From: Podarcis vaucheri | Lineage: Eukaryota | Assembly (NCBI GenBank): GCA_965113315.1 | Contig: OZ220365.1 | Strand: one strand, 5' to 3' | Length of the DNA: 64,000 bases | Shown: one piece after another, positions 1 through 64,000 of the stretch | How the letters are laid out: every line of letters starts with the position of its first letter | Numbering within the stretch: position 1 is the stretch's first letter | Made by a program: the position numbers and the translations under genes | Notes under the pieces: model-generated | What the model saw: only the letters and a program-made list of their open reading frames with translations | Databases searched by the model: none | What the model was told of the DNA's origin: nothing

Positions 1-1037
1 TATTTAGTGTGATTCTCAGAACACAGGGATGGGGGAATCGGAGACTCCTGCTCCCCCAACAGGTGGGGGATGATAACAGCTGTTCTCCAGCAATAGCTGG
101 AAGACCTCAGTTATATTCTGGACATGAACTTACAATTTTCTTTTTCTATTCAAGCTCCTTTGGATCAAAGCCACAGTGTGAAATGTTCAGCATCCGTAAA
201 CCAGATTACACCAGATCAAAGAACAGTAAAGCATTGTCAGAGGTTAGAGCTCCAACATGAGCAGTGGGGAGAGGGAGTCCTTCATGCCGGATCCTGAGTG
301 GATTCTCAACAAAAGCAAGTAGAATTCCCAGTTCTACAAATATTCTACTCAAACAGGAAGGCATATTTCAGAGCATTCTGAAAGAAAATGAAGTTTGTGG
401 TTATTCAAGTTGTGCGGGGGGGGGGGTTTGTGGCTGCAAAAAAATTAACAAATAAAAGTAAAAAATGACTCGGCTTTCCGTATCAAAAGTCAACCATTAT
501 AAAATGGGACCTTCTGAAAGCAAGATTCTGCACATCCGTTAGCTTTTGTAGATCATGCAGCTAGCTCATTGCTATACAGATTCTGGGGGGGGGGTGTTGT
601 CCCTGGCAATATGGTCGTCCTCCCGCTTGCATCTGGTATGGCATGATACAAGGTGACCAGATCTGCCATCGAGGGAGGATTTTTATTCCAAACTCACAAA
701 CTAAATATTTACTAGCTCACTTTGACCTAGAGATGGGAATAAATATTTTGAAGTAAGGATGTAACATATTTTCAGAAACAGCATTTCACTATTGCCAGGT
801 GTGATAATAAAAGTCAAATTTCCTTCTTTTTAATCAGGCTCAAGGGTACAGTCATAAAAATTTACTTGTAGAAGTGATATCATATTGCCCTGAACTTTTC
901 CTGAACATCTAGATGATGCTGTGAGGTGGCAGGGTGGGTAGGAGGAGCAGGACACATTGTGATAAAGGCCTGTCATGGTTTCACAATGGTATGAAACTTC
1001 ATTGACTGCAGTCCACTGAGTGCAAGGGTGAACAGAA

Positions 1038-1160
1038 TAAGGTTACCAGATTTTTTTCAATGAATCTAGGGACACTTTTCAACTTCAATGGATTTTGTAT
1101 GGGGACTGATTTGGAAATCTGGGGACTGTCCCCGGGAAACAGGGACGTCTGATAACCATA
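1038..1160. mobile_element. Non-autonomous hAT-type MITE (TAGGGTTACCAGA-like TIR)
   Basis: Ends taaggttaccaga ... tctgataaccata are imperfect inverted repeats; 8-bp TSD gaacagaa (1030-1037) / gaatagaa (1161-1168). Confidence 0.8.
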
Positions 1161-1335
1161 GAATAGAAAGCATATCACTGTCTACTACTAGATCTTTGAA
1201 TGAGATGCAGTAGCTCAGCAAGGGTTTCCACTTCCAGCTGGTTAGCGATAAAATACCTGTCCTGCTACTTTTGTTATTTGAAGGACTCAGCTACATTAGT
1301 CAAAATACAGCATTATAAATGCATTACAGCACTGT

Positions 1336-1352
1336 GACACCAGATGGCGCTG
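1336..1352 (+). promoter_or_regulatory. Candidate CTCF site
   Basis: gacaccagatggcgctg closely matches the CTCF core CCASYAGRKGGCRS. Confidence 0.5.
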
Positions 1353-1424
1353 TAGAGCTGAACCCGCAACTCAATGATAGTTTCAATTGTGAGCTTTACA
1401 ATGTTTTTTTGCAGAGCATTTTCA

Positions 1425-1633
1425 GACCAATTTTTAATAGCTGTGTAGATCTAGCCCAAGTAGCCCAAGTGTGCAGATTGTACCTAGACTCTAGAAACTG
1501 TGGTGGCCTTTCTTATTCTTGGTTCAGGACCAATTTTTAATAGCTGTGTGGATCTAGCCCAAGTAGCCCAAGTGTGCAGATTGTACCTAGACTCTGGAAA
1601 CTGTGGTGGCCTTTCTTATTCTTGGTTCAGGAC
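1425..1633. repeat. Direct tandem duplication, 103-bp unit x2
   Basis: 1425-1527 and 1528-1630 are identical except for 2 A/G substitutions; ttcag(g)ac microhomology at the junctions. Confidence 0.95.
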
Positions 1634-2858
1634 TTTGACTTTTTATTATTTTTGTGATTACTCTCATCAGTGGTTTCTTCACCAACTTGTATCATTTTCT
1701 TTGGCATAGCAAATATCTGGGATAAGCAGGATTGGTCTAATTGATTCCCCAAGTGAACTGTTGGAGTAAGAATTTTTTATTATGGAAGACATGCTCATCT
1801 TGATCCTATAAGGGCTGTCTGACAGTGTGTGGCTGTCATTATGCCTCTGTGTCACTCCATCTCTTCTGATAATGTCACTTTTGTATGAATAGTCATTTTA
1901 TGGGCAGGGAGAGGAGAAGGAGGTACTTTTGGCAACACCTAAGCTTGTTTTTGATTCACTCAGCCTAGCCTCAGTCAGCTTAGTTTGAGAACTTTTCCAA
2001 GTCTTACCCTTAGGCTGTGCTCATTGAAAGATTCCCTTTGATAACCAGAACTCAGATATAACTCTGTAAAACAAGAGAGCCATGCATTTAATGAAGATAC
2101 ACTGTTGAAACACAAAGGACGTGTTCAGCTGAGCAGATTCTCCACTTGGTGCCAGCTTAAGATTTACCTATTTCGGATATAAAATATGTTAAAATTATCT
2201 GAGCTCTTTATTATTTACACTGATGCTCCTTGTAGTGTGGTACCATTTGAAATTACTGCAGCTATTTTAACCATGCTGCTACAAACCTCCTCCTAAAGAG
2301 GGCTTCGGGTGGTATTGTGGCTGTAAACATTTAGGGTGCCATTAGATACAATATAAATATACTTTGGAATTACTTCTGTCCCTTCTGTTTTTATAGAATC
2401 TCTCTGTCATGTTTTCTGCTCCCAACATTGTTATGTGCCACACCCAATCTCTGAGCATTTTGAGATCTCGGGGGTTCCAGGCAGTTGCCCAAGGCCGCAC
2501 TTCCTTTTCAAAGTGAGGCACAGCTGAGATTGTGGTATCTTTATGAGATATTGTTTATTTACAACCTGAGCCTACAATGGAGGGCTCACAGTATTAACAC
2601 TCCAAGAGGGTCTTGCCTCTTCCTTAGGTGCAGCCTTGGACTGAAAAGAATATCAGCCATTGTGATGCTTTCTGTTTGTTGCAGAACTCCTTCCACCCAA
2701 CTTCTCTAACTTTTTGGCTTTATCTGTGGAGGGAAAGGGGGCCCACCCCTTTGCCATCTCACACAGAGTTCCCTTTGATAGTTTGTGTTGCTCCTAACAG
2801 CCCATCCCCAGGCTATCACTTCACACAGGAAACCAGCCTGGCTTAATTACCCCTTAAA

Positions 2859-3244
2859 GGTAAAAGGTAAAGGACCCCTGACAGTTAAGTCCAGTCGCAG
2901 ACGACTCTGGGGTTGTGGAGCTCATCTCGCTTTGCAGGCCGAGGGAGCTGGTGTTTGTCTGCAGACAGTTTTTCCAGGTCATGTGGCCAGCATGACTAAG
3001 CCGCTTCTGGTGTAATGGAACACTGAAACCAGAGCAGTGCACGAAAATGTCTTTTACCTTCCCGGCAGAGTGATACCTATTTATCTACTTGCACTTTTTT
3101 GGTGTGCTTTCGAACTGCTAGGTTGGCAGGAGTTGGGACCGAACAATGGAGCTCACCCCGTCGTGGGGATTTGAACCGCTGACCTTCTGATTGGCAAGCC
3201 CAAGAGGCTCAGTGGTTTAGACCACAGCGCCACCCGCGTCCCAC
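2859..3244 (-). mobile_element. Sauria SINE, full length
   Basis: Minus strand has a tRNA-like head (gggacgcgggtggcgctgtggtctaaacc...ggttcaaatcccc) and an (ACCTTT)n tail; 15-bp TSD taattaccccttaaa at 2844-2858 and 3245-3259. Confidence 0.93.
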
Positions 3245-4136
3245 TAATTACCCCTTAAAACATACTAATTCCAGATGATTTAGAAGTGTAACATGCAGCT
3301 TAATACACACTGGTCTGCCCTAATACAGGAGTCTAATACACATGGGTCTGGCCACCAGTTTTAACAGTCCAAGCATATATTAGATCCCTAGAATTTAGGG
3401 TGTCTAGCACCCACAAACTGATCACACTATTACATCGGCACTGTGCCAATTTATTTTTAATCTACACAGTATATCCCATCTAGATGCTTGCATTGTTGAA
3501 GTCCTCTTTCTTTTAAACTGTAATATGGGAGAGTGGATATGAGCATGGGGGGGGGAGGCTTGTCTTTAAAATATAGCAACTTGATTGTGTGCTATTGTTG
3601 CTTGCCAGCAATGAACTAAATAGGTTAATGGATCACAGATCTGGCAAACAGCCATGCTGCCTCTCATTGAATAGCATTTGGGCTGACTTTTTATGGTTGC
3701 TTGGTTGTTAGTAAATACAAGTTGTAATATTTTACATAACACTTTAAAAGAAACCACTCAGCTCTCTTTTGTCATTCAGAGTGAATTTCATTTGATGGTG
3801 ATAAATAAGGAATAGATAATAGGGTCTTGAATCTAATTTCTCGAGCATTTTGCAGTGGTCTTTGTCCTTGTGCAAAGTGGCTGTAAAATGTTCCCATGTA
3901 TCCTTTGGTAGTGTGTGACAGTGATGTAAAGCCTTCTTCTGTGGTGGTTTTGTCTCTAATAAATCTGTCCACCCTATCCCTAAGAACCTCTCACGGGCAG
4001 AGGGCAGCAGTTCAAGAGGCAGAGCCTGGTGTGATAAGGATCAAAGGTTAAGATAGGAGACTTGGCAGAACCTGACTGATCAGAACATGAAACTTGGTCA
4101 GGAGGCAGAATGCACCAAAAACCTATTCATCCAAGG

Positions 4137-4255
4137 GAGCTGTGGGGAACCTTTGGGCCTCCAGACATTGCTGAACTACAACTTACACCCTCCCTGGCCC
4201 TTGACCATGCTTGGTACCTCAGCAACACCTAGAGGGCCAAAGGTTTCCAACCCAG
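4137..4255. mobile_element. Degenerate hAT MITE (ccagatgtt..actacaactccc core family)
   Basis: gggaacctttgggcctccagacattgctgaactacaact ... gagggccaaaggtttcc forms an imperfect inverted structure resembling 4681-4807. Confidence 0.6.
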
Positions 4256-4680
4256 ACTCGTTTGGAAACAATCACAAATGGCTCCTTTGGAAGCAGTAAC
4301 CACAACTTTGTCAAGAAACAGAAGGAGGAAGCAGCACTTTTCATTACGGCTGAACACATTTGTGAACAATTGCCTTCTTCAGCTTAGCTCTACTTTAAAC
4401 AGTTCAGCAAACTTTATGAATGCATATCTACACTTTTTTCTAATGTCTGAGTGCTTTCCCCCCCTACCTAGTCCAAACACAATCTAGATATATTGTATAT
4501 TTTTTGCCCCAAAAGGCATTTATTGAGAAACTGGTTTCAAAAAATGAAAGCTCATTGCAGATTAATTCTGCATTGTCCCACAATATGTCCATTTTCAAAC
4601 AAATGAAAAAAATATAGGTGGCCCTGGCAATGGATGTATGTATCCCCACCAGCCCAATGACATTGTGGGTGGGTGTATAC

Positions 4681-4807
4681 CAGGCATAGGCCCTCCAGAT
4701 GTTTTGGGACTACAACTCCCATTATCCCTGACCACTAGTCCTGTTAACTACGGGTGGTGGGAGTTGTAGTCCCAAAACATCTGGAGGGCCGAGTTTGCCT
4801 ATGCCTG
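4681..4807. mobile_element. Palindromic hAT (Buster/Charlie-like) MITE
   Basis: TIR caggcatagg / cctatgcctg, internal palindrome, perfect 8-bp TSD gtgtatac (4673-4680, 4808-4815). Confidence 0.92.
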
Positions 4808-5130
4808 GTGTATACCAAGACCACCATCACCATTTCCTCCTTCATTCACCTGGAACATGTGCAGGGAGGAAAAGTGTGGATAACTTGGGGGGGGGGTCAA
4901 ATATGTATCAAGTAACCACACCCACCTTTGTGGATGGCAAGGACTGGAATCCTTCTAGATTGGAAGCATCATGTTGAGCTTGAGCATGAATGATTGAGGA
5001 AAAACTACATTTTTGTACTACAATTGGGTTAAATGTAGTTAAATACTACAATTGGGTACAAATGTGTTCACAACCTAGTTATATGATGTCAGTAATTCTT
5101 ATCACAGCCCACCAAGGTATTTCAGTTTTA

Positions 5131-5345
5131 CAGTGGTACCTTGGTTTATGAACTTAATCCATTCCAGAAGTCCGTTCTTAAACCAAAACTGTTCTTAAAC
5201 CGAGGCACGCTTTCCCTAATGAGGCCTCCCGCCACCCGTGCCCTTCCACCGTTCAGCTTCCATTCTTAGACCGATTTCTGGTTTTGCGGGGTTTGTAAAC
5301 CGAATAGTTCGTAAACAGGGCTGTTCCTAAACCGAGGTACCAATG
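5131..5345. mobile_element. Tc1/mariner (Tigger/pogo-like) MITE
   Basis: TA-cagtggtaccttggttta ... taaaccgaggtaccaatg-TA; TIRs plus TA target duplication. Confidence 0.88.
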
Positions 5346-5672
5346 TATTATCTCCATACTGAAAGAGGAGAAACTGAAACAGACTGATAATTGCTTCTCT
5401 AAGACCACCTTGTCTTAGTGAGTTCTTAGCAGAGATAAAATTTGATATGGGAACCGTATCATTCACAGGTTACAGCAAATATTGTTCTTTACTGCATTTA
5501 TATCTCACCATTTTCTCCAAGGAGTTTGAGGTGGCATACAAGGTTCTTATTTTATCCCCAGAAAACTCTGTGAGGTAGGTTAAATTGAGAGGATGTCACA
5601 GGCCCACTGGGTTTCATGGCTGAGTGAGGATTTGAACCCTAGGGTTCCAAATCCTAGTCTGACACTCTAAGG

Positions 5673-5807
5673 CAGTGACTCTCAACCTGTGGGTCCCCAG
5701 ATGTCGTTGGACTACAACTCCCATCATCCCTGAGCTCTGGCCTTGCTAGCTAGTGGTGATGGGAGTTGTAGTTCAACAACTGGGGACCCACAGGTTGAAA
5801 AAGTCTG
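5673..5807. mobile_element. Palindromic hAT MITE nested in the SINE
   Basis: cagtgactctcaacctgtgggtcccc ... ggggacccacaggttgaaaaagtctg; 8-bp TSD ctctaagg (5665-5672, 5808-5815). Confidence 0.88.
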
Positions 5808-5811
5808 CTCT

Positions 5812-5975
5812 AAGGGTTGTCAACCTAGTCCCTACGGCCCATTTAGGAATTCTAGGTGGGCGGTAGAGGGTTCTATGAATCCTCCTTCCATCGAGCACTG
5901 GTGGGCAGTAAGGAAATTTTACCATCAGAATGATGTATTAGTGGGCGGTAGGTATAAAAAGATTTACTACCCCTG
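5812..5975. mobile_element. Second hAT MITE (CAGGGGTAGTCAACCT-like TIR)
   Basis: agggttgtcaacct ... gatttactacccctg; internal gggcggtag repeats. Confidence 0.7.
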
Positions 5976-6376
5976 CTCTATATACTACACCACGTTGACT
6001 CTCAGAATCCTAAATATGTCTACTTGGAAGTAATTGCTATTGAGTTCAATGGGGCTTACCCCAGGGAAGTGGGGTCAGGATTGCAGCCTCTCCAGAGAAG
6101 TTTGCCTGGTGCCATCTTTGTGGTATTTTTGGGAGATGCTGATGATCCTTCTGTTCAACCAAGCCTTTTAAATAATTGGAGTCATCTGAGCTTCTCAGTT
6201 TTTAAATAAGGTACTAGTTTGGGGACTATATTATCATCTTTGTTGTACTTATGGTGTTTTTGATTTTACAGTTTCATGTCTCATTTGCATTCAGATTGTT
6301 TACTTGATTATTATTGTAAGCCACCGAGAGAACTTCGTGTTTGGGGTGACATACAAATGCCATAAATACATAAATA

Positions 6377-6635
6377 TCGTATTTTTTGCTCTATAAGACT
6401 CACTTTTTCCCTCCTAAAAAGTAAGGGGAAATGTGTGTGTGTCTTATGGAGTGAATGCAGGTTGCGCAGCTATCCCAGAAGCCAGAACAGCAAGAGGGAT
6501 TGCTGCTTTCACTACACAGTGATCCCTTTTGTTGTTCTGTCTTCTGAGATTCAGAATATTTTTTTTCTTGTTTTCCTCCTCCAAAAGCTAGGTGCGCCTT
6601 GTGGTCTGGTGCGTCTTATAGAGCGAAAAATACGG
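6377..6635. mobile_element. Mariner-like MITE, short form
   Basis: TA-tcgtattttttgctctataagac ... gtcttatagagcgaaaaatacgg-TA; same termini as 54895-55688. Confidence 0.9.
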
Positions 6636-8516
6636 TAAGTTCATGACATTGTGTGTATAACATCTATAGCTCATTGCCTATGGGCAGTGTAAGGTTCAAA
6701 CAATTGCTGTCATGATTTCTCTGGTGCCAAGTGCTTGACAGACCCAGGTCACACCCATATACTAGCAGCTCTCCTGGTTGCTTATTGGATACTTAAATCT
6801 ATTTCTTGTCCAATTTTGCTCCTTTGGTGTTAATTATGAAGTTGGTTATTGCTTTAACTTGGAATAGGTCCCCTACTCCCTGCTGTGGAAGATGGTTAAA
6901 AAATGCTGAGGGTATGAACCGGGCAGTCAAATGACTATTAATAGAAGCTACTTGGCTCAAAGGAGGAGAATGTGAAGCTTTATAGACGAAAAGACAACTA
7001 GAGAGAAGCAGAGGCTGAAAGGGAAAAGAGGGAAAGGAGCAGCAAGAGGTTGGGGAATGAAAACAATGCATAACTGGCCTTGGCCAACAGAAAAGCTTGC
7101 AGAAATAAAACAGAGGAAGGAAATACTTCATCCCATTCCTGTTCACTGGACAATGATTTCCTGTGTTCACTTCTGACACACCTAATCATAAAAGCACACT
7201 GTCCTTACGTTCTGGTAATGCAGCTCTGCCCTCTGTCTTCTGAAAGTCAAGATCTGTTGAACTACTGAAACAGACTTTATTCACTGAATTATTCAGTAGA
7301 ATATTCCAAACACAATCCCAAATCCAGTACTAAGCCCCATTTTCACAAGTTCATAGGTGGTGGTTGTATCCAATTAGCTGCAGGTTTTGGCTCCTGACAA
7401 ACTTTCCAGCACAGAGAAAGGGCAATAACCTGCACTAATTGGATACAATGCAGATGATTAAAGGTCCCCCCTCCCCCCCCCAGCTGCATAAAGCCGCTAA
7501 ACAATTCCTGTATTTGGCTTGTACCGTGCTATTTTCATTTGCGGAAATTGACTCAATGGCTCTTCTCTGGTGTCAAGTGCTCTGATTCAACATCCCTGCC
7601 TGTCCTTCCCTGCATTTCCAAATAATGGAGTATTAGCAATATTAGTAGGAATGGCACAGGGTAACCTGGGGATTCTTGGAACTTGACTTCACAATGTCCT
7701 TTATTCGTCTCTGTCTGTATCTAGATGCCTGCTTTTCTACATCTGGTTTATTGCTGCAATGTTAGGTGCCCCCCAATACTATTACTACTACTCCTAATAA
7801 TAATGCATCGAGCATAGGGGAGGGGCAAGTTAGCAACCATTCGTGTTTTGGATTATGCGACTCAAAATAATTGTGCTAGACTGCAATCTGGCATTTAGGC
7901 TAACCATCATGGGGACAGTGATTGTCCATCTATGGTTTGTGGGTGCCGGATATTATTGAAGTAAAAAGCAATTTCTGCGATCACAATGGCAAGGCTGTTG
8001 CAATTGTTCATTATGACAATGTACATATGACATATATTCCAAATTGGGACTGTTCACATATATTGCAAACGCGCTGAAGAACCACCTTAGGTGGTCATAG
8101 CATACAACCAGAAGCAACGAAATGTGTAGCATAAAGCCCAGGTGCTCTTGCAATCCAGCTTCCTTTACAACTGTTAGCATACATATTCAACAAACCCTGA
8201 AAGTTCTGCTCTCTGAGGCGGCAGCTTCCATGCTGCTGCCTCTGTAATGAAATCGAGTTCTTCAAAATACAGGCCTCAAACTGTTCCTCTCCAGCTCACC
8301 TTGCACACACTTAATGAGGCAAGTACAGGTTTAACTTAAGCTCTGTCCTGTAAGGATGGGGATGGGGATTCCATTCTGTTTGCATTTCAAAGCAAACTTA
8401 CCTAATTCGCACCCCTGAGACTGTACACAATCTAAAATGCTGCCATCCTTCAAAACCCATACATCTGAATTTTGTGCTTTATGTGCACAAAACTGCACTA
8501 GCAGAAAGTGCATGAT

Positions 8517-8700
8517 AATGAGAGCTGTTTGATAGTGGAATAGACTCCCATGAGAGGTGGTGGGCTCTCCTTCCTTGGAGGTTTATAAGCAGAGGTTGGG
8601 TGGCCATCTGTCATGGATGATCTGGTTGACATTCCTGCATTGCAGGGGATGACCCTCAGAGTCCCTTCCATCTCTCTGATTCAAAGATCTATTATTCTAT
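8517..8700 (+). mobile_element. CR1 LINE 3' end fragment
   Basis: CR1-like 3' region (ctctccttccttggaggtt..aagcagagg..ggccatctgtc..cattgcagggg..gtcccttcca) ending in an attctat-type tail. Confidence 0.8.
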
Positions 8701-10144
8701 TAAATATGGCAAAACCAAATTTGACAGATTCATCTATCCCTACATCTTGGCAGGTAGAGGTAGTCCCTTTCCAAGTACCATTGCTCCCTGTCAATAAGTA
8801 GACTAAAGTAAAGTCTCATGGCAGCAGCATCCCTGAATATTGCGTAACAAATGTCAGAAAAATATTCTATATCTTGGTGATGGATTTTCCTTTGATCGAG
8901 GCTATGTGGGGGGGGACCTACTCTTCTCTTTTCTCATTGTGAGCATAGGTCTTACAGCTTTTATTTAACAACAGCAGCCACAACTAACCTGTCAAGACCC
9001 AATGAAGAAAGTAATGGAAAACCATATTAATAAACAGAAAATTGTAAGGAAGAAACAAAGTAGAAGCCTCAAAGAAAGCAACTCCTAACATTTTTTCCCT
9101 ACTGTTGCTAGTGAGCGTCTCTCTCTTTCTCTCTGAGATCTCTTCTTGCTTCAGTGGATATTGCTGACAACGCCTAACACCCACGGTGACTATGACTGCT
9201 GCTATTATTACTTTAACAATTATTTGGCACCAGCAGTGTCTGTGCCAGGCATTGCACAGAATGCAAAAATGGCAGAACTTTCCAAATTCATCATCTGTGC
9301 ACCTGTCCCAAATCAGAGTTGCTTATTTACTATGGAGGATGTCATACGTCATACCCCCCACTGAATGGAAATTTGAAACCTTTATTCACGTCTTCATTTC
9401 AATTCTAGCAAAGCCTAAAGATCATGCATACCTTCCTATAATGGCATAAATGCCATGCATGCAAGCAACTAAGAAGTTCTTTATAACTGAATATTTTATT
9501 GTTGTAGCCTTTTATGTCTGGTATCCATTTCTATTGTGATATATTACTATGGCAGATTACTTGTCAAACTGACAAGTTTACAGTTTTGTTATTTCCCAGA
9601 TCAATAAAGTTTTAAAATGATTTATTAGCTTACTGCCACGCTATGGTCAAGGGGAAAGCACAGTGCTGACCTTACCCACTTTCCTTTTCTGTAACATAAA
9701 ATTTTCTCTAATAAACTATGTGTTCCCAGTGACAAAGCTAATGTATTTTATTCACGATGTGACTTTATTTAATAAGGCAATGCAAATATTTACTAACAAT
9801 CGCATAGCAACAATACATTAGTTAATTGTGAGAACAGATCCCATCTGACTTACAAGCCGCCCCCCACAAATAGCACATTTTTGAAGATTGTGGCTGGTAT
9901 CCATAGTCTTGCTGTGCATTTTCTTATCTTCAAAATAAATACTGAAGACCAGTCTGGCATCACATTGACTGACTTCATTGGGAAGGAGAGTAGAATGAAG
10001 TCCCTTGATGGTTATGTAGCAGGAAACTCAGTAGTCATGTGCTTATTTGTTCATAGGCTCCATTCCAGAATATATGCTGTGATGCAGTAAAAAAAAATAT
10101 AGTGGTGTTGGGTGAGAAGTAAGAAGCAGGAATTGGATGATGTG

Positions 10145-10146
<2 letters not shown>

Positions 10147-10190
<44 letters not shown>
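10147..10190. repeat. (GA)22 microsatellite
   Basis: Perfect GA run. Confidence 0.98.
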
Positions 10191-10193
<3 letters not shown>

Positions 10194-10322
10194 CCATTGG
10201 CTGAGCTGTTCAGCATAGTGGGCTGAAGGTCCCAAGAAAATAAAAAGAATAAGCAAGGGACCTAGGCAACCAGGAGCTAGTGGAAGTCAGGACAGGCTTA
10301 AGAAACAAAAGGTGATCTAGAG

Positions 10323-10725
10323 CAGGGACAGGGGATATTCTTTCAGCCTAGGGGTGTTATTTTCCCCATGGGCAAACTTCTGGCAGCCAGATTCCAGTGT
10401 GGGCAGGTTGAGAAGTAAAAAGTGCGTGGAAGCAGAAACAAGTGGAGCTTACTTTTGTAAAGAGAAAGATACTAACCTTAGCATAGTAATCTCTGTTATT
10501 TGTCTGGGGGAAAACCTACTGTACTCACTCCCCACGTACATCTCTACATCCTCAATCCAGCACAGCTAGAGGCATTGTTGCAGTTCAAGGTCAGATTCCT
10601 GTCAGGAAAAAGCACTTGAGGACTAAGGCTGGTGTGGGATATAGCCTGGGGAGAGTCCCAGGGGCCAGGTGTGAAGGGCCGGGGCATTGCATTCAGCCCT
10701 TCAGCTTGAAGTTCTCCTTTCCAGA
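10323..10725. mobile_element. Old degenerate hAT (Charlie-like) non-autonomous element
   Basis: Start resembles CAGGG...GGGGAACCT and end resembles GAGGTTCCCC...CTG; a related 3' end lies at ~11750-11846. Confidence 0.4.
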
Positions 10726-11351
10726 TTTAGAAGAACAAAGAGCTAGGGGAAGAGGGCACCAGGAATGAGAAAGGGCAGGGAGGATAACTGCCAGGCACTG
10801 AAAAAAATTAAGAATGGCACATTGATCTGGAATAATTATCCACGTTTATGTGGTTGCTGCATAAAGCATGTGTGCACTGCACACATCTGATAAGTACCTT
10901 GTCTTTTAAAAGCTTGTGTTTGCCACTCTTTTCAGTCATTGCCACTCTTCATTGACATTAACTGCTTATCAGTTTCTTTTGGCGTATTTGGTCTACACTA
11001 AAACTTTGGTGTAGATGTGGTGTTGCCACATTCAAAAGTATAGCTGTGTTTACACTATGCACATCTGTGAGCTGGTTTACTAATCAGATGTGTCCATGGA
11101 GAGTTGTTTGATCCACCTGGTAGATTCGTGGATTGGTTTCACATCAGATGCATATTCCAAAGCACAACAGGCCTGTGTAATAAAATCTGCATTTGGGAGC
11201 CTTCACAATGTCAGAAGCAAATCACTGTGTGCAGCATAATTCCTTTCAAAGGATATGTATGATATTAGGAATCTATATTAAAATGATATATATTTAATTA
11301 AGTTATGGCTCTGTTGCATACAGATAGGATGGCTCAAACAGTGAAACACAA

Positions 11352-11470
11352 AAGCAGAGTTTGGATGGCCATTTGCCGTGGATGTTGAGATTCCTGCATT
11401 GCAGGGTCTTGCATGAAATGGCACTCAGGGTCCCTTCCAACTCTGCTGCTATTCTATGATTCGGCGATTT
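11352..11470 (+). mobile_element. CR1 3' end fragment
   Basis: aagcagag..ggatggccat..gagattcctgcattgcaggg..gggtcccttccaactct..attctatgatt. Confidence 0.8.
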
Positions 11471-12149
11471 GAGCAACCGTTTCCCCCATAAAAACTGTTT
11501 AAACCAAGGGTGGGAGGGCTGCACTCCCCATGCAGCCACTTGCCAGTGGTAGTTGGGGCAACAGATGTGGGGACTCTTATCTTTGTACAGGAGACGACAG
11601 TCAGGCATGATAAAGCCAGTCCCTTTCTATGCATACATCTCTCCATCCAGGCAAGCAAAAGGCGTTATTTGAATTCAAGGAGGATACATCCTAGCCAGGC
11701 AAAAGAACTGGAGAAGCGTGTGGAGGGGGGTCAGTGAGGGGAGCGACCTGGGGAGGAGGCATGGCCCAGGAGAGCCCCAGCAGCTGGACAGAGATGTCTA
11801 GAGAGCCATGTTTGCTACCCCTGGGCTTTGAGGTTCCCCACCTATGATGTAAACCAATGCAAGTCTTGCCACAGAGGAATGTGAAACAATTCTTTCTGAA
11901 GTCAGGTTAGCTCTCTCTCTATGAGTCTCATAGTGGGTGTCTTCCAACCAAAGGCTCTGTGTGCATGTTTCTTTTTTCCTGGTGCCACTTGAACGGACTG
12001 GTCCTTTTGCCATGTGAACTGCTAACAACCCCAGTCACTATCCGGCGTGCAAGCCTGATGGAATGGATTGTGCTGAGTCAGGATAGCCTAGCCTCGCACA
12101 ACTCTTCATTGCTATGCGGGGGGGGGGGGGCTCCAAAGCACAACTGGCT

Positions 12150-13950
12150 CCGCTATCCAATCTGTGTGAGGCTTGGCATCTGCTCTAATTCGCTTCCCTC
12201 TTCCCCTCCCCCCTCGCCCAGCCTGAGGTAGCAAAAACTGACAGCGAAGCCGACGAAATTCTCGTCTGCGCGCTTCGACGCTGCGAGTTTTCGGCGGCGC
12301 CCGGCTACCCATTCTGGCCGGGACGAAGGCCGGGAGGGGAGCCAGGCGGCGGCGCGGCGGCCCCGAAGGGAAGCCGCGCTTCTCCCGGCGGGCCCTCTCC
12401 GAAAGCCGCGCGTCTGCTGGCGGGCCGTCCTCTGGCAGCACCTGCGCCGCTCCCGGCGGGCGGCTGGCAGCCCCGCGGGAGTGGGCGGAGGGCAGCCTCG
12501 CTCGCTTGGCGGGAACAGGGAGGACGAGGCTGCCTGCTGCCGGCTCCCTCCGAGACCGGAGAAGGGGGAGAGGCGGAGAAGAAGCTGTGGCGGCGGCAGC
12601 TGCTGCCGTGACTCGACCCCAAGCAGCGGGGAGCCGAGAGAGGAGCTGCTGCGTGCAAACATCGCCACAGGGACAGCAGAGGAGGGGGCTCCGGTTTATG
12701 TGAGGACTGAGGAACAACACACACACACACACAGCCGTAAGGCAACGGGCGATGTTGGCGGCTGTTTCCCAAAGGCGACGGGAGGGCCAATTTGCCGCCA
12801 GAAATTCGAGAGAGTTTGTACGCCGCCTCGGGAACTGAGGGCAAGAATGTGCTTCAGCCCCACCTTCGCCGCCGCCACCTCGCGCTCTGCCCGCCGCTTG
12901 CCCTCCTCACAAGCGAAGCTGACTGGAAGTGAAGGGACGCGGGTTGCTGCTGGTGGTGGTGGTCGCGCTGTGCTTGCGCCGCGGGAGCGAGCTCTGCCGC
13001 TGCTGCTGCTGCTCCGGCTGCCGCACCTGGCCTGGGCCGCTGGGGGATGTGCAGCAAACGCCGCCTCCTGAACTCCACTACTTCTCCCGCGCGCTCTACG
13101 GCTCCGGCTGCTGCCCGCGGTCTCTCTCTCTCTCTCTCTGCCTCCGTCGCCCAGGCGCTGCCCGGTTTGGCGGGGAAGACGCCAAGGAGACTTCTTGCTG
13201 GCGAAGGATAAGCGCCAAGCGGTGCCATAGCCGGAGCTAGGAAGGAGGAGAAGCGAATCCCGAAGAGGAGGCGGGGGAGCGGGCAGGCGGAGAGCAGGAG
13301 TGGAGCGGGCATCTCCCTCCCTCCCTCTCTCCCTCCCTCCCCGCCCTCCGTCAGCAGGACTTTGGGCTGCTGGGCTGGAGCTGCCTTGCCATCGCGGAGG
13401 AGAGCCCTGCGCGTGAGTATGGAGCTCAGCGAAGGGGCTTGGGGACTGTGCCGCCTTCTGGCGCGGCTCGGGCACTTTGGGGTTCTCCTCGGCTCGAAGG
13501 TTAGGGACACACTTTGGGGTGGGTGGGTGCATGCATGTGTATGTATACGTGGGCACGCGCGCGCGCGTGTTTGGCGTGCAAAGGGGCGCCTCTCTGCTTC
13601 TCTTCCTGGTGCAGTTTTGCGAAGGCACACGCGCGCACACACTCCTTCTCCCTCTCTCTCTGCAGTGCATTGTTCGGGAGGCTGCTGGAGGCTGCCATCC
13701 TGCGTGTGCGCACTTACCTGGGAGTAAGTCCCATTGTGTTCCAATGTGGGGATGCCTCCGCGCTCTGGCTCCGCCGGGCAGCTCTGGGGGTTGCTGAGGG
13801 CGCTGTGGAAGGGGCGGGCGGGCTCTGTGCATTGTTGGGGTGAGGATCTGTGGCAGAGATCGGTGGGAAAGGGGCTTGGCAACCACTTAGGAGGGTAGGG
13901 CTTGGTGTGCGCCCTGCCCCGGAGACTTGGCTCTGACGGAGAAGCAGAGA
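12150..13950. promoter_or_regulatory. CpG island / promoter of an unidentified gene, probably transcribed on +
   Basis: Abrupt GC- and CpG-rich block in a CpG-depleted background; GC boxes; CCAAT at 12157 and 12787; AP-1 tgagtca at 12074; splice donors at 12737 and 13413. Confidence 0.9.
12930..13412 (+). other. Putative non-coding first exon (start uncertain)
   Basis: Lies in the CpG island and ends at a strong donor cgc|gtgagt (13413); no convincing protein ORF. Confidence 0.5.
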
Positions 13951-16489
13951 TGCCATTGCCAGGCTGGGCTATGGCAGCGAGAGAGTCACCTGGGAAAGGT
14001 GAGGTTTGTCCAAGTACAAGCTATTAAGCTCCCACATTGGGAAAGGCAGTACCACCTCCTGCCATCCGGGTGCATTCCTCCTCGGATCTCCTCCTGTTCC
14101 GAGTTCTCGCTCTCCTGTGGGCATTTCTGCACTTGGACCAAGGAAGCATCGGGTATGAAAACTCATCAACTCCTTCCCTCCCCCTCTTCCTCCCATCCCA
14201 TCTCTTTTCATCGCGTGCTTTAATAGCTGGCCGTAATTGTGAAATATGGATCCCTTAAGGGAAGCCTTAATATTTGCAAAATGTTTTTATATCAAATTAG
14301 TGTCTGGCTTCATTTAACCAGGGATATGTTTTGGATTTTTTTGTTCTTTTGCATTGTAACTTCTTCAAGATTTATGATAGTTCTGGCTTGACAAATGTCA
14401 AGAGGCATTTGGCTAGATGGGGGAAGCACTGGGGAGCGTCCCCCCACCCCAATTTCTTTTACACTGCTTGGCATGATTTGTGTGAAACATATAAAGCCGG
14501 TAATTGCTGGAGACTTTTTAATGGATTTTGCTAAGCGATTTCAATATTTCTCTTTAATTTTAGTGGCAAGTGCTTTGACAATAATGTCCTTTTGAGTTTC
14601 ACTTGAAAAGCTTATTCTTTCTGTTGTGGAATTGAGCAGTGTAAAGCATATGGATTTCATTGGGTAAAAGCACTGGGGCCATGTTAAATGCTTTCTAAGG
14701 AGAAAAGACAAGGATGGGCTGGAAAGTAGTCTGATACAAGGTATTAGTGCAAGTTTCAAAATCAGGGTAAATGTAGGAAGATTAAAGCACTTTGAGTTGT
14801 CGTGGCCACAATATAGAAACAACTTTCCTAAAGGCAAGCTAAGGGATACTACTCTGGACTAAGCAGTTAATGGATTGGAGGCAATGCACCTTGTATTTAT
14901 CCTGCAAATTTCTTTTATTTGTCAAATATGGGGAAAGTGAAATGATTTTCATTGTACACTCTTTGTTGTGTCTGCATAGGCAACTTCAGAGATCAGATTC
15001 CCAGGACAGCCTTTGGATATATAAAATTGTTCCTAACTGGAGGCCTTACCCACTGTTCCTAGTCTGCCCAGAATAGTTTGGGGCAGGGGGAGGCAACATG
15101 GAACTATTGATCACTTAAATCAGCTTGTCAGCCATTAACACTTCTGCTTCAGATAAGGCAGGATGTCACCTGTACTTCATGATATGTTTTCCCAATTTAA
15201 CTTCATTGCAAGGTATTAATAAACGCTTGATGATTTTGTAGACAACTGTGAGAAACATTTTAGTAATGCAAGACACTAGACTGCAAAAAGAGACTATTCT
15301 TATAGAGACTATTCTTCTGTTTTATTTTCTCATGGTCTTCCTTGATAATAAGCCAAGTGAGATAGCATTCTCTGTGTGTAAAGCTTAAAAGTACTCAGTG
15401 CAGCAGTCTTGAGGAGTTGACATCTAGTTGTTTGGAACAACATATCATATATGTGTGCATCGGAATTTTCAGTTTATAACTGCTGTTTTACTCAAAAAGA
15501 AATAAAATATGGAAGTGGATGACTGCAGCAAACTTTAACTGTATAAGAAGGAAAATAATTTCCCCAATGCCATACTGAAATACCTTATAGCTAAGAATTT
15601 TTCTTTGGGCTATCAGCCTAAAGCTGCTTCTTTCCGTAAGATGAGTATGTGGTACCAGTTTATAAATGCACCACAGTAAAGGATTCAAATAGCACTTGGC
15701 CAACAGAGTGACCAATGACTTGAAATATATCTTTCTTGAGAGAATTTTTCAAAAAGCGTTTGAAAGGCTAGATGGTGCGTGAAAATATTTGAACATTCTT
15801 ATGATGTCATTCTAAGCATTCTAAGCAAGCTAATACATTATAAGACTACTTTTGTATGGGCATATTATAGTGATATGTCTTGGTACAGTCCATCGTTTAA
15901 GGATCTGAGTGTTAAATGCTTTGGCTTGGATCCACAAGGGTTACTGTGAGGCAAGCTCAACAAATGCAGTAGGACTTCTGAGAAACCTACATTTGAGCAT
16001 CACCTCTTTTTGCAAAAACCACTTTCAAAACTCAGGATTTTTTGAAAGTAGCTTGCAACAGAACACAAGAACAACTGCATTTGAAGAGAAAACAGGGAAA
16101 CACCAATGCACATAGAAGTGCACAATGTCCTCTTGGGATCTTAATTGGATGCTGGAATCATTGTAAGTCTTGCTGTCAGGGCAAAACCACTGCATAGACC
16201 ATGACATTTTATGAATTGAATATGGCATTCAAAAGAAAGGTTACAATATTATTTGAAGAGTACAATAATATCTAAACACGTCTGAATATGTGGGGGGGGG
16301 GTAGAAGAAGGAAATAGCATAAAAGCATGGACTTCCAAAACATTATTCAGCAGAATACTGCTTTGGTAGGGTGTGTGTTTGTGTAGGCACATACATGTGT
16401 GTGTATGCACAGTATTGCATCTTTGATTGCTATGCCATATCACATAGTGTTTTGAACACAAGAAATGTTTAATAGTGCACCATTTGTTT

Positions 16490-16745
16490 ATTTATTTTCT
16501 TACATTTATATCTTGCCTTTCTTCCACAATGGAACCCCAGGTGGTATGCATGTGTTTCTGGTATCTGAAGAAGTGTGCATGCACACAGAAGCTCATACCA
16601 ATAACAAACTTAGTTGGTATCTAAGGTGCTATTGGAAGGAATTTTTTTATTTTGTTTCTGAAGTGATCACCTTTCAGGCACTGACTACACTCAGTTCTGC
16701 TTAGTTTCAGCAAGGTGATGGCCTCACGTGCCTTCAGAACATAAT
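16490..16745 (-). mobile_element. Probable 5S rRNA-derived SINE relic, interrupted by a Penelope fragment
   Basis: aagtgatcacctttcaggcactgactacactcagttctgcttagtttc resembles the reverse complement of 5S (aggcggtctcccatccaagtactaaccaggcccgaccctgcttagcttc); AT-rich tail at ~16490. Confidence 0.4.
16561..16652 (+). mobile_element. Penelope-like element fragment with degenerate hammerhead motif
   Basis: Homologous to 52441-52590; flanked by direct repeat tgtttctg (16553-16560, 16653-16660); core GAAA reads AGAA. Confidence 0.75.
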
Positions 16746-19700
16746 AATAAAACACTGTTGTGTCTTAGAGAAAAGTTTCAGGCTTTTGAGATTTTTAAAA
16801 AATATGCACCAGAAAATCTGGATATATCTGTGAACACGGATTGGAATTGACTATGCATACAGAAGGCTCCCCAGGAAACTTAACTAAAGAGGACCATGGG
16901 TTACCATTTCTTTTCTTTTCATTTGCTACTTGGAGAACATACCAGAATAGAAAACCCATTTGAGCAGGGTTTCTGCATTAGTGTCTAACACAAGGGCCTT
17001 TTCAGCAAAATCCATGTGGAGTTTCCATTCTTACGTAACACTTGCCATATGTCTTCCTTCGTGACAATAATTTCAAATTAATCCTGAAGAGATAAAATTG
17101 TTGTGGGAAAGACACCTACCAGTGAAATTGTTTATACAATGTTCTCAAAGCCTTTGGATCCTCAGGAAAATTCTCAAGTACAAACCGGTACCAGTGTAGC
17201 ATGGTGTAAACTTTAATGGACCAAATAAAGTACAGGGTGGTGTTCTTGATTTATAAAAGTAGGTTAATTGAAGGAAGAAAAGGTTGACACAACCAAGCTG
17301 ATATGACCAATCTGATATGACCCAGGAGGCATATCAGATATTTGAGTTTGTATTACTTGGGTAAATACATTAAACTGTAAATAAAGAAATAAATCCCTTA
17401 ATTTCTGTAGTAGACATTGTTCTTTGACATTGTCACTGTTTCTGTGGGTTGTATGTGCAGTAGGCTGTTTTGCTAGTGGGAAGTGATCTAGGTTTTTATT
17501 TGGTAGGAATTAGATTAAGTATTTTCTCCGTTATTGTTTGAAAACAGAGGTGATCAATCCATATTTTTCCTGGTAAAGAAGAAATATATCCATTCAAATT
17601 GCAGCAATAAAGCCTCGCAACTTAATGGCTGGAATAATCTTGAATAATTGTGTGCATTTGTTGTAGTCTCAAAGGACAGTCATAAATACAGTGGTTATAC
17701 AGCATTTTAGTAGAGACTTTGGCAAGACATATAGCTGGGAATTACAATTTATCAAATCTGTGAAGGATCTGTATATACAATGAAGTTTTTGGTACAAACC
17801 AAGGCCTTTAAGTGTTAGTTGCTATGTAAAATAAAGATGCTATGTGCGCTTTTGCTTCTGAAAGAAATGCAGCAGTGATTAATAGTTGTAAGCTGTGCAG
17901 ATACAGGCAAAGATGGCAAGAATACATTGCTACCCAGGGTAGGTTTTGCTATATATTCAGTGTGAGCAAATGTTGTTTGTGACTCCACATAGGATAGCCA
18001 TACACTGCAAATTGTCTTTGTACTGCCTAATATTTTAAAGGAGCATTTATTGGGGAGTGTACTGAGTATCACATAAGACTATACAAATAATATTGTTAAT
18101 GCATGCCCAGATGGTAACTTCCCATGCTTGTGGGTTTTATGCTTCTGCCCCAAACCAGAAATGTTATAAGTGAATGAAGCAGGTTACTGTGTTCAAAATA
18201 CAGTCTATTGTGGTCACCCAGTGCCACCTTCTGTAGTGGGGAGTCCATGTGGAACCAGTGTGGGATGAAGTTGCAGAAGTATAAGTAAGGTTGTGATGGG
18301 GCATTCTATGAACTCACTCTTAGAATGGATGGTGGGGTTGCTTTTATTTTACTTTCTCTTTCATGTTTGCCACAAATTTGATTTTTTATTATTTGGGTTT
18401 GTGCTAGGAACACTTTGAGGTCTGGAACTTGACTGTAACAATTATTTTTGAATTGCACTTATGAAACAAAGAATTAGTCAAAGTAAAAGGAAACAAATTG
18501 AATGTTCCCACCCCCTGAAAATACCTTTCTATTTAAGATAACTCCATTTGAATTAGCTTGTTTATTGGTATAATTAACACAAGAAGAATTAGCTCTTAAG
18601 GCATGCTTTCTAATTACAGTTTATACTTGTACCTACATTTTCATTAGAACTAGGATGGACTGAAATGTGGAAGACTGAAATCAGACAGCTGTTAGGCAAC
18701 ACTTTATTTTCACAGAGAGATAAATTGCATTGTCATGCAGATGTATTCCAAGACCTCAGCAGGCCTAATTCTATGCACAAATGTAGCACATATAATTACA
18801 TTTTCTGAATGGAGTAAAGTTCCTATTATAAAGGAACTTAACTCCACAAGAAGGTTCATATTGTTAAGTTCATATTAAGTATAATTTGTATAGAAGTTTC
18901 AACTTTTTTAAGTGTCAGAGACAGGCACAATAAATGCAACTAGTCTCCATACAGATCACAGAAGGTACTGTGCAGCAGCAGCATGCTGAAAAGCTCCCCG
19001 CCCCACACTATATCATAGATAATGTAAGAATTATCCTTGTTTGTACCTGTATTGACTGGATGAAATTATTGGGTTGTACCCAGTGCCCCACATGCATGGT
19101 ATCACTGGCACAGCAGGACTTCCTTGAGGGAGCAGAGGGGCTAGAAGTATCAGGAAAGGAAGAGGACAGGGAAGTTGGTTTTGCCACCAGTGGAGCCTCA
19201 GCATTGGATACGGCCCATTGAGTGTGAGCTAAATTCAGATCTCACAGCTTTCTGGAGTATAGTCAAAGAATTCTGCGTTAACTATAAGACAACTCTGGGG
19301 TCGCTGCTTATTGGGGTTCCTACTTGGTGCCATCATGTGGTGAAAGGGAAAGGAGTGGGTTGTATTCTATTGTCCACAGCCTGTGACTTTCTGGTCGAGT
19401 TTACTGCTGCAATCCAGACCTTGCCTTGGATGTCAATTTGGTGTGACAGGTGGTTGCTAGGATGCAGGTCTTTAGGACACACCTGAGGGAGAACCTTCCA
19501 CATCTGGTCTATACTAAGACAGTAATAGGAGACCACCCCTCCCCCTCCCCATTACTGTGGGTCTGAGATTCTGGCAACTCACATCAAATTCTGACATTCA
19601 GGTTGTGGTGGAAGTATCAGCCAGGAATCAGGCAGCTTGTTGACTGGATCCCTGCCCTCTATCACACCTAACACTGTGAGCTGCAAGAAATTTAGTTGGG

Positions 19701-20440
19701 GCCATTTGGAATCTACTTCAACCTACGTGTAGTCATATGCTTCTGCACCCAACTCCACACTGCTGGAACGCTAAAAGCAGTTGTCCACATGAGACTGAAA
19801 AGGGGTTCAGTCACTTTTTTGGGGTAACTTAGAGATTGAGATGGCATGCTTTATTAGGTTTATTGAAGAGAAGCGCAAGCGCTGATCTATTTGTGAAGGT
19901 AGTTGAATACTGAAACAACAAATGCAGTTGACGTGTTCTTGAATAGTACGTCATTTTAATTAGCACACTCAGCTGTAACAAAAGGGCAAGACAGATAATT
20001 TTGAAGTGGAATATTGTTGTGCAAGATCATTGGGCTATATCATTATCACTGTTACCTCCTCAGATCTATAGTTGTAATCCTACCCCTGGTTATGCAGAAT
20101 AGGCTACATACTCTTTCCATGGGTTGCATAAAGCAGAGAAACTATTGTTTGGAAATGAAAGTCTTTTGGTGACATGTCCAGTGACAGCACAGCCTTATAC
20201 TTTAGTGATTCCATGTACATCCTTACTGAGAAGTCCCTTTTCTTCAGTAGCTGGAAACAATCAAATTGGGCCTACAGTTGTATCTTTCCTTACTAATTCT
20301 TTAAACAGGAATGCTGGAGCCCTCAACGATAATGCTAATGGAGCATAATTTAGGGGTGTTTTTTTGAATATATACATTGTACAGTGTGGAAGTTGAATGA
20401 TGTATGAAGGATTATGTTACTGTGACTCAGCTGTATAGAA

Positions 20441-20458
20441 TGTGCCATCTCTTGGCAG
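20441..20458 (-). promoter_or_regulatory. Candidate CTCF site
   Basis: Minus strand tgccaagagatggcaca resembles the CTCF core; AP-1 tgactca at 20423. Confidence 0.4.
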
Positions 20459-21750
20459 TCCACTGAAGGTAGAACAGTCAAATTCCTGCCTCTTCCCTGG
20501 CCTGGTGCAAAAAGGATTTGGATTGCAGGTGAAAGTAGACATTTTACCAGAACAGCATCGACTGATGAAAGAAAATAAAGTTTCTGAGTATTGAATTCGT
20601 TCATTTAAAACATTAAGTGCTCAGCTAAACAAAAGCATTTTAGCAGCATGCCTGCAGGCAAAACTTTCAGATCTGACAAAACTCAGATTATAACAGAGGA
20701 GGGGTCATAAATGAAAATGCTCTATTAGCTTCTGCAGACCTTTACACCTGGATGGCACGTACAACAGAGACTTCATCAGCAACCATTTGAGGTGTATCAT
20801 TGTTATTTCCAAAGTAAAAATGGGAGATTTGGCTATTCAGTGAGTCTGTGGCCAAGACAGAATTTGACATTTTCAGCTCAGTGTTTTTGTTTGTTTGTCT
20901 GTATCCACCGGGACACACTGGCTTTCATGGGAGAATGCTCACTGCTAATTAACACATATGAATCGATTTCATGTTCATACTGTTTACAAAGTAGATCTCT
21001 CTTACACTTTCTTGCAGTGGACATTTTTATTACTTAAGAGAAATACCAAGAAGGACTGAGTTGTTGTTTTTGCTGTTCCTTCTACAGCAAAAAAGTTGCA
21101 AACCTAAAAACAGTGGGAGTTTGCGTCTGGTGTCATTCTTCCCAAAGATTCTGCTTTCCCCCACTTACTGAGTGACTTACAGCTGAAAGTGCTCCCACAT
21201 TAGCTGAGAGAACACCATGTGCAGGTCTGCAAGACTGGTCAAGAGTTGTAAAGGGACAAGACTGAGCACAGTCACAACACCTTATCTGTGCATCTGTTTC
21301 TGATGGTTACAGGTACAGATGCAAGTTGGCAAAAAAACATTGAAGCAAATTTTGCTTTATTCTTGGCAAATATAGCAACTGCATATTCATATCCTATTAG
21401 TGAATTCCTAATTTGCAGTTTTTGACTGTAAAAGTGGTGTGAATTAAGCAGTAGCCTCTGAACTTCAACAAGAGTAACCACCTTAGAGTACAACCAAACA
21501 GCTTTAATACTGATAATTATGGGCAACCTTAGCAAAGTTTATAAAACTAGATGATAACATTTGGTTTAGTGGTGAGACAACTACAGACATTCTTGGAAGA
21601 CACAGATTATTTAGACCTGTTCTAACCTGAGGTCAGGCCTGGTTTCAGTGAAACTCAAGCCTTGTAGCTTTCAGTGCAACTCAGTCATGATGTCAAACTT
21701 GCAAAGTACCCAGATTATTAGAAAAGTTTGAGGGTGAGATCCAGTGTTAG

Positions 21751-21961
21751 CAGAGGCGCCAGCTTCTCAAGATGATTGAGGGGGCCTGATGTGACATCCT
21801 GATGTCATATGCACAATATTATGAGTAGCCAGGGGGCAGAACCAAATGCCCTCTGAATATTGTGGGGGACTGGCTTACTAAAACAAAACAACAAAACAAA
21901 ACACACCAAAAAAATATTGCTGGGCCGAAAGTGCCTCAACCCCTAGGAGCTGGTGCATATG
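21751..21961. mobile_element. hAT MITE
   Basis: cagaggcgccagct ... agctggtgcatatg; TSD agtgttag / aatgttag. Confidence 0.7.
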
Positions 21962-22320
21962 AATGTTAGTCATATTCACCGCATGAGTTTGTTGGATATC
22001 TCTCTGATATAATTATGTCTCTTGCACAATACAAAGGACACAATGTCTCTCTTCTAATAGTAGCAAGAGCTCTGGCAGATAATAAGCCCAGTTACACCTC
22101 TGCTACACAGCATAATACTACTGATTCAAAGTAATGGTATTATAATCAGTAACAAAAATGAGTTTGTATCACCGCTCACACCAAAGAGCTTTAATTACTT
22201 ATTAGCCCTATATGACATTTAATTAAATAAATGCTAAAAATAACATTTGCATAATCAATGTGACCACTAATATTTATTAAATGTAACAATTGTGTAATCT
22301 CATTAGTATTTGAATATATT

Positions 22321-22680
22321 AAAGGTAAAGGTACCCCTGACCATTAGGTCCAGTCGCAGATGACTCTGGGGTTGCGCGCTCATCTCGCTCTATAGGGCAA
22401 GGGAACTGGTGTTTGTCCACAGACAGCTTCTGGATCATGTGGCCAGCATGACTAAGCCGCTTCTGGCAAACCAGAGCAGCGCACAGAAACACTGTTTACC
22501 TTCCGTCCTGAGCGGTACCTATTTATCTACTTGCACTCTGATGTGCTTTCAAACTGCTAGGTGGGCAGGAGCTGGGACCGAACAACGGGAGCTCACCCCA
22601 TTACAGGGATTCGAACTGCAGACTTTCCGATCAGCAAGCCCTAGGCTCTGTGGTTTAGACCACAGCACCATCCACGCCCC
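22321..22680 (-). mobile_element. Sauria SINE, full length
   Basis: Colinear with 2859-3244; TSD tatttgaatat(a/g)tt at 22307-22320 and 22681-22694. Confidence 0.92.
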
Positions 22681-22695
22681 TATTTGAATATGTTA

Positions 22696-22838
22696 GTATA
22701 GGTGGTGATGCTGATCATTTAACAAAGTTATGTATAGATTGCCTTATAAATGAATGCAAAAAAAGAGAATATGTTAGTATTCATTTATAAGGTAATCTAT
22801 ACATAACTTTGTTAAATGATCAGCATCACCACATATAC
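22696..22838. repeat. 60-bp-arm inverted repeat (hairpin)
   Basis: 22696-22755 is the reverse complement of 22779-22838 with 2 mismatches. Confidence 0.95.
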
Positions 22839-23854
22839 AATCAAAGTTGGCATTGGAAAAATTAGTTTGAGGGAGCACTCAGATAATTAGGACAATGTAG
22901 AATAATTATTTTGTAGGAATAAAAAGATGGCAAACACTATCATTAACTACGGGAATACCTCTATTATTTTACGTGGTTTCTTAATAGACAATTTTTAGGA
23001 TCCTTATATTCTCACTTAAGATGTATATGATTGTGACAAAACAGAAAAATGGAAAATGGGTAATTTTCTAAAGATAAACCTATGACTTGTTGTACCCTTA
23101 AGCATTATCTTTGTGAATAATACAGTGACTCAGTTTAGCTCTAGAAAAAGCTAGAGCGTGCTAAAAAAAATCAAATAGTGTACCAATGTAATTGATTCCA
23201 CCTCTTTCATATCACTGTAGTTTTCTTTTTCTTTTGAAGTAATAGCGGAAGATAAGAACAATACTTTATTTTAATTTTTTGCCCCCTGAGGCTGTGATCT
23301 TAAGCACACCATTTGGAAGCAAGTTTTGTTGATATGGTAGAACATCCTTCATAGGAAATGCATTGAGGATTAAGGTACAAAGAAACAAACTGAGAGAAAA
23401 TTGAACTACTTTAAGTGAAAACAGTCTTGAGCAAAGAGTCCCATTAACATTGATCTGAAATTTACTGAGCAATTATAATTTTAGGACACGTACAAAAGGG
23501 TTTGCCATTCATCCTGCTCTGCAGGAAAGAAAGTGCCTCCATCCAAATGTCACTTTGATCCTCACTCAACCAAGGGTACATCCCTGGGTGAATTAACTGT
23601 TAACTAATCAGGCAACGTAGTTCTGACAGGAGATATCTGTTCTTTATGCAGCAACCTATTTGAAAAGTTATGGCTGAGTGGTGCTTATCTGTCCTTTATA
23701 TTTAGTGTGCATGTTACTTGATTTTGGGAAGGAGACCTCTGCTGTGTTTAACATTAATAAAAATTATGGTAGCTAGTAAAAATCTTGATTCATCTATTTT
23801 GACTGCATTTTCTATTTGCCATGTTAGTCAGCTCAAATACATCCTAGTACAGTT

Positions 23855-24075
23855 TGTTATTATATTTATGGTCTGTCCTTCCTCCAGTGGGCTCAGGGTT
23901 TCACACATGGCTCTTCCCAGTCAACTAACTACCCCCCATTTCATTAGCACAACAACCCCATATGGTTGGCTAGAAAGAGAAATAGTGGCTGGCCCAAGCT
24001 CCATGCAGCAAGCTTTGTGGCTGGGGACGTATTTGACCCCAGATCTCTCTGGCAATAGTTTGACAAATCCAACAA
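23855..24075 (-). mobile_element. Degenerate MIR/CORE-like SINE
   Basis: cacaacaaccc..ggctggcccaag..agctttgtggctg..atttgaccc, similar to 5497-5670 and 29885-30065. Confidence 0.6.
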
Positions 24076-26276
24076 ACCATTTTGGTAAAATACCATCCTT
24101 TCCAATCTGTCTATAAGAGGATCAAGAATCACAAAACATTTCTGCAAAGGTGCCTTTAAAAATCCTAATTTAATGGAATGGTTTATAGCAGCCTAGAATA
24201 AACTATCAACATCATTCTGGTATTCTCTTAAGACAAGCATGCAGCTCTCCCATTTCCGTTAACTTGTTTCAGTAATCAGACACATACTATAGGTTAAAAA
24301 CAACAACCCACCAAAACTTAAAAACAGGTTTTTACCAGTTTTATGAAGCTCTCTGAAGAAAAGCTTTTTCTATAGTTAAATTATAACAAGAAAAAGAGAC
24401 CTTTGCTCCCAAATGCATCTACATAATTGTGAGGTACTCTATTCCCATGTACCTCAAGACCGTTAAATATGACTATTTGCTGGCATTCATCTTTGAAAAT
24501 AAAAAAGGAGTTGAAACCACTTTCCTCTTTTTTAGGACTGAGTGTGAAAGAAAACAATTTTGCATTACTTTGATGTATTCTTGGACAATGTATGCTTGTT
24601 TCATTAGGATAATAAGTGAAAAGGCGTAGCTTCATCGTGCCTGGAAGGGAAGCCATTGATAAATTTAGTGGCAACTGTGGAGGAAATGAAGACAGCCAAT
24701 TGCAAAAGAAAACAAAACCCTGAAGGAAGTGATTATATATATTTACAATTACTTTACAATCTGATTTCAAATTATTCAGAATTGCACTATCCTTAGATTA
24801 AGGGGTTGGTAGAGTGGAGGAACAACTAGAGATGTTTAAAGTTATTGCTATAGACCAGCCCAGAGCAGGATTTATTCCTAATGATCACAGAGAACAGATG
24901 GCTAATGGGTTTCAATCCATGCCCAAAAGCAGTGGGGTATTTTCTATGCTTAGTCCCAATACCATGGCTGGATGCCCAACACAATATGTGGTGCTGAAAA
25001 AGAGATCTGCAGGTGAGGACAAGGTCGAGTTACACAGAATGACACAGAAGGCTGTAAGGGGAAGATAGACAAGTCAGAGCAGTCAGCATCAGACTGAATT
25101 CAGGAAACTGGGGTGTGGAAGTCACAGAAAAGAACCAAGTGGAGCATAAGAAGCTGTGGCAGCACAATGAAAAGCTACGTCAGTTACAAGATAAAGCAGC
25201 AGGAGCAGCAGTAACAACAAAATATGTAAGTGAAACAGCTGTGCCAGCAGGCATTATACAAAGGGAGAAGGAGGGATGCACAAAGCTTAGGAATGCATGC
25301 AGGTGCTAAAATAAATTCTGCCTTATCCTTCTCATATCAGGAGGAAAGATACCATACTTGGGAGTGAATGTGCAGCTGCCATTGTTTGGTTCACTAGATA
25401 TACTTTTGCTCACCTTACAGTTTGCTTAGGAAATAAATCATTCTAGGACCCCAAAGTAGGAGTCATTTAATTGTCTGACAGCTATTAACATGCATTTTGG
25501 TTGTGTAAATCACAGCCAAGAAAAAGCCTAAACTGTGCCTTGGGGCTGTGCATCCTGAGAAGGGGCAGCTAAACTTTTTCTCTCCCTGAAACAATTATGT
25601 CAAAAACCTCCTTGTTGGTCTTTGCAGTTAGTTCCTATTGGCATTGGTTTGACCCTAACATAACCTGTTCATTTCTATTTGCATTAATTCATATATACAG
25701 CATACAATTGCTCTCCTGAATAAATTTGTTGGTCAGTGGCACAATCTTAGGATAGATACTTGTGCAAGGAATGCTCTGTTCCAGCAGCGAAACCTTGAGT
25801 GGCTGTAGCGAACCTCAACCAGAAACCTAAACTAAACCTGTTTTAAACAAAATCTGCATTCTTAGGTTTCAGTTCATGCTCCCTGTAGGTTCACTTTCAG
25901 TTTTAAATGCAGCTTATGAACTTATTTCTCCTCTTAATGCCAGACCTGGGGTCACTAAATGAAGCTGAAAGCAATAGACAAAGGAAGTAATTATTCACAC
26001 AGCACATAGAATTTTCTACTAGAAGATATTGTGATGGCCACCAACATTGGTGCTTAAAAAAAGGAAATTGGGCAAGTTCATGGATCATGATTTCTGCATT
26101 AACTTCCACATCAGAAGCAGCTTGCCTCTGAACACCAGTTGCTGGGAAAGGCTAGAGCCATTGCACTTGTGTCCTGCTTGTGGTCTTCCCATAGGCATCC
26201 GGTCACAGTGGAAAGAATGCTGCTCTGATCTAGCATTTATTCTCTTATTTGTGAATGCATTACTGAAGGTATAGAT

Positions 26277-26412
26277 CAGTTATAGGCAAACTCAGCCCTC
26301 CAGATGTTTTTGGACTACAATTCCCATCATCCCTGACCACTGGTCCTGTTAGCTAGGGATGATGGGAGTTGTAGTCCCAAAACATCTGGAGGCCCGAGTT
26401 TGCCTATGCCTG
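26277..26412. mobile_element. Palindromic hAT MITE (same family as 4681-4807)
   Basis: cagttataggcaaactc ... gagtttgcctatgcctg; TSD gtatagat / gtatacat. Confidence 0.92.
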
Positions 26413-26629
26413 GTATACATAGTCTGCTGGCATAGATAAGTATGTTGCTTAGGAATGATAAATAACACCTTCTATATATCAGGATAATACACCACTATGC
26501 TGGAAATAAGATAAAGTCCATGCTCATTTTTAAATAAGCTCAAAGCGTTTCTAATTTTGCACTTGTGATCATCTAGTAATCATATTCAGTTAATGTACAG
26601 AAAAATGTATACCTATATTCCAACTAATA

Positions 26630-27290
26630 TTATTTTATTATTTTATTTATTTATTTAAATTTGCATACTGCCCAAGAGCCTAGGGTGGTTCACAACAGAG
26701 AAATACAAAAAGAGAATACAAAATACTCAATGAAACAACTTCCCACCCCCAATAATCCTCATCCCACAAACACATTTTTAAAAGCCATAGAATGTTAGTC
26801 ACCTGAACACCTGGGAGAAGAAAAACGTTTTCACCTGTGCCTAAAGATATGTAATGAAGGCACCAGGTGAGCCTCCCTGGGAAGAGCATTCCACAAATGG
26901 GGAGCTACCACAGAAAAGGCCCATTCTGATGTTGCCACCCTCTGGACCTTTCGTAGAGGAGGCATACAAAGAAAGGCCTGTGATGATGATCACAGGGTCT
27001 GGGTTGGATCATATGGGCAGAGGTGGTTCTTAAGGTATTGTGGTCTTGAACCATTTAAGGTTCAAACCAGCACTTTGAATTGGGCCCAGAAACTAACTGA
27101 CAGCCAGTACTGTCAGGCCAGATCAGTGTAATATGCGCAAACCGTCTTGCCCTGTGAGCAACCTGGCCACCAAATTTTGAACCAAATGACGTTTCTGAAC
27201 AATCTTCAGAGGTAGCCCTACATACAGTGTGTTGCACTAATCCAACTTAGAAGCTGTCCCTGGCCAGATAAGGACACAGCTGGGCTATCA
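26630..27290 (-). mobile_element. L2 LINE 3' fragment (frameshifted ORF2 C-terminus)
   Basis: Across frames the minus strand gives an L2-like tail (LYVGLPLK..LVQN..HIT..AQFKVLV); (AATA)n-type tail at 26630-26660. Confidence 0.8.
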
Positions 27291-29884
27291 ATTTCTCTTC
27301 TCTTACACTTATTTTGTTTGGACTCTCCCCATAGCTTTAGATTAATAATTAATAAGAAATTGCATTTCTTTAATCTAGTTGTATTAATCTGTGATGATCC
27401 ATTATTAAAAAAAATTACAACCACGACTAATCAATGAAATTAGATAAACTTGTTACAGACTTTAGGACATAAAAAGACAATATAAACGGTTACCTGTTGT
27501 GCAGCATGCACAGAAATTTATTAGATAAGGGCAGCTAACTGGCTTTCTTCAAATCATTTTCATCTGGTTCCTATAATGCCTCTAACAAATTTTAATCAAG
27601 GTATGGTTAAAAAAAACCCTTTGCCCACAATTTAATTTGTAAGGCAAAGAAAACTGTTGTCAAAAGTTTTGACAGGCAGAGATATCAGACACTTTAAAGT
27701 ATTTCATTTCTCTTTTCGTTTTGTATTTAATTTTCTAGTCATACCTGTCTCAGTCATATGCTGAATAGATATGAAAAGTGGTGCTGACTTTATTATAGAT
27801 GTTGACATTCCATGAAAGTATTGGGTTGTGCAGCAAAATATACTTCTGTCTGAGGAATAGAAAAGCCACCTGTAATATAGGTTGACTGTCCCAAGTTTAG
27901 GGTTGGTTGTATTTATTATTATCATTGTTTTGCTTTCATCCACCCTTTACCCTACAGTTCCAAGGTTACAACAACATAAATAGTAGAAATTAAAACTAAG
28001 TAAATCCAAACCGTGTTGCAGAGTAGATGTCTTAGCCAGAGTAACATGAATGGAGTTGTAATGTCTGCCTGTTTCATCAAATAATGGAAGTGTCTTTTCA
28101 TTCTCATTCGTGATTTTTTCCATTGGATTTTATCTTGTACAGTGTCAGTTATACTCGTGTATGTTTCAGGAAACATCTGTAGGCAAATGATGTACACTGC
28201 CATTGATGTATGGCTCTTCTTTTTAATTTTTTTGTGCTTTTGCACTACAAAAATGTACAGGATTTAAAGCACACACTACATGTTCCAGCCCTCCCCACAG
28301 CTGCCACAGAAGCTTTCAGGAGACTGTCAAGTACCACTGTTTCAGCACTTGCAATTTTATTTTGAAATGAGAGTCAAATGTGCCTAAATTGGTATGTTAT
28401 AGCCCTGGTTGTAGGGTTTGTTCATGGCATGAAACCGGAATTGGCAGCCTGTCTGATCTGTGCTCCCTATAAAATATGTGTAACATATTTTGCCAAACTG
28501 GTGGTGCTAGTTCTGGTGTTTGGGCCAAATTTCATTTAAATAATTACGGTATGCTTTGCTACTATTCTCTTTGCAATTTCAGTTGAAAATACATTCCTTT
28601 CCCCATATCTTGCTAACAATTGCTTTACCAGTGCCAGCAGAGTATGGGTTTTTCAGTGAAGCTCAGAGAAAATTATACTTCCTGTGGGTCCAAAATATGT
28701 TACCTTCATTTTTCTGAGATGTGTTACATTTTGTGAGTTTCATGTCCATAAAATGCTTTGATGAAACTGCACTGAAACTGTGCATAATGAGTTTGTTTCA
28801 GCAAGTCTGCTGTTTTGGAATAGAGTTACCTCTTTAAGAGAAGGCTGTGCTTGCATATGGTTTAAGGCAGCCTAATCCACAAACCAGTTACAAAGGATTA
28901 CTTGGATTTAAGAGATTTAGTCACATTGAAGTCAATCCCCAATCTTAAACATGCTTGCTTGCAAGTAAATCCTATTGATTTTAATGGAACTTTTATAAAA
29001 TTGTGTTTGGGGTTGAAGCCTAGATCAACTTATATCCAAGTGCTGTGGCTTACCTCATTTATGAGCAAAGTCACAATTTACACCATTTTGCTTGTTTTTT
29101 TTTACAATAAAACAATGAAGTCTGGCTGGCAGATTTCAATAAGCCTGGCAGAATTCTCAGGGCAATATTCTAAATTTGCAGTATGAATGGCTGTTGGTGT
29201 CCATTCAGATAAGTATGTAACAACAGGCTGTAGTGCTACCCTTTGTTTATAATTGATGACAAAGTAGGAAAGATAACACTTTAAACTGAATTGGACAAAA
29301 GTTCAAACCAGGACATGGTGTGAAATCACATGAATAAGCAAGCTTGCTGAAAGTCTATGCCGGTCAGAGACTATTTGGGTTGTGCCAACTTTTATGTCCA
29401 TGGATGAAAGGTACATTATAAATACAATAAATACATAAAGTATAAGCAAGCAAGCAAGCAAGCAAGCAAACAGTGTCTAGGCATTCACTGGGGCAGGCTG
29501 CATTTGTATAGCAACAAAATAATGTATTGACACTATTATATGCATACACTATTATATGCATAGTTTTTAATGAAAAATTTAGCTATGCTGTGGGGGGAAA
29601 TGATGCAATCCTTTTTTTACTTACTTGAGAGAAATTAGCTGCACAGAATTAGTTAAATGTATACTACTGGGCAGGATAGTGGCTGCATTCACAGGGCAGG
29701 TTATTCCAATGCCCCAAGGTTTTCCAAGTGTTAAATTCTGCATTATATTTGAGCTTTCATGTGATGTAAAAGCTACTTCTGGCAAACTAATAGAATGAAT
29801 GTTTAGCCCTCATTTCCTGCACTTATAGTCTGAAGTCATGCATGCCAGACACAACCTTAGCAATAAATAGGCCAGCGTTATTTT

Positions 29885-30065
29885 TATTTATTTATACCTT
29901 GATTTTCCTCCAAGGATCTCATAGTAGCATATTTGGATCAATTCCTCTTTTATCTTCACAACAATGCTATGAGGTAAGTTAGACTGAAATATAATGACTG
30001 ACGAAAAACCACCCAGTGAGCTTTGTGGCTCTGAATGAGAGTTTGAAACTGGATCTTTCCCATTC
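29885..30065 (-). mobile_element. Degenerate MIR/CORE-like SINE
   Basis: tttatcttcacaacaatgctatgaggtaagttagactga..cacccagtgagctttgtggctctgaatgagagtttgaaactgg. Confidence 0.65.
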
Positions 30066-32811
30066 TTGATCAAATACAAAAAGAATGTGAGTAAGGTACA
30101 TGTTTGTTGCTGACAGTGGGGCATATATGCTTAGATGAAGCATAATTGTATGGTTGCAGAATTCTATGCAAGTAGCCGTTCTATGTGAGTAGCCATAAAT
30201 TCCAGTCATGCTCATTGTAAATTCTCATCAGACTGGCTTGTTGTGTTCCACAAGCTTCCAGACCTCCAAAAGAGGACAGATTATTGTAACAAGCACTGCC
30301 TTGAGTCAAAGCCCTTAACTAAATCCAAGAGACCAATACAAATTGATCACAGTGGAGAAACTGAATTCAGGTATTCAAAGTTATGTCCAAAGGTTTGCAG
30401 CCACTCAGGGCATGGAGGGGCCTGGCAAGTGGATTCAGTGTACAGGCACATGCTGCACCAACACTGCAGAGAGTGAAGGGCTGGTGTGGGTGCTATTTAA
30501 CTCACCCCCATTCTTCTCAGGGCATCTTCATCTGGCAGGCTACCCACCTTCCACTCTACTGGCAGTGAAGCTAGTGTCTGGTCACCTTTGCGGGGACTGG
30601 TAGGGATCAGCTTTGCTGTCAGATTTATTTCCCTACTCTGTACTGATGTGGTGGGGGTATTAGCAGGGGTGGGGTAGTCATTAAAAAGACTAATAGGCAC
30701 ATTGGCAGGTTGGTTATGAGGAAGTTAAGGTTTGGTGAACACCCTTGGACAGGGGAGGGGTGTAGTCCTGATACTGCCTTCAGGGCTGTGGGAAGTGATG
30801 ACAAGGGTAGGAAGCAACTATGGGACCCACCTGTAACACTTGCATGAAGACTGGGGTCCACTCTCCCTACTCATGTGAAAGGGAGTAGAGGATGGGATAC
30901 CCCAGGCCCGGGCCCTGGGTAGGGTTGGCTTGCCCACAGTTTGGTTATTAGTTAGGTCTTGCACCTTCTTCCTGCTTTGCAAATCATTTTTGGGCTTAAA
31001 TATGGGTTTAATTGGGTTTTAATATGGCCCAGTTCTTTTGCAACTTGCTTCTTCATTTCCTTGTGTGGTTGCAAACATACTTCAGTTTGCCACTGTGGTA
31101 TGAAGTTGTGTAAATAGAAGTTAAAGTAGCTACATGACATTTAGTGTTCAGCAGCCGTGCCAGAATATTGTGTATTAAGCTGAACTTAAATCTGAAAGAA
31201 AAATTAATACTTTCTACCAATACATTATGGAAGCAGTTAATACGAACTAAGCATAACTGTGGCTTCCCTCATTATTATGTACCCCTTTGAATTCTACATG
31301 ATAAATTAACCTATAGAATACCTCTAGATAATTAAGCAAATAGGAAATTGTTTGTTCCTATAAAACAAAGTTTCACATGCATGCATTCACATTAAAGCAG
31401 CAAAATAAACATCCTTTTAATGGTTTCAAGTGCAAATTTGAATATTAAAAATAAGCTCCGACCCAGCATGCGGTCTTGCTGCAAGGAAAGGAGAGAGCTG
31501 GGCTTGCTCTAGATAAGCTGCCTCTGCAGAACTTTCCTTTTCTGTACCTTTCTTTTCTGCACCTATTTCTGTCAACCTGTTAGTGTTGCGGCCTATGCTG
31601 TAACCATTTGGAGACTATCTGTGCATCACTAATAAGAGAACGAAAGAGTACACAGATTCACATGAAATTTTGATATGATCCTATAATTGAAAGAAGCACA
31701 TGGTACATATCACTACGGTAGAGAAGACTGTGACAAGGCGGTTTTTGTGCCTGCTTAGTCTGATAAACATTCATGGCCAACTCCAGGGCCTCTGCTTTCT
31801 TATGGTTCTTTAACTTCATAGTGGACTTGGACCAGACATCCCATTGTATACAGGATATGTCATACAAAGGTCATTTCTCTGTAAAATGGGAAACATGGTC
31901 ACAAAATTTAAATCAGCTTACTATTGTGGGCTACTTAATATTGCCTCCTCTTCCTTTTTCTTATTGCTGCTTGTTATACGTGCCACAAAATGATTCAGGC
32001 AGTATAAAGAGTCCACCCAGGACAGAAGAAGAGTATATGAGCTGTGGGAGGAGTTATGGGAAGAGGGGCAAGTCAATAAGGAAATCATTCAGAAACCTGT
32101 GTCTCTGGTGGTTCCTTCTTCATTTCTAGGCTGTTTCCTAACCCATTCCCTGGGGGTGGGCAGGAGGTGACTCAGACATAAACCAATACAGAGGAAATGC
32201 AATGTAAATGAATTACCTAGAATAATGTTGTGAACCTTAATTCTTGAAAAATATATTACTGTAATCCAGTAAGGTTATATTTTTGCTTCATTATCATTTT
32301 TTTTAAAAAAGAGGGTTGAACCAGAGGTATGCTCTAATGATAAAATTCAACGTGATTTGAGTCATGTTGAGTCATACTCTTCTTTCAGGGGGGATTTATT
32401 TATGTACTATGAAGACGGATTCTAAACTTTTTATGGCCTTTAAGCCATCCCACTTAGATGGACAGGTTTGGATCATTGGGCCTGGATGTGAGTGCACATG
32501 TCTAATACAAAAATAGACATGCAATCCAGTGTTGATTCTGTTGCCCCTTCTTCATGCAGTTGAAGGTATGCATTTTCATTAATTTCACATTGCAAATTAG
32601 GATGCATATACTAATATATTATTTGAGGCTACTACACTGATTTCCCCCCTTGGTTTATTACTTGTTTGTGATGTCCTGCTATATTAAACTATCACAGGAT
32701 CAGAGTTCCCATTTTTCTTTCTTTCTAACTACTGTTAAAAAGCAGTGAAAAAGAAGAAAAACTCAGGCAGAGAGCTTTGTTTAAGGAAAGAGTGATATTA
32801 AGGATGACTAC

Positions 32812-32869
32812 CAATCAGTTTTATGATATCCAGTGCAGAACAATCAATTTTATGATATCCAGTGCAGAA
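32812..32869. repeat. 29-bp tandem duplication
   Basis: caatca(g/a)ttttatgatatccagtgcagaa x2. Confidence 0.95.
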
Positions 32870-35800
32870 CGGGTGCACTCTGGAAAATCAGTTTTCAGTT
32901 TCCAGACCTTAGGTACTCCTTCCCTCAGCAATGCCCTCTTTAAATTGACCACTTGAAATATTCATCATAATTTTATTTGACCTTCAGTTAAAAGCCATAT
33001 TTTCTATGCAACCATTTTTGCTGGATTCCTGGGTGGTCACATCATAAATTGTATATTCATTTAGTGAAAATATAATCTGTGTTTGAACTTGAGCCAAAAT
33101 TCTAGAGTTTTCCTAAGCATAGCTGTGTATTGTCATGAAAATGATTAACGAAGTAATGTAAGACTTGTATCTCAGTCTAGTGAAAGCAAAAATAATGAGG
33201 AACAATGCTGGTAACAAACTAATTTCAAGACAGAAAAAGGAAAGAGAGCAAATGGTTTTGCCTTACTCAACGCCACAATAAACCATGGGAAAGAAAGAGA
33301 GGGAAAGTATGTGAGCCCAAAGGTCATTACAATCAGGATAAACTATAATTTATTGTGGCATACGAATGTAGCCACTGTATATAGTAGCAAATGCAGGTTT
33401 CTCATTGTGTTTATTGTGTCTTAATGAAAGCTGACTATGGCATGCTTATCACACAAATTCATGAGATCAGGTGCTATAAATTCATGTGTGAAAATTATAC
33501 TTCTTTTTCGAAGTAAATCTCTGTGATGTGCAAAATATACTTCTTTTCTAGAAGTCAAGTTCTATGGTGAACTTAAATGGTATTTGAGGATGCATGTTTA
33601 CAAAGGGAAAGGGCGGAAATGAAAGAGTGCTCTCTGCCTTCCTCTTCTATCCACTTAACATAAATAGGTTTCCTTTTCTGATCAATGGCTGCTATTTAAA
33701 AATGCTTTGGAAACTTCTGGCATTTTGGTAATGGGAAATTAAAATGTAATTATTGTCTCAATGGAACCATCTAGAAGTTGAACTTGGGAAGGAGAAAGTA
33801 CGGTATATGTGACTGGAAACCCAATCATTTAGATCTGTGCAGGTGTATCTGTCTGTAAGGCTGGTGGTGCAGTTGTATTGCAATATCAACCCAAATGACC
33901 TATTGTGTTTTGCTGGTTTCTGAAGTCTTAGGATCCATCTCTTCTGACGTGATAGATGAAGAAAGTGAAATAAAGTTTAGAACAGCCAGTCATTCTCAAC
34001 CCTCTGAAACTGAGAAAACAAACCTTCCTTTCCACTCTGCTACATTACTCCGACAATTACCACTTAACTCTTCAGTAACAAACATAATCCATTGATACCA
34101 TTGCTAAATGTCCATTAATCTTGCAATCTCCCTCCATAAGAAAAAAATACAGGGGTATGTGCTGGGTTGAGGGAGTGGGGAATTTCACCCTTTGCCTACT
34201 GTTGTAATCCTGATCTGGATTCCCCTTTTCTGCTTTTCTTCCTCAAGCAAATAGCAGGTGTCAATACAGATTAGGATCCTCTTATCTTAAGATGTGGTCC
34301 TAGTCCATATCTGCCCATCTTTGCTGATTATTTGTGGAAGAAATACCTTGCACTCAGGGGCAAATCACATGAGTAATGTCTTGTGTAATTTGACCATTAG
34401 AATTGGTGGAAGCAAAATATTACCTTTAGATTTCAGGCAGTTTCTATCAGTTTCTGCCCAGTGTTACTACAGCAATAAGCTACCTATTTATCTTGCTGTC
34501 TATAAAGTGTGAGGGAGTTTTATTTATATATATAAAAAGATATATCTAATATGGGCTTTTGACTGTACCATAAGGGCCACTAAACAAGCAGGCACATTTC
34601 AATATGTATCACTGTGCTCATTCAGGAGAAGTAATAGCCTGTTAAACCAAAGCATGTTAACAGGTAAGTTTTATGGTTCTTGACAAATATGTATATGAAC
34701 ACTTGTAACCACATTTGGTTGCTGTTACTGTACTTGGATCATATCTCTGATGCTCTGAAAGGTCTAATTTTCTCTGCCACTTCAACATTTTTAAAATAAA
34801 ATGGTATTGAAGAATCTACATGCTTTTGAACAAAAGCCTTCCAGTATTTTAATTATAGTTTAAAAAGCCAAAGATATGATAATTAGTTTAGATTCATCCC
34901 ATGCTAATGTTGGTATCTCTCTCTCAAGCACAAAAATCTCATTCTAATGTATGCTAAATTTAAATCTAGCCTAAAATTGCTAATTGTGATAATAATTGAG
35001 TATATGAGTTTTAAAATCTAAATGAAATTTGGTTAGTGAATATGTATGTGTGTGTTTTTCTGATTTAGAGGAATAAGCTCCTCTTACATGTTTATTGAGG
35101 ATTCCACAAATTGCGACTTAGCTAAATCATCAGCCATCATTTGCAGTTTATATTGCCCCACAAGTTCTGTGGTATGGGCCAAAATGGCAAAAAAAAAATG
35201 CTAAAAGACTTTTTGGCCTGGAGAAAATTTGATGAAAGAAGGATTTGATACATTTATTAAATTATATACGGTGTGCAAAACAGCTCCTCCGATAAAGCTG
35301 TTAGGGTCACCCAATGAAATTGACTGGCAATATATTCACTTCCTTACACAATGCATAAGTAATTTATGGAGCTCTGACAGAAGATGTGTTGATAGCCACT
35401 GGTTTAGGTGTCTTCATAGGGTGATAGACCTATCAGTGACTGTTAGCTACAATAGCTTAGTATAACCATATGTTTAGAGGTAGGACATACATACAGTATT
35501 TGAAACATGGTTGCTGTGGATGAGCAATGGGGAAAGGCTACTTTCCTCAATTGCTTTTGGTCTGTGTTACCAGCTCCTAACAAAGCTTCCCAACCATTAG
35601 CACAACAAAAAGTAGGTCCTTCCAACACCACTACCTCTGCCTTCTAAAATTCCGAACAGTGTGGCCTGGGAATAAGAGACCCAGGGATTACTTGCACAAA
35701 GGCAGGTAGAAATAACAGTTTTGCTGTTTTTAGCTTACATCAAAACAGATTTTACTTTTTTAGCACTTAATTTATCATTTAAGTATGTGTTTCTGTGAGA

Positions 35801-35924
35801 GAGGGGGTAGAGAGAAAGATGGGGATGGGGAAGAATCAATTCCATTCTCTATTGCAGCTAATGGCATCTACCCTCTAACAGATGGCCACTGCGCTACACT
35901 TTTGCTGGGAGCCTTCATCCATCT

Positions 35925-36059
35925 CTGGGGTGCACAATCTGTGGCCTTCCAGATGTTTTTGGACTGCAACTCCCATCAGCCCCAGCTGGAATAGCCAGTG
36001 ATCAGGGATGATGGGAGGTGTCATCCAACCTCTGGAGGGCCACAGGCTGTGCACCCCTG
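35925..36059. mobile_element. hAT MITE (caactcccatc core family)
   Basis: ctggggtgcacaatctgtggcc ... ggccacaggctgtgcacccctg. Confidence 0.8.
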
Positions 36060-36190
36060 ATTTATCTGCAGCTAACTGCATCTTCTGTTGGTGCAAATTT
36101 GTAGTACCATAGTTGAAACAGCCACTTGCCTAAGCCAGTGATATTATGAGTCAGTTTATACTTCTTTTCAGCACACAGCCAATCCAGTAG

Positions 36191-36192
<2 letters not shown>

Positions 36193-36223
<31 letters not shown>
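36193..36223. repeat. (AC)n microsatellite
   Basis: Perfect AC run. Confidence 0.97.
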
Positions 36224-36226
<3 letters not shown>

Positions 36227-38595
36227 TTATGATTTCAATGGAAGAAAAGTAAAGACAAATGCAAGAAGCCATACTATTTGCAATTCACCCTTCGCTTCTA
36301 GCCTTGTTTATTTTGAATTATAATAAATTATGTAATTGTTGATAGGAAAAGTCACACACATGCATGCCCACTTCCATTTATCCTAATGGTACTGCAAAGT
36401 TGTATTGCAGCCTCAATGAAAATGTGGGTGTGCTTTCAAAGCCTTGGCAGCCTGTAGTGACCTTCAGGAAAAATGAAATGGTCTGCTGGCTAGGGAAACA
36501 ATTGAGCTGAAACCACTGAGGCGCAGTCAACTCAGAGATAGACTTCCCAAATTAAAAGCTGTTAGCAACAGCTCCAAACAAGATTGGAAAGTGAGAGCAG
36601 AACATATTTCTTGAAGGTGATTTATGCAATGAATAAGGCATGATCAAGAGCACAAACCTCTCAGAAAGAGGAATACCTATTAAACTGAGCAACCTGGACT
36701 TTAAACTGAACATCACTGTCATCAAAAGTCTGGGCACAAAGTGGTGTCAGAATCACAATTTGTTTAAACAAATAGATAAATGCAAACTGATGACCTTTTA
36801 ACACACAGGGACATAAAATACATCCGTAGCTTCCAGTAATTAATTTGCAACAAGCACATCCTGATTTCCCCCCTCAAGTATCTTTTGACAGAATGTTCAC
36901 ACAAGAGCATTAGATATTTGTAATGACTTTTCCTGATTATAATGTATCAGGCAGGCAACAATGGAGTTTTCACTGCATTCCATATTAATGTCAATTAGCT
37001 TGGTGTAACTGGGAAGAAAAGGTCAAGGCTTAAATTAGCCCACAAATTCCCCATAAATTAATAAATGTTTTAATATGGATAAGCACATAAAGACCCAAAT
37101 AAGCTTAAGCCCCAAAGAAACCCTAATTATTTCAGTTCTCTGCAACAGAGAACAATCCATCTAAAATGTTGGCATATGTTTTAGGAACTTTCTAACCCAA
37201 TCTTTGTTGTTTTTCTGCCCAAAATGTAAAATATTAAAGTGTTTGAAAGATGTCTGAGGAAGTGATTATGTATGTATTGGTTCAGAATGTGGCTCTATCC
37301 CAAATTTTGAGCTGGATGAATTTGTCTTCTGAACCAGGTAATATCATTCCTGTATGATATTCATGTTAGTGTTTCCCTAAAATTCAGCAAAGTGAAGGCA
37401 AGATATTTAAAATAGAAATATTTGTACTTATATTTAAAACACCAGCAATCAATCAGGAAATACAGGAGAGAAGATTCAAATAAGAATAAAACAACAACAA
37501 AACTAGATATATTTTTTAGTATAGTGCTTGTAAATTTGTTTTCTTTCTTTTCCATTCAGCATATCACATACCAAAATCCCAAGTGAAATTTCCTTTCTCC
37601 ACATATATGTATTTTCATGTTCTTTCTCTCACACAGCAGTCTTCCTAACCTGCACCAGGCCCTTTACTCGTCCCTGCAGAAATTTCACTGTTGAATTCTG
37701 TTTTAATTCTGTTGAAAAACAAATCATTTTGTAGTATTAATTCTGAAAATTTGTATTACTGACACAAGGCAGCTTGATTTCGCATCCTGGAAATGAATCA
37801 CATGAAGCATTCACTTAATTCTCTAAGGACATTTTAAGACAATATAACACACCTTTGAAAAGCTTGCTTTAGTCATTTATTTGTTGATGTAAATGTTGCA
37901 TTTTATAGCAGCCTTTCTTAATTTAAAATGAATTATAACAGCAGAGTGAAGAATTCCCTATAAAGCGGTGGTGTACTTCATTATTTAAGCAGTCCAACTT
38001 CTGTTTGATATTGCCCCATTTATCACTGAGGATATTTTATCTTTATTGTTCCTTAAAAAGAGCAGTCACCTGTACATTAATGCCAATTCCCAGCATTTTG
38101 TTACACGAGCATGACCAAGAAAGGGAACCTAGGATGGGTTGTGTAAGTAAAGAGGCGCACTATGTAGATAGAAACAGGCTTTATTTTCAAATGTTTGGGT
38201 CTCCAATAACACAAGGCAGGTCTAATCCCACCACAGTGATGTCGGAGTGCATCCCTTTACATTTGCAACCTTAAATGAATAGATGTTATTTATTCCAAGT
38301 GGGAAAATGCTGTTTTGATAAGAATGTCCCTCCATTTCTAACACAGAGCTCAGTGGTGGAACTTGACATCTCAAATTTCAGTGGCACCTTGGTGATGCCA
38401 AAATCTGGCATACCCCCCACTGCTCGCTTTCCACTAGACTTCATAGTTGCAGCACCTGGTATGGTACCCTAGAACCTCTGCTCCTGGGGCCACCAAACAA
38501 GTTGTGCTCCCTTAGAGCCACCTTTGCTGAGCTCTCCCTTAGGGTTTTCATAGGAAGAGCATACACTATAATTAAATGTTAGGACCATTTAATTA

Positions 38596-38949
38596 CAGTG
38601 GTGCCCCGCAAGACGAATGCCTCGCAAGACGAAAAACCCGCTAGACGAAAGGGTTTTCCATTTTTCAATGCGCTTCGCAAGACGAATTTCCCTATGGGCT
38701 TGCTTCGCAAGACGAAAACGTCTTGCGAGTCTTGCGATTTTTTCCGCTTCCCCCCTTTTTTCTAAGCCGCTAAGCCGCTAATAGCCTTTTAGCCGCTGAG
38801 CCGCTAAGCCTTTAATAGCCGCTAAACCGCTAATAGCGCTAATAGCGCTAATCCGCTAAACGGCTAATAGGGTTGCTTTGCAAGACGAAAAAACCGCTAG
38901 ACGAAGAGACTCGCGGAACGGATTATTTTCGTCTTGCGAGGCACCACTG
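38596..38949. mobile_element. Young Tc1/mariner (Tigger/pogo-like) MITE
   Basis: TA-cagtggtgccccgcaagacgaa ... ttcgtcttgcgaggcaccactg-TA; CpGs retained; internal gcaagacgaa and ccgctaa repeats. Confidence 0.92.
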
Positions 38950-39159
38950 TATAGAAGTGGAAGTCTTGGGGAATAGAGTTGCATACATCCATACCCAGTT
39001 CCTGGTAACTGTAGTCCTTCCCCCACATAGCTATTATTCTGAGCATCATGTCTTTTCAAGTGCACATGTGCCCTAAGTCCACACACCCTGCTCAGTCCAG
39101 GATTTATAATTCAAAATGCAACTACAGCATTCCTGAGATCAAGCCTCTGCTTAAATACC

Positions 39160-39655
39160 TATGGTGAAATAGAGCACACCAAATCCCAAGGCAATTTGCA
39201 CCACTGTTTAACAACTCTTACAGTTGGGAAATGTCTCCTAATTTTTAGCCAGCAAATCCTTGTCTGCAATTTCCATCTACTGGCAGCAGTCATGTCTTCT
39301 GGGGCAACAGATAACAAGTCTGTTCTATCTTCTGCATGTCTTGCTTTAATATTCTGATCTCCGGGGTAGATATATCCAGCTCTTTCAATCATTTCTCATT
39401 GTTTCCATGCCTATTACTATCCTGTGGACATGCTCTAGTTTGTAATGTCCTTCTTAAAATGTTGCACCCAGAACTGGACACAGTAGATCAGATGTGCCCT
39501 GTGCTTCACTCTGACCATTACTGAACAGAGTGGAGCTGTTATTCCCCATGATCTATATTCTATATTTATGTTAATGCAAACTAATAGTGGATTTGCTTCT
39601 TTTGTAGCTATGCACTGGCTTGTTTTCAGGTTGTGGTCCACCAAGACACCCTTTA
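39160..39655 (-). mobile_element. CR1 LINE ORF2 C-terminal relic
   Basis: Minus-strand ORFs give YCVQFWVQHFKKDI and IRRHFPTVRVVKQWCKLP, matching the CR1 ORF2 motifs YCVQFWAP.FKKD and IRKNFFTVRVV..WNRLP. Confidence 0.85.
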
Positions 39656-42600
39656 ATGTTTTGGCCCTAAATGCAGGAAATTATCTGTGTAAAATTTCAT
39701 TTTGTTGGTTGCGGTCCAGTGTTACCGCTAGTCAATATCTCTGTTATGTTGTTTGGTCCTGGCTGTTATTTCTGACAGCGGTTCCTTGTGTTGCATTGCT
39801 GCTTCACTGGGTCTAGTGGGCAGCTAGTGAAGCAAGTTCTAGAAAGTGAGGATCAAAAATTATGCTGTGCACATTTAGCTTTCTACATAGCTTTCTGGAC
39901 TGGGGTCATATGTATTTGAACTGCCTCTAGGTGGATAAATTTGGTGGCCAATCAGTATATTGGTGACTAATAATTAGCACAGAAAAGCAAGAGAATTTAT
40001 TTAAAGAAGGTTTAAGAAACAGGAAGAAGTGGAACTAAGGTTTCTCTAATGATATACATCCATACTTAGTCATCTGCTACATAATCAATATTATCAATAA
40101 TATCTTGAGGCTTGTCCTTCTAGTAACACTTCTAATTGCTTAAATACTCTCTACTATGCTGCTTTAATTAGTATATCCAACCATCTATTTTTAATGCCCC
40201 TAAAAGAAATATGGCAATCAGAAATGTCTTTTGGGTGTGCATTACTTTAAAGGAACCATTTTCAAATAGAATTAAATGCTCAAACCTGTTTCACCTATAA
40301 AATAAAGATTCTTAGAAAAACAATAATTCAGTCACATAAAGATTTGTTATCTAAAGAAATGGCCAACTTAGAAATAGATTAGCTATTTAAGACTAATTTG
40401 GCCATATGTCTAATGGGTATGGTTCATAAACCTACACATAAAAAGCTTTGAAATGGAGAGTGGATGGTAAAATTACCCCAGGTTTTATCTTCTTTAGTTT
40501 GACTATTTAAATAGCTAACTCTTTCCTAACCTGACTGCTGTAAAAAATATTATCACATAGCCAAGAAGGGCTTGCTGCCTTTGAAAGAGAACAGAAATTT
40601 TGTTGGTGTATTGTCCAACAGCTTCCCTAACCTGAGCTGATGGAGGTGGTCTTAGCAGTGGTTTTTTGGTTACCTTTTCAAGTTCAGTGCTGGACTTCAT
40701 GATAACTAAGGCATTCATGAGTCTTTTTCTATAAGGTGGGTCCAGCACATGTGCTGGTCATACTCTTGTTATGTTTGTTGATTTGTTTTTATTTGCTATA
40801 GAACATTTCAGGAATGATCCAATCATAGATGGTTTCAAGTCACTCTATTGTCATGGACAGAACATTGATGAAGTTTGGATTGTTGTTCACAGTTTCTCTC
40901 TGCAGGGATGGAAAACTGACTAGGATGGTCCTGAAAACCTACAGAATCCCAAGGATTCCTGAATGCTTTGAGGGAATTTCTAATTGGCATGCCGGCAAAC
41001 ATGTTGGACTCTGATCTCATGGTGGAACAGTGAAGTGGAGGGACCATTGATAGGATCATTCTTGAGTGCCATATCCAATTAAGGGGCCTCAGATGGCTCC
41101 CTGGTTTGGAAGGAAGTAACAGGTGATGAAACAATCAAATGATGGCTCAGGTGGCTGAAATATTGCAGCAAATATGACTGAAGACAGCTAAGAATATATA
41201 ATATATGGTGATAGTGATGAAGATTGTCTATTTCTCTGCCACCATCTGAAGGCACATGCATTCCTTCATAGCTTTGGGGAAAACTGAGACAGAAACACAA
41301 TGTATGACACAGAGATGATAGTTGGATTCTGCTGTATTTTATGGTGTTTGAAGTTTTTTAAAAAAAATACTATGAGGATGAGAGAGAGAGAAGTATGTCT
41401 GCAGGAGATTGTCAGATGAAGGTCTAGAAATAAAAATAATAATTATGATGATAATAAATGCCGGCTTGAGCCCTGATTCAGAGGCAAGTCTTCCCCATTC
41501 AACACAATATTAGGGATGACTCAACACACTCCTTGTATGTGCAGAGCTGCTATTACAAATACTGAATTCCAGAGAAGGCTTTGCTCACTAAGTCCACTGG
41601 AGCTTTGGTGACCTAAATATTATTATAATGTTATCTTTTCATGAGTCATGACCCCAGAACCCAATGTTACCAAGGTGCCCAGTGTGGTTGTTAGGTCAAG
41701 CTCCTTTGGCTTTGCTCTTCATGTGACTATGCAAGATGCATGGCATAAAGGCATGAAGAGGAAGCAAACTTTGGTGCACTTCAGCTATCTTTATTAACTT
41801 GCTCTAGGTGTATTCTAATGCCTGACAATGCACCTGATATATTGTCTGTTGCCAATTTAAATATGTGTCTCTATCTGACCATCAATTTGACCTGGTAAAA
41901 TAAAAGTGTATTTCTAAAGAGCACAGTGATCAGTTGCTTTTTCCTTTTCTCAAAGATAAGACCTTCAACTCCAATCTTCTCCTAGTCTCAGTCTCATGCA
42001 AGATCACCTTTTTGTCACAAGCAACCCCTCCCCTCTGGGAACAAAGGCTTTTAAGTGTTTTTCTCCAAGAGACCATACTCTTGGATTTCTCCTAAGACAA
42101 ATTGCTCATCTATAATTAGCTCCCCTTCTGTACCTCCCCTTCCTGTCCCCTTTGCCTCCTCCTCATTGGTAATTTTCTTGTCTAGTTAGGATCCGAAGGG
42201 AGCATGAAACCACGTGTAGCATTTTTTCAATTTCCCAACTTTTGTTCTATTTTGGGAGTGTTCTGAAAATGCTAGCTCTGAACCATACATGGTTCCCTGA
42301 GTGAAGGACAGCCTGCCAGTAATGAGAGGCAGACTGTGGCTTATGTCCAGCAACTCACGCCGAAACACTTCAAGAATCCCAGTATAAAACCATGACTGAG
42401 ATTCTCAGGTCACTATGAAACTCAAGAAATCCACTCCTGGTCCTTTAGTCAGAACACGTAATTGTCAGCACTCATCCCCAGGGGTGCACTCCTTCATCGT
42501 CTCCCAAGACTGATGGATGCCAATCAACCACTCTTCTGATCCTCTGTCTCCTCCATTTCCCCATTTTTCATGTCCTTTCTGCTCTCATGTGTTCTTAACT

Positions 42601-44775
42601 AGCGTCATTTGCATTTGATTCCCCCCCCCAATTGCATTGAGGTCTTTGTTGCAGCCTGCCAGATTCCTAGCACCCCTCCCAGACCCTTATATAGTAAACA
42701 TAAATATTCCCCACCTCTGTCTATCTCTACTTCTGTCATAGCAACATTCAAACCATAAGCTGTTGGTCCAGACAGAGTGGGATGAAGGAAATATATCCTT
42801 GTGTATTGTCTCAGCAAATGATTTTATTCTCTGGAATCATTCTGGCGATTCAAGTCACATGGCTGAACAGTGCTGTGCAGTAATAAACAAATTTCTTTTG
42901 AACCCACATTGGGAACCCACAAATCTGGGCTCAAGATCTTGAAATATCACACTTGTATGGCAACACGTGTTTGCATGCATGTTAATCTGTAACGTGTGAT
43001 CAGGGACATGGGTAGACTTGCTGACACTGAACACTCCTCTCCCTGAGAAAAAAACTTCTGCAACATGAAAATTGTTCCAGTGATATAAATTCATATTAAA
43101 TAGGCTGTGAACTAGGCAGCTAGAAATCCATGTCGGGCAGTCAATATTACACACCATTCTCTTACAAATTTGTGGAAACATGCTGCACGGTTGCACATCC
43201 TGTTCCCTGTTGTATATATCTAGGTCATAGCTACTCCCTTGATCAACACTGTATATGAATCATGTAATTAAATGGTCATGATGGTCCACAGTGTAAAAAC
43301 TGGTAAAGATTTACAGTAGCTGTTAAAAGGCTCAGTCAATTACCTACCATCAAATGTTTTATTTGCCTGGGGGTTGCTGGTTTTTTTTACACCTAACCTC
43401 AAGAATCAAGTAAGCAAAGAGAGGCTTATTTTCAGTAACATATTTACACCTTCAGCCTCTGTGGTTTTTTTACGTTGGGATAAGATCAGAAATAAGCCAC
43501 CAATGTTTTATTTAAAAAGAAAAGCTTCTTTTTGCAGGGGAAGTTAAGGAAACATAAGAGATGTCAGGCCTTATTCCTGAGAAGGTTAGTATTTTACAGA
43601 TACAAATGTAACAATGTCCTTCCCATACAGACAGCTGAAAATGATTTAAGGGTGAAAGCCAATTGTTGCCCTTGTGCTTTGCAGCCAGTGAAGCTGTTTG
43701 CTGATGATGGAAGAGGACAGGAGGGATTCCCCCCTCCCCCGATTCCCCCTACCACATACAGGGCTCCATGAAAATAAGCTCCTGGGAGCTGAGGGACTGT
43801 CCAAAACAGGGGGAAAGGAGAATAAGCAAAGAATTCTGCCCATCCTCTTCCATTTGAATCCCACCCACCTTTTTCAATTTGCTTATGATATGGAGGATTT
43901 CAGCTACATTGTAAGATGCCACACCATGCAACCAGAGCTAGAGATATTCAGTTCTGATACAGAGTCTCAATGTAATCTGACCATCTATGTGAGGTGGATT
44001 TCAAACAATACTGTTCACTGTGTGGTACCATATGGAAATGTTTTCCAAAGGCCTTGGTATGTTTAAATGGAGATGGAGGTGGTGTGCTTCACTGTCTGAA
44101 GTGGCTCTGTTTCTGATTACGTCATATGTGAGCAATAAACAAGTATGTTTCTGTATTTATTTATGTATTCATTAGGAATACTTACAAACCACTAAACATC
44201 ACAGTAATGCTACAGTGCTGTATAACAATAAAAACTATACAAGTAAAACAAAGATTAAGAAAAGTTCTCAAATATCATTAAATACTGTCTGCAGGTATGG
44301 TTATGGAAACCCAGTAAAAATAAAGACATTTTAAAGCATCTAACAAAATACTTTGACTATAAGTTTTATCCGAAGATCAGCATTCTTGATTGGTACAAAC
44401 AACTCAGTATGCAGCTCCAAACAGATACTTCTCATATGTCATGACAGTGTCACCTTCTGTGATGGATAATGCTACCAATACAAATTTGGGTAGAAGGTGT
44501 TCTGCTGTTTGTCCCACATAGATTAGCAGACTAATACATTATTTAGTGTTTCCATAGTGTTCGCTTTCTAGATATTTTAAGAATGCCCTCATGTCTGGCC
44601 AAGACTTCAGAGCCATGTTTTCTAGACATCATCAGCATACAGAGGACTTTTGGTGGCCCATAAATGTCTGATTTGTAGTGAAATGAGGAAATTCAAGGTC
44701 TTGGATGCATCATTGTGGATGTTGCTTGTGTTTCTGATTAAGACAATATTTTCTGCAGGGCAGCAGACATAAATT

Positions 44776-45103
44776 AAAGGTAAAGGTAAAGGGACCCCTG
44801 ACCATTAGGTCCAGTCGTGGCCGACTCTGGGGTTGTGGCGCTCATCTCGCTTTATTGGCTGAGGGAGCCGGCGTACAGCTTCCGGGTCATGTGGCCAGCA
44901 TGAATAAGCCACTTCTGGCGAACCAGAGCAGCAAACGGAACTGCCGTTTACCTTCCTGCCAGAGTGGCACTTGACATACTTTCAGACTGCTTGATTGGCA
45001 GGAGCTGGGACCGAGGAATGGGAGCTCACCCCGTCGTGGGGATTCGAACCACCAACCTTCTGATCGGCAAGTCCTAGGCTCTGTGGTTTAACCCACAGCG
45101 CCA
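44776..45103 (-). mobile_element. Sauria SINE with small internal deletions
   Basis: Colinear with the other copies; (ACCTTT)n tail; no clear TSD. Confidence 0.9.
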
Positions 45104-48100
45104 TATTGACAAAACAAAGAATAGAAATATGCTTCCCAAAATTCCAGATGTACCATGCACTTGACCTCCCAGCAGCGGAGTCGCTTCCAGTTACCAGCAG
45201 GGATAGGGGCGAGGCAGTGAGGAGGTCAGTGCTGTGCAAGCACATTGGCAGAGACAATCCAGCACTCCTGACACTGCCACCTTGTGCCAGTAAGTGGCAG
45301 AAGGATAGCATGGGAAGTTGTATTGAAAGCTTCTGGGAGGTCCAGGATAATGGCAAAGGTCTGAACCCTGATTGAAATATATCAAGAAAATCAGTATCAG
45401 TTTGCAGGAAAGCACCTGCTTGAACATTTTATCTAGGAAGATAAATGTTAAGCACTGGCTGAAGATGTAACTCACACCGTCCAGATCCCCAGCAGGTTTC
45501 TTTATGACTTGTCATTCCATGGCCTCCTTTAAATAGTCAGGATCACCCCTTGGACCCAGCTGGGCACTTTTCGTATGTTTTAACCTAAACTAATGATTCA
45601 TGCAGTAAGTCTTAAACCATTACATTATTTAGATTTGACAACACCTAAGCCCTGACCCTGGCACTCCTTGTGGCCTTATGACAAGCTCTGCAAAATGCTT
45701 CTGAATAGGAGAGTGTTTGTCAGACTATGTCCAAAGGATCACTCGGTTCCTGCATGAGAAGTAACAGCAGACAGTCATGGCTGCCACAGTTTCCCAGGGC
45801 AATTTGCCTGCTTCAACCAATCTTCACTTGTAATGTCAGCTGCCATGGAAAGTTAGGCATATGAGATGACTTTAAGTTCTTCTGGAATGAAAGTAGGGAT
45901 TGTGGCCAGTGCTCCATGTGAATTGAACTTCCAGCCTACAATATTTCCCTGTCTCCAGAGCCCACTGCAATCCATATGTATTCCATGGTGCACGTTTAGG
46001 GGTTGGAAAGCAGAAAAGTTGACTCGGAAATGGTTCCTTTGGAATATGTTTACAAACCATGGACTAGTGAATGCTAGTCAGTGTGGTTGGTTTTACAACA
46101 CGTTTGCAAGAAAGAAAGGCATACTATATAGCACTTTTATAAACTGAATTCATATTGATTTTCTGGAAACAATTGGCACAGTATTCTGCTTTGTATAACA
46201 ATGGATATGTGCAAATGCCCCCATGTATGAATACATATAAAAATAAATTCTGCCATTGCCTTCTTATAACTGAAATATTCTGTTTTTTAAAAAACCAAGC
46301 CATCCTGCTCTTCACTGCTCCTGGGGTGAAAAGTATAATTTGTTGGAGGCCATTAGACTTAGACACCATTCACACAATAATGATTTTTATAATTACGTAT
46401 AGAAAAGATTGTGAATCCTTTTTAAGTACAATGAGCTGCTAATTATTCTGAGCCTGCGGAAAGAACAATAGATTAAACAATTTGTCTTTTAAAGCTTACA
46501 GTGCTGTATTTGGTAGATATAGTGGTTGATAAGGAAAATACTTTTAAAACACAAATCATGCAGTATTTAATGCTTCTTTGAAAACTGCTGTCTTCATGTT
46601 AATTATAATGGATCTTAAAAATGTAGATTGTATTTGAAAATATCATTTAAGATTTTACTGACAGCATACTTTTAAAGTGTATTTTCTACTGTTGCCTGAG
46701 AGGGCCAGCAACAGAAAGATTTATGCAACATTATTTACATACATTTTTTGCAATTCCTTTTTAACAGTTAAATAATAGGAACAATTTTATATAATAAACA
46801 GCTGGTAAACCTGCACTTCAGGGCACTGAATTCATCTAAACTTAACATCCCTGCAAAGTGATTTATACATTTATTTTCTTTTATAATAACACTGAATGGT
46901 CTTTGCTACTTCAAACTGATTGCCAAAGGACAGTTAGTTCTCACCCAAACTGTGGCAAAAATAACAAGGGTGCTGAAATTTGAGCTTTTCAGAAGGATAT
47001 AGAAACATGCAATTTACACTTGTCCCTTTTAACACTGTGCTTACTGTAGCTACTCTGGCCAAATTGCCTTTTACAAGGAGAGCTATTTTTGTTCTTACAT
47101 CATAGGCTGTATTGTAGCTCTACATGAATTACAAAACCCATAATCTTTATTTTCAAAATGATGGCACCACTTTTCTTCAGTTACTGTATTTACTGAATTT
47201 TAAGTTATAGCTGAGATTGCAGAGCATATTACAGTTCTCCAAATGGAAGAATTTCATTTGCAATTAAAGTTTTTGAAGTCTTTAATGCATCTGTCAGAAT
47301 GAATGACAGACTCATTCAAGGTTCCTCTTCAATATAGGTGAAATAAAAATTGTCACAGCAGGGTTCTTTTGGGATGGGTGGGTGGAAATTAAGGTTATCT
47401 GCAAACTTGGCCAAGGTATTCTGAAACTTTTGAAATTAAGTGCTTGCCATTGCCCTATACAAATGTGATATCAGTTTGGAAGTATTTATTATGTATCATT
47501 TATTTCATAATTAATGCCAGGTATAGGTTCATCATTAGTACCATATTGGTCGACCAACTCCAGAATTCTTTTGATATATTTGTTCAGGTGAAAATTTAAT
47601 TTCCTTTTATCACATAAATTTTGTTTGTTGTTTTTAATGTTATAGGGTAATAAACATCATAGTACTTGGGTTTCCTATGAAAACATTTGTGCTTGGGGGT
47701 CACTGAGGAAACTGAGATCCACGGAGAAGGGAGTGAAAGTATACCATGACTAATTTAAGGTCCCTGATGTCTTCAAATCTGGAAATGTACAGTTTGGTAG
47801 AGGCTGCACATATTAAGTCCTTCTTGTACCAGGGTATCATTGACTATGATGGATATAGAGTGCTGGCATCTTTATGCAATTAATGTTCACACAAAACCAT
47901 GGTAGGAAAAAAAGGTTTAAGATTCCCTTCCCTATGTGATATGGCTTTTACCTGCTCATGCCTGCTAAGATTTTCTTTTTAACCTGATGTATTTGCAAGT
48001 AATGCATTTAATGTCACATCTAGTTAGTGGCATAGATGTTCAAGAAAAAGAACCCACTTCAGTATATAAATCTGAGATGTGGGCTCTGGATCATGAAAGC

Positions 48101-48249
48101 ATAGATTTTAAGGGTCTGTACGACTATTGCTTTTTGTAGCAACAGAAACACACAGTTATGTTTCTGGAATTTAAGAATTAAATGGTGTTTCTATCCTAGT
48201 GGTACAGCAATAAAGCTGTTGGCATATTTGCAAAGCTGGATGGGGGGAC

Positions 48250-48330
48250 CGTGTGTTGAGATTCCTGTATTGCAGCAGGTTGGACTCGATGACCCTCAAG
48301 AACTCTTCCAATTCTACAATTCTATGATAT
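48250..48330 (+). mobile_element. CR1 3' terminal fragment
   Basis: gagattcctgtattgcagcaggttggactcgatgaccctc..cttccaattctacaattctatgat. Confidence 0.75.
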
Positions 48331-51300
48331 TTTTTAGTATTCTTATTGAGAAGCTTTTCTTTTTCGGAAACTTAGCATGGTCCAATGCCACTATTCCTTC
48401 CAGAATATTTGTGGCTCACACGTATTTATGAGATGTTAGTGTTGCAGCACATTTAATGTGATAGTATTAAATGTTCATATTTAAAACAAAATCAAAAGTA
48501 CTTCTGAGACTGTGGGCTGAACACTCATAGACAGGGCACGCTTGTAATGTGATGGAAGTAACATTGCTTAAGTTACAAGTGGTCTTTTCCAGATTCCAAA
48601 GAATGAAAAACTACCTTTCATGTCAGATTTGTCTATGACCAAAAAGGTACTGATGTTTCCATAGTGAAAATAGCAAGTGGTTTATTCATAGGCTCCTTTT
48701 GTACCTTTGCTCAGTTGAATTCCAGATGCACCAAAGCCAACCATTTCTTCCCTCCTCTTGTTTGCCCCCTTGGACTGTTAATCTGATTTGTTGATATTGT
48801 TGACAGGTTGCAATATGAGAGAGGGAAATAAAAATGAAATCATTTTCAGAGCTTGATAGAATAATACAACGAGGCATAGTATTAGTCACAAGGAACATTT
48901 ATTTCAGCACCAAGAAAATATATATTTTTTTTGTAGAAGATGGGGCTTGCGCAAGTATTTTGTCTTCTTTTTGTTAATATTCAGGTCACAATCAGAGACG
49001 GGAGGGAGGGATGGAGCCTAAGCACAATGCTGCTTTTGATTTTTCCGTCACTTAGATATTCATTAATAAACTGTATCTCTACCATTGCTCACTTCTCAAA
49101 ACTCACATAACATTTAGATGAGCCACAGCAGAGTCAGAAATGTAGACAGCTCTGTGCTCTATTCATAGTGGAAGAAGTAACAGGAGAAAAGAGGTAGAAT
49201 AATATTATGAACTCTGAAGAGAAACTATTTTATATTTCCCTGCATCATTTTCACTTTTCACCATTTCTTTAATTCAGAATTATTTAAATTAACTGTAAAA
49301 CAATGAACCTTTTTTTTCCAAATTAGCCCAAACAATATTGCTGTATATTTATTACTGTGTTGTATGCTTATTTCATTTTAAAAAGTAGTGTCTGATAAAA
49401 TTATTTCAATCCATCCCTCTGCCTCCTTTCCTGTTCCCCTTACTGCGAGAGCTATAATTCCCCCTTCAAAGTACAAAGAACTAGATCATATCAATCTTCT
49501 TATTGTCTTTGGAAAATCTAATCTGTGGGTCAATGTTGGCCAGCTTTATCTTAAAAATTATCCAGCTGCAATTTTCCTGACAATTCAGCTTCCTTAAACT
49601 AACCCCCTTTCCCTCCTCCCTACTTCATTTGATCAGGGAAGTCTAATTTGCAGCTGTCAGGAACTTGGATTGATATGCTACTTTAAAAAATGATTTAGTC
49701 ATGATTTACTCCAGTTTGGAACAGAAAGCAGCAATATATTACTATCCAAGGAGCCAGTAATCGAGTTGTAAACCTATGTATTTTTGCCCATAGATGAACT
49801 AGAGCAGTTTGTTATCCAAGACTGCATATGGCAGTTTCTCCATAGGCCACAAAAGCCACAACCAAACAATTTGAGTCGAATATTTTCTGTGTTGAAGGCA
49901 TGGAAGACTATAAATTTGAAGTTAAGGAATGAAAAAGAGAGAGAAGTAACATTCTCTGAAGACAAAAGGCAAGCTCTGAAACTATTTTTTTCTTTTAAAA
50001 AAATGGCCTGGAAAGCTCAGTGTTTCAGTGCATAATATATTTGCAAACTATTCAGGAACCACTTAATATAAACAAACAAGAAAGCTAACCACTGTTGCCA
50101 ACAGTGGGAATGTGGGACTTTTTTCCTATACAATGCAAGTAGTATATAATATCCTTCAGGTGAGCAACGGAGCTGCAAAAACCTTGATTACAAAGCTTGA
50201 AATGCTTTGTAATCATATTGTCAGATTTTCCTTGGCCGGGATCCAAACCTGTTGAAAAAGCTGTTCCACTCACACAGAGGGGCTTTTAAGCACTTCCCTT
50301 CAAGCCCAGCCCCAAAGCCCAATCCCAAGTGTGAGAAGGCTTCCAAACCACTACTTTATGTGTGGCTGCAATTGGATTTTCTCTCCCTGCACATTCTGAA
50401 GCACTTTCACTACTCATGCACAGGGGGTGGGAAGTATTGTGGTGGATCTGAATTGTGAATATTTTTTACCGTAAATGTCCACCTTTTCCCAGTGAGCATG
50501 AAATTACAGTCAACAGACCAGAAACAAGACCAAAAATTAACCATAGAACACACCAAAATTTGATATACAGGTAATGCACCAAAAAGTGTAAAAAGGAACA
50601 AAAGCTCAGTAGAATACAAAATAAGTAACCTCAGTTAAGTCCCTGGGACTAATTGCTCCAGTTTTGGTGGTTATTTGCTCCTTAATTATCACTGTCACAG
50701 ATAAAAAATATTAGCCTCTATCAATGTCTCCAATGGGTTTTTTGCTCCCAGCAAATATTTAACATGGAATTGAGCTAACCTTCCTGGTAATCTGGCCAAT
50801 AGAAGACCAATCATTTGCTGAAAAACTCCAGTGTAGAAATTGCAAAACAGAAGAAAGGACATGTTCCACACATTCCACCTTCGGGTTGTTTCTAGGGCAT
50901 ACCTCTAAGGAGAGAGAAAAATCAGCATAGCAACCCCAGAGCATTTGAAATGATGAAACATTCAATCTGGCCAGAGTAAAAGCTCTGCAGTATTTAGCTA
51001 CACATGAATTCCTAAAATAAGCAACTAACTGAAAAAGAACATTATAGGAAATGCTCAAGGAGCAATGTGAGCAGGTTATACATGTGAGCCAAAGGGTCCT
51101 GAAAGGAAATACCCTAGAATCTTTGTTTTACCAGAGCTAGTGCAGAATTAAATATCATTTGAAGAAGGAAAGAAGGATGCAACAAGATTTTTGGGCAATA
51201 GACTTAGTGTATACACTGTCATATCTATCCTTGGGTAAATATGGTAGCCACCAAGTTGGTATTTTAACGACAAAGATCTTGAACTAGTTTTAAGGCTGCC

Positions 51301-51731
51301 AACCAAGCTCTTATCTCAAAAGGACATCATCCTGTTTCCAGTAATATAGCTGCATTAGGAACACATCTTGGAATATGTAAAAGGACTTGTAAGAATTTAG
51401 CTCGAGCATCATTTAATTCCAACAACACTCCATTATTTCAAATAGGAGCTCCACAAAGCACTGAAATAACCACAGGAATAATATTGACACTCTATAGTGT
51501 AAAAAAAGCACACTAGCAGACTGGTTCATTGAAGTTTCCTGAGAAGCAAAGGATCTATGTGTAGCCCAAGAGATAAAATGATGGAATAGCGCCCCCAAAG
51601 TGAGCACGAAATGGATTGGATGCATCTGAACCACCAAAATCTACATCTTTTCAATTATATACCCAAATTGTCATGTGGTCATTGTTTCTACTCTCAGAGC
51701 TCACACTCAGCAGCAGCCCATCCTATTTCCC

Positions 51732-52132
51732 CAGGGTCATCTTTAGTATATGCGCTGCCGGGGCACAAAGATCCGCCCAGCACCCCCAAATTTAGTTTAG
51801 CCGCCCCCAAATTAACTTTTATTGAGCTTTTTTGGGAGGATGGAGGCCAAAGTTGTTGATTTTTTTTAAGAGGGGGCAAACTCAAGATTGTTGAGCTTTT
51901 TGGGGTGAGGAAAACCGCTGACTTGTAACAACGATGCAGCGGAAATGTCTGCTTTTGCTTCCTGACTCGTCGGGAATATTTGACGCTATGGAGTAACACA
52001 GAGACAGAGGAGGGGGGCGGGGACTTTTGCTCCATTGCTTTTCACTGCTGTCAATCGAGAGGGACCGGTATACAGTAGGTATAAGTCCCTGGTGCCCCGC
52101 ACCCCTTGCACCCCAGGGTAAAGACCGCCTTG
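51732..52132. mobile_element. hAT non-autonomous element (CAGGGCCGTCTTTA-like TIR)
   Basis: cagggtcatcttta ... taaagaccgccttg; TSD tatttccc / tatgtcac (6/8); ends shared with 56897-57560 in opposite orientation. Confidence 0.75.
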
Positions 52133-52440
52133 TATGTCACTATCTGAGTTGAAATGGGAATGTGCCGCCCCCTGCCTCCCCTGTGCCCCGCCCCCTCCAG
52201 TTCTGCCATGTGCTAGAACTCTGGGAGCATTCCGTGAGGCATTCCCCTTCACTGGGGAAGAAGTGGAAGTGTTCCATTGTGCAGTGGAAGTGGTGGTGGA
52301 GCAGAGAACACTCCCATTTTGCTTCAGGGAGTGTTTTGGAAGACAGTGTTAGCGGTAGGGTGGCCTGAGATGAGTGCTTCATCCTGCCACACTAGTTAGC
52401 CAGCTTTGCTCACAGTTCTATCTTCTGCTGGCTTTTCTCT

Positions 52441-52590
52441 TAAAGACCAACTACGGTAAGTTAGTTCTTGGTATGAGCTTTCGTGTGCATGCACACTTCT
52501 TCAGATACACTTCAGTTGGTCTTTAAGGTGCTACTGGAAGGATTTTTTTTATTTTGACTATGGCAGACCAACACGGCTACCTATCTGTAA
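52441..52590. mobile_element. Penelope-like element insertion with partially inverted structure
   Basis: 13-bp TSD ctggcttttctct (52428-52440, 52591-52603); inverted segment 52441-52510 followed by a forward segment; taaagaccaact / agttggtcttta inverted overlap. Confidence 0.8.
52471..52508 (-). ncRNA. Minimal type I hammerhead ribozyme motif
   Basis: Minus strand GUAU-CUGAAGA-A-GUGUG(CAUG)CACAC-GAAA-GC-UC-AUAC: helix I, core CUGANGA, helix II, GAAA, minimal helix III, CUC cleavage triplet. Confidence 0.8.
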
Positions 52591-54619
52591 CTGGCTTTTC
52601 TCTGTTATATTTCCTGAGTGTACAGTAACAAACAGTACCTATTACTAGAGAAGAAATTAGAAAATAACACAGTTTTCATCCCTCTCTGGGAATAATTGGG
52701 ACCATCTCCAATAGCCCATAGAATGCTGATCTTACACCACCTTAGATTTTTGTCCACCTTGTACAGTTTTGCCTGGTTTGACTGTAAATGGCTTTTTAGA
52801 GTCTTAGGCAGAGTTCTTACCCATCACCTCGTCCTTTGGTTTGTTTGTTTTATTGGAGATGCCGAAGATTGAACCTGCAATATTGGACATGCAACATGTG
52901 TTATAGCAATTAACTAGATGCCTCAAGAATTTGGGTTTGACTGTTTCTTTATGGTGAGTTCACATGGTACGATTTGTCCTTTTCATTTACCTATTGAGAA
53001 CCATCCATTATTTTTTTCAGTGCACACTCTAAAATTAACCTTTTTATTACTGGAAGGCTGGTGTTAATACCTTAAACGCCCTAGAAATTTTGATTCAGCA
53101 TACAGCCTGCCTGACATTTTCCACTTCAGAAGACCTCAGGTCAATGTGTTGTGGCAAAGCATATAGCTCTAGTGGCATTTCATGGCCTTCAAATAGTTCA
53201 TGTCATTTAAACATTTCATGACATAAATGTTAATTTTTCAGTGTGATCATTTCTGAGGCATGACATATAATTGAGATGCTGCTTTGGCATAGCATAGTTT
53301 ATTAATACCTAATGAGAAGATAGAAGTATTTTGGTGCAGAAATTTGAAACAGGTTCTGTATTTTACAGCCTAACATAGGTTGATAATGGCTCAAAAGTAT
53401 TTTCACTTGGGATTTTTATTGTTCTTCCAACAGGAATAAATCTAGCTCTCCCCTCCTGCTAGCAGTACATTTCTCATAGTTTGATAATCCAGTCTTACTG
53501 AGCTCTGTATCCCTTTCCTCCCATGTGAATGGCACACAAATTTGTGACTCAAGTCGGCCCATCAAAGTGCAGAGCTGTGGATTGCATTGTATTTTTGCAT
53601 CTAGGTTCTTTGCCAGAAGGCTGACAAAAATTAGAAACCTTTCATACATTACTTCAGGCAAGACTAGATTTGCCAGGAGGACTTTGCATCCAATCACAGT
53701 TTCCTAACAAGGGTACTTGTATGATAAACACAATTGCTGCAATTCACCTGTTATAATCTTAGGTGTGCATTTCAAGCATTGTATGGATACATTTAAACTT
53801 GTAAATATGTGAAGTTGTCCTTATTGTCTAGCATGCCATTCACATGAGTGGTGATCTCTGCTGCATTTCCTATATTTTCTCCATGAGCGTTTGTTTTCTG
53901 CATCCTTTTTTCATATAGGTATGAATATTACTGCACATTATAACATGTTCAGTGTATCTTAACAACTGGCCGTTTAGCTATACAGTGACTGAATACCTGA
54001 TAGGAAGGCTGAGTTTTGAAAGCACAAGGAGGCACTTGCACTCCAATCATAACATTGGTTAAGCTTGTTTTCATTGCAGTAGATGCCAATTAAATTACTG
54101 ATTTTCATAATTATAATTCAGCATGGTAAGAGTCGATAATGAATGTTGTCACACTCAAGCTAAGTTATTACTGTATAGGAGCTCAGGTCTTCCTTCTGTT
54201 GATGTACTAATCCAAGAGTTTGCAAACAACACATTATTCATTTTTTTAAATGTGGATTTCAGCAGTTTACAATGATATAAATTCTACCACATGTTGAATT
54301 GTTTATAGATTGAATGAGCTAAGCAATGCTGAAATGTGTCAGTATTTTGGTAAAATCACACATTATCTCTAGTAAAAAACTCTTTCATTTGAGGAATCTA
54401 TATTACTGCCCCGAAGAGACTGGAGGCACAGCAGTGTTTTAGGCTGCTCAGCCTCCTTGCCTTACAGCTGATGCATGGGGTAGTACAACAGCTACTTTCT
54501 TGCATGTTCTCCAGCCTCTAGCTAGCCCCAAAGCTTCAATTCAAGATATTTTGGTCTGGATTGGAGAGTGTGGGAGAGAGTGCAGGAAAACAGGGGGAAA
54601 ATAGCATTCAGAGGCATTC

Positions 54620-54704
54620 TAGAGGGTGCTCCCCACTTATGTGATTTTCGCTTATGTGTGCAGGGCTCTGGAACGTTATCCTCGCATAAGTAGGGGGGCA
54701 CCTG
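54620..54704. mobile_element. Terminal fragment of a Tigger-like DNA transposon
   Basis: ...cgcataagtaggggggcacctg-TA terminus with internal ccccacttatg repeat; the other end was not located. Confidence 0.55.
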
Positions 54705-54894
54705 TAGGTTCTCCATAGGAAATGGCAATTTTGTAGAGCACTTTTGGACTTTGATTGTGCCACATGGCCTGCAAGCACTTCCCATAGCCTGCTACTAAAA
54801 GCATATTTTAACCTTTGCTGACTAAACTGACGCTGCTGTTCAGGTCTTGAAAATAGTTTGTTTGTTTATTTGTTTCTGTTTCTAAAAGTATGTA

Positions 54895-55688
54895 CCATAT
54901 TTTTCACTCTATAAGACACACTTTTCCCCTCCTAAAAAGTAAGGGGAAATGTGTGTGTGTCTTATGAAGCGAATGCAGGCTCCATGGCTTCAGCGAAAGA
55001 AACACGAAGCCTCCAGTGCACACCGACCCCTCTCGTTCTCCTGGCTTCAGGGATAGCCACCAGAAGCCTCCGGAGTGCAGCGGGAGTTCCTGCTGCACTC
55101 CAGAGGCTTCGTGTTGCTTTCTTACATGTCCTCCAGCCTCCAGTGGCCCAAAAGCTTCAACTCAATATATTTTGGTCTGGATTGGAGAGATCGTGGGAGA
55201 ATGCTGGAAAACAGGGGGGAAATAGCATAGAAAGAAAATAGAAAGAAGCCCCTCTCGCTTTCCTGGCTTCAGGGATAGCCTCCGGAAGCCTCCGGAGCAC
55301 AGCGGGACGTCCCGCTGCACTCCTCCTGCTTCGCGTTGCTTTCACTGAAGCCTGGAGAGCGAGAGGGGTCGGTGCGGACCAACCCCTCTCATTCTCCTGG
55401 CTTCAGGGATAGCCGCTGGAAGCCAGGAGAGCAAGAGGGATTGGTCCACACCGATCCCTCTCGCTTTCCTGGTTTCGCTTCGCTGGAGAGGTGCTGCGCA
55501 GCTTTCCCTCTCTGCGCAGCGCCCCCTTCAGCGAAGCGGGAGGAGAAATAGACGGGGCTCTGTTTCTCCTGCCGCTTCGCTGAAGGGGCGCTGCGCAGAG
55601 AGAGAGAGAATATTTTTTTTCTTGTTCTCCTCCTCTAAAACTAGGTGTGTCTTATGGTCGGGTGCGTCTTATAGAGCGAAAAATACTG
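54895..55688. mobile_element. Mariner-like MITE, long form with internal repeats
   Basis: Same terminal sequences as 6377-6635; three ctggcttcagggatagcc repeats; GC-rich hairpin at 55508-55602. Confidence 0.88.
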
Positions 55689-56896
55689 CCCACTCATATA
55701 TCAAAGCAGTGCACAACATATAATATTGTAAAGCAATACGAAATAATTGCAGGAATGACTGCCTCATCTAAGAAAAGTGGGGGGGGGGATTAAACAACTG
55801 AATAATAGACTTGTTGGCATGTTGTTGTTATATTCCTCCAATCTAAGCTAGATATTCTGGCTGGACGAGAATTTAATTGAATGTTTCCCACTTCCCTTGT
55901 CCTTGGAGGTTCGGGTGCTTCTAAAAATAAGTTTCTGATGGTTGGGGAACCCTCTGGAGCTGGAAGAGGAAATCAGCAGGGGGCTTGCACAAGCTGAGGT
56001 GTGTTTCTGCTCATACAAGAGCACCTTGGAATCCAAGCCATCAATTTTAAAAGCCATTTGCTTTATTTTTATTTGTGCCTGAAGAAAAGCTCTATAAATC
56101 TAAATCCCCTAAGCATTTTATTTAGGAACAAAGATCATACACAAGGATGATTTTGTCTTTTCCATTCTGAAAGTATGACAGTTAAATATTCTTGTCAGTT
56201 GCTCGAAGGATTAAAAATCTTATTAAAGCATCTGAAAGGGTGTTTTTTTCTCCCTTTTTTGCTGGTTTCCATCTCTGCCTTTCTCTCATTATTGGTTCTT
56301 TCTTTATAAATATTCATACTTTATCTAGAACTAATCGGTACTATGTTCTCAAATTAGCTGAGATGTTTGCCTTGGTGTACAGCCAATTAGCAGGAATCCA
56401 GGGATGTTATCCATTGACAGCTGGAAAGAGATCTCTAACAGCAGCATAAGGGGCTCCAGTATTACATAGTATTGGTGCATTAAGATTACATATTAGGATT
56501 TTAAACAGCATTCTGTCTACTGTTTTTAATTAGCAGTGTTTACTAGGAGAACATTGCAAAAAATGTATTCTTAAAACAACAGATAAAGGCAGATGTAACA
56601 GCTGTGATAGACTTTTGCTCTCCGGGACTACAGTCTGAAAATAGTGGCTTTGCACATTTGCAGCAGAAGCAAACTGTAAATGCCACAAAAGGCCACTTTA
56701 CAGCTCCCTAGAAGTTGTTTTACTCCTCTGTGGAGAATGTCAGAGAATCAACCATCTGGCCTGAAGATAGGCACTCCTCCTCCACTCTGTAGTCTTACTC
56801 CTGGTATACTCCCTGTGCCACTGTATCTGTGAACAGCTGTGGATGGTGGCATCTGGTTCTTTAGGTTCACAGGTAGTTGCTTGTGGGAGTCTTGGC

Positions 56897-57560
56897 CAAG
56901 ACCGTCTTTACTGAGGGTGCAAGGGGTGCAGGACACCCCGGCACCGAATTCTGGGGGGCGCCAGGCACCCGCCGCTGAAGCCGCCTAAGCTCTTAACTAT
57001 CTATCTGTTATGAAATAATAAATAATTTTCATCAAGCTAGAAAAACAAAATACATATATACCTAGTTATTACCAAAATATATACCTACTGTTTCACTAAA
57101 GGACTTTCAACTTTGTGTGCTTATTTACCAAAGATGCGATGCGCCAGCAGCGGCGCTTGTCATTCACTTTGGCGCATTTTAATTTCATCACTTACAGTTC
57201 AAATTCGTTTAGAGAAATTGTTTTTAAAAATAGTGTTTATTTTCACTAATTGTTGGCATTTTCTTTGACTAACTCCTTAGTACTTAGGGCTCTACTACAC
57301 ATGCGTTTCAGCATGCGATTTTAGTTTTCCATTTCCGCAAAAACGCACCTAGAGCACACACTATGAATTCTGTGAGCTGCATTTTTTCTTCATTTTACGA
57401 TGAATGCTAAGCGAGAAACACATTTCTTTTTCCTCCCTTCTTTCGTAAACAGGAGATAAGGCGTAAGCGTAGTGTCTGACATAAGCATAATAAAAGTTAA
57501 TTTAGGGGCGCTGGGTGGATCTTTGCACCCCCGGCGGTGCATATGCTAAAGACGGCCCTG
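56897..57560. mobile_element. hAT non-autonomous element
   Basis: caagaccgtcttta ... taaagacggccctg; perfect 8-bp TSD gtcttggc (56889-56896, 57561-57568). Confidence 0.88.
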
Positions 57561-58537
57561 GTCTTGGCAGTGACCATACAGGACCTGCTGGTCTAGGAGG
57601 AACTTCTGAGGAATCCTGTCTGGCAGCCTAAGGCAGAGTGGTTCACTGATCACCAGCAGCTGGCCTAGAGAGCCTTGAACATGACCTGACTCCTTAGCTG
57701 GTGCCTCTGCAGCCTCCATGCTTGCTCTGTTAGCACATGCTCTGCTATCAGGAGTGTTCCATGGGCATTGCTCTCCAAGTTACATTGTGCTTTTCTGTAG
57801 GACTGCTATGATGGATTTCCAGATCATAGCATTTCCTGATAATAGGCCCATATTCTTCATGATGATAGGAACTAAGCAAAATGGCATTCATTTCTTTGGT
57901 ACTTATCTGCTTTCAGAAAATATGGATGCTTCGGCAAAGAATGAATAATCAGAGTAGATAAAGTTGTAAATATTTATGTTTCTGGAAGCATCGTGAGAAG
58001 AGGAGGGGAGTGCTTATCTCATGACTCGATTAGATTGCAATAATCTTTTCAGAAAACTTTGTGGTTGCCTCAGTTCCAAAAAAATTCATTAAATCCCATA
58101 ATAAAATCCTAAAATGAACAAATCCCAAACCATTATTCCATTGAGATTGTAGATAAAAAAGAATGTGAAGATACAATGTTGTGTTGTGTAATAGAATAAA
58201 GGTGTGCAGAACATATTTCTGAAAGTTGCATTAATACGACCTCAAAACGCCCTTTGAGAATCTACTTTGAGCAAAAACACCTTGGTTAGAGTATTAAAGC
58301 CCTTCAATAACATTTATCATTTGTTATTTGTACAAGTCATACAACTTTGCTTCATTGCTGTTACAATGTCTGTACTTTATAGCTTTATATATTACAGGGT
58401 TACTTTTTTGCTGCGAAGTTTTTTTTTAGAAAAAAAATCATTTATTTAATGTTTACAGTCTTGATAATAATTTCAAAACAATTGCACATGCTAGTTTGGT
58501 GTGACTTCCTGTACTGTTACTAAGAGACCATGCAGAC

Positions 58538-58868
58538 CAGCCTTTCTCTGCCTGGATGGCAACTTCCATCAGCCCCAGCCAGCATAGTCAGTGGTTAGAG
58601 CAGACCTTTCCAAACTTTCCATGTTGGCGACGCACTTTTTAGACATGCATCATTTCACGACACAGTAGTTCAGTTTTATTAGCAAACCGGAGGTTCGACT
58701 AGCCCCTTTCCAGCCCTGGGAGGAGTGTGGGGAGCGTTCATGCAAGACACCTACACACTGCAGCCGACACACTAATGTGTCATGACACACAGTTTGGGAA
58801 GCTCTGGGTTAAAGGATGGTGGGTACTGCAGTCCAACAACTGTTGGAGGACACCATTTTGGCTGCTGC
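58538..58868. mobile_element. hAT MITE (caactcccatc core) split by a nested hAT element
   Basis: The core halves caacttccatcagccccagcc and gatggtgggtactgcagtccaaca flank the insert. Confidence 0.65.
58601..58806. mobile_element. Nested hAT (Charlie-like) MITE
   Basis: cagacctttccaaact ... agtttgggaagctctg; TSD ggttagag / ggttaaag. Confidence 0.85.
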
Positions 58869-60504
58869 TCATCTAACTGTAGTCCAACAGCAGTTGCAGC
58901 AGCCACCATCGTCTAGAGAGATTCCCTTGAGTGTGTTCACTGGGGGACGAGCCAATGCTGTATCCTCAAATGCTGAAACACTGCATGAGAGGATTCAAGT
59001 AGATGCTCTTCTTGTATAAAGTGGCAGAACCCTTGCTCTCACTGGCTCCCACTAGTGGCAGTAGAAGCATGGTAGATAATGGATTCAATCTTAAGGTAAG
59101 TTAATTTAAGGAAGTTTAAGAAAATAGAGTTTCCTGCTCCCTCCTCCCCTGCAGCCGCTTGCGTTCCCCTAAAAGTCTCTCTGGAGAGATGGGAAGCACT
59201 CATTAACATTGTGGAGTGGGGCACGGAGGGCTGCTGAGCAGTAAAATTAAATCAGGGTGTATCCGAGGCAGGAAAGTTCAGCTGAAATCAAGTCTGGCTT
59301 CCTTCCTTCCTTTATTTATAACTGTGTTCTCTTGAGAACAAATGTATGCCTTGAAAACATACATGCTTTAACTACTTCATGCTATCATGCTTTAACTACT
59401 TCATACACATTCCAAGTCAGTAAATAGTAGTGAACATATAGATGTTTTCCTAATGCTACTGATGTTCATTCCTTTCGTCTGCTTAGTGATGAAGGATAGA
59501 AAGCTCCCAAGCCAAGCACTGGAAATGTTGTGGTGCTTGGGATGCAGAATTATGGGTAGAACCTTTCATATCAAGGCTGACACCATCACTTTTATTGAAC
59601 AACACTGCATCTCAGTTTAAATGAAGATTTATTTATTTGTATGCTGTGAGCTAAATATACTCTCAAGGGGAGGAAGAAGTGGAAGCTTTTATTTTAAATT
59701 CAGTCTACTTTCCACTTATCAGCTTAGCTTCCCTCTCAAATACTGAGTTCAAGATTTCACTGGGAGGAAACATTTTAAAAAGCTTCTTTCCTAAAGCATA
59801 GATAATCTTTTCTATATAATGGCAGTCTTTTCAGAAGACAGGATAATGAATGCACAGGGCAAAGTGCATGTCCTTTAAAAAAATAAAATAGCATGTACTT
59901 CAATAGCAACTCATACATTTTCTTCTTTTTGCCTAATTGTCAAATCACTTTTTAAACTAAGGGGAAGAAGTAAACATTACATACAAATATGCGCAGCAAA
60001 GCCCCAAATGTTTTGAACCCAAACTAATATAAACATATTTTAAAGATTTTTTAAAAAAACAACTCAATATCTTTGGCACCTTACCCCAAATAAATTAAAC
60101 GAGGTAACTCAAAATAATTGTTGGAGATGTAGGACACAAAGGGCAGAATTACATACATTCTTGAGCTGCCCCAAAGTTCTGAATTTCTAGGCCCCTTATA
60201 CGTAGCAACTGCAAATCCACAAGTGATATTACTGGAATATATAAAAGAGGAGGTGAAATAATAGTTATTTTAAGCTGCAGAAACCTGTGTTGCCAAAAAC
60301 TGATATAAGAGAAACCCCCAATGGTAACCTGTTGATTTGGAAAAAAAATGTGTACAATATGATCAAATTAACATATTGTAGGAGAATTCATAACAAGCAG
60401 CCTCTACCCATGCTATCCCTGCCACTTATCAGCTATTCTTTGTTGTTATTCTAGTGGAGGTTACTGTGTAGAAGTGGATTGGATGGATAGATAGATAGAT
60501 AGAT

Positions 60505-60635
60505 AAAGGTAAAGGTAAAGGTACCCCTGCCCGAACGGGCCAGTCTTGACAGACTCTGGGGTTTGTGCGCCCATCTCACATCTATTGGCCGGGGGCCAGC
60601 GCTGTCCGAAGACACTTCCGGGTCACGTGGCCAGA
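60505..60635 (-). mobile_element. 5'-truncated Sauria SINE variant embedded in (GATA)n
   Basis: aaaggtaaaggtaaaggtacccctg..gactctgggg..ttccgggtcacgtggccag, flanked by GATA repeats at 60486-60504 and 60635-60672. Confidence 0.85.
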
Positions 60636-60640
60636 TAGAT

Positions 60641-60672
<32 letters not shown>

Positions 60673-60790
60673 ATGGCTGACACTGACTGTCTTCCAAGTT
60701 TACACCATTTGTTTTAAAAGAGAACATTAAGTTGGGGGTGGGCATTTATAGATGCACAGTGCTAATCAATACAGTTGCATTCCTATATCC

Positions 60791-60909
60791 CAGCCTTCCT
60801 CACCATAGTGCCCTCCAGAGGTGTTGGACAACAACTCCCATCAGCCCCAGCTAGCATGGTAAAAAATCAGGGAGGATGGGAGATGCAGTCCAAAGCACCT
60901 GGAAGGCTG
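60791..60909. mobile_element. hAT MITE (caactcccatc core)
   Basis: cagccttcc ... ggaaggctg TIR with the shared palindromic core. Confidence 0.75.
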
Positions 60910-61010
60910 CTATAGTATAATTTTGTGGCCCTGTATTTTATTGTTGTTTTAGACTTACATGAACAATATTGCTTCTTCAAAATAACTGCATTCTGTTTTT
61001 CCCCCTACAG

Positions 61011-61249
61011 CCTTAACAAGTCAGAACACATTTAAGAAGAAATATCTATTCATCCCTTTTGCATCTGGAGCCTTTTTACCATATCACTGATCTCTCTTAT
61101 AAACTCTGAAGGCTTTTGAGCACTGAAGACTGGCAGACATAAATTCTTCTTTGAATGTTCTTGGTCTAAAGTAGATGTATCCGATCTTCTGGATGAGTAT
61201 AAGGATAAGAAGGTTGGTGGATTATTTGAAAGCCTACAGCTTCAGAACT
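61011..61249 (+). other. Candidate internal exon, probably 5' UTR
   Basis: Strong acceptor ttctgttttt ccccctacag| preceded by a branch-like taactgc; donor act|gtatgt at 61250; no repeat features. Confidence 0.35.
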
Positions 61250-61352
61250 GTATGTTTCTGTGTATATAGTACAGTGGGGTGGGCGGGCAGAGTTAATAGA
61301 TGTCTGTTTTCCATGAGCGGTATAGCATTTTATTTATACTTGGGAGAGAGAA

Positions 61353-61390
61353 CCTTCCTTCCTTCCTTCCTTCCTTCCTTCCTTTCTTTC
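61353..61390. repeat. (CCTT)n microsatellite
   Basis: CCTT run grading into TTTC. Confidence 0.95.
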
Positions 61391-63536
61391 TTTTTGGAAT
61401 GTCATGGAACAGATTTCCTACTGGAAAGGCATCCAGTGATTTCTCTCGATCTGACAGATTTGCTTTTGCATATTCCAAAACTGATTTAACCTGAACGTAT
61501 CAAATGGCATGTTGTATCACTGAAAAAAAAATACCTATGCTTGTATTGGGTGTGAGTGCTGTATCTATACAAAAATTGCAACACTTTAGGTGAATATAGA
61601 ATTAATTAATGGGAAGCTGCATTCGATAATGGAGTGGAATGAATTGGGACCATGACACTTGTGCTTGGAGAGCATTAACTCTTTCTCTTCCTCATTCATG
61701 ATGGAAATCTCACCCAAAGAAGCCATGATTAACCAATGAGGTTTCTTTTTAAAAAGACAGCTATCCAGATACCCCTTTCCCAAATCTCTCCAGCTGATAT
61801 CACCTTTGGTGGTGGGCATTTTCACTGAGGAACCAGGATTTAAAACCCTCCTTCTGCACTGCTGCCCTGAACCACTCCACTCCTGCTTTTAGCTGAAGAA
61901 AAAAAAATGTCAGGCAATCTGATCATGGATATTCCAAGTTGTATCTAGCTTGGCCCTAAGAGATTAATTACTGATCCATAGTTTATATACATGCTGTTAA
62001 TGCCGCAGGGGAAAACCCCAATGTTTATTAGAAACTACTCTAACGAGATCACCAGGTAATGTATGGCAAAGGGGACACAGAAGGTTTTGCCACTTACTGT
62101 CCCCCCAGTGTACTTACCTTAGTTAAGGACTTTTGGACTTTGGGGCTTTCTCTGGCCTCTGCTGTTTATACTCCCTCGTTTCCTTGGGGGTTCTCATATC
62201 TCATTTCACACTGCCCACTTTTTGCAGCTGAAAATGAATGTATTTGTTTGACTTGATATATATGTGATACCTTATCATAGTGGCAAGTGAATATTCCCCA
62301 TTGCAGAAGATTCTTAACTGAAGAACGTTGGAAGTAATTAACTAAAAACTTCAAATGTACTGTTCTTTATCAGCATTTTAAAAAGGTGTTTTTCCTTTGA
62401 TATCTCCCCTCTCTCTCTCTTTCTCCAATTTATTGCTCATACACTCCATAGTGCAACAGTGACTATAATGTTAGACTATAATGTTAGACTTGGAGGAGAC
62501 AGACCTAGCTTTAAATCTGTATAACCACCATGTGCTGCATGTACATGTATAGGACTGAACATGTCTCATCAGGATGTGATGACTCCCTGTTGTTCACTGG
62601 ACTGCCTCTACCAGTTAAACTGTGGAGTTTTGTTTTGAAGTCTTAGGTCAGCTTTCATTCAACATTTGATACGTGATGCCTACTTACACATACAAGTTAC
62701 CAGTCAAAGTTGCAGTTCTTAAGCTAGGAACATGCATGTGTGAATTCATTTAAAGTTTCCACCTCTACTTTTAAAAGACTCTCATAGCCTCTGTAGGGCA
62801 GAGAATGGGTAAGGCAGAACATAAACATGCCATGATAAACAGCTGAAGAGCTGGAAAGTCTGCTAGGCAGAAAATACAAGAGCCTTCATTTCAAAATGCT
62901 CCCTTTGCACCAGTCTAGGTATTCTGCCGCCAAAGCACTTTGAAAATCAGGTGTGTGGAGGGGATTGAGAATAATTTATTCTAAGTTTTTTCTGCCTTGG
63001 CTATTATAAGGCATGGGAGTATGGTGATTAATAAAGACAAAACTAAAACTTCGCAGTGTTACTACATTGTAATTTCCACTTTGTGGTAAATGATACCATA
63101 TAAATCCCTCAGCAGAATTATACTGTGGTACTCAATCTGTCTGCCTTTTAGTATGTCTGTAACTACTGTGTGCATGCTGTATATATTATTTCTCCAGTTA
63201 TAAACCATAAATAAGAGACAGACAACATGCAGTCCTTTATCAGAAGAGACTTATGTCCCAATGGCATCAATTAGCTATTCCAAATACAAGAAGAAAAAAC
63301 CCATTGCATAATAAATGTAACAGAGCAGCAACGAAAGCATGCAACTAAAGCTCTGCACTAAAGTGAATAATAATACGTCAGTGATCTTTCAATGGGAAAT
63401 GGTAACAGGTATGGGGAAATATTGTAACTGGTTTAACAAAAAATAATAATGAATTTACTTTTGAATAAATGCAGCTGTGATAGCTGTGGTAGTAAACTCC
63501 ATGTTTTCAATAAGAAGCATAGAATACTCTCTTGCA

Positions 63537-64000
63537 TGTCGAGGTCCCCAAGCCACCCTCAAATAAAACACAATTCACACAGAATTTTTGTTTAAGGTTT
63601 TTGACTTAATTTTTTGGCCACAACTTTATTGATTACAGAATGTAAGTGGTTGCTTAGGCATTGGTTTGCGACTATCTGTTCCCACCTAGAGGTAGGAACA
63701 GAACTGACATCCGCAAGCCTGCGAAAGTCAATAAGGGAAAACATTTTGGGGAGAGAATAGAGCTGGGTGCCAGGCCCTCACCTCTCCCCAAATGCTCCCA
63801 GGGGCTCTTGCGTGGCCCTAGCCCTAGCCCCTTGACAGGGGTTCGGACAAGAGCATGACGAGCCCCTTGATTCCGTTAATGGAATACCCTTGCAGCAGCA
63901 GCATTGGAGGGGCAGGCACAGCCAACATACTCCCTCCACCAACCAAATTTAACCAATGTCTAACCGCAACCCTACAAGTTGTGAAGATTTTGCTATGCAG
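63537..64000 (-). mobile_element. Probable LTR/DIRS-type retroelement terminus, cut by the window end
   Basis: Compositional shift beginning tgtcgagg (minus-strand end ...ACA); minus-strand aataaagttgtggcc polyA-signal-like motif; CpGs retained. Confidence 0.4.

Follow-up and report, generated by a model that had tools for sequence, protein, structure and literature searches.

The window analysed here is a stretch of 64,000 nucleotides of Podarcis vaucheri DNA (contig OZ220365.1, assembly GCA_965113315.1), in which two copies of a dispersed repeat family are located. The first copy, at 52441-52590, is an insert of 150 bp which is bracketed by an exact repeat: the 13-mer of 52428-52440 has its only other occurrence in the window at 52591-52603. 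This bears out an earlier note on this DNA, which had described a partly inverted insert with a 13-bp target-site duplication. Both copies are single, 35.8 kb apart and on opposite strands, and neither is part of a tandem array. The features of the two copies are as follows.

52428-52440, no strand assigned: left target-site duplication, of which the last 2 nt are shared with the element; the 13-mer is present in one copy at the empty site of run X8
52441-52511, minus strand: arm A, element in antisense, starting at a proximal 3' end and ending 3 nt upstream of helix I
52453-52457, plus strand: 5-nt insertion private to this copy, the placement of which slides by a base or two
52509-52511: 3-nt microhomology of arms A and B at the centre of the inversion
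52509-52590, plus strand: arm B, element in sense, reaching the distal 3' end
52513, plus strand: extra C in arm B
52514-52527: 14-nt inverted overlap, in which the start of arm A is repeated and inverted
52528-52590, plus strand: 63-nt extension, on the right side only
52591-52603, no strand assigned: right target-site duplication; its first 1-2 nt also match the element
16561-16652, plus strand: second family copy, un-inverted, beginning at the first base of helix I

The second copy is flanked by a candidate 8-bp duplication (16553-16560 and 16653-16660), and its hammerhead core is broken by changes of G12 and A13. Arm A matches this copy on the opposite strand. In addition, opposite-strand joints leading from 52457/52458 to 52514/52515 were found in all four sequencing runs that were aligned. 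As the second copy and these joints show, the normal order of the family is un-inverted, with the motif followed by the tail on one strand, and the insert is therefore read as arm A (antisense) joined head to head with arm B (sense). The two arms point the RNA 3' ends at the two duplicated sites, and each outer junction has 1-2 nt in common with the element. The 5-nt insertion near 52453 is missing from 98-99.7% of the DNA depth of the family. Its letters resemble those which follow the same 7-mer in the element tail (52567-52579); as a post hoc and weak suggestion, it may derive from a brief template switch onto the other cDNA.

Arm A contains, on the minus strand of 52471-52508, the motif that had been claimed to be an intact minimal type I hammerhead ribozyme. 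Letters and coordinates agree with this claim and all core features are present, here given in hammerhead numbering.

52508-52505 with 52474-52471, minus strand: helix I, 4 bp
52504-52498, minus strand: CUGAAGA, C3 to A9
52497, minus strand: unpaired A between positions 9 and 10.1
52496-52483, minus strand: helix II, a 14-nt palindrome of 5 bp closing a self-complementary 4-nt CAUG loop
52482-52479, minus strand: GAAA, G12 to A15.1
52479-52476, minus strand: AGCU palindrome, positions 15.1, 15.2, 16.2 and 16.1; helix III formable only between two copies
52475/52474, minus strand: predicted cleavage site 3' of C17 (52475), position by hammerhead numbering

The 4-bp helix I, the palindromic 14-nt helix II and the palindromic AGCU are each confirmed by this numbering, and the cut predicted between 52475 and 52474 agrees with it as well. 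The G10.1-C11.1 pair is present as G52496-C52483. Judged from its letters, the motif has every sequence feature of a minimal hammerhead, namely the core elements CUGANGA, GAAA and UH, the unpaired base, the palindrome at 15.2-16.2 and a monomer without helix III (Cervera 2014).

A search of both strands of the window with a type I descriptor gave a single match, which is this motif. Loose matches occurred in 10 of 300 block shuffles, and in none of the 300 was a helix I of at least 4 bp combined with a helix II of at least 5 bp. Within the sequence context pair probabilities of 0.41-0.48 were predicted for helix I and of 0.74 for helix II. A purely fortuitous likeness could be argued from two results: the Infernal-type search recommended earlier did not recover the motif, as none of the 37 Rfam matches (E<=5) is a hammerhead or falls at the locus, and the 38-mer does not fold better than its own shuffles (z -0.44). 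However, an equal match in none of the 300 shuffles and compensatory changes in a published homolog speak against it, and we consider chance to be practically negligible.

This homolog, the closest motif printed in Fig. S3 of PMC4209133, is the minimal hammerhead of the turtle Chrysemys picta bellii. It has the same CUGAAGA and GAAA, the extra base before G10.1, the G10.1-C11.1 pair, GC at 15.2/16.2 without a loop 3, a 4-bp helix I and a 5-bp helix II. Compared by eye with this one printed sequence, 2 of 9 pairs are changed in a compensatory manner, one in helix I and one in helix II, and none of the nine is broken, so that the helix covariation looked for by the earlier note is seen between lineages. 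Within the family the helices are nearly invariant and therefore give no further covariation signal. The motifs differ in loop II, which has 4 self-complementary nt here and 7 plain nt in Chrysemys, and at position 17, with C here and U in the turtle (PMC4209133). Most of the metazoan Penelope minimal hammerheads described in that paper are single dispersed motifs, as is the case here, and the turtle motif is not marked in Fig. S3 as linked to a Penelope ORF (PMC4209133). Core features and turtle homolog together support the Penelope-like minimal type I kind to which the motif had been assigned.

The autonomous partner with reverse transcriptase (RT) and GIY-YIG domains, which the earlier note had suggested looking for, is absent from the 352 window ORFs of at least 55 aa (out of 592 of at least 45 aa) searched against Pfam; this search gave two unrelated matches below threshold and neither RT, GIY-YIG nor a named host gene. 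Membership therefore has to be derived from the homology of the motif and the shape of the insertion, and by these sequence traits the insert likely belongs to the endonuclease-positive Penelope-like elements. A scan with the motif pattern gave no hits in viral contigs, three in prokaryote genomes (vs 5.4 expected by chance) and two in metagenomes; the latter five loci were dropped as homologs, as none has the flanks or helices of the motif.

The shape itself has a described counterpart in Pen2a of Adineta, where a head-to-head inverted and 5'-truncated copy with a tail at one end and a short target duplication is found (PMC3846280; overview PMC8557442). The inverted repeat overlaps by 15 bp in Adineta and by about the same, 14 nt, in the insert. 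In contrast, no ORF lies between the arms here, and the target duplication measures 13 bp instead of 8-10 bp (PMC3846280), whereas the one-sided extension has 63 nt compared with the 30-40 bp described (PMC8557442). A further related system is the Poseidon element PAc of Anolis carolinensis, the terminal repeat of which contains a hammerhead; its RNA has two start sites, uncleaved RNA serves as the template of the copies, and both strands are extended (PMC11167929). It differs in belonging to another sequence family and in its motif, and no ORF start is tied to the motif in the present insert. The Anolis protein is of the Poseidon clade, and the present family may be of the Neptune or the Poseidon clade.

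Reads or contigs from 4 of 24 runs were aligned to 52150-52900, namely the DNA runs X1 (organism A, possibly that of the window), X3 (organism B) and X8 (organism F) as well as one single-cell RNA run of organism F. Evidence for the locus consists of one contig per run and hence concerns presence and not fixation. Run X1 has both insert junctions. In X3 a contig over the right junction comprises just 15 insert letters, and organism B is for this reason not counted as a carrier. One X8 contig represents the empty site, 52150-52427 being joined straight to 52591-52900 with the 13-mer present once. Compared with the window, the flanks of this contig have about 10 substitutions in 590 nt and 5 gap letters. 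The insertion is young, because the organism F contig is without it and the flanks differ by so few substitutions.

This youth bears on the idea that the ribozyme was adopted by the host and cuts a local transcript. In its favour, every core position is intact and helices I and II are predicted to form in context. Yet the insertion is young and missing from the organism F contig, the core is intact in most of the family anyway, and the monomer cannot form helix III, which makes adoption extremely improbable. Strand skew near the locus gave no direction of host transcription.

A large number of contigs match 52150-52900 (10037 in X1, 3075 in X3 and 8277 in X8), nearly all of them on the insert, and the summed depth of the insert is 28,000-110,000 times that of the flanks in the DNA runs, a ratio which is not a copy number. 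The family has thousands of copies at least. Of the dispersed family of short self-cleaving elements proposed earlier, the contigs in three DNA runs uphold the dispersal and the high copy number but not a short family standing on its own. The sequence continues 5' of the motif (beyond 52511 in 36, 15 and 39 contigs of X1, X3 and X8, and in 157 reads), there are several ends and many inversion points, and the 5-nt insertion is private to this copy. Loose 3' ends were seen at 52592 in 66 X1 contigs. Other inversion or junction points are represented by 1-2 contigs each among those listed. A similar central junction also occurs at another locus, as seen in one X8 contig, thus the junction can recur. 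In run X23, 96 RNA reads run past the distal end at 52591 into one common sequence (agreement 0.83), which is either one expressed locus or the continuation of the parent element. The family may already have a name in repeat databases or may be listed among the reptile families of bioRxiv 2026.07.22.740005.

These data also bear on a non-autonomous element resembling retrozymes or SINEs, which would have masters of its own and tandem transcripts cut by dimeric hammerheads, and would be mobilized by a Penelope protein in trans. Non-LTR retrozymes are short Penelope-related repeats with type I hammerheads, dispersed as monomers in reptiles and other vertebrates (bioRxiv 10.64898/2026.07.22.740005), and for reptiles, retrozyme families with a mean length of 176 bp are reported to derive from Penelope (bioRxiv 2026.07.22.740005). 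The very high copy number of a short stretch and the clustering of 5' ends at the motif would suit such an origin. However, retrozymes are defined by tandem hammerhead units (bioRxiv 10.64898/2026.07.22.740005), whereas the present insert is single and inverted with a target duplication, and neither copy in the window is tandem. Besides, the whole motif is retained and copies do not start at the cut site, both the ends and the inversion points are variable, the sequence extends further upstream, and just one of nine Xenopus dimers was cleaved (bioRxiv 2026.07.22.740005). As the copies are single and variable in their ends and keep the whole motif, a stand-alone family of this kind is less likely, and we judge it to be very unlikely.

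Un-inverted normal order, varying ends and inversion points, the turtle homolog and the described head-to-head shape point instead to a Penelope-like stub and not to a fixed short self-cleaving family. With good confidence we regard the insert as a 5'-truncated, head-to-head inverted terminal-repeat stub of an endonuclease-bearing Penelope-like retroelement, the motif of which would cut only when paired and is probably silent here. For its formation we infer the following course, in which twin priming is deduced from the junction shape alone. The GIY-YIG nuclease would nick the two strands in a staggered manner, at a distance of 13 nt. Each of the 3' ends set free would pair by 1-2 nt with uncleaved element RNA and prime reverse transcription; for the bottom strand this would take place at the distal end, for the top strand about 63 nt deeper in the element. 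The two short cDNAs would then be joined via the 3-nt microhomology. The Penelope protein of Anolis nicks and extends both strands from two internal start sites on uncleaved RNA (PMC11167929), and the twin-priming mechanism fits because of these properties. The hammerhead would be inherited cargo, kept by selection in parent elements and decaying in dispersed copies.

The same element could have been inverted by another route, in which the cDNA folds back at the 3-nt microhomology, primes itself to form a hairpin and has one arm trimmed by a nuclease. Self-priming is argued for in PMC3846280 (the view of Arkhipova et al. 2013), PMC8557442 assigns the one-sided tail to nuclease resolution, and the central microhomology fits a fold-back. 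On the other hand, the outer junctions each have 1-2 nt of the element, as expected if target ends were primed on RNA, the Anolis protein extends both strands in vitro (PMC11167929), and the inversion point has no palindrome while the arms overlap only in part. Fold-back is thus a possible though somewhat unlikely route, and two-site priming on uncleaved RNA is preferred.

According to the earlier note the palindromic helix II, together with the palindromic helix III, could support dimerisation. An AGCU-type palindrome is indeed described as a route to helix III between two copies (PMC4209133). For helix II, cofolding speaks against the proposal, the 14-bp helix II duplex (-28.0 kcal/mol) being favoured over the active dimer (-11.1 kcal/mol) with a pair probability of 0.998 and helix III unformed, in a nearest-neighbour model without tertiary energy of the core; the turtle loop, moreover, is not palindromic. 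In this model the palindrome of helix II should be regarded as a predicted trap for an inactive duplex rather than as a builder of dimers. Helix II as a dimer builder was also rejected on geometrical grounds, as a 14-bp and a 4-bp coaxial helix could not connect two cores at the same time; this is reasoning and not computation.

In published assays cleavage was absent from single minimal motifs and dimers were cleaved weakly (PMC4209133), whereas for the Anolis motif cleavage is reported only with protein and as dispensable for insertion (PMC11167929). For cutting, the motif at 52471-52508 would require pairing with a second copy; no cleavage is therefore predicted for the lone motif, which is probably silent here. 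About 12% of the single-cell RNA run of organism F yielded 1604 reads, which map exclusively to the insert, in either orientation. The sole pile-up of RNA begins or ends consists of five molecules at 52439, and 52474/52475 shows none. As the library is a fragmented one and its reads derive from other copies, these ends say nothing on cleavage.

Among the positions listed, contig ends that run into unrelated letters accumulate at 52508, where helix I starts, in 61, 33 and 71 contigs of the three DNA runs (agreement 0.36-0.39), and the second copy begins at the same base, inside its candidate 8-bp duplication. To some extent this accumulation may be due to microhomology or to an edge effect of the reference. 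The family letters upstream of 52511 form a pyrimidine run ending in CAG, which is acceptor-like and lies one base before helix I; in D. virilis an intron ends at helix I (PMC4209133). By eye and uncounted, an AG is present shortly before helix I in several other motifs of Fig. S3 (PMC4209133). As an unlikely explanation, the hammerhead fold could act as a protein-bound boundary at which copying stops, and not as a mark for cutting the RNA, both target strands being primed on uncleaved RNA. A search of the open-access literature for such a copying-stop role of the fold had no result. If it were true, twin priming by a dimeric Penelope protein would be naturally recorded in thousands of stubs.

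Conservation of the core among the copies was judged from variants of at least 3% of depth, under an 85% likeness limit which hides older copies. The intact core is the majority state, and the only core position listed as variable is 52482 (G12 to A). In the three DNA runs this change amounts to 18.2, 17.3 and 11.7%, compared with 15.3, 13.2 and 9.4% for the change at 52483, the CpG partner (C11.1 to U, which still pairs with G). At this sole comparable site the excess conservation expected by the earlier note is not seen (12-18% for G12A vs 9-15% for C11.1U), and as the damaging change occurs at least as often as the mild one there is no sign of selection on the core in dispersed copies, as far as one site can tell. 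Position 17, C in this copy, is U in 25-30% of the family DNA depth, an allowed base.

Motif, reptile homolog and inverted shape have already been published, hence one further stub of a described kind matters little. The role of the Penelope hammerhead is called unclear (PMC8557442). A young family of thousands of copies with empty sites in close relatives and clean junctions makes the starts and stops of copying countable relative to the motif. A practical consequence is predicted for assays of trans dimers, in which the palindrome of helix II should trap inactive duplexes.

Several other repeats are present in the rest of the window. Dispersed hairpin repeats of 70-120 bp at 4690-4812, 5692-5814, 26295-26417, 35959-36028, 58552-58621 and 60824-60893 score against mir-5408 of Rfam below the gathering score and are likely a small transposon family. 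A dispersed repeat of about 400 bp (2854-3242, 22320-22680, 44774-45113 and 60503-60603) resembles the Sauria SINE of squamates, and from this likeness the host was classed as a squamate. At 54893-55690 and 6375-6637 there are two elements which are related to each other and have terminal inverted repeats of 29 nt, the longer one with nested palindromes. An AT-rich hairpin of 153 bp at 22691-22843 has 70-nt arms of 91% complementarity, and an element at 38585-38960 has 33-nt inverted ends around a short tandem repeat. Finally, a GC-rich island (65% GC) extends over 12100-13900; no gene was identified within it, and it is likely a promoter.
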